Positions 1 through 64,000 of a stretch of DNA of 64,000 bases are shown one piece after another (the stretch's first letter is position 1; every line of letters starts with the position of its first letter). Position numbers and translations under genes: made by a program. The stretch is from an uncultured Spirochaetota bacterium (lineage in GTDB: Bacteria; Spirochaetota; Spirochaetia; SZUA-6; Fen-1364). The notes below the pieces were generated by a model, which saw nothing but the letters and a program-made list of their open reading frames with translations, was not told where the DNA came from and ran no database searches. The stretch spans positions 128,001-192,000 of the forward strand of contig CAWAHW010000002.1 in the NCBI GenBank assembly GCA_963781885.1. The letters run 5' to 3'.

Positions 1-65
1 AGCACGTTTTCACACATGAGATCGGCGATCTGCAGGTAGATGGCCTGATTCTCCCGGAACTCCAT
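1..65 (-). CDS. GntR (YtrA subfamily) transcriptional regulator, 5' part only (runs off window)
   Basis: Not in the ORF track. Reverse strand from ATG 65 reads MEFRENQAIYLQIADLMCENVL, with the typical GntR N-terminal 'IYxQI' motif. Starts 2 nt after the permease stop. Confidence 0.8.
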   Translation of the reverse strand, partial: MEFRENQAIYLQIADLMCENV

Positions 66-67
66 GG

Positions 68-919
68 CTACACCTCGGTCTCGCGCAGCCGGAAGTAGGT
101 GGCGAGCCACGCGGCGACGGGCAGCGCGTAACCGAGAACCGTTGCGATGGTCTTGAAGACCATGAGACGGGCGTACGCGACCGTGCCCGGTGCGAATATC
201 TGCATGAGGTCCCTGCCGTTTGCGCTGAGGCTCCACTTGCCCGCCTGCGGGTTGCCGGCCTGCACGGTGTTCCAGACGATGTGATTGGCGAACGCAAATC
301 GCCCGACGATGGAGAAGATCGCGGCAAGACCGGCGCCGAAGATCACGATCCACAGCGCCGTCTTCAGGAACGCGGTCTTTCTGAACCAGATCGAGCCAAG
401 CAGGAACACGGACTGCAGGAGCAGGTAGCGCAGGAGCATCGTGAGCGGCGCCGGGTCGAACGGATTCAACATGCCGTGGCCGAACCCGAATATCAGGCTG
501 TCGATGCCTTCGCTCACCGCGGCGACCGCGGTCATGAAGATGAGGCTTCCCACGCCGAAGCCCACCGACGTCATGAGCAGCTTGCTCAGGAGCTTCTCGA
601 AGGCCGATCCCGGCAGCGTCAGGTAGAAGATGCCGCCGCCGTTCTGCCCGACCTCGCGGAAGCTCAGAGAGGTGACGATGAAGCCGCCGAGGAAAAGGAG
701 ATTGATGAAGTAGCCCAGGTAGAAGCCCGAAGAAGTCGGACGCGAGCCCGGGCTCATGGTGACGACGCCCAGCGTCGTCAGCGCCGAGAGGACGATCACC
801 GCCCCTGCGACCGCTGCCATGGCGATCAGGAGGGCGCGATAGCTGCCCGCGAGCTCGCGCAGCATGAGCCTGCCGAAGCGCCGCGTGCTCCAGAAACCGT
901 TTCTCACACGTGCCTCCAC
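68..919 (-). CDS. ABC transporter membrane protein (YtrA-operon type)
   Basis: 283 aa with about 6 hydrophobic segments and 'YLTLPGSAFEKLLSKLL' permease motif; GTG start directly after the ATPase stop. Confidence 0.8.
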   Translation of the reverse strand: MEARVRNGFWSTRRFGRLMLRELAGSYRALLIAMAAVAGAVIVLSALTTLGVVTMSPGSRPTSSGFYLGYFINLLFLGGFIVTSLSFREVGQNGGGIFYLTLPGSAFEKLLSKLLMTSVGFGVGSLIFMTAVAAVSEGIDSLIFGFGHGMLNPFDPAPLTMLLRYLLLQSVFLLGSIWFRKTAFLKTALWIVIFGAGLAAIFSIVGRFAFANHIVWNTVQAGNPQAGKWSLSANGRDLMQIFAPGTVAYARLMVFKTIATVLGYALPVAAWLATYFRLRETEV

Positions 920-920
920 G

Positions 921-1772
921 TCATGCCCCCTTTCCCGCGGTGCGCGCGAAAAGCGCCTGCACCCTGTCCCTGCTTGTGGTCACCGCATTGAAGAGCGTCT
1001 CCAGGTCGAGATTGGTCTCCTCCCCGCCGGTGTTCTCCCGCACGACCACGTAGCCGCCCAGAGTCTTCTCCGCGTACAGCGCGCTGCCGTCCGTCGGCTC
1101 CTCCCTTTCGATCGTCGCCTTCATGCGCGCCGCCGCCTCCTGGAGCGGCTGCTGGAAGATGATCTTTCCCTGGTCGAGGATGATGATGGGATCGATGAGG
1201 TTTTCCATGTCACGGACCTGGTGCGTCGAGATCAGGATCACCTGGTCGGTGCCGCCCGCGCGCGCAAGGAGTCGGCGGAACTGGCTCTTCGACGGGATGT
1301 CCAGGCCGTTCGTCGGCTCGTCCATCAGGAGAATGCGGCAGCCCGATGCGAGCCCGAAGGCGAGCAGGAACTTCTTCTTCTGGCCGAAGGAGAGCTCGCT
1401 GAGCTTCTTCGTGGTGCCCAGCTCGAACTCCGCGGTGTATTCCAGGAAGGCGGCCTCGCTGAACCGGGGATAGAACGGGGCATACAGCTTCACGAATGAT
1501 GCCATCGGAATGGGCGGCACGTGCAGGTCTTCCGCGATGAAACAGATGTCCTCCAGGAGACGCGCCGGTCGCTGCGCGGGATCGAATCCCAGCACGTTGC
1601 AGGTGCCCGCCTGTGGCAGGCGCAGCCCGCAGATCAGCTTGAGCAGCGTCGTCTTGCCTGCCCCGTTCTTGCCAAGGAGGCCGTAGATATTCCCGGCCTG
1701 GAGCGAAAGCTCCAGTTCCTTGAACAGCTTCTGCCTCTTGTAACCAAACGACATGTTCTTGATTTCGATCAC
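921..1772 (-). CDS. ABC transporter ATP-binding protein
   Basis: Walker A GKNGAGKT, signature LSFGQKK, Walker B LLMDE, H-loop ISTH; SD GAGGAGG upstream of GTG. Confidence 0.93.
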   Translation of the reverse strand: MIEIKNMSFGYKRQKLFKELELSLQAGNIYGLLGKNGAGKTTLLKLICGLRLPQAGTCNVLGFDPAQRPARLLEDICFIAEDLHVPPIPMASFVKLYAPFYPRFSEAAFLEYTAEFELGTTKKLSELSFGQKKKFLLAFGLASGCRILLMDEPTNGLDIPSKSQFRRLLARAGGTDQVILISTHQVRDMENLIDPIIILDQGKIIFQQPLQEAAARMKATIEREEPTDGSALYAEKTLGGYVVVRENTGGEETNLDLETLFNAVTTSRDRVQALFARTAGKGA

Positions 1773-1788
1773 GTATATCCTCCTCTTA

Positions 1789-1810
1789 GTGATCTACTAA
1801 ACTAATACAC
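1789..1810. promoter_or_regulatory. Putative YtrA-type GntR operator
   Basis: GTGATCTA-N6-TAATACAC imperfect inverted repeat just upstream of the SD; same half-site and spacing as the element at 26705-26728. Confidence 0.6.
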
Positions 1811-1924
1811 CAAATATCTAACACTCAAAGTCGACTTTGTCAACACCTTTTTCAAGCTTTCCGGCGGTATTTCTTGACATCCTGGGAAAACCCGCATACC
1901 TCATTGCATGAGGGGGAAGCCGCC

Positions 1925-2863
1925 ATGGACAAGAGGGAGCTCATGCTGACGCTCGCCGCGGGAAAGACGACAAGCCCGGTGCCTGCGGCCTTCTTTCTCC
2001 ACTTCGACGAAGCCCACCACCGCGGGCAGGCCGCCGTGGACCGACATCTCGAGTATTTCCGCGCAACCGGCATGGATTTCGTGAAGATACAGTACGAACA
2101 TCCCTTCCCGGAAATGCCGCAGATCGTGCATCCCCGCGATTGGGCACGGACCCCTGTGCTCACGGATGACTACTTTGCCCCGCCGCTGGAGGTGGTGGCA
2201 GGCATCGTCAAATCCATAAAGAAGGAAGCACTTGTCATCGTCACGCTGTATTCCGCCCTCATGCATGCCGCGCATGCCGTGGGGAGGAATCTGATCACCG
2301 CGCACCTGGACGAGGATCCAGCGGCCACGGCAAAGGGGCTCGACAGGATCGCCGACAGCATCCTCGTTTTCGTCCGCGGCTGCGTGAAAGCAGGGGTGGA
2401 CGGGTTCTACATGTCCACGCAGGGCGGCGAGGCGGGACGCTTCAAGGATCCCACTGTCTTCGACAGGGCGATACGGCCGAGCGACCTGCGCGTCATGAAC
2501 GAGGCCATGCGCACGTGCCCTTTCAACATCCTCCACGTCTGTGACTACAATGGGGTGTACGCGGACCTTGCGCCGTACGTCGACTACCCCGGCCAGATCG
2601 TGAACTGCGGCACGCAGCTCCGCAGCGGGCCAATCGCTCCGGCCGAAATCGCACGCCTGTTCAAGAGACCCTTCATGGGCGGCATGGACCGGCACGGCGT
2701 TATTGTCACGGGATCGCGCGACGAAATTCAGCGGGAGGTGCGGGGCGTGATCGACGCGGCGCCTCCGCTTTTCGCGCTTGGCGCGGACTGCACGGTCCCT
2801 TCCGACCTCCCGCTGGACAACCTCCGCGCGGCCATCGATGCCGCTCACAATTCCCCGCGCTGA
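1925..2863 (+). CDS. Uroporphyrinogen decarboxylase / MtaA-like (URO-D) family protein
   Basis: 'NILHVCD', 'FMGGMD', 'FALGADCTVP' URO-D family motifs; ATG 1925 follows GGGGGAAG. Confidence 0.8.
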   Translation: MDKRELMLTLAAGKTTSPVPAAFFLHFDEAHHRGQAAVDRHLEYFRATGMDFVKIQYEHPFPEMPQIVHPRDWARTPVLTDDYFAPPLEVVAGIVKSIKKEALVIVTLYSALMHAAHAVGRNLITAHLDEDPAATAKGLDRIADSILVFVRGCVKAGVDGFYMSTQGGEAGRFKDPTVFDRAIRPSDLRVMNEAMRTCPFNILHVCDYNGVYADLAPYVDYPGQIVNCGTQLRSGPIAPAEIARLFKRPFMGGMDRHGVIVTGSRDEIQREVRGVIDAAPPLFALGADCTVPSDLPLDNLRAAIDAAHNSPR

Positions 2864-2880
2864 GACTGTTTTCTTTCGGT

Positions 2881-2909
2881 TGGACAGCCTTTCCCATTGG
2901 GTTTACAAT
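2881..2909 (+). promoter_or_regulatory. sigma70-type promoter, probably leaderless ygfK transcript
   Basis: TGGACA-N17-TACAAT ending 8 nt before ATG 2918; no SD. Confidence 0.55.
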
Positions 2910-2917
2910 CTCCCCAT

Positions 2918-5900
2918 ATGGGCGACCGCATGCGCCCCGTCCCATTCCGGGAGCTCGTGCTCCGCTGCCTGGCGGAGTATCGGGCGGCGGGGTCTCTTTT
3001 CGACGTTCCCACGTCTCACTTCTGGCGCTCCCAGGCCGGGGCGACGGCGAGCATCTTCTCTTCGGGTGCCGCCAACCCGGTCGGCCCCGCGGCAGGTCCC
3101 CACACGCAGCTTGCCCAGAACATCGTCGCCGCATGGTGCGCGGGGGGCCGTTACATCGAGCTCAAGACGGTGCAGAAGATGGACGCGCTCTCCATCGACA
3201 AGCCCTGCATCGATGCCGTCGACGAGGGCTACAACGTTGAATGGTCCACGGAGCTCAGCCTGGATGCCGCCTACGACGAGTACCTGAAGGCCTGGATGCT
3301 TCTGCATTTCCTGGAGACCCTGCTCGGACTTTCGGGGCCAGGCACGGGTGCCGGCTCATTTCTCTTCAACATGAGCGTCGGTTATGACCTGGCGGGTATA
3401 CGCGCCGAAGCGATGGATCGCATCATCAACCGGCTCACGGATTCGTCGCGCGACCCGCTTTTCACCCGCTACCGGGATGAGCTTGCGGGGATCGTCGGCG
3501 ATGCCGGACATTTCTCCGGCACCGGCGGTGAGTCCCGCATGGATGCCCTCCGCGGCCTGCCGTCCCGCATCCCGTCGCGCATCTGCACGTCGGTGACCTT
3601 GTCCACGATGCACGGCTGCCCCCCGGGGGAGATCGAATCCATCTGCGCGTACATGCTGACGGAGAAGCGGCTCGATACGCTGGTGAAGCTGAACCCGACG
3701 CTGCTGGGATTCGATCGCGCGCGGTCGCTGTTGGACGGCATGGGGTACGGCTACGTGCAGCTCAGGCCGGAGGGTTTCCAGAAGGATCTCCAATACACGG
3801 ACGCCCTTCCCATGCTCACCCGTCTCATGGCCGTTGGAAAAAAGGAGGGGCGGCACTTCGGCGCAAAGCTTTCCAACACGCTTGCGGCCGTGAATACCGC
3901 GGGCCGTCTTCCCGGCGGAGAGATGTACATGTCGGGACGGGCGCTGTACCCGCTCACCATGAGCCTTGCCGCGACGCTCGCGGCTGATTTCAAGGGCGGT
4001 CTTCCCCTCTCGTTCTCCGGTGGCGCCTCGGCGTGGAATCTCGCCGCCATTCTCGATGCCGGCATCCGTCCCGTCACCGTTGCAACGGAGCTCCTGAAGC
4101 CGGGCGGCTACGGGCGCATGAAGGAGCTCGCGGAGATCGCCGAGGCCCATCGCGCATCCTGGACGCTCGCGCGGGTCGACGTCGACAAGACGCGCGCGGC
4201 CGCGGAGCAGGCGCGTCTGTCCCCTGCCGCCCAGAAGGATTTCCGCGGCACGGCGCGCGTCTCGGTGCCTGGCAGCCTGCCTCTCTTCGACTGCTTCGTC
4301 GCGCCGTGCGTGGAGGCCTGCCCGATACACCAGGACGTTCCCGAATACGTGCATCTTGCCGGGGTGGGCCGATACGCGGAGGCTCTGGACGTCGTCTGCG
4401 CCCGCAATCCGCTCCCCTTCATGACGGGTTACCTCTGCGACCACCAGTGCATGCAGAACTGCACGCGCATGGACTGGGAAGGAGCGGTGCGCATCCGCGA
4501 CATGAAGAGGATCTCCGCCGAGCGCGGGTATGCGAAGTTCCGGCGCGCACGGAAGGCCAGCCTTCGCGCGGCAAAGCCGCGCGGAGAAAAGATCGCGGTG
4601 GTCGGCGCGGGTCCCGCGGGTATTGCCGCCGCATCGTTGCTGTGCGCGGAGGGCTTCGAGGTCCATGTCTTCGAGCGGGAGGAGGAGGCGGGCGGAATCG
4701 TGCGCTGGCTGCTGCCCGGTTTCAGGATCCCGGCGGGCGCAGTGGAAAAAGACGTCCAGCTGCTTGAGGACCAGGGCGCCCATCTGCATTTCGGGCATGC
4801 CGACCAGACCATTACCGCGCTCCGGACGCAGGGGTTCTCCACCATCCTCGTGGGCACCGGCGCCGAGGCGGACAGGGACATCGGGATCACCGGGGCGCGC
4901 GAGGTGCTCGGGTTCCTCCGCGAGTTCCGGCAGAACCCCCGCGGCCCGAGGCTGGGGCGCAACGTGGTTGTCGTGGGCGCGGGGGACACGGCGATGGACG
5001 CGGCCCGCGCCGCGAGCAGGTGCCCGGGCGTCGGGCAGGTCAGGATCGTCTACCGCCGAAGCATCACCGAGATGCCGGCATCCCGCGAAGAATACGAATC
5101 CGCCCTTGCGGAAGGGGTTGCCTTCAGCTTCCTCCGTTCCCCCGAGAGGTGGAATCAGGGCGTGGGGCTCACGTGCCGCGTGATGGAGCTGGGTCCTGCC
5201 GACGAAACGGGAAGACGCCGCCCCGTGCCGACGGACCGCACCGAGACATTTGACTCCGACGAGGTGATCACCGCGGCAGGGGCCGAGGTGGATCATGCCG
5301 CCATGGGGCGGCTGGGTCTTGATAGTCAGGATCGGAAGATCGATGCGCAGACACAGGAGACCGCGAAGCCCGGCGTCTTCCTGATCGGTGACGCGGCAGC
5401 GGGAGCGGAGACGATCGTGAAGGCGATCGCCTCGGCGCGCAGGGCGGTGGATGCCGTCGTGGCGGCAGAGGCCGCGCGACAGGGAGGCGCATCAGCTACG
5501 CACCGGGCATCGGCCTTGCCGTTGCCCGCGGAGGACACCCGCGCCCTGCGCGCAGCGCGCGATCGCCTGGTGCCGGCATCCCCTGCCGGTACCGCGGACG
5601 CGGCCATGGCGCGGACGGAATCCGCGCGATGCCTGGGCTGCCGGGCGCTCTGCATGAAGTGCGTGGAGGTCTGTCCCAACAGGGCGAACACCCTGGTCGG
5701 CGTGACGGACGGCTTTCGCGACGAGGCACAGATCGTGCACATCGATGCCTTCTGCAACGAGTGCGGCAACTGCGCCACGTTCTGCCCCTGGGAGGGCAGG
5801 CCATACCGGGACAAGCTCACGGTTTTTGCCACGGAGGAAGACTTCCGCGATTCGACGAACCCGGGATTCTTTCTCGTGCACGGGAAGGGACAGGTGAGGC

Positions 5901-6031
5901 TGGCCGGGCAGGTGGGAGCTCTGGCGGTGGACGAAAAGGGCGAGGTCGTCACCGAGGTGGAGCGGCCCGCACGCGCGCTCATCCGCGCCATCGTGCGCGA
6001 CCACGCGTGGCTGATCGGAGGCGTCTCATGA
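2918..6031 (+). CDS. ygfK: YgfK-type Fe-S flavo-oxidoreductase ('putative selenate reductase subunit'; anaerobic purine catabolism)
   Basis: N-terminal MGDRMRPVPF, 'GPAAGPHTQLAQNI', 'TLSTMHGCPP', two GxGxxG Rossmann motifs, C-terminal CxxCxxxCP ferredoxin motifs; followed by ssnA. Confidence 0.92.
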   Translation: MGDRMRPVPFRELVLRCLAEYRAAGSLFDVPTSHFWRSQAGATASIFSSGAANPVGPAAGPHTQLAQNIVAAWCAGGRYIELKTVQKMDALSIDKPCIDAVDEGYNVEWSTELSLDAAYDEYLKAWMLLHFLETLLGLSGPGTGAGSFLFNMSVGYDLAGIRAEAMDRIINRLTDSSRDPLFTRYRDELAGIVGDAGHFSGTGGESRMDALRGLPSRIPSRICTSVTLSTMHGCPPGEIESICAYMLTEKRLDTLVKLNPTLLGFDRARSLLDGMGYGYVQLRPEGFQKDLQYTDALPMLTRLMAVGKKEGRHFGAKLSNTLAAVNTAGRLPGGEMYMSGRALYPLTMSLAATLAADFKGGLPLSFSGGASAWNLAAILDAGIRPVTVATELLKPGGYGRMKELAEIAEAHRASWTLARVDVDKTRAAAEQARLSPAAQKDFRGTARVSVPGSLPLFDCFVAPCVEACPIHQDVPEYVHLAGVGRYAEALDVVCARNPLPFMTGYLCDHQCMQNCTRMDWEGAVRIRDMKRISAERGYAKFRRARKASLRAAKPRGEKIAVVGAGPAGIAAASLLCAEGFEVHVFEREEEAGGIVRWLLPGFRIPAGAVEKDVQLLEDQGAHLHFGHADQTITALRTQGFSTILVGTGAEADRDIGITGAREVLGFLREFRQNPRGPRLGRNVVVVGAGDTAMDAARAASRCPGVGQVRIVYRRSITEMPASREEYESALAEGVAFSFLRSPERWNQGVGLTCRVMELGPADETGRRRPVPTDRTETFDSDEVITAAGAEVDHAAMGRLGLDSQDRKIDAQTQETAKPGVFLIGDAAAGAETIVKAIASARRAVDAVVAAEAARQGGASATHRASALPLPAEDTRALRAARDRLVPASPAGTADAAMARTESARCLGCRALCMKCVEVCPNRANTLVGVTDGFRDEAQIVHIDAFCNECGNCATFCPWEGRPYRDKLTVFATEEDFRDSTNPGFFLVHGKGQVRLAGQVGALAVDEKGEVVTEVERPARALIRAIVRDHAWLIGGVS

Positions 6032-7350
6032 TCGTCCTGCGAAATGCAACGGTTGCGCACCTGCACCCGGCGGAGGTGAGTCCGGGCGTGGACGTCGTGA
6101 TCGACGGCACCGAGATTCAATCCGTCGGCCGGGGGGCGGCAGAAGGGGTCAAGGCGGAACGCAGCATCGACCTTGCCGGAAGACTCCTGATGCCCGGCTT
6201 CGTCTGCGGCCACGACCACTTCTACTCGGGTCTCTCCCGCGGCATCATGGCGCAGATCGCTCCATGCCCCAACTTCGTCTCCACGCTCCAGAATCTCTGG
6301 TGGAAGCTCGACGCGGCCCTGGATGCGGAAGCCGTCCGCCTGAGCGGCCTTGTCTGCGCGATGGAGGCGGTGAAGGCCGGCTGCACGGCGGTCATCGATC
6401 ACCACGCCTCGCCGTCGTGCATCGAGGGCTCCCTTTCCCTGCTCAAGGAAGGATTCGAGAAGGTCGGGTTGCGCGGCGTCCTCTGCTACGAGACGACGGA
6501 CAGGAACGGTCGCGATGGGGCGCGCAAGGGCGCGGAGGAGAACCGCCGGTTCGCCCGGCTCGTGGAGGCGGAAAAGACCACGCGCGGCAAGCTGCGCCTG
6601 GTGGAGGCCATGATCGGCGGCCACGCGCCCTTCACGCTCTCCGACGACGACTGCGCGGCTCTTGCCGACGTGGTGAAGGACACGCATCGCGGCTTTCACG
6701 TGCACGTGGCGGAGGACAGCTTCGATCCCTCGTGGTCCCACCGTACGCATGGCAGGGACCCGCTGCGCCGGCTCGACGATTTCGGGCTCGTGACGGAAGG
6801 CTCGCTCATCGCGCACGGCCTGTACTTGAGCGGCGAAGACCGGGACATCCTCAACGGCCGGGGCGCCTGGCTCGCGCACAACAGCCGTTCGAACATGAAC
6901 AATCACGTCGGCTACAACGGGGAGCTTCCCCACGTGAAGAACGTGGTTCTCGGCACCGACGGCATCGGCTCCGACATGCTCCTGGAGGCGAAGTTCGCCT
7001 ACTTCCGCCACCGGGACGCAGGCGGTCCGCTGGGCCCGGGCGCATTCATGCGCTTTCTCCAGGCCGGCAACGAGCTCCTCCATCGCAGCTTCGGGGAGAG
7101 CTTCGGGCGCGTGGAGAAGGGGTACAAGGCGGACCTCGTGATCCTGGACTACGACCCGCCGACGCCATTCGTGCGGGAGAATGTCGCGGGGCACGTCATT
7201 TTCGGCATGGGCTCCCGGGACGTCGATACCGTGATCGTCAACGGGAAGATCGTGATGGAAAGCCGCGTCTTCCGCATGGACGCATCGTCACTGTACGCGG
7301 AGGCTCAGACAGCCGCCCGTGCGCTCTGGCAAAGGATGGACAAGATATGA
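6028..7350 (+). CDS. ssnA: SsnA-type amidohydrolase
   Basis: HxH 'GHDHFYSGLSRG', 'IDHHASP', 'HVHVAE', 'SNMNNHVG', 'LGTDGIG'; ATGA overlap with ygfK. Confidence 0.9.
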   Translation: MIVLRNATVAHLHPAEVSPGVDVVIDGTEIQSVGRGAAEGVKAERSIDLAGRLLMPGFVCGHDHFYSGLSRGIMAQIAPCPNFVSTLQNLWWKLDAALDAEAVRLSGLVCAMEAVKAGCTAVIDHHASPSCIEGSLSLLKEGFEKVGLRGVLCYETTDRNGRDGARKGAEENRRFARLVEAEKTTRGKLRLVEAMIGGHAPFTLSDDDCAALADVVKDTHRGFHVHVAEDSFDPSWSHRTHGRDPLRRLDDFGLVTEGSLIAHGLYLSGEDRDILNGRGAWLAHNSRSNMNNHVGYNGELPHVKNVVLGTDGIGSDMLLEAKFAYFRHRDAGGPLGPGAFMRFLQAGNELLHRSFGESFGRVEKGYKADLVILDYDPPTPFVRENVAGHVIFGMGSRDVDTVIVNGKIVMESRVFRMDASSLYAEAQTAARALWQRMDKI

Positions 7351-8970
7351 TTCCCGTCGAGGCCCGCATGGAGTCGTCCTCACGTCTCACGCTTCCGGGA
7401 GTGCTCGCGCGCAGTACGCGCGCCTTTGCCCGCCGGCCCGCGCTGGGCATGCTCGGTGCGGCGCCGCTCACCTATGGCGAGCTCGGCGCGCGGGTGCGGG
7501 GCACCGCATCGCTCCTGCGCGGGCACGGCATCCGTCCCGGAGACCGCGTCGCCATCCTCTCGGAGAACATGCCGCAGTGGGGCATCGCCTACTTCGCCAT
7601 CGCCTCCCTGGGGGCGGTGGTCGTCCCCGTCATGACCGAGTTCACCGAGGGACAGATTCAGCACATCCTCGATCACGCAGGGTGCGCCGCCGTCTTCGTC
7701 TCCCGCAAGCTGCGGCCGAAGCTCGGGGACGCGCCCCGCCTGCAGCTTCCGATCGAGCCTCTTGCCGGGCTGGCGGATGCGCGCGTTGTCCTTCCCCTGG
7801 TGGAGCCCGATGACCTTGCGGCGGTCATCTATACGTCCGGCACGACGGGGCACTCCAAGGGCGTCATGCTCACGCATCGCAACATCGTCTTCGACGCAGA
7901 GGCCACGCGCCATCTCGTCGACGTCACGCACCGCGACAGGATCCTTTCCATCCTCACCCTCGCCCACACCTACGAGTGCACGCTGGGTCTCGTCACAATC
8001 GTGAGCTGCGGGGCCTTTATCACCTATCTCGACCGGCCGCCGTCGGCGAGCGCGCTCCTGCCCGGCCCTCGCGTCCGTGCGTCCCACCATCGTGCTGTCC
8101 GTTCCCCTCGTCGTGGAGAAGATCTATCGCTCGGGCATCCTTCCCGAGCTGGAGAAGAGGTCCCTCTACCACGTGCCCCTGCTGTGGCGGGTCGTCGTCC
8201 TCCTGGCGGGCTGGAAGCTGCGGAAAACATTCGGCGGCAGGATCAAGATACTCGCCATCGGCGGCGCGGCGCTGGCGCCCGACGTCGAGCGCTTCCTCCA
8301 CCAGGCGATGTTCCCGTACGCAATCGGGTACGGTCTCACGGAGACCTCGCCGCTCGTCGCGGGCGCTCCCCCGTTCACTACCCGGCCAAGGTCCACGGGC
8401 ACCGTGCTCCCCGGCATCGAGGTGCGCATCTCCGATGTGCGGCCCGGTACGCGCGAAGGAGAGATACAGGTGAAGGGCCCCACCGTGATGAAGGGCTACT
8501 ATCGCAACCCTGACGCCACCGCGCAGGCATTCACGCCGGACGGCTGGCTGCGCACGGGGGACCTGGGCGAGTTCGACGCGCATGGGCACCTCTACATCCG
8601 CGGCCGGTCGAAGACCATGATCCTCGGCGCGTCGGGAGAGAACATCTATCCCGAGGAGATCGAGGCGGTGCTCAACCAGTCGCCGATGGTCGATGAATCG
8701 CTCGTCTACGGCGATTCGGGGGGTGTCGCCGCGCTCGTCGCGCTGAAGCCCGACGTGCTGGCCTCGCTTGTCGGCGCCGTCCAGGAGGGCATGGCCCGGG
8801 CGGAGCATGCCGCCGCGGAGCTCCTGGAGCGGATCAGGAAGGAAGTCAACACCCAGCTTGCCGCTTTCAGCCGTCTTTCCCGCGTGGAGCTGCAGCGCGA
8901 GCCGTTCGAAAAGACGCCGTCGCAGAAGATCAAGAGATTCCTCTACCCGCGGACGCCTCCGGCGGAATAG
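7347..8970 (+). CDS. Long-chain fatty acid-CoA ligase (AMP-binding), frameshift near 8062
   Basis: AMP motif YTSGTTGHSKG in the first frame; GYGLTET, RTGDLG and NIYPEEIE in the second frame. One extra base joins them (probable assembly indel). Confidence 0.85.
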
Positions 8971-9119
8971 AGCCCGGGCGCATCATGCGCGCACCTCACG
9001 CGTGAGACGGGGGCGGGGGGATTTCGGCCCGGCAGTGCGGGCTCCGGGCGACCTCTTTTTCATCCGTCAGCACCTCGGCATGATCGACGGATCGCGTTTC
9101 CGTATGGTACTATTTCGGC

Positions 9120-9521
9120 ATGGATGACGTGCGATGGATGCAACGTTTTTCCAATTACCGCAAGGCGGTCACCAACCTCGACGCGGCATTGCGCCAGGAA
9201 TCATACAATGATCTCGAGCTGCAGGGATTGATAAAGGGATTCGAGCTTTGCTACGAACTGGCGTGGAAAACGCTGCAGGACCTTCTCAGAGAACGCGGTT
9301 ACGACGATATCGCCGGTCCCAAGCCGGCCATACGTCAGGCATTCAAGGACGGACTGATCGGCGACGGAGAGATCTGGCAGGCCATCCACGAAGCGCGAAA
9401 TCTCGCCGCGCACACATATGACCTGGACCAGGCGCGGCGTCTTGCCGTGGAGATCAGAAGCTCATACGCGCGGGCATTCAGAGAGCTGCGCGATCGGCTC
9501 GAGATGAAAGCCGTCGAATGA
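9120..9521 (+). CDS. HEPN-domain toxin (nucleotidyltransferase substrate-binding protein, HI0074 family)
   Basis: 'GLIKGFELCYELAWKTLQD' family motif and HEPN Rx4H motif RNLAAH. Confidence 0.88.
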   Translation: MDDVRWMQRFSNYRKAVTNLDAALRQESYNDLELQGLIKGFELCYELAWKTLQDLLRERGYDDIAGPKPAIRQAFKDGLIGDGEIWQAIHEARNLAAHTYDLDQARRLAVEIRSSYARAFRELRDRLEMKAVE

Positions 9522-9823
9522 CGAAGGGCGGGTTCACGGAGGAACGGTGGCTCGCCATCGCGCGGCTGGTCGCGTCAATAAAGCCCTGCCAGCGAATCAT
9601 CGTCTTCGGCTCACGGGCCAAGGGAGTCTGGCGTGAAGGCTCCGATGTGGATCTCGCAGTATGGGGCCCGTCGTGGGATCCCCTGGATGCCGAGCACGCG
9701 CGGGACTTGTTGGAGGAGCGCTGCTTTCCCTGGAGCTTCGACGTGATTCTTCCCGAGCACGTGAAGGAGAGGCAGTTGTTCGAGCACATCCAGCGCGTCG
9801 GGTTCGAGATATCCGCTGGGTGA
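9518..9823 (+). CDS. Minimal nucleotidyltransferase (MNT) antitoxin
   Basis: 'FGSRAKG...SDVDL' GS-x10-DxD motif; ATGA overlap with the HEPN gene. Confidence 0.88.
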   Translation: MTKGGFTEERWLAIARLVASIKPCQRIIVFGSRAKGVWREGSDVDLAVWGPSWDPLDAEHARDLLEERCFPWSFDVILPEHVKERQLFEHIQRVGFEISAG

Positions 9824-9871
9824 TAGGGTTGGAACTCGCTCAGGTCTGCTCTTCGGACCTTTTCGTTTGCC

Positions 9872-10508
9872 TCACGCCTTGTCGGATCGGCGTCGCGCGC
9901 GCACGTCCAGCCGCTCCGCGCGCTGGCGGAAGCGCAGCCAGCGGCGCATGCCGCGCTCCACCAGCAGCATCATGTCCTCCGCGAGGTCCGTGGAATCCTC
10001 CGCGCCCGACGCAAGGGAGACGGCGGTGAAGACCGCCATGAGCATGCGCCGGGGGTCCTTGAAAAGCCCGGTGCGGAATGCGCCTGTCCGGGTGCCCTCG
10101 TCGAGTATGTCCGTGAGCAGCGCGCGCACGTGCGCAAAGAGGGTGGCGCCCTTTTGCACGCGCTCCTCCGCGCCCGGGTAGAGGAAGCGTCTCTCTCCAC
10201 CGTAAAGACCGCGCAGGATGGCGCTGGCCCGCAGCGTGAGATTGGTCCAGCGGAAAAGCGCCTTCAGCCGGTAGGCGGGCGAGCGGAGGCTTGTGACCCG
10301 GCCGGCTGATTTCCTTTGCGGCCCTCTCCTCGATCTGGTCCACGACGGAGGAGTAGAAGGTTTCCTTGCTGGGGAAGTAGGTGTAGAAGCTCCCCATGCC
10401 GAGCCCGGCGGCGCTCGTGATGTCGCGGATGCTCACGCTTCGGTAGCCGCTCTGGCCGAAGAGCCTCTCTCCGACAGAAAGAAGCAAACGCCTGCGGTTT
10501 CTCTCCAT
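9872..10508 (-). CDS. TetR family regulator, frameshift near 10301
   Basis: HTH 'FGQSGYRSVSIRDITSAAGLGMGSFYTYFPSKE'; C-terminal domain continues in another frame to the stop at 9872. Confidence 0.8.
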
Positions 10509-10675
10509 GTACACTCCCCCGGATTTGCGGCACGAATATCCGGTTTCAAGGGGGATTCAGTCGCCCGCCGATCGTCAGGCGTGGAGAAATCCCCCGAAAA
10601 ACCCCCTGTTTGGCGCTTCCGCGCGCGCCGCAGGTTGACATGCCCGCCAGAAGCACGGTTTTCTCTTTCCAGAGT

Positions 10676-11992
10676 ATGGACGAGGCAGCCAAAAAGCAAG
10701 GTCCCGACGATCACTACCACCTCCGCTGTCCACTGTGCGGAGGCATCTTCGCGGACAGGCCCGATCGTTTCCTGCTCACCTGCCCCGAGCCACACGCCCC
10801 CGCGCTCCTTCGCGCCCGCTACCGTCAGAGGCGCCTCGTGGCGCACCCCGAGCACACGGGAGTGTTCCGATTCTTCGACTGGCTGCCCGTACGACGCGCT
10901 CTGAAAGGCGGTGTCGGCCCGACAGTTTTCCAGAGCACCGGCCTGGGGCCTTCACTCGGCCTGGACAACCTTTTCATCATTTGGAACGGTTGGTGGCCCG
11001 AGAAGGGCGGCTTCATGGAGACCTGCACATTCAAGGAGCTCGAGGCGCAGGCGGTCTGCGGGCGCATCGGCGACGGCTGGCAGGATTCGCTCGTCGTTTC
11101 CTCCGCGGGGAACACGGCGCGCGCCTTCCACCAGGCCTGCACGCGCCACGGCGTGCCCGCCCTCCTGGTCGTGCCGGGACACGGGCTTCCCCTGCTCTGG
11201 AGCACGACCCCCTCACAGCCGCACGTCCGCCTGGCCGTGCTGGATGGCGGGGCGGATTACGCCGATGCAATTGCGCTGGGAAACGGCATCGCCCGCACGC
11301 GCGGATACTTCCCCGAAGGCGGCGCGCTCAACGCTGCCCGGCGCGACGGCATGGGCACGGTGGTGCTGGCCGCGGTGGAGAAGACGGGACGCGTCCCGCA
11401 GCATTACTTTCAAGCCGTGGGAAGCGGCACAGGAGCCATCGCGGCGTGGGAGATGAATCTGCGTCTCATGGAAGACGGAAGATTCGGCGCGGAGAAGATG
11501 CGCCTCCATCTCTCGCAGAATGCGCCCTTCACGCCCATGGTCGACGCCTGGGAGGCGGGCAGGCGCGAGCTTGCGGAGATACCCGGCGGGCGCGCGCTTG
11601 CCGCCTCCATTCACGCCCCGGTGCTCTCCAACAGGAATCCGCCGTACGGGATCGCCGGTGGGCTCTACGATGCCCTCAGCGATACCGGCGGCTTCATGTA
11701 CAGGGTCACCGCCGCGGAGGCAGGGGCCGCGGGCCGGCTTTTCGAGAAGACAGAGGGAAGCGATATCGACCCGGCGGCAGAGGTCGCCGTGGCATCGCTC
11801 CGGCAGGCGGTTGATCTCGGCAGGATCGGCGCGCATGACCTGGTGGCCCTCAACATCACCGGCGGCGGCCAGATCCGGCTGCGTCGGGACAAGAGACCCG
11901 CGGCGCTCCGGCCGCAGGCGACCCTCTCCATGAACGACGTGCGGCGGGAAGGGGAGGGGGCGCCGGCACTATTGAGAGAGGCACTGGCATGA
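10676..11992 (+). CDS. Cysteate synthase (PLP-dependent, threonine synthase-like)
   Basis: N-terminal CxxC; 'TCTFKELEA' (PLP Lys), 'SSAGNTARAF', 'ARRDGMGT', 'YFQAVGSGTGAIAAWE', 'VLSNRNPPY', which are characteristic of the cysteate synthase family. Confidence 0.85.
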   Translation: MDEAAKKQGPDDHYHLRCPLCGGIFADRPDRFLLTCPEPHAPALLRARYRQRRLVAHPEHTGVFRFFDWLPVRRALKGGVGPTVFQSTGLGPSLGLDNLFIIWNGWWPEKGGFMETCTFKELEAQAVCGRIGDGWQDSLVVSSAGNTARAFHQACTRHGVPALLVVPGHGLPLLWSTTPSQPHVRLAVLDGGADYADAIALGNGIARTRGYFPEGGALNAARRDGMGTVVLAAVEKTGRVPQHYFQAVGSGTGAIAAWEMNLRLMEDGRFGAEKMRLHLSQNAPFTPMVDAWEAGRRELAEIPGGRALAASIHAPVLSNRNPPYGIAGGLYDALSDTGGFMYRVTAAEAGAAGRLFEKTEGSDIDPAAEVAVASLRQAVDLGRIGAHDLVALNITGGGQIRLRRDKRPAALRPQATLSMNDVRREGEGAPALLREALA

Positions 11993-13233
11993 GCGACATC
12001 TTTGAAAAGTGCGGCACGGACGGCGGCTACTTCGGACGCTTCCGGGTCCAGGGAGACATGTACTTCTCCCAGCCCATACTCGAGGGCGCGCCCGGGCCGC
12101 GCATGAAGTTCCAGGGCAAGGACGTGATCGTCTGGGCCATCAACAACTACCTGGGCATCGCGGGCCGCGACGAGCTCACCGCCGCGGCGGCCGCTGCGCT
12201 TTCGCGGCACGGCCCGAGCGCGCCGATGGGCTCGCGTCTGCTCACGGGCAACTCCGAGCAGCACATCGAGCTGGAGAGGCGCCTCGGCGCCTTCTGCGGC
12301 AAGCCCGCCTCCATCGTGTTCAATTACGGCTACCTTGGCGTGCTGGGAACCGTCTCCGCGCTGGTCGGCCGCGACGACGCGGTGGTGATCGACTCCCTCT
12401 CCCATGCCTCCATGATCGATGCAACGGTGCTCGCCTCCGCGGGCAGGCGCTTTCGGCCCTACAAGCACAACGACATGGACGACCTGGAGCGCCACCTGCG
12501 CGGCGCGCGCGCGGACGTGAAGGGCGGCATCCTTGTCATCACGGAAGGCGTTTTCGGCATGAAGGGCAATCTGGCCCGGCTGCCCGACATCTGCCGGCTT
12601 GCAAAGCAATACGGCGCGCGGCTTTTCGTCGACGACGCGCATGGTTTCGGCGTGATGGGGGCGAACGGCCGCGGCACGGGCGAGCACTTCGGCTGCCAGG
12701 ACGGCATCGACCTGTATTTCGGAACTTTTGCAAAGGCCTTTGCCGCCATCGGCGGGGTGACCGCAGGAGAGAAGAGCGTCGTCGAGTGGGTGCGCTACAA
12801 CGCCCGCACGAATGTCTTCGCCAAGGCGCTGCCGCTCGTCTACGTGAAGACGGTGGAAGCGGCGCTCACGCTCGTGGAGAACGAGCCGCAGCGTCGGGAG
12901 CGCATGTGGGCCATCGCCAAGAGACTCCAGGCGGGGCTCGTGGATCTTGGTTTCGACATCGGCGGCACGGAGTCTCCCATCACGCCGGTCTACGTCATTG
13001 CGGGAAACGAAGAGACCGCGATGGCCATGATCGCCGATCTGCGGGAGAAGCACGGCGTCTTCGTCTCCGGGGTCACCTATCCGGTCGTGCCGCGCGGGGT
13101 CATCCTTTTCCGCATGATCCCCACCGCGGCGCACACGGAGGAGGACGTGGACAGGACCATCGACGCGTTCCGCGCGATGCGCGATTCGATGAAGCTCGAT
13201 CTTTCCACCAAGCCGTCGCAGCAGAATCGATGA
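11989..13233 (+). CDS. alpha-oxoamine synthase, probable cysteate C-acyltransferase (SulA/CapB-like)
   Basis: NNYLG, HASMID, DDAHG, GTFAKA (PLP Lys). N-terminus 'DIF...YF..P.LEG..GPRMKFQGK' and 'VFAKALP' resemble Bacteroidota sulfonolipid enzymes more than SPT/BioF. Coupled to cysteate synthase. Confidence 0.8.
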   Translation: MSDIFEKCGTDGGYFGRFRVQGDMYFSQPILEGAPGPRMKFQGKDVIVWAINNYLGIAGRDELTAAAAAALSRHGPSAPMGSRLLTGNSEQHIELERRLGAFCGKPASIVFNYGYLGVLGTVSALVGRDDAVVIDSLSHASMIDATVLASAGRRFRPYKHNDMDDLERHLRGARADVKGGILVITEGVFGMKGNLARLPDICRLAKQYGARLFVDDAHGFGVMGANGRGTGEHFGCQDGIDLYFGTFAKAFAAIGGVTAGEKSVVEWVRYNARTNVFAKALPLVYVKTVEAALTLVENEPQRRERMWAIAKRLQAGLVDLGFDIGGTESPITPVYVIAGNEETAMAMIADLREKHGVFVSGVTYPVVPRGVILFRMIPTAAHTEEDVDRTIDAFRAMRDSMKLDLSTKPSQQNR

Positions 13234-14039
13234 GCCGGGCGCTCGTGACCGGCGCCTCCCGCGGCATCGGGAAGGCCATTGCCGCTTCACTGGTCGCTGC
13301 CGGATACGAGGTTGTCGGCACGAGCCGGCATCCCGAGGCGCTTCCTCCGCACGACAGGATTGACGGCGTCCGCTACCTTGCACTCGACCTGTTGGAGGCC
13401 GGAAGCATCGCGTCGCTTGCGCGGGAAGCCGGACCGGTGGACGTCCTGGTGAGCAATGCCGGGCAGAGCCAGATCGGCGCGGTGGAAGAGCTGCCGGTCG
13501 ACGAGGTGAGAAGGCTTTTCGAGGCGAATCTCTTTGGCGCGCTGCGGGTGATACAGCTATTTCTTCCCGGCATGCGCCAGAGGCGCGCGGGAAAAGTCAT
13601 TGCGGTCGCTTCCATGGCCGCCGTCACACCCGTGCCTTTTCTCTCCTCCTACGCGGCGAGCAAGGCTGCCCTTGTGGCGATGATGCGCGGGCTGCGCTAT
13701 GAGACGGCATCCTTCGGGATCACGGTCGCCGTCGTTGCCCCCTTCGATATCAACACGAGCATTCCCCTGGACATCCGCTACGATGAGCGCTCGGCCTACA
13801 TGCCCGACATCGCCACGGTGCACCAGAGGCGCGACAAGGCCCTTGCCGAAGCGCCGGGACCCGATCTGGTCGCACGCAAGGTGATCTCCATCCTCCGCTC
13901 GCGCCGGCCCGGCTTCTTTCATCCCGTGGGCCGCGGGGCGGGGCTGAACGCGTTTCTCCTGCGGCATCTGCCCGCGAGGACAGTGGAGCGCATCATCCGG
14001 CGCCTCTTTGGGCTTCCGCGAGGGGCAGCTTCACGGTAA
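13230..14039 (+). CDS. Short-chain dehydrogenase, putative 3-dehydrocapnine (3-keto long-chain base) reductase
   Basis: TGASRGIG, SNAG and YAASK motifs; ATGA-coupled to the AOS gene. Confidence 0.8.
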   Translation: MSRALVTGASRGIGKAIAASLVAAGYEVVGTSRHPEALPPHDRIDGVRYLALDLLEAGSIASLAREAGPVDVLVSNAGQSQIGAVEELPVDEVRRLFEANLFGALRVIQLFLPGMRQRRAGKVIAVASMAAVTPVPFLSSYAASKAALVAMMRGLRYETASFGITVAVVAPFDINTSIPLDIRYDERSAYMPDIATVHQRRDKALAEAPGPDLVARKVISILRSRRPGFFHPVGRGAGLNAFLLRHLPARTVERIIRRLFGLPRGAASR

Positions 14040-15828
14040 AACTGGTCTTGCTGCCGGGCACACTGGAAAAGCTGAGGCTGCCGCGGTGGGCCTCCACGAT
14101 GTGCTGGCAGATCGACAAGCCCAGCCCCGTGTTTGTCTTCGTCATCTTCGTGCTGAAAAAAGGCGTGAAAATCCGGTCCTGGATCTCGCGGGGGATGCCG
14201 TAGCCGTTGTCCATGACGGTCACCTCCGCGCAGTCCTCCTCCCGGTTGTGCTGCATCGTCACCTCGATGAGACCGTGGTCCAGCACCGCCTCCACGCTGT
14301 TCATGACGAGGTTGATGAAGAGCTGCTTCAGCTTGTTCTCTTCACCGCTCACGACCAGCGGCTGCTCCGGGAAGCTTGTCCGCACCACGAGACGCTTCTG
14401 GTTCAGCTTGTGACCGAGCAGAAGGATCACCTCGCCCAGAAGCTCCCCGAGGTTCACGGTGCGGCCGTCCACCTGGCTCACGCGTGAGAAGGAGAGCAGG
14501 CTGCCGACGATCGCGACGATCCGGCTGAGCTCATTTTCGATCTTTCCGAGCTTCTCCTTCCCGTCCCCGTCCAGATCCTTCAGCTTCAGAAGCTCGACGT
14601 AGTTCTGGATGATGCCCAGCGGGTTGTTGATCTCGTGTGCCACCCCGGCGGCGAGCTCCGCGATGGAGGCGATCTTCTCCGCGCGCAGGAGGTACTCCTT
14701 CACGAAGTGGTCCATCGACACGTCTTCCAGCATGAGGATGGTCCCCGTGAACCTGTAGTCCTCGTCTTGCAGAGGGAAGCTCTTCAGGAGCAGGAAGCGT
14801 TCGTCGTTCACGGTGATGCCTTCCCAGCTGTGGCGCTCGCGGCCGACGATCTTTTCGCAGATGTCGCCGGCATCGCTCACGTGATGGACCTCCAGCATCT
14901 CGCCGATGGGCACGCGCGGCAGGACGTGATCGTCGGCGCCCAGGATGCGCCGCGCGGCCTGGTTGCTCAGGTAGATCCGGTTGTCGGTGTCCAGGATGAT
15001 CACGCCGACCGGCAGGTCGCTGATGATGCTCTCATTGTAGCGTTTGATCAGCGTGAGCTGCTGGTGCTGGCCCTCGCCCTCCTCGATGTTGAACATGAAG
15101 CTGTAGGCGAGCTTCAGGAGCTTGAACCGGTCCAGGTCGCGCACGAGCTCCGTGCCGCGCCGCTGCCCGTTCTTCAGCACCGTCACGCGGTCGGCGAACT
15201 TGAAGACCTCATCCACGCTCGTGGAGACGTAGATGATGGCCTTGTCGCGGCGGCGGTACTCGGTGAGAAGGCGGAACACCTGGTCCATCTCCTCCGAGTT
15301 CAGGCGGCTGGAGATCTCATCCACGACGAGGATGTCCGGCTCCAGGGATACGACGCGCGCGATCTCCACCATCTGCTGCTCGGCGAGGCTCAGCCGTCCG
15401 ACGGGCGTGTCCAGCGCGACGTGCACGTCGAGCTCCTCCAGCAGGTTGCGGCACCGTTCCCGCACCTCGGAGGGAAAACGCTGCCGCAGCCATACTTTCG
15501 GCAGCCTGCCCAGGGAGATGTTCTCCACGGCGTTCAGCGTCGGGATGAGGCTCAGGTTCTGGTAGACGATGCCGATGCCGTGCCGGATGGCCGCCCGGGG
15601 CGTGGGGAAATCCACCTCGCGGCCCTCCAGCAGGATCGTGCCCTTCTGCTTGCGCAGGTCGCCGCTCAGGATCTTCACGAGGCTGGATTTTCCGGAGCGT
15701 CGCTCCCCGACCAGGGCATGGATCTCCCCCGCGAACAGGTCGAAATCGACACCCTTCAGGGCGGCAACCTCGCCGAAGGAGAAATGGATGTTCTTCATCT
15801 GGAGAAGAGGAAGCCGGGGCTCCTTCAC
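13993..15828 (-). CDS. Fusion protein: degenerate sugar-ABC ATPase domain + PAS + histidine kinase
   Basis: aa ~8-245 RbsA/AraG-like (GERRSGKS, IVYQ, LSLAEQQMVEIAR, VVDE, ADRVTVLKNG); PAS 'SIISDLPVGVIILD...NQAARRILG'; H-box AHEINNPL, N-box NLVMNSVEA, G1 DNGYGI, F-box, G2 GLGLSI. One continuous ORF with no TM segment. Confidence 0.9.
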   Translation of the reverse strand: MKEPRLPLLQMKNIHFSFGEVAALKGVDFDLFAGEIHALVGERRSGKSSLVKILSGDLRKQKGTILLEGREVDFPTPRAAIRHGIGIVYQNLSLIPTLNAVENISLGRLPKVWLRQRFPSEVRERCRNLLEELDVHVALDTPVGRLSLAEQQMVEIARVVSLEPDILVVDEISSRLNSEEMDQVFRLLTEYRRRDKAIIYVSTSVDEVFKFADRVTVLKNGQRRGTELVRDLDRFKLLKLAYSFMFNIEEGEGQHQQLTLIKRYNESIISDLPVGVIILDTDNRIYLSNQAARRILGADDHVLPRVPIGEMLEVHHVSDAGDICEKIVGRERHSWEGITVNDERFLLLKSFPLQDEDYRFTGTILMLEDVSMDHFVKEYLLRAEKIASIAELAAGVAHEINNPLGIIQNYVELLKLKDLDGDGKEKLGKIENELSRIVAIVGSLLSFSRVSQVDGRTVNLGELLGEVILLLGHKLNQKRLVVRTSFPEQPLVVSGEENKLKQLFINLVMNSVEAVLDHGLIEVTMQHNREEDCAEVTVMDNGYGIPREIQDRIFTPFFSTKMTKTNTGLGLSICQHIVEAHRGSLSFSSVPGSKTSFTVKLPLAEAQRGAG

Positions 15829-15829
15829 G

Positions 15830-17155
15830 CTAGGGCTCCAGGCCGAGCTTCTTCATCTTGTTGTACAGCGTCTTTCGATGGATGCGCAGGATTTCCGCGG
15901 CCTTGTGCTTCACGCCGTCGCTCTTCTCCAGCGCGTCGAGGATCATCTGGCGCGACACCGATTCGTAGGCATTGGCCAGGGTTGCCTGCCCGCTCACCGC
16001 GTAGTCGGTATACTGCCGCGGCAGGTCATCCACGGTGAGCTCCGTTGTTTCGCAGAAGATCACCGCGCGCTCGATGCAGTTCTTCAGCTCCCGGACATTG
16101 CCCGGCCAGTTGTGCGCCAGGAGGACCTGTCGGACCCCGGGTGAAAGCCCCTGGATCTGCTTCGAGTACTGCTCGTTGAACTGCAGGAGGAAATACCCCG
16201 CCAGGAGGCCGATGTCCTCCCGGCGCTCGCGCAGGGGCGGCAGGGCGATGCTGATCACCGACATGCGGTAGAACAGGTCCTCGCGGAAGGTGCCCGCGGC
16301 GATCATCTGCGCGATGTTCTTGTTCGTGGCGGCGATGATGCGCACGTCGGCCTTCACCGCCCGGGAGCCGCCCACGCGCGTGAGCGCGCGCTCCTGCAGG
16401 ACGCGCAGCAGCTTCGCCTGCGTGTCGAGGCTCAGGTCGCCGATCTCGTCCAGGAAGAGGCTGCCGCCGTCGGCGAGCTCGAACTTGCCCCGGTGCATCT
16501 TGTGCGCCCCGGTGAACGCCCCTTCCTCGTGACCGAAGAGCTCGCTCTCCAGCAGCGTCTCGGGTATCGCCGCGCAGTTGATCTTCACGAACGGTTTCGC
16601 GCTGCGGTGGCTGAGCGCGTGCAGGGCGTCGGCGACGAGCTCCTTGCCCGTGCCGCTCTCACCGGTGATCACGACGGAGGCATCCGTCGGGCCGACCTTG
16701 TCGATGGTGCGGAATATCTCCCGCATGCGCGGGTTGACCGACCAGACGCGGAAGCTCGGGGGAAGCAGCGGCTCCACGCGGCGGCGGAGGCCATTCGTCC
16801 GCGCGAGCTGCTCCACCTCGTTGAGGAGCTCGGGGATGCGGAGCGGCTTCTCGTAGAAGTTCATCGCCCCGTACCGCATTGCCCGCACGACGTTCTCCGC
16901 GCTCGCGAATCCCGAGATCATGATGATGGGGATCGAGCGATCCCTTTCCTTGACCTCCTTGAGCAGTGCGATCCCGTCCATCACCGGCATCTTCACGTCC
17001 ACGATGATCAGGTCGGGCGGGTCCTCAACGAGGAGGCCCGGCACCTCTTCCGGAAGCGTCGTGTGGCGCGCGCGATAGCCGTGGGACGTCAGCAGCTCGG
17101 ACAGGGAAAGGCACATCTCAATCTCATCGTCCACGATGAGAACGTTGAAGGCCAT
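15830..17155 (-). CDS. NtrC-family sigma54-dependent response regulator
   Basis: REC (VDDE, DVKMP), AAA+ GESGTGKE, intact ESELFGH..GAFTGA, FLDEIG, WPGNVREL, Fis-type HTH 'AAEILRIHRKTLYNK'. Confidence 0.95.
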   Translation of the reverse strand: MAFNVLIVDDEIEMCLSLSELLTSHGYRARHTTLPEEVPGLLVEDPPDLIIVDVKMPVMDGIALLKEVKERDRSIPIIMISGFASAENVVRAMRYGAMNFYEKPLRIPELLNEVEQLARTNGLRRRVEPLLPPSFRVWSVNPRMREIFRTIDKVGPTDASVVITGESGTGKELVADALHALSHRSAKPFVKINCAAIPETLLESELFGHEEGAFTGAHKMHRGKFELADGGSLFLDEIGDLSLDTQAKLLRVLQERALTRVGGSRAVKADVRIIAATNKNIAQMIAAGTFREDLFYRMSVISIALPPLRERREDIGLLAGYFLLQFNEQYSKQIQGLSPGVRQVLLAHNWPGNVRELKNCIERAVIFCETTELTVDDLPRQYTDYAVSGQATLANAYESVSRQMILDALEKSDGVKHKAAEILRIHRKTLYNKMKKLGLEP

Positions 17156-17161
17156 GGCGCC

Positions 17162-17190
17162 ATGATAGGCGGCGGCGCGCCTGAAATCAA
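17162..17190 (-). promoter_or_regulatory. sigma70-type promoter for leaderless RR-kinase operon
   Basis: TTGATT-N17-TATCAT on the minus strand, 6 nt before ATG 17155; no SD. Confidence 0.55.
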
Positions 17191-17268
17191 GCGCGCGCCG
17201 CGGTTGCGTGCAGGAAGCGCCGTGTTGCGTGCCCCCCGGGATTCGTGTACAACGAGTGGTGAGAAGCC

Positions 17269-18360
17269 ATGCGCGGGGACACATCGACACGCCGGAGAGC
17301 TCTCGCCTGCGCCCTCTGCGTCACTCTCGCCGCCCTTGCCGCCGCCTCCTGTTCCGGGGCGAATGCCGGGCGGAAAGGCGCCTCTCCTCCCATCCGCATC
17401 GGATTCCTCGTGAAGCGCCCGGAAGAGCTGTGGTTCCAGAATGAATGGCGCTATGCGCAGAAATGCGCCGATACCAATGGCTTCCAGCTCATCAAGATCG
17501 GCGTGCCGGACGGCGACAAGGTGCTCGCCGCCATCGACAATCTTGCCGCGCAGGGCGCCCAGGGCTTCGTGATATGCACCCCTGACGTGCGCCTGGGACC
17601 GGCCATCCTCTCCCGCGCCTCCACCTATGGCATGAAGGTATTCACCGTCGACGACCAATTCGTGGGTCCTGACGGCAGCTTCATCAAGGTGCCCTACATG
17701 GGCATCTCCTCGCCGCAGATCGGCGCGGCGGTCGCGAACGCCCTCTACGACGAGTATCAGAAGCGCCAGTGGCGGCCCGAGGAGACGGCGGCACTCGCCG
17801 TGACATTCGACGAGCTGAACACCGTCAAGGAGCGCACCGACGCTGCGGCGGAAACCCTGAAGGCGCGAAGCTTCCCCGCGGACCGCATCTTCCGCATTCC
17901 CGAAAAAACGGCGGACCTGCCCGGCGCATTCGACGCCGCGAGCATCGCCCTGTCCCAGCACGCCGAGGTAAAGCGCTGGCTGGTTTTTTCCATCAACGAC
18001 GAGGGGGTGCTGGGGGCCATTCGCGCGATGGAAAACCGCGGCTTCAACGCCGACACGGTGATCGGCATCGGCATTGGCTCCAGCCTGGGCATCATCGAGT
18101 TTCGCAAGCGCGAGATCACGCCCTTCTTCGCGTTCTGTCTCATCAACCCATACATGCACGGCTTCCAGACCACCGAATGGCTCTACCGGTGGGTGAGCGC
18201 CGGCATCCAGCCGCCGATGGACACCCGCACCCCCGGTACGATCGTGACGCGCGACGACTATCGGGACATCTTCCAGAGCCGCGGACTTGAGGAGCTGCTC
18301 CTCCCGCAGCCGGGCGACGCGAAGCCGCAGGACGCCGACAGGGGACGGGGCGAATCATGA
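17269..18360 (+). CDS. araF: L-arabinose-binding-protein-like lipoprotein
   Basis: 'IGFLVKRPEELWFQNEW', 'GFVICTPD', 'VDDQFV', 'NDEGVLG' closely parallel E. coli AraF; lipobox-like LAAASC. Confidence 0.85.
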   Translation: MRGDTSTRRRALACALCVTLAALAAASCSGANAGRKGASPPIRIGFLVKRPEELWFQNEWRYAQKCADTNGFQLIKIGVPDGDKVLAAIDNLAAQGAQGFVICTPDVRLGPAILSRASTYGMKVFTVDDQFVGPDGSFIKVPYMGISSPQIGAAVANALYDEYQKRQWRPEETAALAVTFDELNTVKERTDAAAETLKARSFPADRIFRIPEKTADLPGAFDAASIALSQHAEVKRWLVFSINDEGVLGAIRAMENRGFNADTVIGIGIGSSLGIIEFRKREITPFFAFCLINPYMHGFQTTEWLYRWVSAGIQPPMDTRTPGTIVTRDDYRDIFQSRGLEELLLPQPGDAKPQDADRGRGES

Positions 18361-19334
18361 ACGCCCGCGCGGATGCCCTTTCTCGCGGCCGGCTCGTCGC
18401 CGCCCGGGTGCGCGGCGCCTGGAGCCGCTACACGAGCCTCTTGATCCTGGTGGTCATCGTCGCCGCCTCTTCGATATTCGTCCCGCACTTCCTCTCTTGG
18501 ATCAACATCATCGGCTTGGGCCTGTCGATCTCCATGGTGGGCATGGTGGCCTGCTCGATGCTCCTGTGCCTGGCCTCCGGTGGATTCGATCTCTCGGTGG
18601 AATCGGTCGTCGCATTCTCCGGGGTGCTCGCCGCGGTCGTGATCAATTCCAGCGGCAGCGTGCTCGGTGGCGTCCTGGCAGGCATACTGGCCGGCGGTCT
18701 TGTCGGCGCGGTCAACGGGGCCATCGTCTCCTACTTTTCCCTGAATCCGCTGATCACCACCCTCGCCGTCATGCAGATCGTGCGCGGTCTCGGCTTTCTG
18801 GTCTCCCAGGGCTCGGCAGTGGGCGTGAACAATACGGGCTTTTTCGTTCTGGGTGCCGGGCGCATCCTGTCCATCCCGAACCCGATCTGGATCACCGTTT
18901 TTCTCATGATCCTCTTCGCGTTCGTGCTCACGCGCACCTCGTTCGGTCGCAACATGCGCGCGGTCGGGGGAAATGAGACGGCGGCGCGCTTGAAAGGGAT
19001 CGCGGTCAACCGCACGAAGATGATCGTCTATATCGTGCAGGGCTTGATCGCGGGTTTTGCCGGTGTCGTGCTCGCCTCCCGCATGACCAGCGGTCAGCCC
19101 AATACGTCCCAGGGATTCTCCATGGACGTGATTTCCGCCTGCGTCCTGGGCGGCGTATCGCTCTCGGGTGGCGTGGGGACGCTCAGCGGCACGATCATCG
19201 GTGTGCTGATCATGGGCTCCGTCCAGAATGCCATGAATCTTCTCAATATCCCGACCTTCTACCAGTACATCCTGCGCGGCTTCATCCTTCTCCTCGCCGT
19301 GCTTCTCGACCAGTTCAAACGCAGGAGCAAGTAG
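18357..19334 (+). CDS. araH: L-arabinose ABC permease-like protein
   Basis: 'GMVACSMLLCLASGGFDLSV', 'ASRMTSGQP', 'ISACVLGGVSLSGG' match AraH; ATGA-coupled to araF. Confidence 0.85.
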   Translation: MNARADALSRGRLVAARVRGAWSRYTSLLILVVIVAASSIFVPHFLSWINIIGLGLSISMVGMVACSMLLCLASGGFDLSVESVVAFSGVLAAVVINSSGSVLGGVLAGILAGGLVGAVNGAIVSYFSLNPLITTLAVMQIVRGLGFLVSQGSAVGVNNTGFFVLGAGRILSIPNPIWITVFLMILFAFVLTRTSFGRNMRAVGGNETAARLKGIAVNRTKMIVYIVQGLIAGFAGVVLASRMTSGQPNTSQGFSMDVISACVLGGVSLSGGVGTLSGTIIGVLIMGSVQNAMNLLNIPTFYQYILRGFILLLAVLLDQFKRRSK

Positions 19335-19347
19335 CCGCCGCGCCGCA

Positions 19348-19399
19348 ACGTGCACGAATGTGCACGTCGACTATTGACGAGCGTGGCGCCACGTGCACG
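19348..19399. promoter_or_regulatory. Putative enhancer (UAS) pair for the sigma54 activator
   Basis: ACGTGCAC-GAAT-GTGCACGT (19348-19367) and the related CGTGGCGCCACGTGCACG (19382-19399), 33 bp apart and 80-135 bp upstream of the -24 box. Confidence 0.55.
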
Positions 19400-19479
19400 A
19401 CGTCCTGGGCAGCGCGACTGGGGCACATTCTATTTGCTTACCATGAATGCAGTTGACTCATTTTCCCCGCGCGCTGCCC

Positions 19480-19496
19480 TTGGTACGCCGCTTGCA
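19480..19496 (+). promoter_or_regulatory. sigma54 (-24/-12) promoter
   Basis: TTGGTACG-CCGC-TTGCA; one mismatch to TGGCACG-N4-TTGCA with exact spacing. Confidence 0.8.
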
Positions 19497-19539
19497 CCAT
19501 GAGCAGCGAGGCCCGGAACGGCTCGAGGAGGCTCAGGCG

Positions 19540-20327
19540 GTGGCGACGGCAGGCGACTACAAGACAGCAATCCGCATGGAAGGCATCGAGAAGTACTTCG
19601 GCAATGTCGCGGCGTTGCGCGGCATCAACCTGGAGGTCGGCAGGGACGAGGTCATCGGGTTGATCGGCGACAACGGGGCAGGAAAGTCCACGCTGATCAA
19701 GATCATGACGGGTGTCTTCCCCCCACCTCGGGTGCAATGTACCTGCGCGACCAGCCCGTATCCTTCTCGGGCTATAGCGTCCGTGAGGCGCACAAGCGCG
19801 GCATCGAGACGGTCTACCAGGACAAGTCACTCGGGGAGAAGCAGGTCCTCTGGAGGAACTTCTTCATCGGTCGGGAGATCACGCTCCCCTTCGGCTTCAT
19901 CGACGTGAAGAAGGAAAAGAAGATCGCCCAGGGCATCATGGTGGATACCATCGGGTTCCGCGGCAAGGGCATCACCGTGGAGTCGCGCGCAAGCAAGCTC
20001 TCCGGCGGCGAGCGCCAGGGCGTGGCCATCGGCCGCGCCATGCATTTCGAGGCGGACCTGATCATCCTGGATGAGCCCACGGTGGCCCTCTCCCTGAAAG
20101 AGGTGCGCAAGGTGCTCTCCTTCGTGCAGAAGATCAAGGAGGCCGGCAAGGCCTGCATCTACATCACGCACGATCTGCAGGATGTCTACCAGATATCGGA
20201 CCGTTTCATCGTGCTGGATAGAGGGGAGATCGTGGCAAGCATCGCGAAGAACGAGATCAGCCTGAAGGAGCTGGACACGTTCCTGCTCGAATACTCGCAC
20301 GGCCTGAAAGACAAGGTGCAGCCATGA
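19540..20327 (+). CDS. Sugar ABC transporter ATP-binding protein (single domain), frameshift in C-run near 19720
   Basis: GDNGAGKS in the first frame; LSGGERQ, ILDEPT and YITH in the second. One more C in the C6 run restores FPPTSG. SD GAGGAGG before GTG. Confidence 0.85.
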
Positions 20328-21379
20328 AACACGGAAACTCGCGCTTCGCATTCATCGGGAAGATCGAGGGGCTGCCGATCGCGGCGGTGCTTGCCATCCT
20401 CTACGTCATCTTCATCTTCACCGCGCCGTCGGTCTTTACCGGATATCGCATCTACATGTCTTTCTTCCAGACCGTGCCGCCGATGCTCGTGCTTGCAATC
20501 GGCCTGACCTTCATCATCACCGCGGGGGAGATCGACCTGAGCTTCCCCGCCGTCGTGGCGCTGTCGGGTTTCGTCTTTACCTGGGTTTTCAAGACCTACC
20601 ACGCCCCATGGATCGGCTTCATCCTCGCACTCGCCTCGGGCGCCCTGGTGGGGTATATCAACGGGATCCTGGTGGCGCGCCTGCGGGTGCCGTCCATCAT
20701 GGCAACCCTGGCGACGCAGTTCTTCTGGTACGGCGTGACGCTCCTGATCGCGGGCGGTCTCCAGATCAATATCGAAGAGATCCAGACCAATCTCATCCAC
20801 ACCGTGTTCGTCGGTCGGATCTTCGGCGTCTTCCCCGCGCAGGCGCTCTGGTCGCTCGGTGTCGTGATAGTGTTCTGGTTCATCCTGAACCGGCACAAGT
20901 TCGGCGAGGCGATCATGTTCATCGGCGACAATGCCGACGTCGCGCGCGTAATGGGCATCAACGTCGAGACGACGCGGATCAAGCTGTTCACCATGCATGG
21001 CGTGCTCGCCGCCTTTGCCGGGCTCCTCCTGACGATAGAGATCAACGTCTTCTTCCCGACGCAGGGACAGGGCATGCTCCTGCCGGTCATGGCGGCTGTC
21101 TTCATCGGCGGCACGTCGATCGCGGGCGGCCAGGGCGCCATCGTGGGCACCTTTTTCGGCTCGTACATCATCGGCTCCCTGGAAGCAGGCGTCGTGGCAA
21201 CAGGCATCGGCGGCTACTGGGTGCAGCTCGTGGAAGGAGTCGTGATGGCAGCCTCCGTGATCCTCAACGTGATCATCGGGGACGAGGGTGCCGCCCTTCT
21301 GGCGCGGACCGCCCGCAAGTGGGCCGTGCCGGAACAGGCGCCGCCCGGCAAGGAGCCCGCGGCTCACGGCGATTCATGA
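20324..21379 (+). CDS. Sugar ABC transporter permease
   Basis: 'AGEIDLSF', 'AAVFIGGTSIAGG', multiple TM segments. Confidence 0.9.
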   Translation: MKHGNSRFAFIGKIEGLPIAAVLAILYVIFIFTAPSVFTGYRIYMSFFQTVPPMLVLAIGLTFIITAGEIDLSFPAVVALSGFVFTWVFKTYHAPWIGFILALASGALVGYINGILVARLRVPSIMATLATQFFWYGVTLLIAGGLQINIEEIQTNLIHTVFVGRIFGVFPAQALWSLGVVIVFWFILNRHKFGEAIMFIGDNADVARVMGINVETTRIKLFTMHGVLAAFAGLLLTIEINVFFPTQGQGMLLPVMAAVFIGGTSIAGGQGAIVGTFFGSYIIGSLEAGVVATGIGGYWVQLVEGVVMAASVILNVIIGDEGAALLARTARKWAVPEQAPPGKEPAAHGDS

Positions 21380-21510
21380 GGAACAGGCGCGCCGTTGTGC
21401 GCGGTCTTTGAATCCTGAGCGAAAGGGGGAGGTGCAAACTGAGGCTTTCTTGTCTGCGGCCGCGCCGTGATGGCGCCGGCTTAAATACCTTTCTCAAGAA
21501 GGGGGAATCT

Positions 21511-22491
21511 GTGCGGAAGATGAAATGGGTCATTCTGGCTTTGGTGATCTTCGGGGCGCTGTTCGCAGCCCAGACCTGGGCGGCGGACAAGCAGCTCGTC
21601 ATCTACATGCAGTGCGGCGGGACGCAGGGCGACGGCGCCACGCTTGCGCGCACCAACGGCGCACGGGCGGCGGCCGCGGCGAACAACGTCAAGCTGATCG
21701 AACAGTACTCCAAGTGGGATCAGCAGACGATGATCGACCAGTTCAAGCAGGCCATGGCGGCCAACCCTGACGGCATCGAGATCATGGGCCACCCGGGCGA
21801 GGCAGCATTTGCGGCGCTCGTCGACCAGGCCGAGGCACAGGGCATCATCGTCACCAGCGGCAACAACCCGCTGCCGAACATCGAGGCGAAGTACCACGAT
21901 AAGGGCTTTGGGTACGCGGGCGCCGATCTCTACCAGGGCGGCTACCTCACGGGCCAGTCGATGGTCAAGGCAGGCAACCTGAAGGCCGGTGACAAGGCTC
22001 TCGTGTACGACATCTGGCACCAGGAAGGCCGCAGCCGCAGCAGCCAGGGCGTCTATGACGCGCTGGCAAAGGCCGGACTCATCGTCGACAAGCTCGACGT
22101 GTCCGCGGCGGTGGACAGCGACACCTCGCTTGCCATCCCCATCCTCACGGCGTATCTCCAGGCGCATCCCGACCTCAAGGCCATCGGCACCCAGCACGGC
22201 AGCGTGACCGCAATCCTGCCGAAGGTGCTCCAGGCGGCAGGGAAGAAGCCCGGCGACATCATCTGCGGCGGTATCGACCTTTCGCCCGCCACGGTAAGCG
22301 CCATCCAGGGCGGCTGGATTACCGCCAGCTTCGACCAGGTGCTGTATCTCCAGGGATACCTCCCGGTCCTCCAGATCGTCCTCACAAAGCGCTACCTGAT
22401 CCCCGGTCTGCACATCGACACCGGCGTCGGCACCGTGACCCCGCTGAACGTGGCCACGATCAAGCCCCTCATCGACCAGGGAATCCGCTAG
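21511..22491 (+). CDS. Sugar ABC transporter substrate-binding protein
   Basis: Signal peptide; type I periplasmic-binding fold motifs 'PDGI', 'DQVLYLQGY'. Confidence 0.88.
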   Translation: MRKMKWVILALVIFGALFAAQTWAADKQLVIYMQCGGTQGDGATLARTNGARAAAAANNVKLIEQYSKWDQQTMIDQFKQAMAANPDGIEIMGHPGEAAFAALVDQAEAQGIIVTSGNNPLPNIEAKYHDKGFGYAGADLYQGGYLTGQSMVKAGNLKAGDKALVYDIWHQEGRSRSSQGVYDALAKAGLIVDKLDVSAAVDSDTSLAIPILTAYLQAHPDLKAIGTQHGSVTAILPKVLQAAGKKPGDIICGGIDLSPATVSAIQGGWITASFDQVLYLQGYLPVLQIVLTKRYLIPGLHIDTGVGTVTPLNVATIKPLIDQGIR

Positions 22492-22511
22492 ACGGAGCAT
22501 GTTTGTGTGAT

Positions 22512-22544
22512 GTGCCCCCGCGAAAGCGGGGGCACTTTCTTTTT
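22512..22544 (+). terminator. Rho-independent terminator
   Basis: GTGCCCCCGC-GAAA-GCGGGGGCAC followed by TTTCTTTTT. Confidence 0.85.
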
Positions 22545-22562
22545 CACGCGATCGATACGCCG

Positions 22563-23372
22563 TCACACGCTGATATTTTTTCTCTGGAACGACCACAGGG
22601 AGCCGCCCACCAGCGCGAGCGTCGCGGCAAGCGGCACGGCGATGTCGACGCCGGACAGCCCATGCTGCATCACGTCGGCGGTGTCGTAGTACGCGTAGAA
22701 GGAGATCGCGCGGAGCGCGTGGACGAACGAGCCGGTGGCCGTCCGCCCGAGCACGTCAATGAACCAGCTCGCGATGAGAAAAACAACCGCGATGGCCGCC
22801 GCATGCGACTTTCGCCGGGCACAGGTCGCGACGAAGACAGTGAAGGCGAGCACGATCAGCGTCCCCGGCAGGATGTACAGGCTCGCATCGATGATGGTTC
22901 GGGTGGCGATATGCACCGCGGGGGTGGCGCGAAGACTGAGGAAGATCGCGCCGGTGCTGATGACAATGACCCCGACGGCCAGAACGCCGGATGCGAGGAA
23001 TTTCTCCAGCACGACGCGCCAGCGGGGCACGGGCATGCTGAGCAGCACGTCCATGATCCCCCGGTCTTCCTCGTTGGCCGTGACATTCAGTCCCATGATG
23101 ATCGCGTAGACGCCGAATATGACGAGGATGATCGCGTAGTACTGGTTGTTGAGGAAGCCCGCCGGGGAGGCCAGGAACGCGAGATCCCCGCCGCCCACCA
23201 TCTGGACGACGAACAGGGGCATTCTGGAAATCGCCTCCGCGGTCGCGCGCATGCCATTGGCATCCGGCACGGCGATGATGTTGAGGAGCGCGATCAACCC
23301 GATGCCGATTCCCCAATAGATCATCGACCGCCACCCGCGCCGCAGCGTCTCGAAGAATATCGCACGAGGCAT
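22563..23372 (-). CDS. ABC-2 type permease
   Basis: About 6 TM segments; 'ANEEDRGIMDVLLSMPVPRWRVVLEKFLA'. Confidence 0.85.
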   Translation of the reverse strand: MPRAIFFETLRRGWRSMIYWGIGIGLIALLNIIAVPDANGMRATAEAISRMPLFVVQMVGGGDLAFLASPAGFLNNQYYAIILVIFGVYAIIMGLNVTANEEDRGIMDVLLSMPVPRWRVVLEKFLASGVLAVGVIVISTGAIFLSLRATPAVHIATRTIIDASLYILPGTLIVLAFTVFVATCARRKSHAAAIAVVFLIASWFIDVLGRTATGSFVHALRAISFYAYYDTADVMQHGLSGVDIAVPLAATLALVGGSLWSFQRKNISV

Positions 23373-23382
23373 GCCGTCCTCC

Positions 23383-24192
23383 TTACAGGCCGATGTTCCG
23401 CCGCTGAAAGAGCCACGTGCCGCCCGCCATCAGCACGACCGTGACGACGCCCAGCACGAGCACATTGCCCCAGTCCAGGCCGTGGCGGATCACGGCCGTG
23501 CTGTCGTAGTAGCTGTAGAACGAGAGAAAGCGCAGCGTGCCGGCGAATGAGGCGCTCGCCTGGCGTCCGATGCTGTCGATGAAGTAGCTGCCAAGGATCA
23601 CCACGATGGCGACTGCCGCCGCAACATTCTTGCGGCGGATCACGGACGTGAGAAGCACCGTCATCGCGATCACGACGAGGGTGCTTGGCAGCATGTTGAG
23701 GGTCGTTTCCAGCAGCCTGACCTGGTCGATGGACAATGCGGGCGATGCCCGCAGACCGATCCACAGTCCGCCGAAGGTCAGGGCGATGATGCCCGCGATG
23801 ATGACGACGAAGGCCAGGAACTTTTCCAGCACCAGGCGCCAGCGGGAAACGGGCAGGCTCAACAGCACGTCCATGATCCTGCTGTCTTCCTCGTTCGCCG
23901 TGATGTTCAAGCCCGCAATCACCCCGTAGGCCGCCAGGATGAGCAGGGCGTAGCTGAAGAAGATCATGTTCAGGAACCCCGTCGGCGTCGCCATCGAGGC
24001 GGCGTCCTCTCCCCCGAACATGGCGAGCATGGCGGGCGGCACGCTTTGAAAGGCGCGCGCCATGTCCTTCAGCATGTCGGCGTTGGGGACGATCAGGGCC
24101 ACCGACAATCCCAGCGCGCCGATCCCCAGCCCCCACCAGAGCATCTGCATCCAGTTGCGCCTCAGGGTCTCCTCGAATACCGCCCCGGTCAT
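23383..24192 (-). CDS. ABC-2 type permease (paralogue of neighbour)
   Basis: 'ANEEDSRIMDVLLSLPVSRWRLVLEKFLA'; same 269-aa length as the adjacent paralogue. Confidence 0.85.
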   Translation of the reverse strand: MTGAVFEETLRRNWMQMLWWGLGIGALGLSVALIVPNADMLKDMARAFQSVPPAMLAMFGGEDAASMATPTGFLNMIFFSYALLILAAYGVIAGLNITANEEDSRIMDVLLSLPVSRWRLVLEKFLAFVVIIAGIIALTFGGLWIGLRASPALSIDQVRLLETTLNMLPSTLVVIAMTVLLTSVIRRKNVAAAVAIVVILGSYFIDSIGRQASASFAGTLRFLSFYSYYDSTAVIRHGLDWGNVLVLGVVTVVLMAGGTWLFQRRNIGL

Positions 24193-25142
24193 ACCGCCAT
24201 CTCCGCGGTCGCGCGATGATTGTTCTGCATGGCGGGCGAATCGCCGTAATAGGTGAGGAATATCTCTTCCAGCGTCGGCTCCTGGATCTGCATGTCGACG
24301 ATATAGGCCGCGTCGACCGCCCGGATCAGAGGGTCGAAATCCCCCGTCAGCTTGAGGCGGAGCCTGTCGCCGCTCGCCGACACGTCCGTCACGCCGCTGA
24401 GGCCCGCCACCGCGCCAAGAGGCGCCGCGGCGCGGAACTGGAACGTCACCCAGCGGAAGTCGGTGTGCATCATGTCGCTCACCGTTTTCACCTCCTTGAG
24501 CTGCCCGCTGCGCAGGATCCCGACACGGTCGCAGATCTCCTGCACCTCGTTGAGGACGTGGGAGGACAGGAAGACCGTGCAGCCGTCTTCCCGCGCTTCC
24601 CGCATGAGCTGGAGGAATATCTGCTGCATGAGCGGATCGAGGCCGTTGGTCGGCTCATCGAGGATGAGCAGCTCCGGCCTGCTCATCAGAGCGAGGATCA
24701 GACCGAGCTTGCGCTTGTTGCCGCTGGAGTAGCTGCGCACCTTCTTGCCCGGGTCGAATTCCAGGCGCTCGGCAAGGTTAGTGACGTATTTCATGTCCGG
24801 GCCGCCGCGCAGGCTGCCGACGTAGTGGATGACCTGGCGGGCCGTCAGGTTTTCCCACAGGCTGAGCTCGCCGGGGAGAAAGCCGATCCGCTTGTGCAGC
24901 GCGACGCTGTGCTGCCGGACGTCCATGCCCAGGATGGAGGCGTGACCCGCCGTGGGACGGATCAGGTCCAGCAGAAGCCTGATCGTGGTGGTTTTCCCCG
25001 CCCCGTTCGGTCCAAGGTACCCGAAGATCTCACCCGGCTGGATACTGAGGGTGAGGGAGTCCAGCGCGGGCTTCGCTTTTTTCCCGCCCCTGTAGACCAT
25101 TGTCAGGTTGTCCGTCTGGATCACTGGCGTCCGTGTCATCAT
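24189..25142 (-). CDS. ABC-2 type ATP-binding protein
   Basis: GPNGAGKT, YSSGNKRK, LILDEPT, LSSH. Confidence 0.92.
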   Translation of the reverse strand: MMTRTPVIQTDNLTMVYRGGKKAKPALDSLTLSIQPGEIFGYLGPNGAGKTTTIRLLLDLIRPTAGHASILGMDVRQHSVALHKRIGFLPGELSLWENLTARQVIHYVGSLRGGPDMKYVTNLAERLEFDPGKKVRSYSSGNKRKLGLILALMSRPELLILDEPTNGLDPLMQQIFLQLMREAREDGCTVFLSSHVLNEVQEICDRVGILRSGQLKEVKTVSDMMHTDFRWVTFQFRAAAPLGAVAGLSGVTDVSASGDRLRLKLTGDFDPLIRAVDAAYIVDMQIQEPTLEEIFLTYYGDSPAMQNNHRATAEMAV

Positions 25143-25167
25143 CGCTCTCCCCCTTTTCTCCACCTGC

Positions 25168-26280
25168 TCATTGTTTTTGTCCCGATCCCGGTGCGTCGCG
25201 CCCCGGCATCGTGAAATCCTCAAACGGCTTTTTCCCTTTCGCAACGTCGTCTATCACCTTGCCCAGCGAAAGGTCCTGGACCGCCGCGGACGGCAGGAGC
25301 ACGATCGTTCCGTTCTTCCGGATCCCCTCATAGGTGATGCTCATGCCGCGCAGCTGCAGGGCAGTCGGGTTGTCGCGATAACGCTTCGATGCTTCGACGT
25401 AGCTGTCGGCGACCTCCTGCTCCGCTTCCGCAAGGATGAGACGGGATTGCCGTTCGCGCTGGGCTTGTGCCTGCCGGGAGAGGGCATCCTCCAGCTCTTT
25501 CGAGATGACGATGTCGGTGATGCCGATGGAGAGGATCGTGATTCCCCACGGGCTCGTGCGCGCGTCGAGAAACTCCTGGATCTCCTTGCCCAGCCTTTCC
25601 TGCTCGGAGAGGAGGCTCGCCAAGTCGTGTTTGCCGATGGCGTTTCGCAGCGCCGCGTGGGCCGCGAGCGTCACCGATTCCAGATAATCCGCGACCTCCA
25701 GCGTGGCCTTTTCCGCGTCCCACACCATCCAGAAGGCGATGGCATCGACGCTGACCGGAACCGTGTCCTTCGTGAGGGTCGTTTCGTGATGGAACTCCAC
25801 CACCCGGATGCGGGTGTCCATCAACCGGGCGGCCCGGTCGACAAGCGGCGCGATGAGGAAGACGCCCGGTCCCCGCAGGCCGGCAAACCTTCCCAGGCGG
25901 AACATGACGACCTTTTCCCACTGCTGGGCGAGCTGGATCGTCGGCATGAGGATGAACCCTGCTCCCATCACTGCGAGCGGTGCGAGAAACGCGTCGCCCA
26001 ACGCCCAGCGCAGCGCCGCTCCCGCCGCCACGATGAATGCAAGATCGAGAATCCACAGCGGGAAGAAGTACAGAATGAGGACCGCGATGAAGCAGCCGAG
26101 AACAACACATCCCAGCGCTTCGAGCTGAAACGACGCGCCGCCGAGGATCGGGATCAGGGCGCCCGCCCCGACCGCGATCACGAAAAGGAGGAAACCCAGG
26201 CTGGAAAGCCTGAAATCCCTTTCCGTCCCGCGCCTGTCGACCTGACCCCCAGGGGGGAGCTCACGAGTGATGAGCGTCAT
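25168..26280 (-). CDS. SPFH/stomatin (slipin) family membrane protein with extra N-terminal TM helices
   Basis: 'VMFRLGRF..GPG', 'TKDTVPVSVDAI', 'SRQAQAQRERQSR', 'PTALQLR'. Confidence 0.88.
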   Translation of the reverse strand: MTLITRELPPGGQVDRRGTERDFRLSSLGFLLFVIAVGAGALIPILGGASFQLEALGCVVLGCFIAVLILYFFPLWILDLAFIVAAGAALRWALGDAFLAPLAVMGAGFILMPTIQLAQQWEKVVMFRLGRFAGLRGPGVFLIAPLVDRAARLMDTRIRVVEFHHETTLTKDTVPVSVDAIAFWMVWDAEKATLEVADYLESVTLAAHAALRNAIGKHDLASLLSEQERLGKEIQEFLDARTSPWGITILSIGITDIVISKELEDALSRQAQAQRERQSRLILAEAEQEVADSYVEASKRYRDNPTALQLRGMSITYEGIRKNGTIVLLPSAAVQDLSLGKVIDDVAKGKKPFEDFTMPGRDAPGSGQKQ

Positions 26281-26684
26281 AGGTTTCCTCCTGTCCTTTC
26301 AATTCTTCCAGATGTGAGACGATTTCCCGCATTGTGATTCCGTACGAGGAGATCTTCGGAAATGAACTCCCGCACCAGCTCGGCCAGCACGCGCTCGCGC
26401 TCGATGTCGGGGATGTCCACTTTCCGATTGCCGATGAAGGTTCCCGTTCCCTGTTGCGTCGCGAGGATCTGCCGGATTTCCAGCTCGCTGTATGCCCGGG
26501 CGACCGTGTTGGGGTTGACCTGAAGCTCCACGGCAAGGCTCCGCACCGTCGGAAGCCTGGCGCCTGGTGCAAGCCGCCCGTCAGCGATTGCCATTTCAAT
26601 CTGTAGTATCAACTGCTTGTAAAATGGCATGCCGCTCTTCGGGTCAAGTGTGAACTTCAGCCCTGCTGCCTGTTGCCTTTCCAT
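26261..26684 (-). CDS. GntR (YtrA subfamily) regulator, frameshift near 26352
   Basis: 'PFYKQL', 'LPTVRSLAVELQVNPNTVARAYSELE', 'GTGTF'; C-terminus continues as ISSYGITMREIV in the adjacent frame. Confidence 0.88.
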
Positions 26685-26704
26685 GTTGTCCTGTGTCTCT
26701 CCAG

Positions 26705-26743
26705 ATTGTATTAGTCTATTAATACAATACCTATTTAATACAA
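26705..26743. promoter_or_regulatory. YtrA-type operator
   Basis: Perfect ATTGTATTA-N6-TAATACAAT plus an extra half-site TAATACAA at 26736-26743, directly upstream of gntR. Confidence 0.7.
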
Positions 26744-26789
26744 CTACAACAGAAGGTCAACTGTTTTCGCTCATTTTTTCTTTTTCCCC

Positions 26790-26835
26790 TTGACAATATA
26801 CTCAGTACTGACTAAAAATAGTCAGTACTGAGTAT
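26790..26835 (+). promoter_or_regulatory. padR promoter with 17-bp inverted repeat operator
   Basis: TTGACA 26790-26795; ATACTCAGTACTGACTA-AAAA-TAGTCAGTACTGAGTAT (26798-26835). Confidence 0.75.
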
Positions 26836-26845
26836 TGGAGGATCG

Positions 26846-27403
26846 ATGAGTGTCCCTCTCTACATTCTCGGGCTTTTGCGGAGATTTGGACCCCAACACG
26901 GCTACCAGATAAAGAAAGTCATCAGCGAGGAGATTGCGGACTTCGCGAGAATCAAGCTGCCAACGATCTACTACCACCTTCAAAGGATGGAGGAGGATGG
27001 CCTGCTGTCCGCCGAGAACGCAAAGGATTCCAACAGGCCCGAGCGTCGCGTCTACACAATCACCCCGAAAGGTCGGGCGGCCTTTGAAAAGGAGCTCGTC
27101 AGTCTACTCGATCTCACGTTCGAGCCTTCATTCGAATGCGATGCTCTCTTCTACTTTGCCGACTGCCTGGACGATGCCGACATCCTCGGCTCGCTCGAAG
27201 CCCATGCGCGTGCGATGGACGCTGCACGGCAGACAATTGAGAGCCACGAGGCCATCGCCACGGAAGGCCTTTCCGCGGAGCAGAAAGCCTGGGCGTCGGT
27301 CATTTTTTGCCATCACAAGCTGCACGACCAGGCCGAGGCATCGTGGGCGCGCGAGGCGCTCGCCATTCTGCGCAACAAGAACTCGGGTAATCAGGAGGCA
27401 TGA
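26846..27403 (+). CDS. PadR family regulator
   Basis: 'ILGLL...HGYQIK', 'IYYHLQRMEEDG', 'RRVYTITPKGR'. Confidence 0.92.
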   Translation: MSVPLYILGLLRRFGPQHGYQIKKVISEEIADFARIKLPTIYYHLQRMEEDGLLSAENAKDSNRPERRVYTITPKGRAAFEKELVSLLDLTFEPSFECDALFYFADCLDDADILGSLEAHARAMDAARQTIESHEAIATEGLSAEQKAWASVIFCHHKLHDQAEASWAREALAILRNKNSGNQEA

Positions 27404-27404
27404 T

Positions 27405-28063
27405 ATGACGAAGGCAAGAGTGCCGGAGACAAACAGCGGCATCCAGGGAACCGCGACCGTCGAGATCTATGACGCATTCGCGAGGAACATGAGGGATCGG
27501 GGCTACCTGCCCGTGAAAGAGTACGTGTCCCGTGGTCTCGCGGGCGGCGTCGGCCTGGAAATCGGTCCCGGGCCCGGCTACGTCGGTCTGGAATGGCTCC
27601 GCGCCTGTCCGGATGGAAGCCTGACCGGACTGGAGATAAGCGCCGACATGATCCGCGTGGCCGAGCGCAATGCCCGCGAGTATGGTCTCATAGACAGGAC
27701 ACGCTATGTCGAAGGCAACTCCATGAGCATGCCGTTCACGGACGGCAGCTTCGATTGCGTCGTTCTCGAATGGCTCTCTCCACGAGTGGGAAAAGCCGGA
27801 GCTCGTCTTTTCGGAGATCGTCCGCGTGCTGAAACCGGGAGGCATCTTCTGCGTGACCGATCTGCGTCGCGATGCCGGGCTCCCGGCGCGGCTTTTCGGT
27901 CTCATGGGCGCCAGACCGAAGGCAATCCGTCAGTGGATTCCTGAGCTCGCTCAACGCATCGTACACGAAGGCAGAGCTCGAAAAGCTCCTTCACGATGGC
28001 GGCATCGAGGCGGCAGTAGAGAGCAGTTTCATGGATGTGTCAGTGACGGGGAAGAAAGGCTGA
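27405..28063 (+). CDS. Class I SAM-dependent methyltransferase, two frameshifts (~27762, ~27934)
   Basis: 'LEIGPGPG', 'MPFTDGSFD', then 'VLKPGG' and 'SLNASYT..EL' in successive frames. Confidence 0.8.
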
Positions 28064-28240
28064 AGCCCGTCCGGCGTCACGGGTCGGGGTGCCGGGCTTC
28101 GAGGGTCTTCACCAGCGCATCGAGATCGGCGTTCCACCGGGTCTCATCCAGCGCGCCGAGCCCCCGGGAGAGTCGGGCGCTCTTTTTGCACTTGACGACG
28201 GACATCCGGACCGTATTTTCTTGTGAGAAGAGGTGACGAG

Positions 28241-29230
28241 ATGAAACCTGTTGTCTGGGGCGTGCTTTCGATTTCCCACCATTACAAGCTTCGCGTCCAT
28301 ACGAATGTGAGCCGGTCCCCGCTTGTCGACATGCGCGGTCTTGCCTCCCGCTCCCGGGACAAGGCGGCGGAGGCCGCCCGCGATCTGGGCATCGCAAAGT
28401 CGTACGGTTCCTACGAGGAGCTCCTTGCGGACAAGGAGATCGAGGCAGTCTACATCCCGCTTCCCAACCACCTGCACGCGGAATGGGTGAAGAAGGCAGC
28501 GGATGCGGGAAAGCACGTCCTCTGTGAGAAGCCATTCGCCATGGATGCCAAAGAGGCGGAGGGGGCGATCCGCTACGCGGAGCGCAAGGGCGTGCGCGTG
28601 ATGGAGGCCTTCATGTACCGATTCCATCCCCAGTGGAAAAAGGCGCAGGAGCTGCTGAAGGCGGGGGAGATCGGGAAGGTGCAGCTCGTGTCCACGGTCT
28701 TCACGTACAGCAACCTCGACCCCCACAATATCCGCAATATCCTGGCCGTCGGCGGCGGGGCCATTCCCGACATCGGCTGCTACGCGGTGTCCAGCGCCCG
28801 CTTCCTCCTGGGCAGGGAACCAACGCGCGTGATCAGCCTCGTCCAGCGCGACCCCACGATGGGCACGGACATCCTCACCTCCGCCCTGCTTGACTTCGGG
28901 TCTGCCCGGTGCCAGTTCACGATCTCCACCCAGACCCACCCCTGGCAGCGGGTCGACGCACTGGGAACCGGCGGCGCGCTTTCCGTCCTGATCCCTTTCA
29001 ATGCCTACCCCGACGTGCCGATGCAGATGACCGTCACCGCGGGCGTCGGCACCCGGCAGATCTACACCCCGCCCACCGACCAGTACGTGGAGATGTTCGA
29101 GGGCTTCTCCCGCGCCGTGCGCGACGGCACGCCCGTTCCCACGCCGCCCCAGGACGCCATCGATAACATGAAGGTGCTCGACGCGCTGTTCAGGTCGGAG
29201 AAGTCGGGGAGCTGGGAGAAGGTGACGTAA
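28241..29230 (+). CDS. Gfo/Idh/MocA family oxidoreductase
   Basis: 'YIPLPNHLH', 'GKHVLCEKP', 'MEAFMYRFHP', 'DIGCY'. Confidence 0.92.
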   Translation: MKPVVWGVLSISHHYKLRVHTNVSRSPLVDMRGLASRSRDKAAEAARDLGIAKSYGSYEELLADKEIEAVYIPLPNHLHAEWVKKAADAGKHVLCEKPFAMDAKEAEGAIRYAERKGVRVMEAFMYRFHPQWKKAQELLKAGEIGKVQLVSTVFTYSNLDPHNIRNILAVGGGAIPDIGCYAVSSARFLLGREPTRVISLVQRDPTMGTDILTSALLDFGSARCQFTISTQTHPWQRVDALGTGGALSVLIPFNAYPDVPMQMTVTAGVGTRQIYTPPTDQYVEMFEGFSRAVRDGTPVPTPPQDAIDNMKVLDALFRSEKSGSWEKVT

Positions 29231-29294
29231 GCAGGCACGGCACCGGCCTTGTGCGGTCCGGTGGCCGCACCCGCCTGATCGGGATCCGGTCAGG

Positions 29295-30374
29295 TCACCG
29301 GTTGCAGCCGCATGAGGCGCGGATCTTGAGCTCAGGTGAGGATCTATGGGTCTCGTTCGCGAAAACGCCGTGAGCGGTCATGTCGAGCGCAATGGCTCCC
29401 ACGATCTCCCCCAGGTGCCGCGCGCCGGGATCCAACGATGTCATGCCCATCCCAAGGGCGAGGCCGGAGTTTCCATAGCCGATCACCGAGCAGTCCCGTC
29501 CGGGTGCGAGCCCGGTCGAGGTCAGTCCGTGGAGTGCCCCTGCCGCCGTCTCATCCGAGGCACAGAGGAATGCCCGGCATTCAGGCGACCGGGAGAGCAT
29601 CTGACGACAAGCGTCCTTTGCGGCGTCCACACCGGGCGCTATGGTTCGCATGAGCGCTGGCTCAACTGACAGCCCGGCCGCGGCCATCTCCTCCTCGTAG
29701 CCCTTTCGAAGCTGATCCACGGTAAAGCTCGTCTCTGCGGCAAGGAAGGCGATCGATCTGTGCCCGAGATCCTGGAGGTAGCGCACGGCATCACGTGCAC
29801 CTTTCACGTCGTCCACGATGACTTGGGGGGCGCGTGCCGGCTCCCGCAGGCCGCGTACGACGATGGTGTTCCGCAACTCTTCTCCCACCTGCACTATCGA
29901 CCTGGCCGATCCAGCAGGCTCGAGGATGACCAGCGACCCGGATTCGACGGCCTGGCCGTACAGAGCCGCTTCCAGGAGGACATCATTGTGATGGAGTGAG
30001 ACGCGCAGCGGCATGTCCAGGCTGCGGAGCTGCTCCTCCAATGACTCGAGGATCGCCGCATTCGTCTCATCCATGTGCGCGCAGAGCAGCTGCGCAAACG
30101 GGAAATGTGCCGCCCTCCGCGAAGCGACGGACCTGTCGCGCGAGTAGATGACGAGCGTGCCCTTGCCGCTGTAGCGCTCGATATAGCCCTCGAGCACGAG
30201 CTTCGCCAGCGCGTTCCTGACCGTGAGATGCGTGGTCGCGAACCTGTCCTTCAGCGCGCGCTCGGGCGGGAACCAGTCCCCCTTGCGATACTTGCCGGAC
30301 CTTATTTCCTCCCTGAGCTCCAGGTAGATTTTCTCGTAGAGGTACTGGCTGGTTCCCGCGGGTTCCTGCGACAT
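29295..30374 (-). CDS. GntR-HTH + LacI-type effector domain regulator (AraR-like)
   Basis: N-terminal GntR 'PPERAL...TVRNAL...GKGT'; C-terminal 'YLQDLGHRSIAF', 'CASDETA', 'SVIGYGN'; divergent from the BMC operon. Confidence 0.85.
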   Translation of the reverse strand: MSQEPAGTSQYLYEKIYLELREEIRSGKYRKGDWFPPERALKDRFATTHLTVRNALAKLVLEGYIERYSGKGTLVIYSRDRSVASRRAAHFPFAQLLCAHMDETNAAILESLEEQLRSLDMPLRVSLHHNDVLLEAALYGQAVESGSLVILEPAGSARSIVQVGEELRNTIVVRGLREPARAPQVIVDDVKGARDAVRYLQDLGHRSIAFLAAETSFTVDQLRKGYEEEMAAAGLSVEPALMRTIAPGVDAAKDACRQMLSRSPECRAFLCASDETAAGALHGLTSTGLAPGRDCSVIGYGNSGLALGMGMTSLDPGARHLGEIVGAIALDMTAHGVFANETHRSSPELKIRASCGCNR

Positions 30375-30468
30375 ATGGCTGCCGGTGGATCTTACTGTAA
30401 GATGCGCGGTTTTCGATCTCAAGGTTCGTCCTTCGCCGCGCATCATATGGCATATTTTCGTTGAATGC

Positions 30469-30551
30469 TATATAGCGCTTACGAAGTCAAAATATCCATA
30501 TTAAAAAAAGTCTTGACAGGTAGGATGTTATGCTATATATAGCGCTATATA
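30469..30551 (+). promoter_or_regulatory. BMC operon promoter and operators
   Basis: TTGACA 30513-30518; 16-bp palindrome TATATAGCGCTATATA 30536-30551 over the -10; partial copy TATATAGCGCT 30469-30479. Confidence 0.7.
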
Positions 30552-30575
30552 CAGTGATTGCGGAGGGAGCCAACT

Positions 30576-31340
30576 ATGGATCTGGGCTTGAAGGGCAAGA
30601 CCGCCCTCGTGACGGGCGGGGGAACGGGGATTGGGGCGGGGATCTGTGAAGCGCTGGCGCAGGAAGGCGTGAACGTCGGGGTCAACTGGATCGTCGGTAA
30701 GGACGACGTCACCGCTTTTGCCGCCCGCTTGAGCCGAACCTACGAAACGGACTGCCGCCCCTTCTATGCAGACGTCTCCAAGCCGGATGACCTGGACGCG
30801 ATGGTGCGGGAGCTGATCGCGGCGTACGGTCGCATCGACATCCTGGTGAACAACGCGGGCATCTGGCCCACGGAGGACATCCTCGACATGCCGGACCGCA
30901 ACTGGGACAAGGTCATCGGCATCAATCTCAACGGGCCGTTCATGCTCTGCAAGAGGGTCGCGCAGCACATGGTGGCGGCCGGCATCAAGGGGAGCATCGT
31001 CAACCTGTCCTCCAAGTCGGGCATCACGTACAACACGGGCGGTCACGCGCACTACGCGTCGGCCAAGGCCGCGATCATCATGCTCACGAAGTCCCTCCAG
31101 CGGGAGCTCGCGCAGCATGGCATCCGCGCCAACGCGATCGCCCCCGGCATGGTGCGCACGCCCATCAACGAGGACAAATGGACCGACCCCGAGCTGAAAA
31201 AGGCGTACGAGGCGCGCATCCCGTCGGGGCGTTTCGCGCTCCCCGTGGAGATCGGCTACGCGGTTGCGTTCCTGGTGTCGGAGAAATCGTTCAACATCAT
31301 GGGAACCTGTCTCGACGTCACCGGCGGAATGCTGATATAG
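30576..31340 (+). CDS. SDR oxidoreductase
   Basis: TGGGTGIG, NNAG, YASAK; SD GGAGGGAG. Confidence 0.9.
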   Translation: MDLGLKGKTALVTGGGTGIGAGICEALAQEGVNVGVNWIVGKDDVTAFAARLSRTYETDCRPFYADVSKPDDLDAMVRELIAAYGRIDILVNNAGIWPTEDILDMPDRNWDKVIGINLNGPFMLCKRVAQHMVAAGIKGSIVNLSSKSGITYNTGGHAHYASAKAAIIMLTKSLQRELAQHGIRANAIAPGMVRTPINEDKWTDPELKKAYEARIPSGRFALPVEIGYAVAFLVSEKSFNIMGTCLDVTGGMLI

Positions 31341-31350
31341 GAGGAAGGAA

Positions 31351-32131
31351 ATGAGCGTGAACCTTTCGGGAAAGACCTGCGTCGTCACCGGCTCGGCAAA
31401 GAGCATTGGACTGGGTGTGGCGGAGATGTATTGCAGCCTGGGGGCAAAAGTGGCCATGATCGATATCAACCCCGACGTCCTGAAGGAAGCCGAGCGGCTG
31501 TCGAAGGCGGGGAACGCGGTCCGGGGCTACATCCTGGACATCACCGATAAGAAGGCGGTGGGGGAATGCTTCCAGGATATCGCAAAGAAGCTGGGCGACG
31601 TCTTCGCGCTCGCAAATATTGCGGGGGCCGTCGACCAGCAGCCGTTCGAGGAGATTACGCCCGAGCGGCTCGACAAGATGAACAGGATCAATATCAATGG
31701 AACGATCTGGTGCGCGCAGGGCGCGCTCATGACAATGAAGAAGCTCAAGGACGGACGGATCATCAACTTCGCCTCGAAGTCGGGCAAGACGGGCTCCGCC
31801 ATCATGGCCGCCTACTCGGGGGCAAAGGGCGCGATCATCTCGATCACGCACGCCATGGCCTTCGAGCTCGCGAAGGAAAACATCAAGGTGAACTGCCTCT
31901 GCCCCGGCATCGTCGAGAAGACGGGAGTCTGGGGCGCGGTGAGCAAGGGCTACGTGGAGAACCTCAAGATGGAGGAGGAGGCCGTGGTGAAGCAGTTCAC
32001 CTCAAAGGTCCCTCTCGGGAGGCTCTGCAGGATCGATGACGTGGTGGCATTCGTGAGGTTCCTGACGGTGGACGGGGACTACTGCACCGGCCAGGCTTTC
32101 AATGTCAGCGGCGGACGGGAAATGCACGTAG
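31351..32131 (+). CDS. SDR oxidoreductase, sorbitol-6-phosphate dehydrogenase-like
   Basis: TGSAKSIG, 'ASKSGKTG', YSGAK, 'YCTGQAFNVSGGREMH'. The probable true stop TAG 32129-32131 is displaced by one base; the ORF track reads on to 32175. Confidence 0.8.
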
Positions 32132-32155
32132 GAACCACAGAGGAAGGGGGATGGA

Positions 32156-32449
32156 ATGGCGGAGAACCAGTTTGATGCTCTGGGCATGATCGAGACGCGC
32201 GGATTCGCGGCGATGGTGGAAGCGGCGGACGCGATGGTGAAGGCCGCGAAGGTCGATCTTGTGGGCTACGAGAAGATCGGCGGCGGGTACGTGACGGCGG
32301 TCGTGCGCGGCGACGTTGCCGCCTGTCGCGCGGCGGTGGATGCCGGTGCGCGTGCGGCGGAGAAGGTGGGAGAGATCGTGAGCACGCACGTGATCCCGCG
32401 GCCGCATGAAAGCGTGGACGCGGCGCTGCCGTTGGGCAGGAAGGGGTAG
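32156..32449 (+). CDS. BMC-H hexamer shell protein
   Basis: 'ALGMIETRG...AADAMVKAA...[17 protein letters not shown]...VIPRPH' (PduA/EutM-like). Confidence 0.97.
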
Positions 32450-32452
32450 GCC

Positions 32453-33094
32453 ATGGCGGTAGACCTCAGGACCTACGTATTCCTCGATTCGCTGCAGCTT
32501 CAGAACGCATCGTTCATCGCCACCGTGTCCAAGGGGTATTACCCCATCGGCATGCAGGCCTGCTGCGTCATCGAGATCGCCCCGGGCATCGAGATCAACA
32601 GGCTCACCGATATCGCGCTGAAGGCCACGAACGTGACCCCCGGCCTCCAGATCGTCGAACGAGCCTACGGACTTCTGGAGGTCCACTCGGACAGCCAGGG
32701 CGATGCGCGCATGGCCGGCGAGGCGGTGCTGCGCGAGCTGAAAAAGACCGAGCAGGATCGGCTGAAGCCGCGGGTGATGACCAGCCAGCTCATCAAGAAC
32801 ATCTCCGACCATCACGCGCAGCTCATCAACAAGGTGCGTCACGGCAACATGGTGCTGCGCGGCGACACGCTGTACGTGCTGGAGGTGGAGCCCGCGGGCT
32901 ACGCCTACTACGCGGCCAACGAGGCGGAGAAGACCTCGAAGGTGAACATCATCGAGGTGCTGGGCTTCGGGGCATTCGGCCGGGTGTACATCGCCGGGGA
33001 CGAGGCGGAGGTCATCGAGGCGCGCAAGGTGGTGGAGTCGCGTTTGGGCGGATTGAGCGGCCGCGAGATCGCGGCAAATACCCAGAGGATATAA
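32453..33094 (+). CDS. BMC-T(dp) double-stacking trimer shell protein
   Basis: '[11 protein letters not shown]', 'EIAPG', '[11 protein letters not shown]', 'ANEAEK', 'GAFGR' (CcmP/CsoS1D/Haliangium T2 type). Confidence 0.93.
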
Positions 33095-33144
33095 GAGCCC
33101 AGGTTTGGGCGGGCATTCGAGCCGTGGATAAGGGGAAGGAAACT

Positions 33145-33465
33145 ATGGCGGAGAACCAGTTTGACGCTTTGGGCATGATCGAGACGCGCGGATTCGCGGC
33201 GATGGTGGAAGCGGCGGACGCGATGGTGAAGGCCGCGAAGGTCGATCTTGTGGGCTACGAGAAGATCGGCGGCGGGTACGTGACGGCGGTCGTGCGCGGC
33301 GACGTTGCCGCCTGTCGCGCGGCGGTGGATGCCGGTGCGCGTGCGGCGGAGAAGGTGGGAGAGATCGTGAGCACGCACGTGATCCCGCGGCCGCATGAAA
33401 GCGTGGACGCGGCGCTGCCCCTCGGGCGGCAGCCCAGCGGCCCGAAACCGGCGGCGAAGAAGTAG
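33145..33465 (+). CDS. BMC-H hexamer shell protein with basic C-terminal tail
   Basis: Same core protein as 32156, ending [12 protein letters not shown]. Confidence 0.97.
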
Positions 33466-33503
33466 CGGCGCGCGGGCGACGTGCCCGCGGAAGGGATGCG
33501 GTC

Positions 33504-33824
33504 ATGGTACTGGCGCGGGTGAAAGGCACGGTGGTGAGCACGCACAAGCCTTCCTCCATGGAAGGGCTGCGGCTGCTCCTGCTGGAGAAGGTGGACGCGG
33601 TGACCCTCAAGGGAAAGGGCGACTTCGTCGTCGGCATCGACAGCGTGGGCGCGAATGCCGGGGAGATCGTGTTCTACGTCACGGGATCCAGCGCGCGCAT
33701 GACGGACGCCACGAAGGGCAAGCCGTCGGATGCCACGATCATCGCGATCGTGGATGCCATCGAGAAGGACGGCGCGCTCACCTACGACAAGGCACGCGGG
33801 GACGCCGCGGCAGGCCCGGCATGA
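33504..33824 (+). CDS. BMC-P pentamer (EutN/CcmL)
   Basis: 'LARVKGTVVSTHK', 'DSVGA..GE', 'DATIIAIVD'. Confidence 0.93.
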   Translation: MVLARVKGTVVSTHKPSSMEGLRLLLLEKVDAVTLKGKGDFVVGIDSVGANAGEIVFYVTGSSARMTDATKGKPSDATIIAIVDAIEKDGALTYDKARGDAAAGPA

Positions 33825-34114
33825 ACCTTGCGCGGGTGCGGGGCACGGTGGTTGCCAGCGTTCGATCGGACAAGGTGGAAGGGGCGAAGTGGCTCCTCAT
33901 CGAGGACTGCGACCAGTCGGGCAAGGGACGCGGCGAGTACCTCGTGGCGCTCGACATGGTGGGCGCCAACCGGGGCGAGCTCGTGCTCGTCACCCAGGGA
34001 AGCTCCTGCCGTTGGACGTACCGCACGGAGGACCGGCCGATGGACACCCTTGTCGTCGCGATCGTGGATGCCATCGACCAGCGCGGGGCCGTGGTCTATG
34101 CCGCGGCTCACTGA
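33821..34114 (+). CDS. BMC-P pentamer (EutN/CcmL)
   Basis: MNLARVRGTVVAS, 'ALDMVGANRGE', 'DTLVVAIVD'. Confidence 0.9.
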   Translation: MNLARVRGTVVASVRSDKVEGAKWLLIEDCDQSGKGRGEYLVALDMVGANRGELVLVTQGSSCRWTYRTEDRPMDTLVVAIVDAIDQRGAVVYAAAH

Positions 34115-34124
34115 GGGATGACGC

Positions 34125-35573
34125 ATGGCAAACCCGGCTGACGAGATTCGACAGATCGTCGCGGAGGTCCTGAAGAGCGCCGACGTCGCGGCGATGCTCA
34201 ACGGGACGGGCGCGGCAGCGGGCGCGGCGCGCCCGGGCGTCGCCTTCGGCAATGGCGTGTTCGCCGACATCGACTCCGCGGTCGGTGCCGCCGCGGCGGC
34301 ACAGAGGGAGCTTGCGGAGCTGCCGCTGGACACCCGCCGCCGCATGATCGACGCGATGCGTCACGCGGTCATTGCCGCCAACGATTCCTTCAGCGCCGAG
34401 GCCGTGGCGGAGACCGGCCTGGGCAACGTGCGGGACAAGAAGGTCAAGAACGAGCTCGCGGCGGCAAAGACCCCCGGCGTGGAGGACGTCGAGCCCTCCG
34501 CATACTCCGACGAGCACGGCCTCACCATCACGGAGCGCGCGCCGTATGGCGTGATCGGCGCGATCACGCCGGTGACCAATCCCACCGCCACGATCACGAG
34601 CAATTCCATCGGCATGATCTCCGCGGGCAATTCCGTTGTTTTCAACGTGCACCCGAACGCAAAGGGGGTCTCCAATCGGCTTGTTGCGCTTCTCAACGAT
34701 GCCATCGCGGGCGCGGGCGGGCCGCGCAACCTCCTCTGTGCCATTGCCGAGCCCACCATCGAAAGCGCGGGCGAGCTGATGAAGCATCGCGGTGTGGCGA
34801 TCCTCGTCGTCACCGGCGGCCCCGGCGTGGTGAAGGCGGCCATGGGCAGTGGCAAGAAGGCAATCTGCGCCGGTCCGGGCAACCCTCCCTGTGTCGTGGA
34901 CGCTACCGCCGACATGTCGAAGGCCGGTCGGGACATCGTGGCAGGGGCCAGCTTCGACAACAACGTGGTCTGCATCTGCGAGAAGGAAGTGCTCGCCGTG
35001 GATTCCATCGCGGACAGGCTGAAGCAGGAGATGAGGGCCAACGGCGCCTTCGAGCTCAACCCGAGCCAGCGTGACGCGGTGACCCGTCTGGTGATCCCCT
35101 CGCCCAAGGGGCCGCGCGTCGAGAGCGCGCCGAACAAGGACATGGTGGGAAAGGACGCGGCGTTCATCGCACGCGCGGCCGGCATCGAGGTTCCCCCCTC
35201 CACAAGGCTCCTCCTGATGGAGGTGGATCGTGATCACCCCCTGGTGTGGAGCGAGCAGCTCATGCCCGTGCTGCCCCTCGTGCGCATGCAGAGCGCCGAC
35301 GAGGCCATCGATTTTGCCGTGGCGGTGGAGCATGGGTTCCGGCATACGGCCATGATCCACTCCCACGACATCGAGAAGCTTTCCCGGATGGCGCGCCTCA
35401 TGAACTGCTCCCTGTTCGTGAAGAATGGTCCTTGCTACGCCGGTCTCGGCCAGGGCGGGGCAGGGTTCACCTCGTTCACCATCGCCAGCCCCACCGGCGA
35501 AGGGCTCACCCGTGCGCGCACGTTCACCCGTGAACGGCGCTGCACGCTGGTGGACTATTTCAGGATCGTGTAG
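34125..35573 (+). CDS. CoA-acylating aldehyde dehydrogenase (EutE/PduP) with N-terminal encapsulation peptide
   Basis: 'ITPVTNPT', 'TGGPGVV', 'AGPGNPP', 'FDNNVVCICEK', 'IASPTGEG', 'RRC'; amphipathic 'EIRQIVAEVLK' plus linker. Confidence 0.95.
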   Translation: MANPADEIRQIVAEVLKSADVAAMLNGTGAAAGAARPGVAFGNGVFADIDSAVGAAAAAQRELAELPLDTRRRMIDAMRHAVIAANDSFSAEAVAETGLGNVRDKKVKNELAAAKTPGVEDVEPSAYSDEHGLTITERAPYGVIGAITPVTNPTATITSNSIGMISAGNSVVFNVHPNAKGVSNRLVALLNDAIAGAGGPRNLLCAIAEPTIESAGELMKHRGVAILVVTGGPGVVKAAMGSGKKAICAGPGNPPCVVDATADMSKAGRDIVAGASFDNNVVCICEKEVLAVDSIADRLKQEMRANGAFELNPSQRDAVTRLVIPSPKGPRVESAPNKDMVGKDAAFIARAAGIEVPPSTRLLLMEVDRDHPLVWSEQLMPVLPLVRMQSADEAIDFAVAVEHGFRHTAMIHSHDIEKLSRMARLMNCSLFVKNGPCYAGLGQGGAGFTSFTIASPTGEGLTRARTFTRERRCTLVDYFRIV

Positions 35574-35575
35574 CC

Positions 35576-35860
35576 ATGAAGCTGGGACGCGTGATCGGCA
35601 GGGTGGTCTGCACGCAGAAGATGGAGTGTTTCGAGGGATTGAAGCTCCTCCTCGTGCAGCCGGTGGATGAGGACGGCAAAGACGCCGGCAGTCCCCTTGT
35701 GGCCTTCGACGTGGCACGGGCGGGGGAGGGGGACCTCGTGATGTTCGAAGCGGGAAAGGAAGCTGCGCAGGCGAACCCCAACGGCTGGTTCAATCCCGGC
35801 GACGCGGCGATCCTTGGGGTCGTGGATGAGGTATCGACAGGACCGCGGAGGGGCCGATGA
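35576..35860 (+). CDS. BMC-P pentamer (EutN/CcmL)
   Basis: 'MKLGRVIGRVVCTQK', 'DAAILGVVD'. Confidence 0.92.
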   Translation: MKLGRVIGRVVCTQKMECFEGLKLLLVQPVDEDGKDAGSPLVAFDVARAGEGDLVMFEAGKEAAQANPNGWFNPGDAAILGVVDEVSTGPRRGR

Positions 35861-36165
35861 CGCTTGCGAAGGTGACGGCGAATGTCGTTTCCACGGAGAA
35901 GCATGCCCACTACCGGGGTCGCAAGATCCTCGTGGTCCAGCCGGTGGGGCCCGATGGGACGCCGAAGGGGAAGAGCTTGCTCGCGGTGGACGGCGTGCAG
36001 GCGGGAATCGGCGACCTCGTGCTCGTTGTGGACGAGGGCGGCTCCGCGCGCGCGGTGATCGGCGATGAGACCGCGATGACCATCCGGACTGCGATCTGCG
36101 GGATCGTCGACCGCATTGATGTCGCGGAAGATCCCGCGACATCAATTGACATCGAGAACCGGTGA
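35857..36165 (+). CDS. BMC-P pentamer (EutN/CcmL)
   Basis: 'LAKVTANVVSTEKH', 'AVDGVQAGIGD', 'ICGIVD'. Confidence 0.92.
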   Translation: MTLAKVTANVVSTEKHAHYRGRKILVVQPVGPDGTPKGKSLLAVDGVQAGIGDLVLVVDEGGSARAVIGDETAMTIRTAICGIVDRIDVAEDPATSIDIENR

Positions 36166-36172
36166 GGGAGAA

Positions 36173-36640
36173 GTGAGCGGCAAAGATAACGTGCGCAGCG
36201 TGGCCATCGGCTCCGACCACGGGGCATTCAGCCAGAAGGAAGCGCTGAAGACATACCTGCAGACTGCGGGCTACCGGGTCGTGGACGTCGGCTGCTTCGA
36301 CAAAGGTCCGGTTGACTACCCGGACATCGCCGTGGCGGTGTGCCGCCACGTGGTGAGCGGGGACTGCGAACGGGGGATCGTGCTGGACGGGGCCGGGATC
36401 GGCTCCTGCATCGCCGCGAACAAGATCAAGGGGATCCGCGCGGCTCTCTGCTACGACATCCGCACCGTCATCAACAGCCGGGAGCACAACAACGCCAACG
36501 TGCTCACCCTCGGCGGACCGCTGCACGACGCGGGGCAGCTCGCCGACATGGCGCGCACGTGGCTGGAGACCCGCTTCGGCGGCGGGCGGCACATCATCCG
36601 GGTGAACAAGATCATGGCAATCGAACGAGGAGGCGTGTGA
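36173..36640 (+). CDS. rpiB: Ribose-5-phosphate isomerase B family
   Basis: 'GSDHG', 'DYPD', 'AANKIKGIRAA', 'REHNNANVL', 'GGRH'. Confidence 0.92.
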   Translation: MSGKDNVRSVAIGSDHGAFSQKEALKTYLQTAGYRVVDVGCFDKGPVDYPDIAVAVCRHVVSGDCERGIVLDGAGIGSCIAANKIKGIRAALCYDIRTVINSREHNNANVLTLGGPLHDAGQLADMARTWLETRFGGGRHIIRVNKIMAIERGGV

Positions 36641-36645
36641 GACTC

Positions 36646-37437
36646 ATGGACCAGAACCAGTTGATCGAAAAGATCGTGAGCGAGGTCATGGCGCGGATGG
36701 CCGCCGCTCCTGCCGCGGGGAAACCGGCGGAATCGGGCGCCACCAGCGCGTCGGCCGTCCCCGCCCTGGGGTCGGCGGACATCGCGAAATACATCGACCA
36801 CACCATGCTGCGGCCCGAGGCTCCCACCGCCGCGTTCGACAAGCTCTGCCAGGAGGCGCTGCAGTATCACTTCTTTGCAGTCTGCGTGAACTCCTGTCGC
36901 GTTTCCTACGTGGCGCGCAAGCTCCAGGGCACGGGCATCAAGGTCGCCTCCGTGGTCGGTTTTCCCCTCGGTGCCATGACGAGCCGGTCCAAGGCCTTCG
37001 AGACGCGGGAGGCCATCGAGGACGGAGCCTCCGAGATCGATATGGTCATCAATATCGGCCTGCTGAAGTCGGGCGATCATCGCGGCGTGGAAGAGGATAT
37101 TCGCGCGGTGCGCCGTGCCACCCGGGGGAATACGATCCTGAAAGTGATCATTGAAACGGCCCTGCTTACCCAGGACGAGAAAGTCATGGCGTGCGAGCTT
37201 TCAAAGAAGGCTGGCGCCGACTTTGTGAAGACCTGTACCGGCTTCTCGGGCGGCGGCGCAAGCGTGGAGGACATTTCCCTGATGCGCCGCGTCGTGGGCA
37301 GCGAGATGGGGGTGAAGGCGAGCGGCGGCGTGCGCACGTACAAGAGCGCGCTCGCGTTCATCGGCGCGGGGGCAAGCAGGCTGGGCTGCGTGGCGAGCGT
37401 CGCCATCGTCACCGGTGCGGAGGGATCGGGGAGCTGA
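36646..37437 (+). CDS. deoC: Deoxyribose-phosphate aldolase with N-terminal encapsulation peptide
   Basis: 'YIDHT', 'VVGFPLG', 'EIDMVIN', 'KVIIET', 'FVKT', 'VKASGG'; N-terminal 'QLIEKIVSEVMARM' plus Ala/Pro linker. Confidence 0.93.
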   Translation: MDQNQLIEKIVSEVMARMAAAPAAGKPAESGATSASAVPALGSADIAKYIDHTMLRPEAPTAAFDKLCQEALQYHFFAVCVNSCRVSYVARKLQGTGIKVASVVGFPLGAMTSRSKAFETREAIEDGASEIDMVINIGLLKSGDHRGVEEDIRAVRRATRGNTILKVIIETALLTQDEKVMACELSKKAGADFVKTCTGFSGGGASVEDISLMRRVVGSEMGVKASGGVRTYKSALAFIGAGASRLGCVASVAIVTGAEGSGS

Positions 37438-37455
37438 CTAGCCCCCGCAAACCCC

Positions 37456-38166
37456 ATGGCACTCCTGATCCCGTCGATTCTTTCCGCCGATTTCACGCGA
37501 CTCGGCGATGAGCTGCGCGCAGTGGAGGCGGCCGGCGCAGACTGGATCCACGTCGACGTCATGGACGGGCATTTCGTTCCGAACCTCACCATGGGCCCGC
37601 TGGTCGTGGAGGCCGTGCGCCGGGTGACGCGGATCCCCATCGATGCCCACCTCATGATCGAGAACCCTGATCGGTTCATCGAGCGATTCGCCGAGGCGGG
37701 GGCCACGCACATCAGCGTGCACGCGGAGACCGCCGTCCATCTGAACCGCTCACTCCAGCTCGTGCGGTCGTGCGGCGCGCATCCCGGGATCGCTTTGGGG
37801 CCCGCCGCGCCCCTGTCGCTTGTCGAGTGGTCGCTGGACTACGCGGATTACGTTCTGCTCCTCGCGGTGAATCCCGGTTTCGGCGGGCAGGATTTTCAGC
37901 CCTGCGTGCTGGAAAAGATCCGCGCCTTTTGCGCCGAGATCCGGCGCCGGGGACTCTCGACAACCATTCAATCCGATGGCGGCATCAACCTGGGAACCAT
38001 CGCGGATTTCGCGGCGGCCGGTGTGGATGCATTCGTGGTTGGATCGGCGTTGTTCGGAAGCGGCGATTACCGCGCCACCCTGGCCGCGATGCGGCAGAAG
38101 GTGGAGCGCGCGGCGGGGCAGACCCCCGCGGTTGCCAGCCGCGGCGGCGCGGGGATCGGTCGATGA
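37456..38166 (+). CDS. rpe: Ribulose-phosphate 3-epimerase
   Basis: 'PSILSADF', 'HVDVMDGHFVPNLT', 'VNPGFGGQ', 'DGGI'. Confidence 0.95.
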   Translation: MALLIPSILSADFTRLGDELRAVEAAGADWIHVDVMDGHFVPNLTMGPLVVEAVRRVTRIPIDAHLMIENPDRFIERFAEAGATHISVHAETAVHLNRSLQLVRSCGAHPGIALGPAAPLSLVEWSLDYADYVLLLAVNPGFGGQDFQPCVLEKIRAFCAEIRRRGLSTTIQSDGGINLGTIADFAAAGVDAFVVGSALFGSGDYRATLAAMRQKVERAAGQTPAVASRGGAGIGR

Positions 38167-39032
38167 TCGCGATTGCCAACGGGTTCTGGGGTGCCGCGAT
38201 CTCGGAGACGGGCGCCGAGATGAAGAGCCTCGCCAATCTCAAGACCGGTCAGGAGCACATCTGGCACGGCGATCCGACATGGTGGAACGGCTCAGCCCCG
38301 GTGCTTTTTCCCATCATCGGGGGGCTGAAAGACGGCGCGTACACATTCGAAGGGAAGCAGTACAAACTGCCGTCTCATGGGTTCGCGCGGGGCAGCGAGT
38401 TCATGGTGACCCGGGCCGGGTCGGACTTCGCGGAGCTCGTGCTCGCGTCCAACCCGAAGACACGGGAAAACTACCCCTTCGATTTCTCCCTGAAGGTGTC
38501 TTTCGGTCTAGAGCGCTCGGGCGTCGCCATTCGATATGAAGTCACCAACACGGGGTCGTCGCGCATGTTTTTCTCCATCGGGTCGCATCCCGCGTTCGTG
38601 GTTCCGTTTGCCGGGGGCGCGCTTGAAAACTACTACGTGCTCTTCGAGCGCGAGGAGAGCATCGAGCGCTGGTTCTTCAAGGACGGCATCATCCTGGCGG
38701 GCAAGACCGAGGAGGTGCTGGACAACAGCCGCACCCTCAACCTCACCCGATCGATGTTCGACGACGGCATCATGATCTTCAAGCACCCGGCCTCGCGCGA
38801 GTTCGCCATCGCCAACAGCCGCGGCGCGCACGCGGTCCGGGTGGTGACCGAGGGTGTGCCCTACCTGGGGATCTGGTCGAAGCCCGGAGGTGCGCCCTTT
38901 CTCTGCATCGAGCCGTGGCATGGCATCCCCGACATGAGCGACGCGACGGGAAACCTCGTGGAGAAGGAAGGCATCGTCGGGCTCGACCCCCGCGCGATCT
39001 TTTCGACCGGTTATCGCGTGGAGATCGAATAG
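38163..39032 (+). CDS. Aldose 1-epimerase family (LacX-like)
   Basis: 'GAEMKS', 'APVLFPIIG', 'HGFAR', 'YPFDF', 'GSHPAF', 'FLCIEPW'. Confidence 0.9.
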   Translation: MIAIANGFWGAAISETGAEMKSLANLKTGQEHIWHGDPTWWNGSAPVLFPIIGGLKDGAYTFEGKQYKLPSHGFARGSEFMVTRAGSDFAELVLASNPKTRENYPFDFSLKVSFGLERSGVAIRYEVTNTGSSRMFFSIGSHPAFVVPFAGGALENYYVLFEREESIERWFFKDGIILAGKTEEVLDNSRTLNLTRSMFDDGIMIFKHPASREFAIANSRGAHAVRVVTEGVPYLGIWSKPGGAPFLCIEPWHGIPDMSDATGNLVEKEGIVGLDPRAIFSTGYRVEIE

Positions 39033-39103
39033 CCTCACTCCCGCCGAAACCTCCGATTTGTTCGCGCGCGGGGTATTCCTTATATTAGGCGGGGGATCAA
39101 CAC

Positions 39104-40138
39104 ATGAGTGACTACCTGCCTTCCGCCAATCGCTACGCGTCAATGCTGTACAGAAGATGCGGGAAAAGCGGCCTGCGGCTGCCTGCTCTTTCCCTGGGAC
39201 TGTGGCATAACTTCGGTGGCGCGACGCCTCAGGAAAATGCCCGGCGGATGATCTTCCGTGCGTTCGACCTCGGCATCACGCATTTCGACCTGGCAAACAA
39301 TTACGGCCCTCCCCCGGGGTCCGCGGAGGAGAACTTCGGAAAGATCCTCGCCCAGGATCTTGCCGGTCACCGCGACCAAATGATCGTCTCCACGAAGGCC
39401 GGCTACCTCATGTGGCCGGGCCCGTACGGGGAATGGGGCTCGCGAAAATACATCCTGGCGAGCCTCGATCAAAGCTTGAAACGGATGGGGCTCGACTACG
39501 TCGATATCTTCTATTCCCACCGCCTGGACCCCGATACGCCGCTGGAGGAGACGCTCGGCGCGTTGCACAGCGCCGTGCAGCAGGGCAAGGCCTTGTACGT
39601 GGGCGTCTCTTCCTACTCCGCGGCCATGACGCGCAAGGCCTCGACGATTCTCCGGTCCCTCGGGACCCCGTGCCTCATCCACCAACCCTCGTATTCCATG
39701 CTGAACCGGTGGATCGAGAAGGGGCTGCTGGACGTCCTGGGCGAGGAAGGGATCGGCTGCATCGCCTTCTCGCCCCTGGCGCAGGGGATGCTTTCGGACA
39801 AATATCTTGCCGGCATTCCGGCCGGCACGAGGGCCGGGACGCAGGGCACGGCGCTGGACAAGAAGCTGTTGACGGAGGAGAACCTTCGACACATCAAGGC
39901 GCTGAATACAATCGCGAAGGCGCGCGGGCAGAGCCTCTCCCAGATGGCGCTCGCGTGGGTCCTGCGCGACACACGCGTCACCTCCGCACTGGTGGGAGCG
40001 AGCAGCCCGGCGCAGATCTCCGAGAGCGTCGCGGCCCTCTCGAACCTTCGTTTCACCACGGAGGAGATCGCGCGGATCGACAAGGACGCCGTGGAGGGCG
40101 GCATCAATCTTTGGGCGCAATCCAGCGACGCCGGCTGA
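39104..40138 (+). CDS. gpr: L-glyceraldehyde-3-phosphate reductase (YghZ-type aldo-keto reductase)
   Basis: 'CGKSGLRLPALSLGLWHNFG', 'FDLANNYGPPPGSAE', 'STKAGYLMWPGPYG', 'IHQPSYS'. Confidence 0.9.
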   Translation: MSDYLPSANRYASMLYRRCGKSGLRLPALSLGLWHNFGGATPQENARRMIFRAFDLGITHFDLANNYGPPPGSAEENFGKILAQDLAGHRDQMIVSTKAGYLMWPGPYGEWGSRKYILASLDQSLKRMGLDYVDIFYSHRLDPDTPLEETLGALHSAVQQGKALYVGVSSYSAAMTRKASTILRSLGTPCLIHQPSYSMLNRWIEKGLLDVLGEEGIGCIAFSPLAQGMLSDKYLAGIPAGTRAGTQGTALDKKLLTEENLRHIKALNTIAKARGQSLSQMALAWVLRDTRVTSALVGASSPAQISESVAALSNLRFTTEEIARIDKDAVEGGINLWAQSSDAG

Positions 40139-40226
40139 CGGTGACCGGCGAAGTGCGGTTTTTCCACCCGACGCATTGACGCGGCCCGTTGATCCGAATA
40201 ACCTTGCGCTCGAAGGAACCACGTTG

Positions 40227-40523
40227 ATGGCAATCGACCAGAACCGCTTCGAGGCCCAGGTGAGCGAGGTCCTCGCGTCATTCGATTTCAATCTCGTTCA
40301 CCGGGTCATGGAATTTCTAGACTGGACGTGGGCGAATCTCGATCGCATCCCGACGAAAAAGGAGCTTGTGGCCGAGGCAGGGCGGCTCCTGAGGGAGCTG
40401 GCGGGATCCCCCGGGGTCCTGGGCAGCGGCGGTCTGCGGGCGAGCTTCAAGGAAGACGGGACGCTCAGCCTCAAGTTCATCGTGAGCGAGAGCTGGTCCG
40501 ATCTGGCCGAGGACGCCCGTTAG
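40227..40523 (+). CDS. Hypothetical protein
   Basis: 98-aa ORF with SD AAGGA and protein-like composition filling the gap; 'FDFNLVHRVMEFLDWTW'. Confidence 0.7.
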   Translation: MAIDQNRFEAQVSEVLASFDFNLVHRVMEFLDWTWANLDRIPTKKELVAEAGRLLRELAGSPGVLGSGGLRASFKEDGTLSLKFIVSESWSDLAEDAR

Positions 40524-40541
40524 GCCCCTTTCTGCCCGCTC

Positions 40542-40570
40542 TTGACTTATTTTTACTAGTAGAATACTAT
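40542..40570 (+). promoter_or_regulatory. sigma70-type promoter of iclR-family gene
   Basis: TTGACT-N17-TACTAT, with imperfect palindrome TTTTACTAGTAGAA in the spacer. Confidence 0.65.
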
Positions 40571-40588
40571 TTGATAAGAGATGAAGAG

Positions 40589-41443
40589 ATGAAGGATCGC
40601 AGTCGTATCAAGAAGCCCGTTCGCACCTATTCGGCACCCGCGGTCGACAGGACGCTCGACATCCTGGAATACATGGCGGCGCACCCGCGTCCCTTCGGTA
40701 CCACGGAGCTCTCACGCAGCCTCAACATACCGATCAATTCCGTATTCCGCATCCTCAAACGCCTGACGGACCGCGCCTATACGGTGCAGGATCCCTTTTC
40801 CGACGGCTACCAGCTCAGCACGAAGGTTTTCACCCTCGGCATGAGCCTGTATGTCAGGTTCGAGCTGCGCCAGCGCGTCCGGCCTCATCTCGAATGGCTC
40901 TGCCGGGAAACCGAGGAGACCTGCCAGCTCCAGGTCCCGCAGGGGGACAAGATGCTGGTGCTGGACACCATCAGCCCCGAGGTCCAGTACTACATCCGGG
41001 TGGTGCCGGGCGGACTCGTTCACTATCACCCCAATGCCTTTGGAAAGGCGGTGCTCGCCTTCGATACCGAGGAGGAGATCAAGCGCCTCATCCCGCCGAG
41101 GCTGCCGGGGTTGACGCCGCACACCATCGTCCTGCGCACGGAACTCTTGAAGCAGCTCGAGAACGTGCGCAGGACGGGTCTCGCGTACGACAACGAGGAA
41201 TACAACGAGGGGATCAGGTGCGTCGGCGCGCCGGTCTTCGACGTGGAAGGCAAGGTCGTGGCGGGTCTCGGGGTCACGGGGCTCGTGTTCACCTTCCGCA
41301 ACCAAAGGCTGGCGGCGTTCGAGCAGCTCGTGCTCGAATGCGCCTTCCGCGTCTCCCGGGACATCGGGTACACGGGCGGCTTCTTCACCGACAAGATCGC
41401 GCGCCCCTTTTCCAACCAGCTCCAGAAGGCCGGCGGCTCCTGA
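40589..41443 (+). CDS. IclR family regulator
   Basis: 'APAVDRTLDILE', HTH, 'GKAVLAF', 'DNEE...GIRCVGAPVFD'. Confidence 0.93.
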   Translation: MKDRSRIKKPVRTYSAPAVDRTLDILEYMAAHPRPFGTTELSRSLNIPINSVFRILKRLTDRAYTVQDPFSDGYQLSTKVFTLGMSLYVRFELRQRVRPHLEWLCRETEETCQLQVPQGDKMLVLDTISPEVQYYIRVVPGGLVHYHPNAFGKAVLAFDTEEEIKRLIPPRLPGLTPHTIVLRTELLKQLENVRRTGLAYDNEEYNEGIRCVGAPVFDVEGKVVAGLGVTGLVFTFRNQRLAAFEQLVLECAFRVSRDIGYTGGFFTDKIARPFSNQLQKAGGS

Positions 41444-41456
41444 TCTTCAGGCCTGC

Positions 41457-42494
41457 TCAGGCCCTGATCGGGTAACGGCCGAGCTCCCGCCACGTCGTGA
41501 GCAACGCTCGATAATTCTCCGGCGTGACCGACGAGTGGATTGAGTTGCTCGACGAGAGGATGAAACCTCCGCCCGGCGCGCCGACCCGCAGCGCATGGCG
41601 CGTGGCGGCGGCGACTTGGTCGGGCGTGCCGAGGGTCATCAGGTGCGCGCAGTCTACATTGCCCTTGAGCGCAATGAGCGCCCCCAGCTTTGCCTTCACT
41701 TCCGCGAGGTCCATGCCGGCGACGGGATCGATGGGATCAAGGCAGTCGATGCCCGATTCCACGATCATGTCCATGAGCGGCCAGATCATGCCGTCGGTGT
41801 GCTTGATGACACGGAGGCCCAGCGCCTTGAACCCCTGCACGACGCGACGCAGGCCGGGCGCGAACAAGGCGCGAAAGTGCGCCGGTGACATCAGAGGCCC
41901 GCTGTCCCCGGCATAGTCGTCCCCCGTGTAGACGACCTTCGCGCCCCGTTGCGCGACCTCCTTCGCCATCGCCAGGTTGACGTCCACCGACATCTCGACC
42001 ATGGCGGCGACAAGGGTCGGCTCGGAGACGATTGCCATGAGGAGGTTTTCGTATCCCATGAGGGAGCGGGGGATGGAAAAGACGTCGTTCAGATGGACGA
42101 TCACCGCCTTCCGCCCGGCGTAGTCGCGGAGCGTCTTCTCCACGTGGAAGTAGCGTCCGGCGGCATGCGGATCAGGCGGTACGTAGCGCTCGAAGTCCCG
42201 CATGGTCCGTATCGGCGATTCGACCTCTATGCCATGCTCCTCCGCTGACTCCTGCACGGTGTATCCCCACTCCGTGCGCCATCGCCCCGGTCCGGCGGGC
42301 GCCCTGGTCCAGTCGGGCTCCGCGATCACGGCGTCAAGCCCCATGCGGTCGGCGAAATCATTCAGCGAGATGCATCCCGGGGCGAGGGCTGCGCGCACCT
42401 TCCTGTCGATGGCCCATTCGAAATGGGGCACCCTGTCGGGCTCCTTGCGATCCAGCACCCGAAGGATCCGTTCCTCACCCGTCATGTCCGCCAT
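41457..42494 (-). CDS. URO-D / MtaA-like family protein
   Basis: 'EPDRVP', 'GDDYA...GPLMSP', 'KHTDG', 'LKGNVD', 'PGGGFILSSSNSI'. Confidence 0.85.
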   Translation of the reverse strand: MADMTGEERILRVLDRKEPDRVPHFEWAIDRKVRAALAPGCISLNDFADRMGLDAVIAEPDWTRAPAGPGRWRTEWGYTVQESAEEHGIEVESPIRTMRDFERYVPPDPHAAGRYFHVEKTLRDYAGRKAVIVHLNDVFSIPRSLMGYENLLMAIVSEPTLVAAMVEMSVDVNLAMAKEVAQRGAKVVYTGDDYAGDSGPLMSPAHFRALFAPGLRRVVQGFKALGLRVIKHTDGMIWPLMDMIVESGIDCLDPIDPVAGMDLAEVKAKLGALIALKGNVDCAHLMTLGTPDQVAAATRHALRVGAPGGGFILSSSNSIHSSVTPENYRALLTTWRELGRYPIRA

Positions 42495-42639
42495 TCGGTG
42501 CCTCCGATGATGATTTCACCACCCAAGTAAAAAATATCATATCATATTTAAAATCTACTTGACAAATGGAATTTTACAAGTCATAGTCCGATTTGGTTTG
42601 ATCCTGACAGATGATGCGTGAACGAGGGAGGTGCTTTGC

Positions 42640-43389
42640 ATGAGTGAATCTTTGAAGGGAAAAGTCGCCGTCATCTCCGCTGTCGGCTCGGGCTTTGCCA
42701 AGGCGACCGCGGAGCTTTTTGCGAAACTGGACAAGGTGAATCTCGTCGTCTTCGACATCGATGAAGCCGCGCTCAAGACCACGGTGGCCAACTGTCAGGC
42801 CGCGGGTTCCAGGGTTGTTTCGTTCAAGGGGGATGCCACGAAGCCCGAGACATTCGAGCGCGCGCTTTCGGAGAGCATCGGCAATTTTGGCAAGGTGGAT
42901 TTCCTCATCAATTACGCCGGCGGGGCGGTCAAGGTGGCCCCCATCGAGGAGATGGATGACGCGGTGAACCGCAAGATCATCGATCTCAACCTCATGAGCA
43001 CGATCATGAGCTGCCGCACCTTCACTCCCCAGTTCAAGAAGCAGGGGTACGGGAAGATCATCAACGTGTCCAGCGCGTGCGACCGGCGTTCATGGCAGGG
43101 CTGGTCGGTCTACTCCGCGGCGAAGGCCGGGGTCAATGCGTTCACAAAGTGCCTTTACACGGAATTGCGTCCGTTGGGGATCGCGGTGACGCTCCTGGTG
43201 CCGGGCGGTTCCAACACCGGATTCCAGAAGGCAGCCCAGGGCGTCGACAAGTTCGAATGGGACGAGTCCCTCGCGGTGAGGCCCGAGCACTTCGCCGACA
43301 TGGTCTACCAGACCTGCGCGCTGACAAGGGGCGGCTGCGTATCCGAGATGCTCGTGTATGGCCTGGCGCAGGACGTGAGCGGGTTCTGA
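42640..43389 (+). CDS. SDR oxidoreductase
   Basis: Atypical cofactor loop SAVGSGFA, 'INYAG', YSAAK; TTGACA promoter upstream. Confidence 0.85.
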   Translation: MSESLKGKVAVISAVGSGFAKATAELFAKLDKVNLVVFDIDEAALKTTVANCQAAGSRVVSFKGDATKPETFERALSESIGNFGKVDFLINYAGGAVKVAPIEEMDDAVNRKIIDLNLMSTIMSCRTFTPQFKKQGYGKIINVSSACDRRSWQGWSVYSAAKAGVNAFTKCLYTELRPLGIAVTLLVPGGSNTGFQKAAQGVDKFEWDESLAVRPEHFADMVYQTCALTRGGCVSEMLVYGLAQDVSGF

Positions 43390-43390
43390 C

Positions 43391-43900
43391 ATGAAAGAAA
43401 TCGCCTGGAAAAAGCTGAGTCTGGAGGCTTTCGCTCCCTTTGGGGCGTATGCGCGGATGCTGAACCCTTCGGCCCTGAAGATCGGCGCGGAGCCAATCGA
43501 GTTTTTCCGCGACATGATCCAATCCCAGTTGGGCACGACCTCACTTGCGTCCTTCGGTGTCTGCCGCGTGGTGAAAAGGCCGTGCGTCGTGGACGTGTCC
43601 GAGTACCACGACACCTGCTGCGAGATCGTGCTTCCCTTGGACGGCGACGTCCTGATGCACGTGGCGCCGGCGGTACCCGAGAAAGAGTTTCCTTTCGACC
43701 GGGCCGAGGTGTTTTTCGTGCCGAAGGGAACGATTTGCTGTCTGCGCCCGGGCGTGTGGCACCACGCTCCTTTCGCTCATGCAACGCAGGTCGTCAACTG
43801 TCTGGTCGTCCTTCCAGAGCGCACCTATATGAACGACTGCACGGTCTACCCGTTCCCGGCGGAAGAGCGGATCAGGATTGTCGGCGAGGGCGTGCTTTGA
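43391..43900 (+). CDS. Ureidoglycolate lyase-like cupin
   Basis: 'LSLEAFAPFG', 'EYH', 'PGVWHHAPF'. Confidence 0.72.
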   Translation: MKEIAWKKLSLEAFAPFGAYARMLNPSALKIGAEPIEFFRDMIQSQLGTTSLASFGVCRVVKRPCVVDVSEYHDTCCEIVLPLDGDVLMHVAPAVPEKEFPFDRAEVFFVPKGTICCLRPGVWHHAPFAHATQVVNCLVVLPERTYMNDCTVYPFPAEERIRIVGEGVL

Positions 43901-44167
43901 ATGCGCAATGTCATTTTTTATTTAGAATACGATTGGATTTTGGAGGTCGGTCTTGCTTAATTTATTTTGTAACAGTACTTTAGGACATTTGATATTTGAA
44001 ATAAGATTTTTCTTGACAAATATGTATGCGCACAGCAGAATGCCATCAAGAAAACCATCTTGAAAAAAAGGAGGTGGGAGAACGCAGCAGAACAACGGAT
44101 CAAGGGCTTGGATTGTGAAAGTTGAGTGTACCGGTTTCCACAAACGTATCGAGGAGGGAGAGATCAC

Positions 44168-45193
44168 ATGAAGAAGACAGTCCTGTTGCTCGTCGCGCTC
44201 GCGCTCCTGGCCCCCATGGCATTCGCCAATGGCGGCGCAGAGAAGGCGAAGCCCATGAAGATCGCGTTCTTTGTATCAGATCTGAGCAACGTGTTTCACC
44301 AGGGGCAATTCGCGGAAGCGAAGAAGTACGCCAAGGAAAAGTACAACGCCGACGTGTACGCGTTTGACGGCAAGTCCGATTCCGCCGTCATGACGGCGAA
44401 CATCGACCAGGTCGTGGCTCAGGGCATGGATGCGGCCACCCTCCACATCTGGGACGGCGATGCCGCGACCCCTGGCGTTCAAGCTGCCATCAAGAAGGGC
44501 ATCATCATGACCGCGTTCTTCAGCCCGGTGGGCCAGACCGGGATCCCCGTGGCCCGCAGCGATGAGAAAGGCGTTTCTTTTGCCATGGGCGCGGAGATGG
44601 CCAAGCAGTGGAAGGCCGCATTCCCGAACAAGCCCATCGTGATGGTTGAGCTCGGATGGCCCGACAACACGGAAGTGAAGTCGGGACGCACCGACCCCTT
44701 CGTCCAGGGTGTCCTGTCCGTGGATCCTTCGGCGAAAGATCTCGGCTGCCAGGATGCGAGCAAGGGACCCGACACAGCCAAGCAGATCGTCACCGATCTC
44801 ATGACCACGCACCCCGAAGTCAACCTGATCGACTCCGAGGCGGGCAACCTGACCGTCGGCACGATGGCAGCGCTGACGCAGGCCGGCAGGGGCAAGTTCA
44901 ACAACGGCAAGCCGCTCACGGAAATCGTCTGCAGCTGCGACTTCGACTCGGTCGAGATCAAGGAAGTCTACGATGCCAATAGCTCGCTGAAGCTCTCCCT
45001 GGGGCTTCCCCCGATTGAAACGGCACGGGGAAGAATCGACCTGATCATGGACATCAAGAACGGCAAGGTGAAGCAGATTTCACAACCCGCGGAAGAATAC
45101 TTTTACAAGGCGTACAACATCTCCTATTGGACGATGCCGCGGGCCGATGCGGTGAAATGGCTGAACAGCCAATTCGGGACCACCGTTCAGTAG
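44168..45193 (+). CDS. Sugar ABC substrate-binding protein
   Basis: Signal MKKTVLL...FANGGAE; type I binding-protein pattern 'DLSNVFH'; SD GAGGAGG. Confidence 0.88.
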   Translation: MKKTVLLLVALALLAPMAFANGGAEKAKPMKIAFFVSDLSNVFHQGQFAEAKKYAKEKYNADVYAFDGKSDSAVMTANIDQVVAQGMDAATLHIWDGDAATPGVQAAIKKGIIMTAFFSPVGQTGIPVARSDEKGVSFAMGAEMAKQWKAAFPNKPIVMVELGWPDNTEVKSGRTDPFVQGVLSVDPSAKDLGCQDASKGPDTAKQIVTDLMTTHPEVNLIDSEAGNLTVGTMAALTQAGRGKFNNGKPLTEIVCSCDFDSVEIKEVYDANSSLKLSLGLPPIETARGRIDLIMDIKNGKVKQISQPAEEYFYKAYNISYWTMPRADAVKWLNSQFGTTVQ

Positions 45194-45227
45194 CTTGATC
45201 GAAGCCTAAGAAAGCAGCAGTCTACCG

Positions 45228-45254
45228 AAGGGGGAGGCGGAAGCCTCCCCCTTT
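45228..45254 (+). terminator. Intra-operon hairpin after the SBP gene (partial terminator or mRNA stabiliser)
   Basis: AAGGGGGAGGC-GGAA-GCCTCCCCCTT, short U tract. Confidence 0.65.
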
Positions 45255-45274
45255 CGCAGCAGGGGGGCGGATGC

Positions 45275-46789
45275 ATGAAGCTGACGGACAACGTCCTGGA
45301 AATCAGAGACCTCGTGAAGGATTTCCCCAGCGTACGGGCGGTCAATAACGTCAGTTTCGACATCAAGAGGAACACCGTGCATTGCCTGGTGGGAGAGAAC
45401 GGGGCGGGCAAATCCACCCTCATCAAGATCCTCACCGGCGCCTCGATGCGTTCGAGCGGCAGCATTCTCCTGAACGGGATGGCATACACCCCGCACAGCA
45501 CGCGCGACGCGAAGCAGAAAGGCATCAGCACGCTGTTCCAGGAATTGAACGTGGTGGATCAGCTCACCGTGGAGGAAAACCTCACACTCGGCATGGAGGA
45601 CACGACCTTTGGATTCCTCCGCAAAACGGACAAGATCAATACGATGGTGAGCGTGATGAACAGCCTCGAACCGTCCATCAGGCCGCGGCAGCTCGTCTCC
45701 ACCTTGAGCGTCGCGAAAAAACAGATCGTGGAGATCGCGAAGGCTGTCGCCACGGAGTCTGACATCATCATCATGGATGAGCCGACTGCCGCGATCTCCG
45801 AAAGCGAAATCAAGAGATTGTTCGCCATCATCAAGAGCCTCCGAGAAAAGAACGTGACCGTCATCTACATATCGCACAGGCTCGACGAGATTTTCGAACT
45901 GGGCGACTACGTGACGGTCATGCGCGATGGAAAGCATATCGACACCAAGCTCGTGTCGGAGATCAAGGACCGATCGGAGCTGGTCAAGATGATGATCGGA
46001 AAGACCGTTTTCGAGCAGTACACGCCCAAAGAGGGCGAATGCAGGGACGCCATCCTCCAGGTCAGGCACCTCACCAACCACAAGCTCAACGACATTTCCT
46101 TCGAGGTCCACCAGGGAGAGATCGTTGGATTCTACGGCCTCGTGGGCGCCGGAAAGACCGAGCTCGCGCGTGCAATCTACGGGGTCGACCCTTACGAGGG
46201 GGATATCCTCTTCAAGGGCAGGAAGCTGCCGCCCTTCCCCGACAAGGTCATCGCCGCGGGGATCGCGCTTGTGCCGGAGGAGCGACGCTCGCAGGGGCTT
46301 TTCACCATCCTCACCATCCGCGGCAATGTGCCCGTCATGAACATGAAAAAAATCTCCCGCAACGGTTTCATCGACGCGGGGCAGGAGAGAAGGGTCACGC
46401 TCGACTACATCGACAAGCTCAGGATTTCCACGAACAGCACGGAGAAGGAAGCGTCGCAGCTCTCCGGGGGCAACCAGCAAAAAGTGGTCCTGGCCAAGTG
46501 CCTTTTTGCGGACGCGGACCTGCTCATGCTCGACGAGCCCACACGCGGCATCGACGTGGGGGCGAAGAGCGAGATCTACGGCATCATCCGCCAGCTTTCC
46601 CATGAGGGGAAATCCATCATGATCTTTTCCTCGGAGCTGCCCGAGGTCGTCAACATATGCGACAGCATCTACCTGCTCTATGACGGGAGCATGAAGGCCA
46701 CCATAAGGAATGGCTGCGACATCGACAGCGAAAAGATCCTCCATATCGTCACGGGCGGAGATGTCACCTCTGGTGACGGCGGGGAATGA
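45275..46789 (+). CDS. Sugar ABC ATP-binding protein (two-domain, RbsA-like)
   Basis: GENGAGKS, MDEPTAA, YISHRLDE, LSGGNQQK, DEPTRGIDVGAK. Confidence 0.95.
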   Translation: MKLTDNVLEIRDLVKDFPSVRAVNNVSFDIKRNTVHCLVGENGAGKSTLIKILTGASMRSSGSILLNGMAYTPHSTRDAKQKGISTLFQELNVVDQLTVEENLTLGMEDTTFGFLRKTDKINTMVSVMNSLEPSIRPRQLVSTLSVAKKQIVEIAKAVATESDIIIMDEPTAAISESEIKRLFAIIKSLREKNVTVIYISHRLDEIFELGDYVTVMRDGKHIDTKLVSEIKDRSELVKMMIGKTVFEQYTPKEGECRDAILQVRHLTNHKLNDISFEVHQGEIVGFYGLVGAGKTELARAIYGVDPYEGDILFKGRKLPPFPDKVIAAGIALVPEERRSQGLFTILTIRGNVPVMNMKKISRNGFIDAGQERRVTLDYIDKLRISTNSTEKEASQLSGGNQQKVVLAKCLFADADLLMLDEPTRGIDVGAKSEIYGIIRQLSHEGKSIMIFSSELPEVVNICDSIYLLYDGSMKATIRNGCDIDSEKILHIVTGGDVTSGDGGE

Positions 46790-47814
46790 ACGTGGAGACG
46801 AAGCGGGCGCGGAAAATGACGATCGGCGGCAGGATAAGCAACGAGTCGTTCATCACCCTGTTCATGATCGGCGTGCTCGTTGTCCTGTTCGGGGTTGCCT
46901 GCGCGGTTGTGCCGAGATTCTACCTGCCTCAGAACATGATCAATCTCCTCACGAACAACTGGTACATCATCATCCTGGGCATTGGCGTCACGTTCCTCCT
47001 GATCACCGGCAACTTCGACATGTCCGTGGGCGGCGTCATTGCCATGACGGGAGTCCTCTCCGTCTGGTTCTGCCAGGACGCCACCGTGCAGCAGAACTCG
47101 CTCGCCGTCGGCCTGGGGCTCCCCTATGGGGTCGCGGTCGCGCTCGCTCTGCTCTGTGCCATGGGCATCGGCGCCATCAACGCATTTTTCATCGCACGGC
47201 TGAAAGTGCCCTCCATCATCATCACGCTGGGCACGATGATGATCGCGCGCGGCGTTGCCCAGATCGCCGCGCAAGGGGCGCAGCGGAACACCAGCCTGCC
47301 CGATGTGTTCGGCGTGCTTGGCAACCTGACCATCCGGGGCACCTCCATCAAGCTCGCCGTGCTCATCATGGCGGCCCTCATCGTTGCCGCGTTCGTCTTT
47401 GAAAAAAAGACGGTTGCCGGCCGGAGGACCTACCTCATCGGCGCCAACTCCACGGCGGCGCGGCTCTCGGGCGTCAACGTGAGACGGCACCTCACCTCCC
47501 TGTTCATCATCAGCTCCCTCCTGGCGGGAATCACGGGGATACTGCTTTCATCCGAGTTCAAGGCGGGGGGGTCCAGCCGCGCGACGGGATACGAGTTCGA
47601 CGCGCTGGTGATCTCCCTGCTGGGGGGGGTCAGCATCGCGGGCGGGTTCGGCTCGGTGCTGGGGATGTTCGTCGGGGCGATTATTCTCTCCGTCGTGACC
47701 TCGGCGGCCACGGGTCTCCTTCTGTCGCCGGACTGGCAATTCACCATCAAGGGCGTCGTGACCTTCATCGCGATCCTTGCGCAGCGGTTTGCCCTGGACA
47801 AGAGGAAGGGTTGA
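46786..47814 (+). CDS. Sugar ABC permease
   Basis: 'GNFDMSVG', 'LLGGVSIAGG', multiple TM segments. Confidence 0.9.
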   Translation: MNVETKRARKMTIGGRISNESFITLFMIGVLVVLFGVACAVVPRFYLPQNMINLLTNNWYIIILGIGVTFLLITGNFDMSVGGVIAMTGVLSVWFCQDATVQQNSLAVGLGLPYGVAVALALLCAMGIGAINAFFIARLKVPSIIITLGTMMIARGVAQIAAQGAQRNTSLPDVFGVLGNLTIRGTSIKLAVLIMAALIVAAFVFEKKTVAGRRTYLIGANSTAARLSGVNVRRHLTSLFIISSLLAGITGILLSSEFKAGGSSRATGYEFDALVISLLGGVSIAGGFGSVLGMFVGAIILSVVTSAATGLLLSPDWQFTIKGVVTFIAILAQRFALDKRKG

Positions 47815-47851
47815 AAACTCCACGGGGTACCGTAGAAGGGAGCATGGTGAC

Positions 47852-48889
47852 GTGAACAGCGCAAAGGAAGACACACTGCGCACGCAGCTGGAACGATCGA
47901 ACGCCGTGAGATCGAACATCAAGAAGCTCTATATCTACGTCGTGCTGGTCCTGATCGTGGCCATCTTCAGCGTGGTGAAGCTCGGCCAGGTGGAGTTCTT
48001 CGGCCGGGGGCATTTTCTCAGCCCGGACAGCATCATCAACCTCCTGCGCAGCGCCGTGCCCATATTGACACTGAGCGGCGCGTTCACGCTCCTGATGATC
48101 TCGGGCTATATCGACCTTTCCGTCGGCAGCGCAATGAGCCTCAGCGCCGTCGTGTTTTCCTGGCTGATCCTGAACGGCGCGAGCTTCCTGCCCGCGATGA
48201 TCATCACCCTGGTCATGGGCATCGGCCTGGGCTTCCTCAACGGCCTGCTGGTCATGAAGCTGCGCATCACGCCGGTGATCGCGACCCTTGTCACGCTGAA
48301 CCTGTTCAAGGGCATCGCGCTCCTGATCGTGCCGGACGGCATTTCAGCCATCAAGGGGAGCGCGACAAAGGCCATGCCCGCCTGGATCAACGACTACGCA
48401 CGCATGGATGTTTTGCTGGGCCTGCCCTGGGCATTCTACATCGCCATCGTCGTGATCGTCGCATTGGTCATCGTGCAGCGGAAGACCATCCTCGGCAAGT
48501 ACGCCGCCGCGATCGGCGGGAACCGCACGTCCGCGGAGCTGTCGGGCATCAACGCCGTCAGGATGGTATGGCTCCTGTACATCATCGTCGGCTTCTTCGC
48601 CGCCCTTGCCGGAATGGCGCGCGCCAGCTACATGTCCCTGGGCGACCCGCTGTCCGGTGACGGCATGGAGCTGGACTGCATCATCGCGGTGCTGCTGGGC
48701 GGCACGGCCTTTTCGGGGGGCGAGGGATCCGTCGCCAAGACAATCATTGGCGCGCTCATCATCATGTGCCTGACGACCGGCCTCATGACGGTCATCCCGG
48801 CCTTCTGGCAGACGATGGCAAAGGGCAGCGTGCTCATTGCCGCCGTCGTGCTCAACGCCCTCCTCGTGAGGGAGAAGGTCAAAGCCTGA
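47852..48889 (+). CDS. Sugar ABC permease
   Basis: 'GYIDLSVG', 'IIAVLLGGTAFSGG'. Confidence 0.9.
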   Translation: MNSAKEDTLRTQLERSNAVRSNIKKLYIYVVLVLIVAIFSVVKLGQVEFFGRGHFLSPDSIINLLRSAVPILTLSGAFTLLMISGYIDLSVGSAMSLSAVVFSWLILNGASFLPAMIITLVMGIGLGFLNGLLVMKLRITPVIATLVTLNLFKGIALLIVPDGISAIKGSATKAMPAWINDYARMDVLLGLPWAFYIAIVVIVALVIVQRKTILGKYAAAIGGNRTSAELSGINAVRMVWLLYIIVGFFAALAGMARASYMSLGDPLSGDGMELDCIIAVLLGGTAFSGGEGSVAKTIIGALIIMCLTTGLMTVIPAFWQTMAKGSVLIAAVVLNALLVREKVKA

Positions 48890-48938
48890 CGCGGGGCGGA
48901 TCCCTCATTGAATGGATGAGGCGGCGGGAAGAATGGGA

Positions 48939-50450
48939 ATGACGGCGGCAAGGTATCTCATGGGCATCGACAACGGCGGCACGGTGACAAAGGCCGGGAT
49001 CTACGACCCGACAGGGACCGAGATCGCCGTCTCCGCGGTGAAGACCGAGATGCGCTTTCCGATGCCCGGCCACGCTGAGAAGGACATGGACGCCTTGTGG
49101 GCGGCAAATGTGCGCGTGATCGGGGAGGCCATTCGCCGCGCGGGTATCGATGCGTCCCTGATCGCCGCCGTTGCCGTCACCGGACACGGCAATGGCATGT
49201 ACCTTGTCGCGGCCGATGGAAAACCGGCCTGGAACGGCATCAACTCCGCAGACAGCCGCGCCGCATCCTTCGTCGAGAAATGGTACGCGGACGGCACCTT
49301 TGAACGCATTCTTCCCCTGACGTGCCAGGCCATCTGGCCCGCACAACCCGCGGCGCTCCTTGCATGGTTCAAGGTGCATGAGCCGGAGGCGTATGCACGC
49401 GCGCGCTGGGTCTTCCAGTGCAAGGACTACATCCGCTATCGGCTCACGGGAGAGCCCTGCGCGGAGCTCACGGATTCGTCGGGCACCAGCCTCATGAATG
49501 TCCATACGCTCCGCTACGACCCGCGGGTGCTTGAGCTTTTCGGCATCTCCGATGCAATGGACAAGCTGCCTCCGGTGCGGCTGTCCTCCGACATCTGCGG
49601 CCGGGTGAGTCGCGACGCGGCGGTCGTCACCGGCCTTCGCGAAGGCACTCCCGTTGCCGGCGGGCTCTTCGACATCGACGCGTGCGCCCTGGCAACCGGA
49701 ATCACGGATTCAGAGAAGCTGTGCCTCATCGCCGGATCGTGGAGTATCAACGAATACATCAGCCCCATGCCAGTGGCATCGCCGGACCTTTTCATGACCT
49801 CCGCGTACTGCATCCCCGGTTACTGGCTGGAGAGCGAGGCGAGCGCCACCTCGGCGAGCAACCTCGAATGGTTCGTGACCGAGCTTATGGGCGGAGAGCG
49901 TGAGAAGGCCGAGGCGGCCGGGCGCTCCGTCTTCGCGCTGTGCAACGAAATGGTCGAATCGATCGCTCCGACCGTGGCCGACGTTCTCTTCCTGCCGTTC
50001 CTCTACGGAAGCAACGCGGGGGCGCATGCATCGGGCTGCTTCATCGGGCTCCACGGCTGGCACACCCGGGCGCACATGCTGCGCGCGGTCTACGAGGGGG
50101 TCGTCTTCTCGCACCGCACCCACGTCGAGCGCCTTCTGAAATTCCGTGATCGGCCGGGCGCGGCCCGGATCGCCGGCGGAGCCGCGAAGTCCGACGTCTG
50201 GGTGCAGATGTTCGCCGACGTGCTGCAGCTTCCCATCGAGATCACTGGCTCGGAAGAGCTGGGCGCCATGGGCGCGGCGATCTGCGCCGGGGTCGCCGTC
50301 GGCATGTTCGAAAGCTTCGGGGACGCCGTGGCGCGCATGGTGCACGTGGCGCGGACGGTGGAACCGGATCCCGGTCGCAAATCGGTCTATGACGGGAAAT
50401 ACGCCCGGTACCAGGGCTTTGTGCGAGCGCTGCGCGATGCCTGGAAATAA
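48939..50450 (+). CDS. FGGY kinase, L-xylulose/3-keto-L-gulonate kinase (LyxK)-like
   Basis: 'GIDNGGT', 'TGHGNG', 'KDYIRYRLTG', 'GGLFDID', 'SASNLEW', 'LFLPFLYGS'. Confidence 0.85.
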   Translation: MTAARYLMGIDNGGTVTKAGIYDPTGTEIAVSAVKTEMRFPMPGHAEKDMDALWAANVRVIGEAIRRAGIDASLIAAVAVTGHGNGMYLVAADGKPAWNGINSADSRAASFVEKWYADGTFERILPLTCQAIWPAQPAALLAWFKVHEPEAYARARWVFQCKDYIRYRLTGEPCAELTDSSGTSLMNVHTLRYDPRVLELFGISDAMDKLPPVRLSSDICGRVSRDAAVVTGLREGTPVAGGLFDIDACALATGITDSEKLCLIAGSWSINEYISPMPVASPDLFMTSAYCIPGYWLESEASATSASNLEWFVTELMGGEREKAEAAGRSVFALCNEMVESIAPTVADVLFLPFLYGSNAGAHASGCFIGLHGWHTRAHMLRAVYEGVVFSHRTHVERLLKFRDRPGAARIAGGAAKSDVWVQMFADVLQLPIEITGSEELGAMGAAICAGVAVGMFESFGDAVARMVHVARTVEPDPGRKSVYDGKYARYQGFVRALRDAWK

Positions 50451-51999
50451 GAGGACGTGCCTCGCGGGTATCGACCTCGGATCGACGAGTCTCAAATGCG
50501 TGATCTACGACCTCGCGGGCAATGTGGTGGCACGCGGGAGCCGTCCCACGGAGCGCCTGCATCCCGACGCCGCGCATCCTGACTGGACCGTGTGGGACCC
50601 TGCGCAGATATGGGGTGGCGCGGCCGCAGCCGCGCGGGAGGCGACAGGGTGTCTCGGCGACGCCGGGAGCATCGCCGCCGTGGCCGTCACGGGCATGGGC
50701 ATGGACGGTCTGCCGGTGGATGAGGACGGTGCGTGGCTCTATCCGTTCATCAGCTGGCTGTGCCCTCGGACGGAACCGCAGCACCAATGGTGGCGCGACA
50801 ACATCGGGGCGGAGCGGACCTTCGCCATCGGCGGAAACACGCTGTGGCGTTTCGGCACCGCCCTGCGCCTGCTCTGGATGGCCGCGCACGAACCGGCAAT
50901 CCTCGCCCGCACACACAAGTGGCTCCTGATCGAGGATTTCCTGAACTTCATGCTCTGCGGCAGCATGGCCACCGACTACAGCATGGCCTCGTGCACGATG
51001 CTCTTCGACCAGCGCGCGCGCGCGTGGTCGCCGGAGCTCCTCTCCCTGTCTTCGATCGACAGCGGCCTGCTTTGCGATCCCCGCCCCAGCGGCACGGTAC
51101 TGGGCGAGGTCACCGGGAGCGCCGCTTCCGCAACCGGCATCCCCGCCGGCACGCCGGTCGTGCTGGGGGGGCATGACTACCTCTGTGGCGCGCTGCCCGT
51201 CGGCGCCGTCGCCCCCGGCATGGCGCTCGACGTGACGGGGACCTGGGAGGTCGTTCACACCGCCATCCCCGCGCCTGTGCTGACGCCCGCGCTCCAGGCC
51301 GTGGGTGCGACGGTTGAATGCCACGTTGCACGCGACATGTATTCCGCCATGGGGGCCGCCGTATCGTCTGAAATGCTGGAATGGTACCGCCGGGAGTACG
51401 GGTCCGAGGCGAGTGCCCGATCCCGTGAGCGCGGCTGCGCCGACTGGGAGACGCTGATGGAGGAGGCCGCAGGATCGCCACCCGGCAGCAGGGGAGCGCT
51501 CTTCCTTCCCCACATGAGCGGCGCCGGGTGTCCGATCGTCGACACTCACTCGCGCGGCGGCTTCGTGGGTCTGAGCGACCGCACGACCCGGGGCGACATG
51601 CTGCGCGCGCTTATCGAGGGACTGGACTACCAGCTCCTGGACATCATCATCGCCCTGCAGGCGAACCTCGGGGTGGGCGTCTCCCGTCTCGTGGTCGTCG
51701 GCGGGGCGGCGCGCAATGCCTTCTGGATGCAGAACAAGGCCGACGTCATCGGACGGGTCATCGAGGTGTCGGAGATAGAGGACGCGAGCCCTCTGGGCGC
51801 CGCGATGCTCGCCGGCATCGGCGTGGGAATCTACCGGGATGAGAGAGATGCCTTCCAGCAGGTCCGCAAACCGATGAAAACCTTTGAGCCGGATACGGGC
51901 GCCGCGGCGCGCTACGCCGAGTGGTTCCCGCTCTACAAGGCCGTCTACCCGGCCCTCCGGCAGATCAACCACGCCGTCTCCGAAAGGGAGCCGGCATAA
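50437..51999 (+). CDS. FGGY family carbohydrate kinase
   Basis: 'GIDLGSTSLK', 'TDYSMASCT', 'GGHD', 'GGAARN..W.Q.KAD'. Confidence 0.88.
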   Translation: MPGNKRTCLAGIDLGSTSLKCVIYDLAGNVVARGSRPTERLHPDAAHPDWTVWDPAQIWGGAAAAAREATGCLGDAGSIAAVAVTGMGMDGLPVDEDGAWLYPFISWLCPRTEPQHQWWRDNIGAERTFAIGGNTLWRFGTALRLLWMAAHEPAILARTHKWLLIEDFLNFMLCGSMATDYSMASCTMLFDQRARAWSPELLSLSSIDSGLLCDPRPSGTVLGEVTGSAASATGIPAGTPVVLGGHDYLCGALPVGAVAPGMALDVTGTWEVVHTAIPAPVLTPALQAVGATVECHVARDMYSAMGAAVSSEMLEWYRREYGSEASARSRERGCADWETLMEEAAGSPPGSRGALFLPHMSGAGCPIVDTHSRGGFVGLSDRTTRGDMLRALIEGLDYQLLDIIIALQANLGVGVSRLVVVGGAARNAFWMQNKADVIGRVIEVSEIEDASPLGAAMLAGIGVGIYRDERDAFQQVRKPMKTFEPDTGAAARYAEWFPLYKAVYPALRQINHAVSEREPA

Positions 52000-52021
52000 A
52001 CAACACAGCAAGGAGAGTCCC

Positions 52022-52663
52022 GTGTACGAAGGAGAGAGACAACAGATCATTGACGTCGGCATCGCGCTCGACCGCTATCGTCTCATCAGCCTCTCGGGAG
52101 GAAATGTGAGCATGAGGATCGGGCGGCACATCCTCGTCACGCCGTCAGGCATGTCCTACGAGACGCTGGTGCCGGCCGACGTCGTGGTGATGGACGCGAC
52201 GGGCACGGTGATCGAAGGGGAGCGGCGTCCGTCGGTGGACACCGTTGCACTGCTGCACATCTTCAACCACATGCCGGGAGTGAATGCGGTCATCCACACG
52301 CACCAGCCCTACGCCACCGCCATCGGGCTGGTCATGGACGAGCTTCCCGCTTTCTGCACGACGCTCGTGAATGCCACGCTCGGCGCCGTGACCGTGGCTC
52401 CGTACAGCTCCGCCGCGAGCCTGGACATGGGGGTGCGCACCGTGGAATACATCGGCGACAAACGCGCCGTCATCCTTCGCAACCACGGTGTGGTCACCCT
52501 CGGTCCGTCCCTCAAGGATGCTCTCTATGCCGCCGTATACCTGGAAGACGCATCGCGCTCCTACTGCGCCGCGTGCACCATGGGGAAGCCGCGGTCCTTG
52601 ACGCCCGCCCAGGTCGACGAGGCCGTGGAATCATTCCGACACTACGGCCAGGGAAAGAAGTAG
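52022..52663 (+). CDS. Class II aldolase family, L-ribulose-5-phosphate 4-epimerase-like
   Basis: 'GNVS', 'TPSG', 'PSVDT' (Asp as in AraD rather than FucA Glu), 'HTH', 'NHG'. Confidence 0.8.
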   Translation: MYEGERQQIIDVGIALDRYRLISLSGGNVSMRIGRHILVTPSGMSYETLVPADVVVMDATGTVIEGERRPSVDTVALLHIFNHMPGVNAVIHTHQPYATAIGLVMDELPAFCTTLVNATLGAVTVAPYSSAASLDMGVRTVEYIGDKRAVILRNHGVVTLGPSLKDALYAAVYLEDASRSYCAACTMGKPRSLTPAQVDEAVESFRHYGQGKK

Positions 52664-52672
52664 GCGGACGGC

Positions 52673-53551
52673 ATGGCCGGATCCGGCGCGCCGGGCGCCT
52701 TCACCGACGCGAGCTTCCGCTGGGGCATCTACGAAAAGGCGCTGCCCGCGGGCGTGTCGTGGCCTGCCATGCTTTCCGCGGCGGCGGCGGCGGGCTACCG
52801 GTTCGTCGAGATCTCCGTCGATGAAAGCGACGAGCGGCTCGCACGGCTGGAATGGACTCCCGGCCAGCGACGCGACTTCCACAAGGCCCTTGCCGGCGGC
52901 CCCGTTTCTGTGGACACGATGTGCCTGAGCGGGCATCGCAGGTTCGCCCTGGGAAGCGCATCAAAACCTCAGCGAGAGAGGGCGCTTGAGATCATGCGGC
53001 GCGCAATCGATTTTGCCGCGGAGTTCGGCGTCCGCATCATCCAGGTGGCGGGCTACGACGTGCATTACGAACAGTCCACCGATGAGACCCGGGCCCTCTA
53101 TGCCGATGCGATTGCGCGCGCCGCCGAATGGGCGCGTCGATCCTGCGTCATGCTCGCGCTGGAAAACGTGGATTGCCCGGTCGTGGATTCGATCGAGGCG
53201 GCCCTTCGGTTCGTGCAGGCCGCCGATACCCCCTGGTTTCAGGTCTACCCCGACATCGGAAACCTCGCGGCGATGGGCAAGGACGTGGGGCGCGAGCTTC
53301 TCCTGGGTAGCCGCCACCTCGTCGGGCTCCATCTGAAGGACACGCGCCGCGGCGAGTTCCGGAGGGTGCCCTTCGGCGAAGGGATCGTGGACTTCGACGC
53401 GGCATTCAGGACCTTGAAGCTGATCGGTTTTCGCGGGCCCTTGATGGTGGAGATGTGGAACGAAGCGGCGGTCGATCCGGTTGCGGTCGCCGCCCAGGCG
53501 CGGCAGTGGTTGGGGGAGAAGCTGCGAAAGGCTTTCGCGAGAGAGGATTGA
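52673..53551 (+). CDS. ulaE: L-xylulose-5-phosphate (L-ribulose-5-phosphate) 3-epimerase
   Basis: 'GIYEKALP', 'EISVDESDERLARL', 'MCLSGHRRF', 'AGYDV', 'YPDIGNL', 'HLKDT', 'EMW'. Confidence 0.9.
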   Translation: MAGSGAPGAFTDASFRWGIYEKALPAGVSWPAMLSAAAAAGYRFVEISVDESDERLARLEWTPGQRRDFHKALAGGPVSVDTMCLSGHRRFALGSASKPQRERALEIMRRAIDFAAEFGVRIIQVAGYDVHYEQSTDETRALYADAIARAAEWARRSCVMLALENVDCPVVDSIEAALRFVQAADTPWFQVYPDIGNLAAMGKDVGRELLLGSRHLVGLHLKDTRRGEFRRVPFGEGIVDFDAAFRTLKLIGFRGPLMVEMWNEAAVDPVAVAAQARQWLGEKLRKAFARED

Positions 53552-53560
53552 CGCGGCCGT

Positions 53561-56500
53561 TCAGCTCCGCGTTGCCGGCGCCTCTCTTGCGGAAGCGATC
53601 AGGAGCTTCAGCCTGTTGAGCTGATTGACTTCACTGGCGCCGGGGTCATAGTCGATGGCGGCGATGGAGGCCTCGGGATGTCTCCTGCGCAGCTCCCGGA
53701 TCATGCCCTTGCCCGGTGACGTGATTGGGAAGGCACGCGAAGGGCTGGATGCAGGCAATCGCGTTCACCCCGTCGTGAATGAGCTCCACCATCTCGGCCG
53801 TCAGGAACCATCCCTCACCGGTCACGTTTCCTAGCTGCACGACATCGTCCACGCCCCGCGCGAGCTCGTAGATCGAAACGGGCGGATGGAAACGGTGCGA
53901 CCGGGCAAGTGAGCGCCTCTGCTGGCCGCGGAAAAGCTCGAGGCCCCAGATCCCCAGGCGTGACATAATCGCCGCGCGCGCGCTGCCGGCGAGCTTCCGG
54001 CGTCGGAACTGTGCGCCCATCGCCCCGTAGAGCAGGAAGTCCGCGAGGTCCGGCACCACCGCCTCAGCTCCCTCCGATTCGATGGCCTCCACGATGCGAT
54101 TGTTCGCCGTCGGGTGGAACTTCACGAGGATTTCGCCGACGACCCCGACACGGGTCCGGCGCGCGCCATGGATCGGCAGGCCGTCGAAATCGCGCACCAT
54201 GGCGCGTATCGTGCGGCGGTAGGCCCGAAAGCCGTGCCGCTCCAGGGATGACGCGCAGCGCGCGGTCCAGAAATCGGCCAGACGCTGCGCGGAGCCCGTC
54301 TCCACCTCATACGGCCGCACCCGGTAGAGCATGCGCATGAGCAGGTCGCCATACATGAGGGCCATGAGACCCCGGGTGACGAGCCTCCAGGAAAGCCGGA
54401 AGCCCGGGTTCTTCTCCAGTCCGAGCGCGTTCAGCGAAATGACCGGTACGTGCGCCATGCCCGCGTCGGCGAGCGCCTTGCGGATGAAGGCGATGTAATT
54501 CGTCGCCCGACAGCCGCCGCCGGTCTGTGACATGAGGAGCGCCGTGCGCGACAGGTCATAGCGGCCCGAGCGCAGGGCCGCCATCATCTGCCCCACGACG
54601 AGGATGGACGGGAAACAGGCGTCGTTGTTGACGGAGGAGAGCCCTTCATTCACCGCGCCGCGGTCCACTTCCGGCAGGATTTCCAGGCGGTAGCCGGAGA
54701 TCCTGAACGCGTGCTCGATGATGCGGAAATGAAGGGGCGACATCTGCGGCGCGAGGATCGTGTAATCCTGCCGCATCGCCTTTGTGAACACGGGTCGGGG
54801 CCGGGAGCCGCGGCGGCGCGCGGCCGCGCTCCTGTCCTTTCCCGGGCGTCCAGCGCAGCCTTCAGGGAGCGCAGGCGGATGCGCACGGCGCCGAGATTCG
54901 ACTGCTCGTCGATCTTGATGACCGTGTGTATCCTGCCGCGCTGGTCGAGTATCTCCATCACCTGGTCGGTGGTGACCGCATCCAGGCCGCACCCGAATGA
55001 ATTGAGCTGCACGAGCGCCAAGTCATCCTGCTCCGCCACGAAGCTTGCCGCGGCGTACAGCCGGGTATGGTAGACCCACTGGTCCACGACGCGCAGCGGC
55101 CGCCGCACCGTGCCGAGGTGAGCGACGGAATCCTCCGTGAGAACGGGCATGCCCAGGGAGAGGGCGAGCTCCGCGATGCCGTGATTCACCTCGGGGTCCA
55201 GGTGGTAGGGGCGACCCGCGAGCACCAGCCCGCGCAGGCCGCGTCGGCGTATCTCGGCAAGCGCCCGTTCTCCCTGCGCGCGGACCTCCGCCTTGAACCG
55301 GGCCTGCTCGGCCTTGCCGGCCGCCACCGCGCGGGCCGCCTCCTCCCGCGTCACGCCGGCCCATGCGAGCTCTTCCTGCAGCCTCACGGCGAGCCGCTTC
55401 GCGTCGTGCAAGGGCAGGAAGGGATTTGCGTAGCGCGGCCCGGCGTGCTCGGATCCTGGTGCGCCCGGCCGCGGCCGGATACCGTCGATGTTGTTCAGCA
55501 CCACCTCGGGGTAGGAGGCGACGATGGGGCAGTTGAAGTGATTGCGCGCCCCCGGATCCTCCTTCGGGTTGTGGGGGATGCAAGGGTAGAAGATGAAGGG
55601 CACACCCTGCTGCAGAAGCCGCGCGATGTGCCCGTGCACGAGCTTGCCGGGGTAACAGACGGACTCTGACGGTATCGTTTCGATGCCCGCCTCGAAGACG
55701 GCGCGGTTGGAGCGCGGCGACAGGTGCACCGAGAAACCCAGCGCGGTGAGGGCGGTGAACCAGAAGGGGTAGTCTTCATACAGGTTCAGCACGCGCGGGA
55801 TGCCGACGACGCCGCGCGGCGCCGCGGCCGGATCCAGCGGCGCGTAGTGGAAGAGCCTCTCGTACTTCCAGGCATAGAGGTTGGGAAGGGGCGCGGCCGA
55901 TGCCGCCGCGGCGGCGTTGGTCGCCGTATGCCCCGGGGCGCGCGCGGCGCCGCGCTCGCATCGGTTGCCGGAGATGAACGTGCCCTGTCCTCCGCTGCCG
56001 TCGGGGAAGCTCGTGATGGTGAGCAGGCAGTTGTTCGCGCAGCGCCCGCAGCGCGACAGGGTCGTGCGCGTCGTGAAGGACGCCAGGCGATCCAGGTCCA
56101 GGAGGCTGCTGCGCTGCCCGTCGCGTGCGCCGTCCCGCGCGACAAGGGCGGCACCGAGTGCGCCCATGAGACCGGGTATGTCCGGTCGGACCGCCTCCCG
56201 GCCCGCGATCAGCTCGAAGGCGCGCAGCACGGCGTCGTTGGAGAATGTCCCGCCCTGCACGACCACACGGGCGCCCAGCTCCGAAGGGTTTCGCAGCCTG
56301 ATCACTTTCTGCAGCGCGTTGCGGATCACCGCGTAGGAAAGACCGGCGGAGATGTCCCCCATGGAGGCGCCCTCTTTCTGCGCCTGCTTCACGCGGGAGT
56401 TCATGAAGACGGTGCACCGCGAGCCGAGGTCCACCGGCGTGCGCGCCTGCAACGCCTCCCGCGCAAAGGCCTCGATGGACAGCCCCAGCCCGTGGGCGAA

Positions 56501-57881
56501 TGTCTCCAGGAAGGATCCGCACCCCGACGAGCATGCCTCGTTCAGCAGCACGGACGAGATCGCCCCGTCGCGCACGCGCAGGAACTTCATGTCCTGGCCG
56601 CCGATGTCGAGGATGGCGTCCACGCCGGGCAAGGAAGCGCGCCGCGGCGGTGTAGTGCGCGATGGTTTCCACTTCGCCCGTGTCCATGCCGAGCGCCGCG
56701 GTGATCAGCGCCTCGCCGTACCCGGTGGCGCAGGACCGCGCGATCCACGCCGCTGCCGGCAAAGCCCGGCGCAGCTCCGTCGCCATGCGCACGGCGAGCG
56801 CGAGCGGGCTTCCGCCATTGGCCGCGTACGACGACCAGGCAAGCGCCCCGGTCGAATCGACGAGCACCGCCTTGGTCGTGGTGGATCCGGCATCGATGCC
56901 GAGGAAGCAGGGACCCGTCACGGCGGCAAGGTCAACCCGGCGCGTGCGCGCCAGGCCGTGCCGCGCGCGGAAGGCGGACAGCGCCGCTTCATCGGCGAAC
57001 AGGGGCCGCAGGCGCTCCACCTCGGGGGAGGATTCGTGGCAGAGCCCGCGCGCGCGTTCGCGCAGCTCGCCCAATGTCACCGTGGCGCCGACGGGAGCCG
57101 CCATGGCAGCACCCATGGCGACGAAGAGATGCGCGTGCGCGGGCACCCGCACCTTTTCCGGGGCAAGCCGGAGCGTCTCGATGAACAGCCGCCGGGTCTC
57201 GGGCAGGAAGTGCAGCGGTCCGCCGAGGAAGGCCACCGTGCCGCGGATGGGCTTGCCGCAGGCCAGCCCCCCGATGGTCTGGTTCACCACCGCCTGGAGG
57301 ATGCTCGCGGCGATGTCCTCCCGGCGCGCCCCTTCGTTGATGAGCGGCTGCACGTCGGTCTTTGCGAATACCCCGCAGCGCGCGGCGATGGGGTAGATGG
57401 TCGTGTGCCCGGCCGCAAGCTCGTTGAGACCCGCCGCATCCGTGGAGAGGAGCGACGCCATCTGGTCGATGAACGCGCCCGTGCCGCCGGCGCAGGTCCC
57501 GTTCATGCGCTGCTCGAGGCCGCCCGTGAAGTAGGTGATCTTCGCGTCCTCGCCGCCCAGCTCGATGGCGACGTCCGTGTCCGGGAGGGTCTTCTGCACG
57601 GCGCGCGCGCCGGCGATCACCTCCTGCACGAAAGGGATCCCCAGCCACCGCGAGACGGTGAGCCCTCCTGAGCCCGTCATCGCAACGCTGAGGAGCTGCC
57701 CCCCGCCCGCGGATTCAAGTGAGTCGCAGGCCGCCTCGATCACGGCGACGAGCGTGCCGCGGACGTCGGCCTTGTGGCGCTGGTAGGTGTGGTAGAGGAG
57801 GGCGTCATCCGCGCCGAGCGCGACGAGCTTCACGGTTGTGGATCCGACGTCGATGCCGACCCGGAGGGCGGGGGGTCTCAC
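53561..57881 (-). CDS. Multidomain 2-hydroxyacyl-CoA dehydratase activator protein (2x BadF/BcrA ATPase + DUF2229-like + C-terminal domain), three frameshifts (~56632, ~54790, ~53715)
   Basis: '[10 protein letters not shown]', '[10 protein letters not shown]', '[10 protein letters not shown]', 'DIGGQDMK', '[10 protein letters not shown]', 'SESVCYP', 'NSFGCG', 'GGCRATNY', 'QPFACLPNH', 'NQLNRLKL' appear in order across four frames. Confidence 0.85.
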
Positions 57882-58471
57882 GAGGCCTCGGGCTCCTTCA
57901 CCCAGTAATCGCGGCCTCCGCCCTCCCGATCCATGAACCCGTACTCCACGAGGCTGCGGCGCAGGCGCGCCGTGTCGTCGTTGTAGCGCAGGAGGATCTG
58001 GTTCACCTTCTTTTCGCTGTAGCGCACGCCGGGCTGGAACTCGCGCAGCACGTGCCGCAGGAGAACGAGGTATTTCTTCTCCTGGGTGGGAAAGGCGGTG
58101 AACCTGCCGTCGGGACCGGTGAAACTGGCGAGCACCTTCTTGTCGAAGGATCCAAGGTCGATGCCTTTCGCGAGCTCGGGCAGGCGCTCCGTGCGCAGGA
58201 GCCGACGCGCCATGCCGGAAAGCGCCTCGAGCTTCAGCGAGTAGATGCTGTAGTGCCCCTCGGCGCGCGCGCTCACGAGCTCCGCCTCCGCAAGACGGGA
58301 GAGATGATGGGACACCGTGGATTCCCCCAGGCCCAGGAGCGCAGAGAGCTGCTCAACCGTGTAGGCGCGTTGGGAGAGGAGCCCCACGATCTTCAGCCTG
58401 TTCGCGTCCGCGAGGGCGCGAAAGAATCCGAGAAGCTCGGCATTCGGTATTTCGTTCGTTTCTATGGGCAT
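57878..58471 (-). CDS. ArsR-type HTH + DUF2087 protein
   Basis: 'FRALADANRLKI', 'STVSHHLSRL'; C-terminal 'YSEKKVN...DDTARLRRSLVEYGFMDR'. Confidence 0.85.
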   Translation of the reverse strand: MPIETNEIPNAELLGFFRALADANRLKIVGLLSQRAYTVEQLSALLGLGESTVSHHLSRLAEAELVSARAEGHYSIYSLKLEALSGMARRLLRTERLPELAKGIDLGSFDKKVLASFTGPDGRFTAFPTQEKKYLVLLRHVLREFQPGVRYSEKKVNQILLRYNDDTARLRRSLVEYGFMDREGGGRDYWVKEPEAS

Positions 58472-58502
58472 GAAATCAATTTGACATACATCGAATCGAC
58501 TG

Positions 58503-58769
58503 TCAAGCGCGAAGCGCCGCCTGCATATGACCCGAAAAAGAGACGGCCGCGATCTGCGACGCCTGCCTGCCGCTCGTGGCAAGAAGCTCCCGCGTCGATG
58601 CGCAGAACGCGTCCCAGTAGTCGCGTGCATCCTGCTCGGCCCAGCCGGGGTGCGGATACTGGGTGGGATAGGATGCGGAGGCCGAGCCGATCAGCCTGCC
58701 CCGGGCGTCGAAGAGTGTCGCCTTGTCGCCCGTGGTGCCCAGGTCGTGGGCGAGTATCAGGTCCGCCAT
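58503..58769 (-). pseudogene. Truncated xylulokinase-like FGGY kinase (N-terminal ~85 aa only)
   Basis: 'LAHDLGTTGDKA', 'PHPGWAEQD', 'VSFSGHMQ', then a stop; the downstream DNA is the arsR promoter and gene. Confidence 0.8.
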
Positions 58770-58869
58770 TTGCGCAGTATAGCACCCGGGCGCGCCGCGC
58801 GCGCGTCCGACCGAGCGGGACGAACGCTGCGCTTGCCGACCGGGCTGCGATCGGGGCATACTCACGGGC

Positions 58870-60075
58870 ATGCCGATAACAAGTGCACACGTGATTGCTG
58901 CGGCGCGGGCTCATCGCGACGCGACCGCCCGGACTCTCTCCTCCATCGTGCAAATACCCTCCTTCAGCGGCAAGGAGGAGGCGGTGTGCCGGAAGATCGC
59001 CGCGCTCTGCACGGAGGCGGGCCTGGACGAGGTCCGCATCGACGGGCTGGGTAATGTGATTGCCCGCGTCGGCAAAGGGCCGCGGAAGATCGTCTTTGAC
59101 GCGCACATCGACACCGTCGGGGTGGGGGACCCGTCGCGCTGGGCCACCGATCCGTTCTCCGGTCTCATCCGCGACGGGCTGGTGCTCGGCCGCGGCACGT
59201 CGGATCAGAAAGGCGGAGCCGCGGCCATGATCGCGGCGGCCCGCATCCTGAAAGAGACCGGCTATGACGGGGTATTCAGCGTCTACTTCACCTTCACGGT
59301 GCTGGAGGAGGACTGCGACGGCCTGTGTTGGCGCTACCTCATCGAGAAGGAGGGGCTGCGGCCGCAATTCGCCGTCTCCACGGAGCCGACGAGCTGCCGC
59401 CTGTATCGCGGCCATCGCGGGCGGATGGAGATCGAGGCGCAGGTGCGGGGCATCTCCGCGCACGGCTCGGCGCCCGAGCGCGGGGAGAGCGCCGCCTACA
59501 AGACCGCCCGCGCGGCGCTCGCCGTGGAACGGATGAACGAGACGCTTGCCACGGACGAGTTCCTGGGCAAGGGGACGGCCGTGGTTTCCCGCATCGATGC
59601 GCACGGGCCCAGCCAGTGCGCGGTCCCCGATCAGGGCTCGCTCTACATCGACCGCAGGCTCACGTGGGGGGAGACCGCCGACCAGGCGCTCGCCCAAGTG
59701 CGGAACGCCATGGCAGGCGACGTGGAAAAGGTGGCCATGCCCCGGTACGAAGGCAGGGGATGGAACGGCGCGCGATACGACCAGGACCTGTATTTCCCGA
59801 CGTGGAAGATCGCGGAGGATCACCCGCTCGTCACAGGAGGCCGTGAGGCGTACCACGCGCTTTTCGGCCGGCAGCCCGAGGTCGGCAAGTGGACGTTCAG
59901 CACGAATTGCGTGGCCATTTGCGGCGTGCACGGGATCCCCTGCATCGGTTTCGGCCCCGGCGACGAGGACAAGGCCCACGCGCCGAACGAGCAGACGCGC
60001 ATTGATGACCTCGTGACCTGCAGCGCCTTCTACGCCATGCTCCCGCTCGTGCTGGAGGAGAGGAGCGGGGGCTGA
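58870..60075 (+). CDS. ygeY: YgeY-type M20 family hydrolase
   Basis: 'FDAHIDTVGVG', 'GRGTSDQKGG', 'EEDCDGLCW', 'YRGHRGRMEI', 'KWTFSTN', 'GFGPG...AHAPNE'. Confidence 0.9.
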   Translation: MPITSAHVIAAARAHRDATARTLSSIVQIPSFSGKEEAVCRKIAALCTEAGLDEVRIDGLGNVIARVGKGPRKIVFDAHIDTVGVGDPSRWATDPFSGLIRDGLVLGRGTSDQKGGAAAMIAAARILKETGYDGVFSVYFTFTVLEEDCDGLCWRYLIEKEGLRPQFAVSTEPTSCRLYRGHRGRMEIEAQVRGISAHGSAPERGESAAYKTARAALAVERMNETLATDEFLGKGTAVVSRIDAHGPSQCAVPDQGSLYIDRRLTWGETADQALAQVRNAMAGDVEKVAMPRYEGRGWNGARYDQDLYFPTWKIAEDHPLVTGGREAYHALFGRQPEVGKWTFSTNCVAICGVHGIPCIGFGPGDEDKAHAPNEQTRIDDLVTCSAFYAMLPLVLEERSGG

Positions 60076-60581
60076 ACGCGGAGATCCTTCGCCTCGCGCT
60101 CGATCGCTACCGGCTGGACATTCACGGCATCCACGGCATCGCGCACTGGGCGCGCGTCCTGGAGAACGGCCGCAGGCTCGCCGTGGTGACCGGCGCGGAC
60201 GGCGCCGTGCTCGAGCTCTTTGCCCTCTTTCACGACTCCTGCCGCAACGGCGACGGCCAGGACCCGGACCATGGCCCGCGCGCCGCGGCGCTGGTGGCGA
60301 GTCTGCGGGACAGCATCGCACTCGATCCTGCGCGGCTTTCCCACCTTGTCGAAGCCTGCCGGTGCCACACCTTCGGTGCCGTCGAATCGGCGCACGTCAC
60401 GGTGCTCACCTGCCTCGACTCCGACCGGCTGGACATTCCCCGTGTCGGCAAGCAGATCAAGCCCTGGCTCTTGTCAACCGATGCGGCGCGCGCGCCTGAC
60501 GTCATTGCATGGGCGACGGAGCGCGCCGAGCGCCTCGCGACCCCCGTACTGCTCGCAGAGGAGTGGGGGTGGCAGGGGTAA
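60072..60581 (+). CDS. HD-domain protein, probable CTG start
   Basis: Frame open upstream of the listed GTG: 'IHGIAHWARV...LFHDSCR...DHGPRAA...CLDSDRLD' (H...HD...D). Confidence 0.78.
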   Translation: MNAEILRLALDRYRLDIHGIHGIAHWARVLENGRRLAVVTGADGAVLELFALFHDSCRNGDGQDPDHGPRAAALVASLRDSIALDPARLSHLVEACRCHTFGAVESAHVTVLTCLDSDRLDIPRVGKQIKPWLLSTDAARAPDVIAWATERAERLATPVLLAEEWGWQG

Positions 60582-60655
60582 CCGTTCCTGCTCGCGCGCT
60601 GCCGCGCACAAAGCGCTGTGCCGGGGCGAAGGTTCATGACTTCTGATAAGGCCGA

Positions 60656-61911
60656 CTAACGTACGAGCACCTCCTTGAACCAGGGATAGATGACGTCGGC
60701 GGCAAATTGGATGTTGTTCATTGTGCAGTGTTGGTCGGCACCGTTTTCCGTCTTGAAGACGACATGTTTCTTTTCGCACTGGAGCGCATCATAGAATGCT
60801 TCCGCGGCGCGGCTCGCCTTCTCGCCTTCTCCCTCGGATTGGAGCGACAGGAATGGCGCCGTGATATGTCCGGCCAAGGGCATGATATCCCAGTCGCACT
60901 GGATCTTCTTCATGAATTCACCAAAGCTACGGGTATTGTTGGTCCAGTCCATCAGCGAAAAAACAAAGCGCGCATCATCCCGCTTTTTGGCGACCGGAGC
61001 GACAAGTTTATTCCAAGCATCTACCGAAAGGGTTTCCAACCGTGAGGCGATGAAACCACTGAATACGCCGGGCACCTGTTCCAGGGCTTCATCCAGCCAG
61101 TGTTTGAAATAGTTTGGCAATATCGCATTGACAGCCGCCGCCTTGATGCGCTTGTCGAAAGCCGCCGCCCTCGGCACCATGAAGCCGCCCAAACTCACCC
61201 CATAGACCCCAAGACAGGCCATGTCCACGTCCGGTCGGGTCTGACAGTAGTCCAGAACCGGGCCCAGCACATGTTCCCAGTCGTGGCGAAAGCACAACGT
61301 GGGATCCTGGTGCAATGCCCCGCGTTGTCCCGGTCCATGAAACACCATCACATTGAATCCGTATTCAAGCGCCTGTGGGCCCCCCCGATGAAGAACATCT
61401 CCTCTCCGGCGCCATCGCCGCCCCCATTGAGCACGATCGTAGCTCGCGGCTCGCTGTCATGCCCGCTGGTTTTGAAGAAATACCCCGGAAGTGTGGTCGA
61501 TTCATACGGAATGGCGATTTTTTCGCCATGGTAAGGACCATGTTCAAGCGCTTTGTCGAAGCAACGGATTGAATCGTGGTAGAGCCCTGCCTGCTCCTGG
61601 CTGCCCTGCGGCATGACGGCGAACTCGGCGGCTCGGAAATAATTCCAGGCCCGCAGATACGCGCGGCTGGCGGCAACCAGGTTGCCTTCTTTTTCAAAAC
61701 CGGACGCCAATTCTTCCGTCCGTATGGCCGTTTCCTTCCAGCCCGCCACCCATGCATCGAAGGTCTCACCGCGCGTCTTTATCAGGTTGGCCGCGTAATA
61801 GCACTCACCAACGCTGGCGGCTGAATACGGGGTATACCCCATCGCTCGGGTGAACCCAGCATCGAACACCTCTGACTTGAATACATTGAGGCGCAACATC
61901 ATCTGTTTCAT
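60656..61911 (-). CDS. alpha/beta hydrolase (FrsA/DHPON hydrolase-like), frameshift in G-run near 61383
   Basis: 'AYLRAWNYFRAAEF', 'IPYESTTLPGY', then 'GPGQ', nucleophile GVSLGG and C-terminal 'GADQHC'; SD AAGGAGG. Confidence 0.82.
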
Positions 61912-62032
61912 GGATTCCTCCTTGACGAGTCGTTGCTCTAGCGACTGTGTGTTGATTACACTGTAGCAAGACTGGCGGTGCCATTCAGCGACGAAGATGA
62001 TTGATGGGTCGCATAAGCAACAGGTGTCGAAC

Positions 62033-62686
62033 ATGTCCAAAGACAAGACGTCGCACGCTCGTATGACCAATAGCCGCAAGCTCGATCCGCGTATCGAACG
62101 CACCCAGGAAGCGCTCCGTGGTGCGCTCATGGCATTGATTGAGGAGAAAGGTTTTGACGCGATTTCGGTTCAGGATATCACCGAGCGTGCACGGCTTAAC
62201 CGTGCCACGTTTTACCTTCACTATGATGACAAGCAAGACCTGCTTGTTCGTGCGAGTGAAGCGGCCTTTGATCGTTTGATAGCGGAAGCCGGACCGATTG
62301 ATCGGGAGAACCTTGCTTTCCAGAAGCCACCACGGCAGGTTGTGCTTCTCTTTGAGCACATGGCAAAACACCGAAGGTTTTACCGATCGGTCCTCGGCAG
62401 ACCGGGAGAGCCGGCATTTGCTGCACGGGTGCACGAATACATCGCCACGTTTACGCAAAGGCGGACTGCCAGTTTGCACACCATCTACCCCGCGGCCGTT
62501 CCTATTCTGGATGATATCTTCATCAGCGAATATGTGACGGGGGCGCTGCTTGGCATAATAACCTGGTGGTTGGAAAACGACTTGCCGCGTTCACCAGAGT
62601 ACATGGCCGACCGATTTGGCTGGCTTAGCGCTGCCGGTACGTACCGGATGATGGGTATTGAGCCGCCAAGCCTTGACGCTGAATAG
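62033..62686 (+). CDS. TetR family regulator
   Basis: 'DPRIERT', 'EKGFDAISVQDITERARLNRATFYLHYDDK'. Confidence 0.92.
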   Translation: MSKDKTSHARMTNSRKLDPRIERTQEALRGALMALIEEKGFDAISVQDITERARLNRATFYLHYDDKQDLLVRASEAAFDRLIAEAGPIDRENLAFQKPPRQVVLLFEHMAKHRRFYRSVLGRPGEPAFAARVHEYIATFTQRRTASLHTIYPAAVPILDDIFISEYVTGALLGIITWWLENDLPRSPEYMADRFGWLSAAGTYRMMGIEPPSLDAE

Positions 62687-62824
62687 CACCTCGACGCGGC
62701 ATGCCGGTCGTTACCGTTGGGATTTCCATGCATGGAGATTTTCCCGGTTCGATGTTTCTCCGCTTGAGCGTCATAAATGAGGCGAATTTGCGAGGCCCGC
62801 GCTCTACACTTATACTGGGTGTGT

Positions 62825-63597
62825 ATGCCAACGTTGCGCAGATCGATCCTTCTTCCCCTCCTGGCCGTCATCTCCCTCGGATTTGCAGGCTGCGCGACAT
62901 TTTTCGGCCCACCGGGCAGCTTCGGCCGCGAGCCGTATCGATCTGCGGATGAGCTTCGCGCGCCGCTTTCCATGGAAGAGAAGGCCGTGCTCGCTTCCGC
63001 AAAGAGCCTGCTCGGCAGGGCCCCCGACTCCAGGGTCCGGGTGAACGGCAGGACATTCACGCTGGACTGCATCGGCACGGTGGCCGCCATATTCTGGGGG
63101 CCGGCTATGACATCATGAAGGATGCCGGCCGCTACGGCGGCGGCGGTGTGCGGAGCTTCTACGCCGAGCTTCAGGCAATGAGCGCCCTGCACCACGATCT
63201 GTACCCGCGGCCCGGCGACGTCGTGTTCTGGGACAACACCTACGACGCGAACGGGGATGGGGACCTCACGGACGACCCGCTCACGCACGTGGGCCTGGTG
63301 GTCGCGGTCGACGCCGACGGCACGATCCACTACGAGCACGAGCACCTCCGCAAGGGCGTGATCGTGGAAGTCATGAACCTCCTGCATCCCGATGAGTACG
63401 CCACCCCGGACGGCAAGATCGTCAATTCCGCGATGGCAGAGGCCCGCAAGATCAGGCCCGTGCATTGGGTCTCCGGGGACCTCTGGAACTCATTCGGAGA
63501 CGTGATCGGCAATGGGCGCCGCTTCGCCATTGCGGACGTTCGTCGGGATCCGCTCGCGGCCGTCCTGCTCGCCGTCGGGGCTCCCGCGTCCCCGTGA
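62825..63597 (+). CDS. CHAP/NlpC-P60-like lipoprotein peptidoglycan hydrolase, frameshift in G-run near 63098
   Basis: Lipobox FAGC, catalytic 'LDCIG', 'PRPGDVVFWDNTYD', 'THVGLV'. Confidence 0.75.
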
Positions 63598-63663
63598 CCG
63601 CGCCGTCAGCGGCGCCGGTGCTGCAATCTTGCCCCATTCCCGCCGCGGGAGTACCTTGGATCG

Positions 63664-64000
63664 ATGGAGAGGAAATTTCATGTCGCAGCGTCCGGGCGCA
63701 AGCTCGTCACGCTGATTCCCGGTGACGGCGTCGGCCCCGAGGTGATGACGGCGGCACAGAAAGTGATCGAGGCTGCCGGCGCGAAGGTGGAGTGGGAACG
63801 ACGCGAGGCAGGGGCAGGCGTCTTCAAGCAGGGCATCGCCTCCGGGGTGCCGGGCGACACCATCGAATCGATACGCAAGACGCGCGTCGTGCTGAAGGGT
63901 CCCCTGGAGACGCCCATCGGCTTCGGAGAGAAAAGCGCCAACGTCACCCTGCGGAAGCTGTTTGAAACCTACGCGAACATCCGGCCCGTGCGTGAGATGC
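63664..64000 (+). CDS. icd: Isocitrate dehydrogenase (Thermus-type), 5' part
   Basis: Not in the ORF track (no stop in window). MERKFHVAASGRKLVTLIPGDGVGPE...LKGPLETPIGFGEKSANVTLRKLFETYANIRPVRE. Confidence 0.9.
   Translation, partial: MERKFHVAASGRKLVTLIPGDGVGPEVMTAAQKVIEAAGAKVEWERREAGAGVFKQGIASGVPGDTIESIRKTRVVLKGPLETPIGFGEKSANVTLRKLFETYANIRPVREM

Follow-up and report, generated by a model that had tools for sequence, protein, structure and literature searches.

An SPU2-type microcompartment locus of an uncultured spirochaete carries a distinct DeoC lineage and a putative accessory sugar cassette

SPU systems are among the most widespread microcompartment types, and their natural substrate and the role of their RpiB protein are still to be found. 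Organelles of the SPU2 subtype split a deoxy-sugar phosphate and trap a toxic aldehyde, and a locus in which SPU2-like genes stand among sugar-handling genes raises the question of what such an organelle feeds on. Here we analyze a locus of this kind in a window of 64,000 nt from an uncultured Spirochaetota bacterium, and propose, as a reading that we put slightly above even chances, that it encodes a functional SPU2-type metabolosome accompanied by a cytosolic accessory sugar cassette. Published systems are cited from excerpts of the papers named.

Gene families were called from Pfam and NCBIfam profile scores and from PDB sequence matches, and every gene listed in a first-pass annotation of the window was recovered with strong family scores (Table 1). 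The genes at 30558-39032(+) form a single tight operon in the order SDR1, SDR2, BMC-H, BMC-Tdp, BMC-H, two BMC-P, AldDH, two BMC-P, RpiB, DeoC, Rpe and mutarotase, flanked by a divergent GntR/PBP regulator upstream and an aldo-keto reductase downstream. The 3′ end of SDR2 overlaps BMC-H by 20 nt, gaps of 5 and 18 nt separate RpiB from DeoC and DeoC from Rpe, and Rpe overlaps the mutarotase gene by 4 nt; the layout is consistent with one transcription unit. Terminator-like structures number 9, against 8.6 expected from shuffles.

Table 1. Coordinates of the annotated features, in positions of the window
Feature	Position	Strand	Evidence or remark
GntR-HTH + LacI-type periplasmic-binding-fold regulator	29295..30446	-	Pfam GntR, Peripla_BP_3, Peripla_BP_1
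SDR1, glucose/ribitol 1-dehydrogenase or L-xylulose-reductase-like	30558..31340	+	Pfam adh_short 185 bits; PDB matches
SDR2, polyol-dehydrogenase-like	31351..32175	+	Pfam; best PDB 1K2W
BMC-H copy 1	32156..32449	+	PF00936 108.7 bits
BMC-Tdp, CcmP-like	32453..33094	+	NF053796 275 bits, positions 1-209 of 213
BMC-H copy 2	33145..33465	+	PF00936 108.1 bits
BMC-P 1	33504..33824	+	PF03319 82.4 bits
BMC-P 2	33821..34114	+	PF03319 89.6 bits
CoA-acylating AldDH with N-terminal encapsulation peptide	34125..35573	+	PRK15398 646 bits
BMC-P 3	35576..35860	+	PF03319 83 bits
BMC-P 4	35857..36165	+	PF03319 83.6 bits
RpiB-family protein, Asp for catalytic Cys	about 36194..36640	+	PF02502 165 bits
DeoC (DERA), Type A lineage, N-terminal encapsulation peptide	36646..37437	+	TIGR00126 271.5 bits
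Rpe, ribulose-phosphate 3-epimerase	37456..38166	+	TIGR01163 271.9 bits vs cut-off 213
Aldose 1-epimerase (mutarotase), LacX/3DCD-like	38163..39032	+	PF01263; PDB 3DCD E 1e-46
YghZ-like aldo-keto reductase	39104..40138	+	NF007388 509 bits
Gfo/Idh/MocA gene	28223..29230		outside range 29295-40138
IclR regulator (+), URO-D/MtaA-like (-), SDR3 (+), small cupin (+)	40328..43900	mixed	Pfam/NCBIfam + conservation beside Type A loci
Sugar ABC transporter, two tandem FGGY kinases, AraD-like epimerase/aldolase, L-ribulose-5-P 3-epimerase	44126..53551	+	

The two BMC-H genes share a 288-nt repeat of 97% identity and their products are the same over 95 residues, with KAAK and PRPH visible, while the four PF03319 BMC-P genes form two adjacent pairs. 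Because the BMC-Tdp protein, at 275 bits with NF053796, falls short of 340, the equivalog cut-off for the carboxysomal family, we class it as CcmP-like and not as CcmP. A genome-wide PF00936 profile search returned only the two single-domain BMC-H genes and no BMC-Ts, no PduS homologue is present in the locus, and the shell genes of this locus are the only ones in the genome; an order-level relative (L124) has BMC-Ts together with a Fer4 protein.

For SPU2, the excerpted description of Sutter et al. (2021, PMC8217296) gives only AldDh, pfam01791 and pfam02502, with PTAC, ADH or TPI in few loci, and a shell with a BMC-P triplet plus an additional copy, a CcmP-like BMC-Tdp, and BMC-Ts, with PduS in a quarter of loci; the excerpt of Dwyer, Sutter and Kerfeld (2024, PMC11585597) has 10 of 10 spirochaete loci of Dataset S1 as SPU2. 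The locus resembles these systems in its AldDh and pfam01791 DERA with encapsulation peptides (EPs), pfam02502 RpiB, lack of PTAC/ADH and of satellite shell genes, and spirochaete host (both excerpts), and in its two similar BMC-H, four BMC-P and CcmP-like BMC-Tdp (PMC8217296); in a spirochaete MAG, an SPU2 locus already catalogued likewise encodes a ccmP-like Tdp of 213 aa, with BMC-H and BMC-P genes after it. It differs in lacking BMC-Ts and PduS and, from the excerpted SPU2 text, which names none of these genes, in the SDR pair that leads the operon and in the Rpe and mutarotase that follow DeoC. Judged by sequence against these excerpts, shell and core match the SPU2 subtype except for the absent BMC-Ts.

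The assignment to the SPU class in the first-pass annotation therefore stands, with DERA (pfam01791) and RpiB (pfam02502) adjacent to shell genes, as does its observation that PTAC and alcohol dehydrogenase are missing: Fe-ADH, PTAC, Pta and acetate kinase are all absent from the locus. That absence had been offered as novel, but together with four BMC-P it is the stated SPU2 norm (PMC8217296, excerpt), so this part of the novelty claim fails; since the excerpted SPU2 description fits and the spirochaete loci of Dwyer 2024 are all SPU2, the shell and core largely correspond to a described subtype. Elsewhere in the genome lie Pta, two acetate kinases and a PduL fusion. The last, a 453-aa MshEN/ComFB/PduL protein, is the only PTAC homologue and sits about 149 kb away among unrelated neighbors, and the Fe-ADH, Pta and Ack genes are also far from the locus. 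The genome search for satellite pduL or adh genes suggested earlier thus gave none that we count as such, and satellite core enzymes were rejected, these distant genes being taken as cytosolic housekeeping functions.

The N-termini of AldDH and DeoC resemble each other, each an amphipathic stretch that leads into an Ala/Gly-rich linker (the AldDH helix was judged by eye), in agreement with the encapsulation peptides previously called on both; no such extension is visible on RpiB. The RpiB start is uncertain, its ORF opening at TTG 36116. Aligned to 3HE8/3PH3, RpiB reads LDGAG for ICGTG, with Asp replacing the catalytic Cys; the protein, which is the only RpiB match in the genome, scores 133.3 with TIGR01120 (cut-off 138.65), and all 24 SPU RpiB sequences have D65. 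This substitution is consistent with the inactive-looking SPU RPI of the Dwyer 2024 excerpt (PMC11585597). The same source describes in Chloroflexi an SPU6 DERA-RPI pair that, as here, combines an N-terminal EP on DERA with Asp for the catalytic Cys of RPI; unlike SPU6, the RPI of our locus has no EP, the BMC-H and Tdp clades differ, and a counterpart here of the SPU6 DERA-RPI complex is putative. DeoC exceeds the TIGR00126 equivalog cut-off of 117.3 with 271.5 bits and matches solved DERAs over the full domain (E 3e-79), the motifs IDMV, KVIIE, VKT.TGF and KASGG matching and the catalytic motifs intact; all 25 aligned sequences keep D132, K166, K195 and K224. By its sequence it is a clear DERA. 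A second, separate DeoC in the genome is 43% identical and has no targeting peptide.

In the spirochaete family of the host, such loci take two forms, Type A, to which the present locus belongs, and Type B (L112, L114 and others), and four genomes hold both. Gene order from BMC-H to DeoC is the same in the two types, the DeoC encapsulation peptide is nearly identical, and identities of shell, AldDH and RpiB run at 70-91% between as well as within types. Type B, in contrast, has a DeoR-family regulator and is without the SDRs, Rpe and mutarotase (the add-ons), and the DeoC catalytic domains of the two types share only about 56% identity, as against 80-85% within a type. At five positions that hardly vary among 78 other homologues, Type A DeoC has residues of its own. 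One change, S197C, lies two positions beyond the Schiff-base Lys, and another, S249V, at a position that by E. coli numbering we take to lie in the phosphate loop; Type B retains the canonical S197 and S249. Shell-less relatives (6/6) and L206 also have C197 and V249. These substitutions may bear on the specificity of the Type A enzyme.

Relatives repeat the gene order of the present locus. All four add-ons are found in 6/11 Type A loci of the family, the other 5/11 being without one or more, and also on five environmental contigs spanning the locus. Operons of SDR1, SDR2, DeoC and Rpe occur without shell genes (L004, L152, L153, L165), and in G077 (L205) the SPU2 shell genes have beside them an SDR-rich cluster for sugar oxidation with kinase genes; such a cluster, differently arranged, lies next to an EP-bearing DeoC in G289 (L206). 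The distribution of the add-ons follows the DeoC lineage rather than the shell. Within-genome homogenization of shells was considered and set aside, same-genome A-B identities being no higher than the A-B mean. Since a quick tree with SH-aLRT support values joins A and B DeoC in a single group rich in spirochaetes (support 88, drawn open), we do not claim capture of the Type A DeoC from outside. The two forms, the DeoC divergence and the shell-less cassettes are not mentioned in the SPU literature examined in excerpt, and a literature search returned no paper joining microcompartments, spirochaetes, deoxyribose and aldolase.

Among the accessory genes, profile and PDB names give only generic or sub-threshold matches, and a pathway assignment for the SDRs from such names was rejected: SDR1 scores 215.2 with NF005559 (cut-off 215), and SDR2, closest among solved proteins to Rhodobacter sorbitol dehydrogenase, scores 162 bits as a sorbitol-6-P dehydrogenase (cut-off 307). 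SDR2 homologues are rare in the phylum (2/400 other genomes at E<=1e-60), and Rpe is a third paralogue in the genome, the other two copies lying elsewhere at 45% and 42% identity. A homologue of the regulator (45-66% identity) occupies the same place in Type A loci. The adjacent L-G3P reductase and Gfo/Idh/MocA genes pointed out in the first-pass annotation are both present, but neither is conserved; the reductase, which no other mapped Type A locus contains, is a lineage-specific addition. IclR, SDR3 and cupin genes are kept after the mutarotase in five loci (L107, L108, L111, L115, L117), four of them with the URO-D gene (not L117), and in G077 and G289 SDR3 homologues of 72-74% identity have SPU2 or DeoC genes as neighbors. 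In a further genus (L118, L147, L148) AraD-like and 3-epimerase genes immediately precede SDR1, and the 44126-53551 cluster is possibly a feeder route to D-xylulose-5-P. A mutarotase also adjoins deoxyribose genes in deoK/deoM systems (PMC3899980, an annotation-level mention in the excerpt), and the lactonase, SDR and MFS set of relatives L115 and L206 recalls the oxidative deoxyribose pathway (Price et al. 2019, PMC6365646, excerpt); unlike these systems, the locus has no visible PfkB deoxyribokinase or beta-keto-acid cleavage enzyme.

In the metabolosome that we propose from family membership, peptide-tagged DERA would cleave a 2-deoxypentose 5-phosphate inside the shell to glyceraldehyde-3-P and acetaldehyde, which the peptide-tagged acylating AldDH would convert to acetyl-CoA. 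By analogy to the SPU6 complex (PMC11585597, excerpt), the Cys-to-Asp RpiB may be a partner of DERA and not a working isomerase. Like other SPU2 loci, this one has no PTAC or ADH to package; acetyl-CoA would exit the shell, perhaps by way of BMC-Tdp, for use by cytosolic Pta or the PduL fusion and acetate kinase. SDR1, SDR2, Rpe and the mutarotase would be cytosolic and form, with the Type A DERA lineage, a catabolic cassette that also exists shell-less; they most likely convert an imported free sugar or polyol, selecting an anomer before oxidizing it, and connect pentose phosphates with central metabolism. Control would rest with the sugar-binding GntR/PBP regulator, not with the DeoR regulator of the sister type. 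Against this reading stand the absence of any assignable reaction joining the SDRs or Rpe to a 2-deoxypentose, the variation in add-ons, the lack of a kinase for the presumed free sugar in the operon, and the failure to find a phosphopentomutase in the genome (92.55% complete).

The SDRs had instead been suggested to stand in for a missing alcohol dehydrogenase or PduS, recycling NADH in the shell. The locus indeed has no ADH, PduS-like gene or BMC-Ts, but in SDR1, SDR2, Rpe and mutarotase alike the family domain is nearly full-length and no terminal amphipathic helix with low-complexity linker is seen; the SDRs carry no targeting peptide, so recycling in the lumen is unlikely, and the same pair stays with DeoC and Rpe in shell-less operons. 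We regard this idea as highly improbable. A simpler account, in which a plain SPU2 locus serves DNA-derived deoxyribose-5-P and the SDRs, Rpe, mutarotase and reductase are neighbors with unrelated jobs, agrees with the irregular occurrence of the add-ons, with the non-conserved AKR and Gfo genes and with an excerpted SPU2 enzyme set that requires no add-ons (PMC8217296). It must contend with the overlapping coding regions, with add-ons that follow the DeoC lineage and remain with DeoC where the shell is absent, and with the SDR-rich clusters of G077 and G289, and appears quite unlikely.

An unlikely but more radical alternative gives the Type A aldolase a changed substrate (for instance a different 2-deoxy sugar, a sugar without phosphate, or a pentose-5-P that would yield glycolaldehyde), so that A and B would be chemically different organelles in almost the same shell. 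DeoC divergence beside a conserved shell, the five Type A-specific residues and their recurrence in shell-less relatives, the coexistence of both types, the private Rpe paralogue and the separate untargeted DeoC all argue for it; the TIGR00126 score far above cut-off, the end-to-end DERA alignment with every catalytic motif kept, and the conservative size of the substitutions argue against it, as does the fact that known DERAs also hold the phosphate through backbone amides. The earlier suggestion that the substrate may not be plain DNA-derived deoxyribose-5-P gains partial support from the travel of the add-ons with a DeoC lineage substituted in its active-site region and from the failure to find a phosphopentomutase, while the enzyme itself still reads as DERA. 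Extended to one shell design for two organelles, the alternative would make Type B a classical deoxyribose-5-P metabolosome and Type A the product of an aldolase domain exchanged behind an unchanged targeting peptide, its lineage co-evolved with polyol/aldose dehydrogenases and a private Rpe, processing a different sugar and possibly sequestering a different aldehyde; we consider this scenario doubtful.

The call in the excerpt of Dwyer 2024 (PMC11585597) for experiments on each SPU subtype finds in this locus family a natural comparison, in which a near-identical shell and targeting peptide are combined, sometimes within one genome, with different aldolase lineages, regulators and accessory genes, and to which the shell-less versions of the cassette add. 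The comparison supplies concrete proteins and predictions for the substrate search, and a case from nature in which cargo has been exchanged while the encapsulation peptide stayed the same, of use in shell engineering. A distinct DeoC version together with sugar-handling genes may help to show what the SPU2 organelle feeds on.

The operon structure and gene content of the bacterial microcompartment (BMC) locus are established. Pfam and NCBIfam scans confirmed each gene listed in the first-pass annotation, in the order SDR1, SDR2 (two short-chain dehydrogenases), BMC-H, BMC-Tdp, BMC-H, BMC-P, BMC-P, AldDH, BMC-P, BMC-P, RpiB, DeoC, Rpe and aldose 1-epimerase (mutarotase). Genes within the operon abut or overlap (SDR2/BMC-H, 20 nt; Rpe/mutarotase, 4 nt), and terminator-like sites are not enriched (9 versus 8.6 in shuffles). 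The two BMC-H genes constitute a 288-nt direct repeat with 97% identity, with BMC-Tdp between the copies. The encapsulation peptides (EPs) previously proposed for AldDH and DeoC are borne out by similar amphipathic N-terminal stretches followed by Ala/Gly-rich linkers, and the N-terminus of RpiB carries no amphipathic stretch or linker of this kind. In alignments, RpiB presents an Asp at the site of the catalytic Cys of solved RpiB enzymes, a replacement that is invariant in the 24 aligned RpiB sequences from SPU loci and that the portion of Dwyer 2024 (PMC11585597) dealing with the SPU enzyme likewise describes.

Coordinates of the features discussed in the text (window positions unless a contig or locus is named)
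Feature	Coordinates	Strand	Remark
BMC operon	30558-39032	+	Pfam and NCBIfam scans
GntR-HTH/sugar-binding regulator	29295-30446		divergent from operon
YghZ-like aldo-keto reductase	39104-40138		downstream of operon
Gfo/Idh/MocA gene	28223-29230		outside the range of the first-pass annotation
BMC-H repeat copies	32156-32443; 33145-33432
MshE/ComFB/PduL fusion	C2:8746-10107 = L001:1453-2814	-	outside the window
FGGY kinases to L-ribulose-5-P 3-epimerase	48912-53551
URO-D/MtaA-like gene	1793-2863	+
URO-D/MtaA-like gene	41457-42494	-
ABC-type ATPase/PAS histidine kinase fusion	13993-17320	-
Second DeoC-family gene of a Type A locus	L115:13538-14323		genome G409

The locus is a real, intact representative of the SPU2 type, a kind already known. 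The supplement of Sutter 2021 (PMC8217296) places SPU2 mostly in Bacteroidetes and Spirochaetes, and its SPU text describes a "more limited" enzyme set consisting only of AldDh, pfam01791 and pfam02502, with TPI, PTAC (the PduL-type phosphotransacylase) or ADH in few loci only. All ten spirochaete loci in Dataset S1 of Dwyer 2024 (PMC11585597) are SPU2, and in a catalogued spirochaete SPU2 locus BMC-H and BMC-P genes come after a ccmP-like Tdp of 213 aa. Shell and core of the window locus match this type, but BMC-Ts is missing; its four BMC-P genes are ordinary for SPU2. The reported lack of PTAC and ADH holds for the locus itself, but not as a departure from SPU2, for which it is ordinary according to the SPU text of Sutter 2021 (PMC8217296). 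That text and its counterpart in Dwyer 2024 (PMC11585597), as distinct from the locus diagrams, make no mention of SDRs, Rpe or mutarotase.

Genome-wide searches of the assembly (4.64 Mb, 7 contigs, 92.55% complete, 16 kb excluded) located the enzymes absent from the locus. All BMC-domain (2) and EutN/CcmL (4) matches fall within the locus. The single PTAC homologue lies on the same contig, about 149 kb upstream and with no BMC-related neighbours. It joins PduL to an MshE-type c-di-GMP-binding domain and a ComFB domain in one 453-aa protein, an architecture that suggests second-messenger control of acyl-phosphate formation. Five Fe-ADH matches (four above the cut-off), a classical Pta and two full-length acetate kinases are encoded away from the locus. 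A second DeoC on another contig, 43% identical, matches residues 45-258 only and hence lacks an EP. The genome contains one pyrimidine-nucleoside phosphorylase domain, and no phosphopentomutase (TIGR01696) was found in this 92.55% complete assembly; the locus RpiB is the only hit to its family, and the locus Rpe is the third paralogue.

A DeoC-based scan yielded 80 loci, onto which the proteins of the window were mapped by tblastn. A spirochaete MAG contig (L002) preserves the operon order at about 80% identity, without the reductase. BMC-Tdp is present in 23 of 24 other genomes of the family, and the locus comparison sampled 20 regions from 16 of 28 Tdp-positive genomes, the remaining 12 offering mostly short contigs. 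Two locus types emerge. Type A, that of the window, comprises 11 family loci with DeoC 74-86% identical to the window's; SDR1, SDR2, Rpe and mutarotase (the add-on genes) are all present in six, and at least one is missing in the other five. The seven Type B loci, with DeoC 54-58% identical to the window's, keep the BMC-H-to-DeoC order and lack the add-ons, and a DeoR-family regulator lies upstream in L112 and L114, the two family loci with annotated flanks. Four genomes harbor both types; the window's genome has Type A alone.

Mean identities between types are 91% for Tdp (91-93% within type), 74% for AldDH (77-79%), 76.5% for RpiB (76.5-87%) and 70-78% for the four BMC-P proteins (72-87%), as against 56% (range 49-60) for DeoC, which reaches 80-85% within type. 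In a quick maximum-likelihood tree of 98 DeoC catalytic domains, from which two duplicate rows were removed, one clade unites Type A and the shell-less L004 (SH-aLRT 98) and another the six family Type B rows (SH-aLRT 97); both belong to a 25-row group rich in spirochaetes (support 88, drawn open). The order-level relatives L123 and L124 fall with A and near B, respectively, and their shell proteins are only about 75% identical to those of the family. Taken together, identities and tree indicate that DeoC tracks locus type and the shell tracks species. The pattern is a mosaic, for which gene conversion of the shells and exchange of the aldolase domain are both candidate origins; the DeoC EP (first ~17 residues) is almost identical in the two types. 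The Type A locus of L115 carries a second DeoC-family gene after the mutarotase, 40% identical to the window's, and its regulator and SDR1 are separated by genes for a gluconolactonase and an MFS transporter. A third set of accessory genes accompanies this shell design in a Type B-like SPU2 locus (L119, G421:C1), whose flanks encode an SDR, an FGGY kinase, a SorC regulator, a FucI-like isomerase and an RbsD/FucU mutarotase.

Five residues are fixed or nearly so in Type A DeoC relative to 78 other homologues: M54 (L in 63), R56 (K in 72), L139 (A in 60), C197 (S in 77; in VKT-C-TGF, the second residue past the Schiff-base Lys) and V249 (S in 77), the last of which would, by E. coli DERA numbering, lie in the phosphate-binding loop. 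Among ten full-length BMC-linked loci on environmental contigs found via SDR2, six have all five residues and eight have C197 and V249, the exceptions being L164 and L136. The sources of such contigs are peat, wetland and sediment samples. C197 and V249 also occur together in all six close shell-less relatives and in the more distant spirochaete DeoC of L206, which has an EP and lies beside a lactonase and SDR cluster.

The cassette also exists without a shell. On L004, a low-GC Spirochaetaceae contig, a SorC-type regulator precedes SDR1 (59%), SDR2 (60%), an EP-less DeoC (66%) and Rpe (57%), and three high-GC contigs (L152, L153, L165) encode SDR1-SDR2-DeoC-Rpe, again with an EP-less DeoC. 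Two metagenome contigs (L144, L145) combine SDR2, one BMC-H, an EP-bearing DeoC, Rpe and mutarotase, and in a third (L137) an EP-bearing DeoC directly follows SDR2; all three look like deletion intermediates between BMC locus and shell-less cassette. The environmental contig L136 is missing precisely the Tdp and one of the BMC-H genes, the loss expected from recombination between the 288-nt repeats.

Sugar genes recur around these loci. Two other spirochaete genomes (G077, G289) share a cluster with a homologue (72-74%) of SDR3, a further SDR downstream of the operon, a 2-hydroxyacid dehydrogenase, SDR1-/SDR2-like genes (44-49%), an MDR dehydrogenase, an FGGY kinase and a GntR/UTRA regulator. 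The G077 cluster (L205) borders SPU2 shell genes; that of G289 (L206) comes after the EP-bearing DeoC and additionally encodes a lactonase and an ABC transporter, with no shell genes in the fetched stretch, whose limit is immediately upstream of the DeoC gene. At 3-14 kb downstream, the window encodes SDR3, a sugar ABC transporter, two FGGY kinases, an AraD-like protein and an L-ribulose-5-P 3-epimerase, and the genes for the last two stand directly upstream of SDR1 in another family genus (L118, L147, L148). The kinases are in tandem (29% mutual identity), followed by the AraD-like epimerase/aldolase and the 3-epimerase, a set reminiscent of routes to D-xylulose-5-P of the L-xylulose or 3-keto-L-gulonate type. 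SDR2 homologues (64-69%) also occur without shells beside aldehyde:ferredoxin oxidoreductase genes on two annotated contigs (L176, L184). URO-D/MtaA-like genes recur near SDR2 homologues in the window and on these contigs, in the latter with sugar ABC transporters, FGGY kinases and the oxidoreductase. Elsewhere in the window, a gene for an unusual protein that combines an ABC-type ATPase domain and a PAS histidine kinase adjoins a sigma-54 response regulator, upstream of a sugar ABC transporter.

Family knowledge suggests that, in the lumen, deoxyribose-phosphate aldolase (DERA, DeoC) would act first and AldDH next, with acetyl-CoA exported from the shell and RpiB as a probable passenger. The anatomy of the locus points to a cytosolic location of the add-ons, which would act together with the Type A DeoC lineage. 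Three candidate routes could link SDRs, mutarotase and Rpe to DERA: utilization of free deoxyribose, congruent with the mutarotase in the deoM annotations (PMC3899980); a pentitol or pentose route entering at the pentose phosphates; or an altered aldolase substrate. By its add-on genes, its separate regulator and its distinct aldolase lineage, the locus stands apart as a sub-variant of SPU2. Locus diagrams aside, we found no description of this sub-variant in the literature searched or in the SPU text, and it provides a useful handle on the unsolved question of the SPU substrate.
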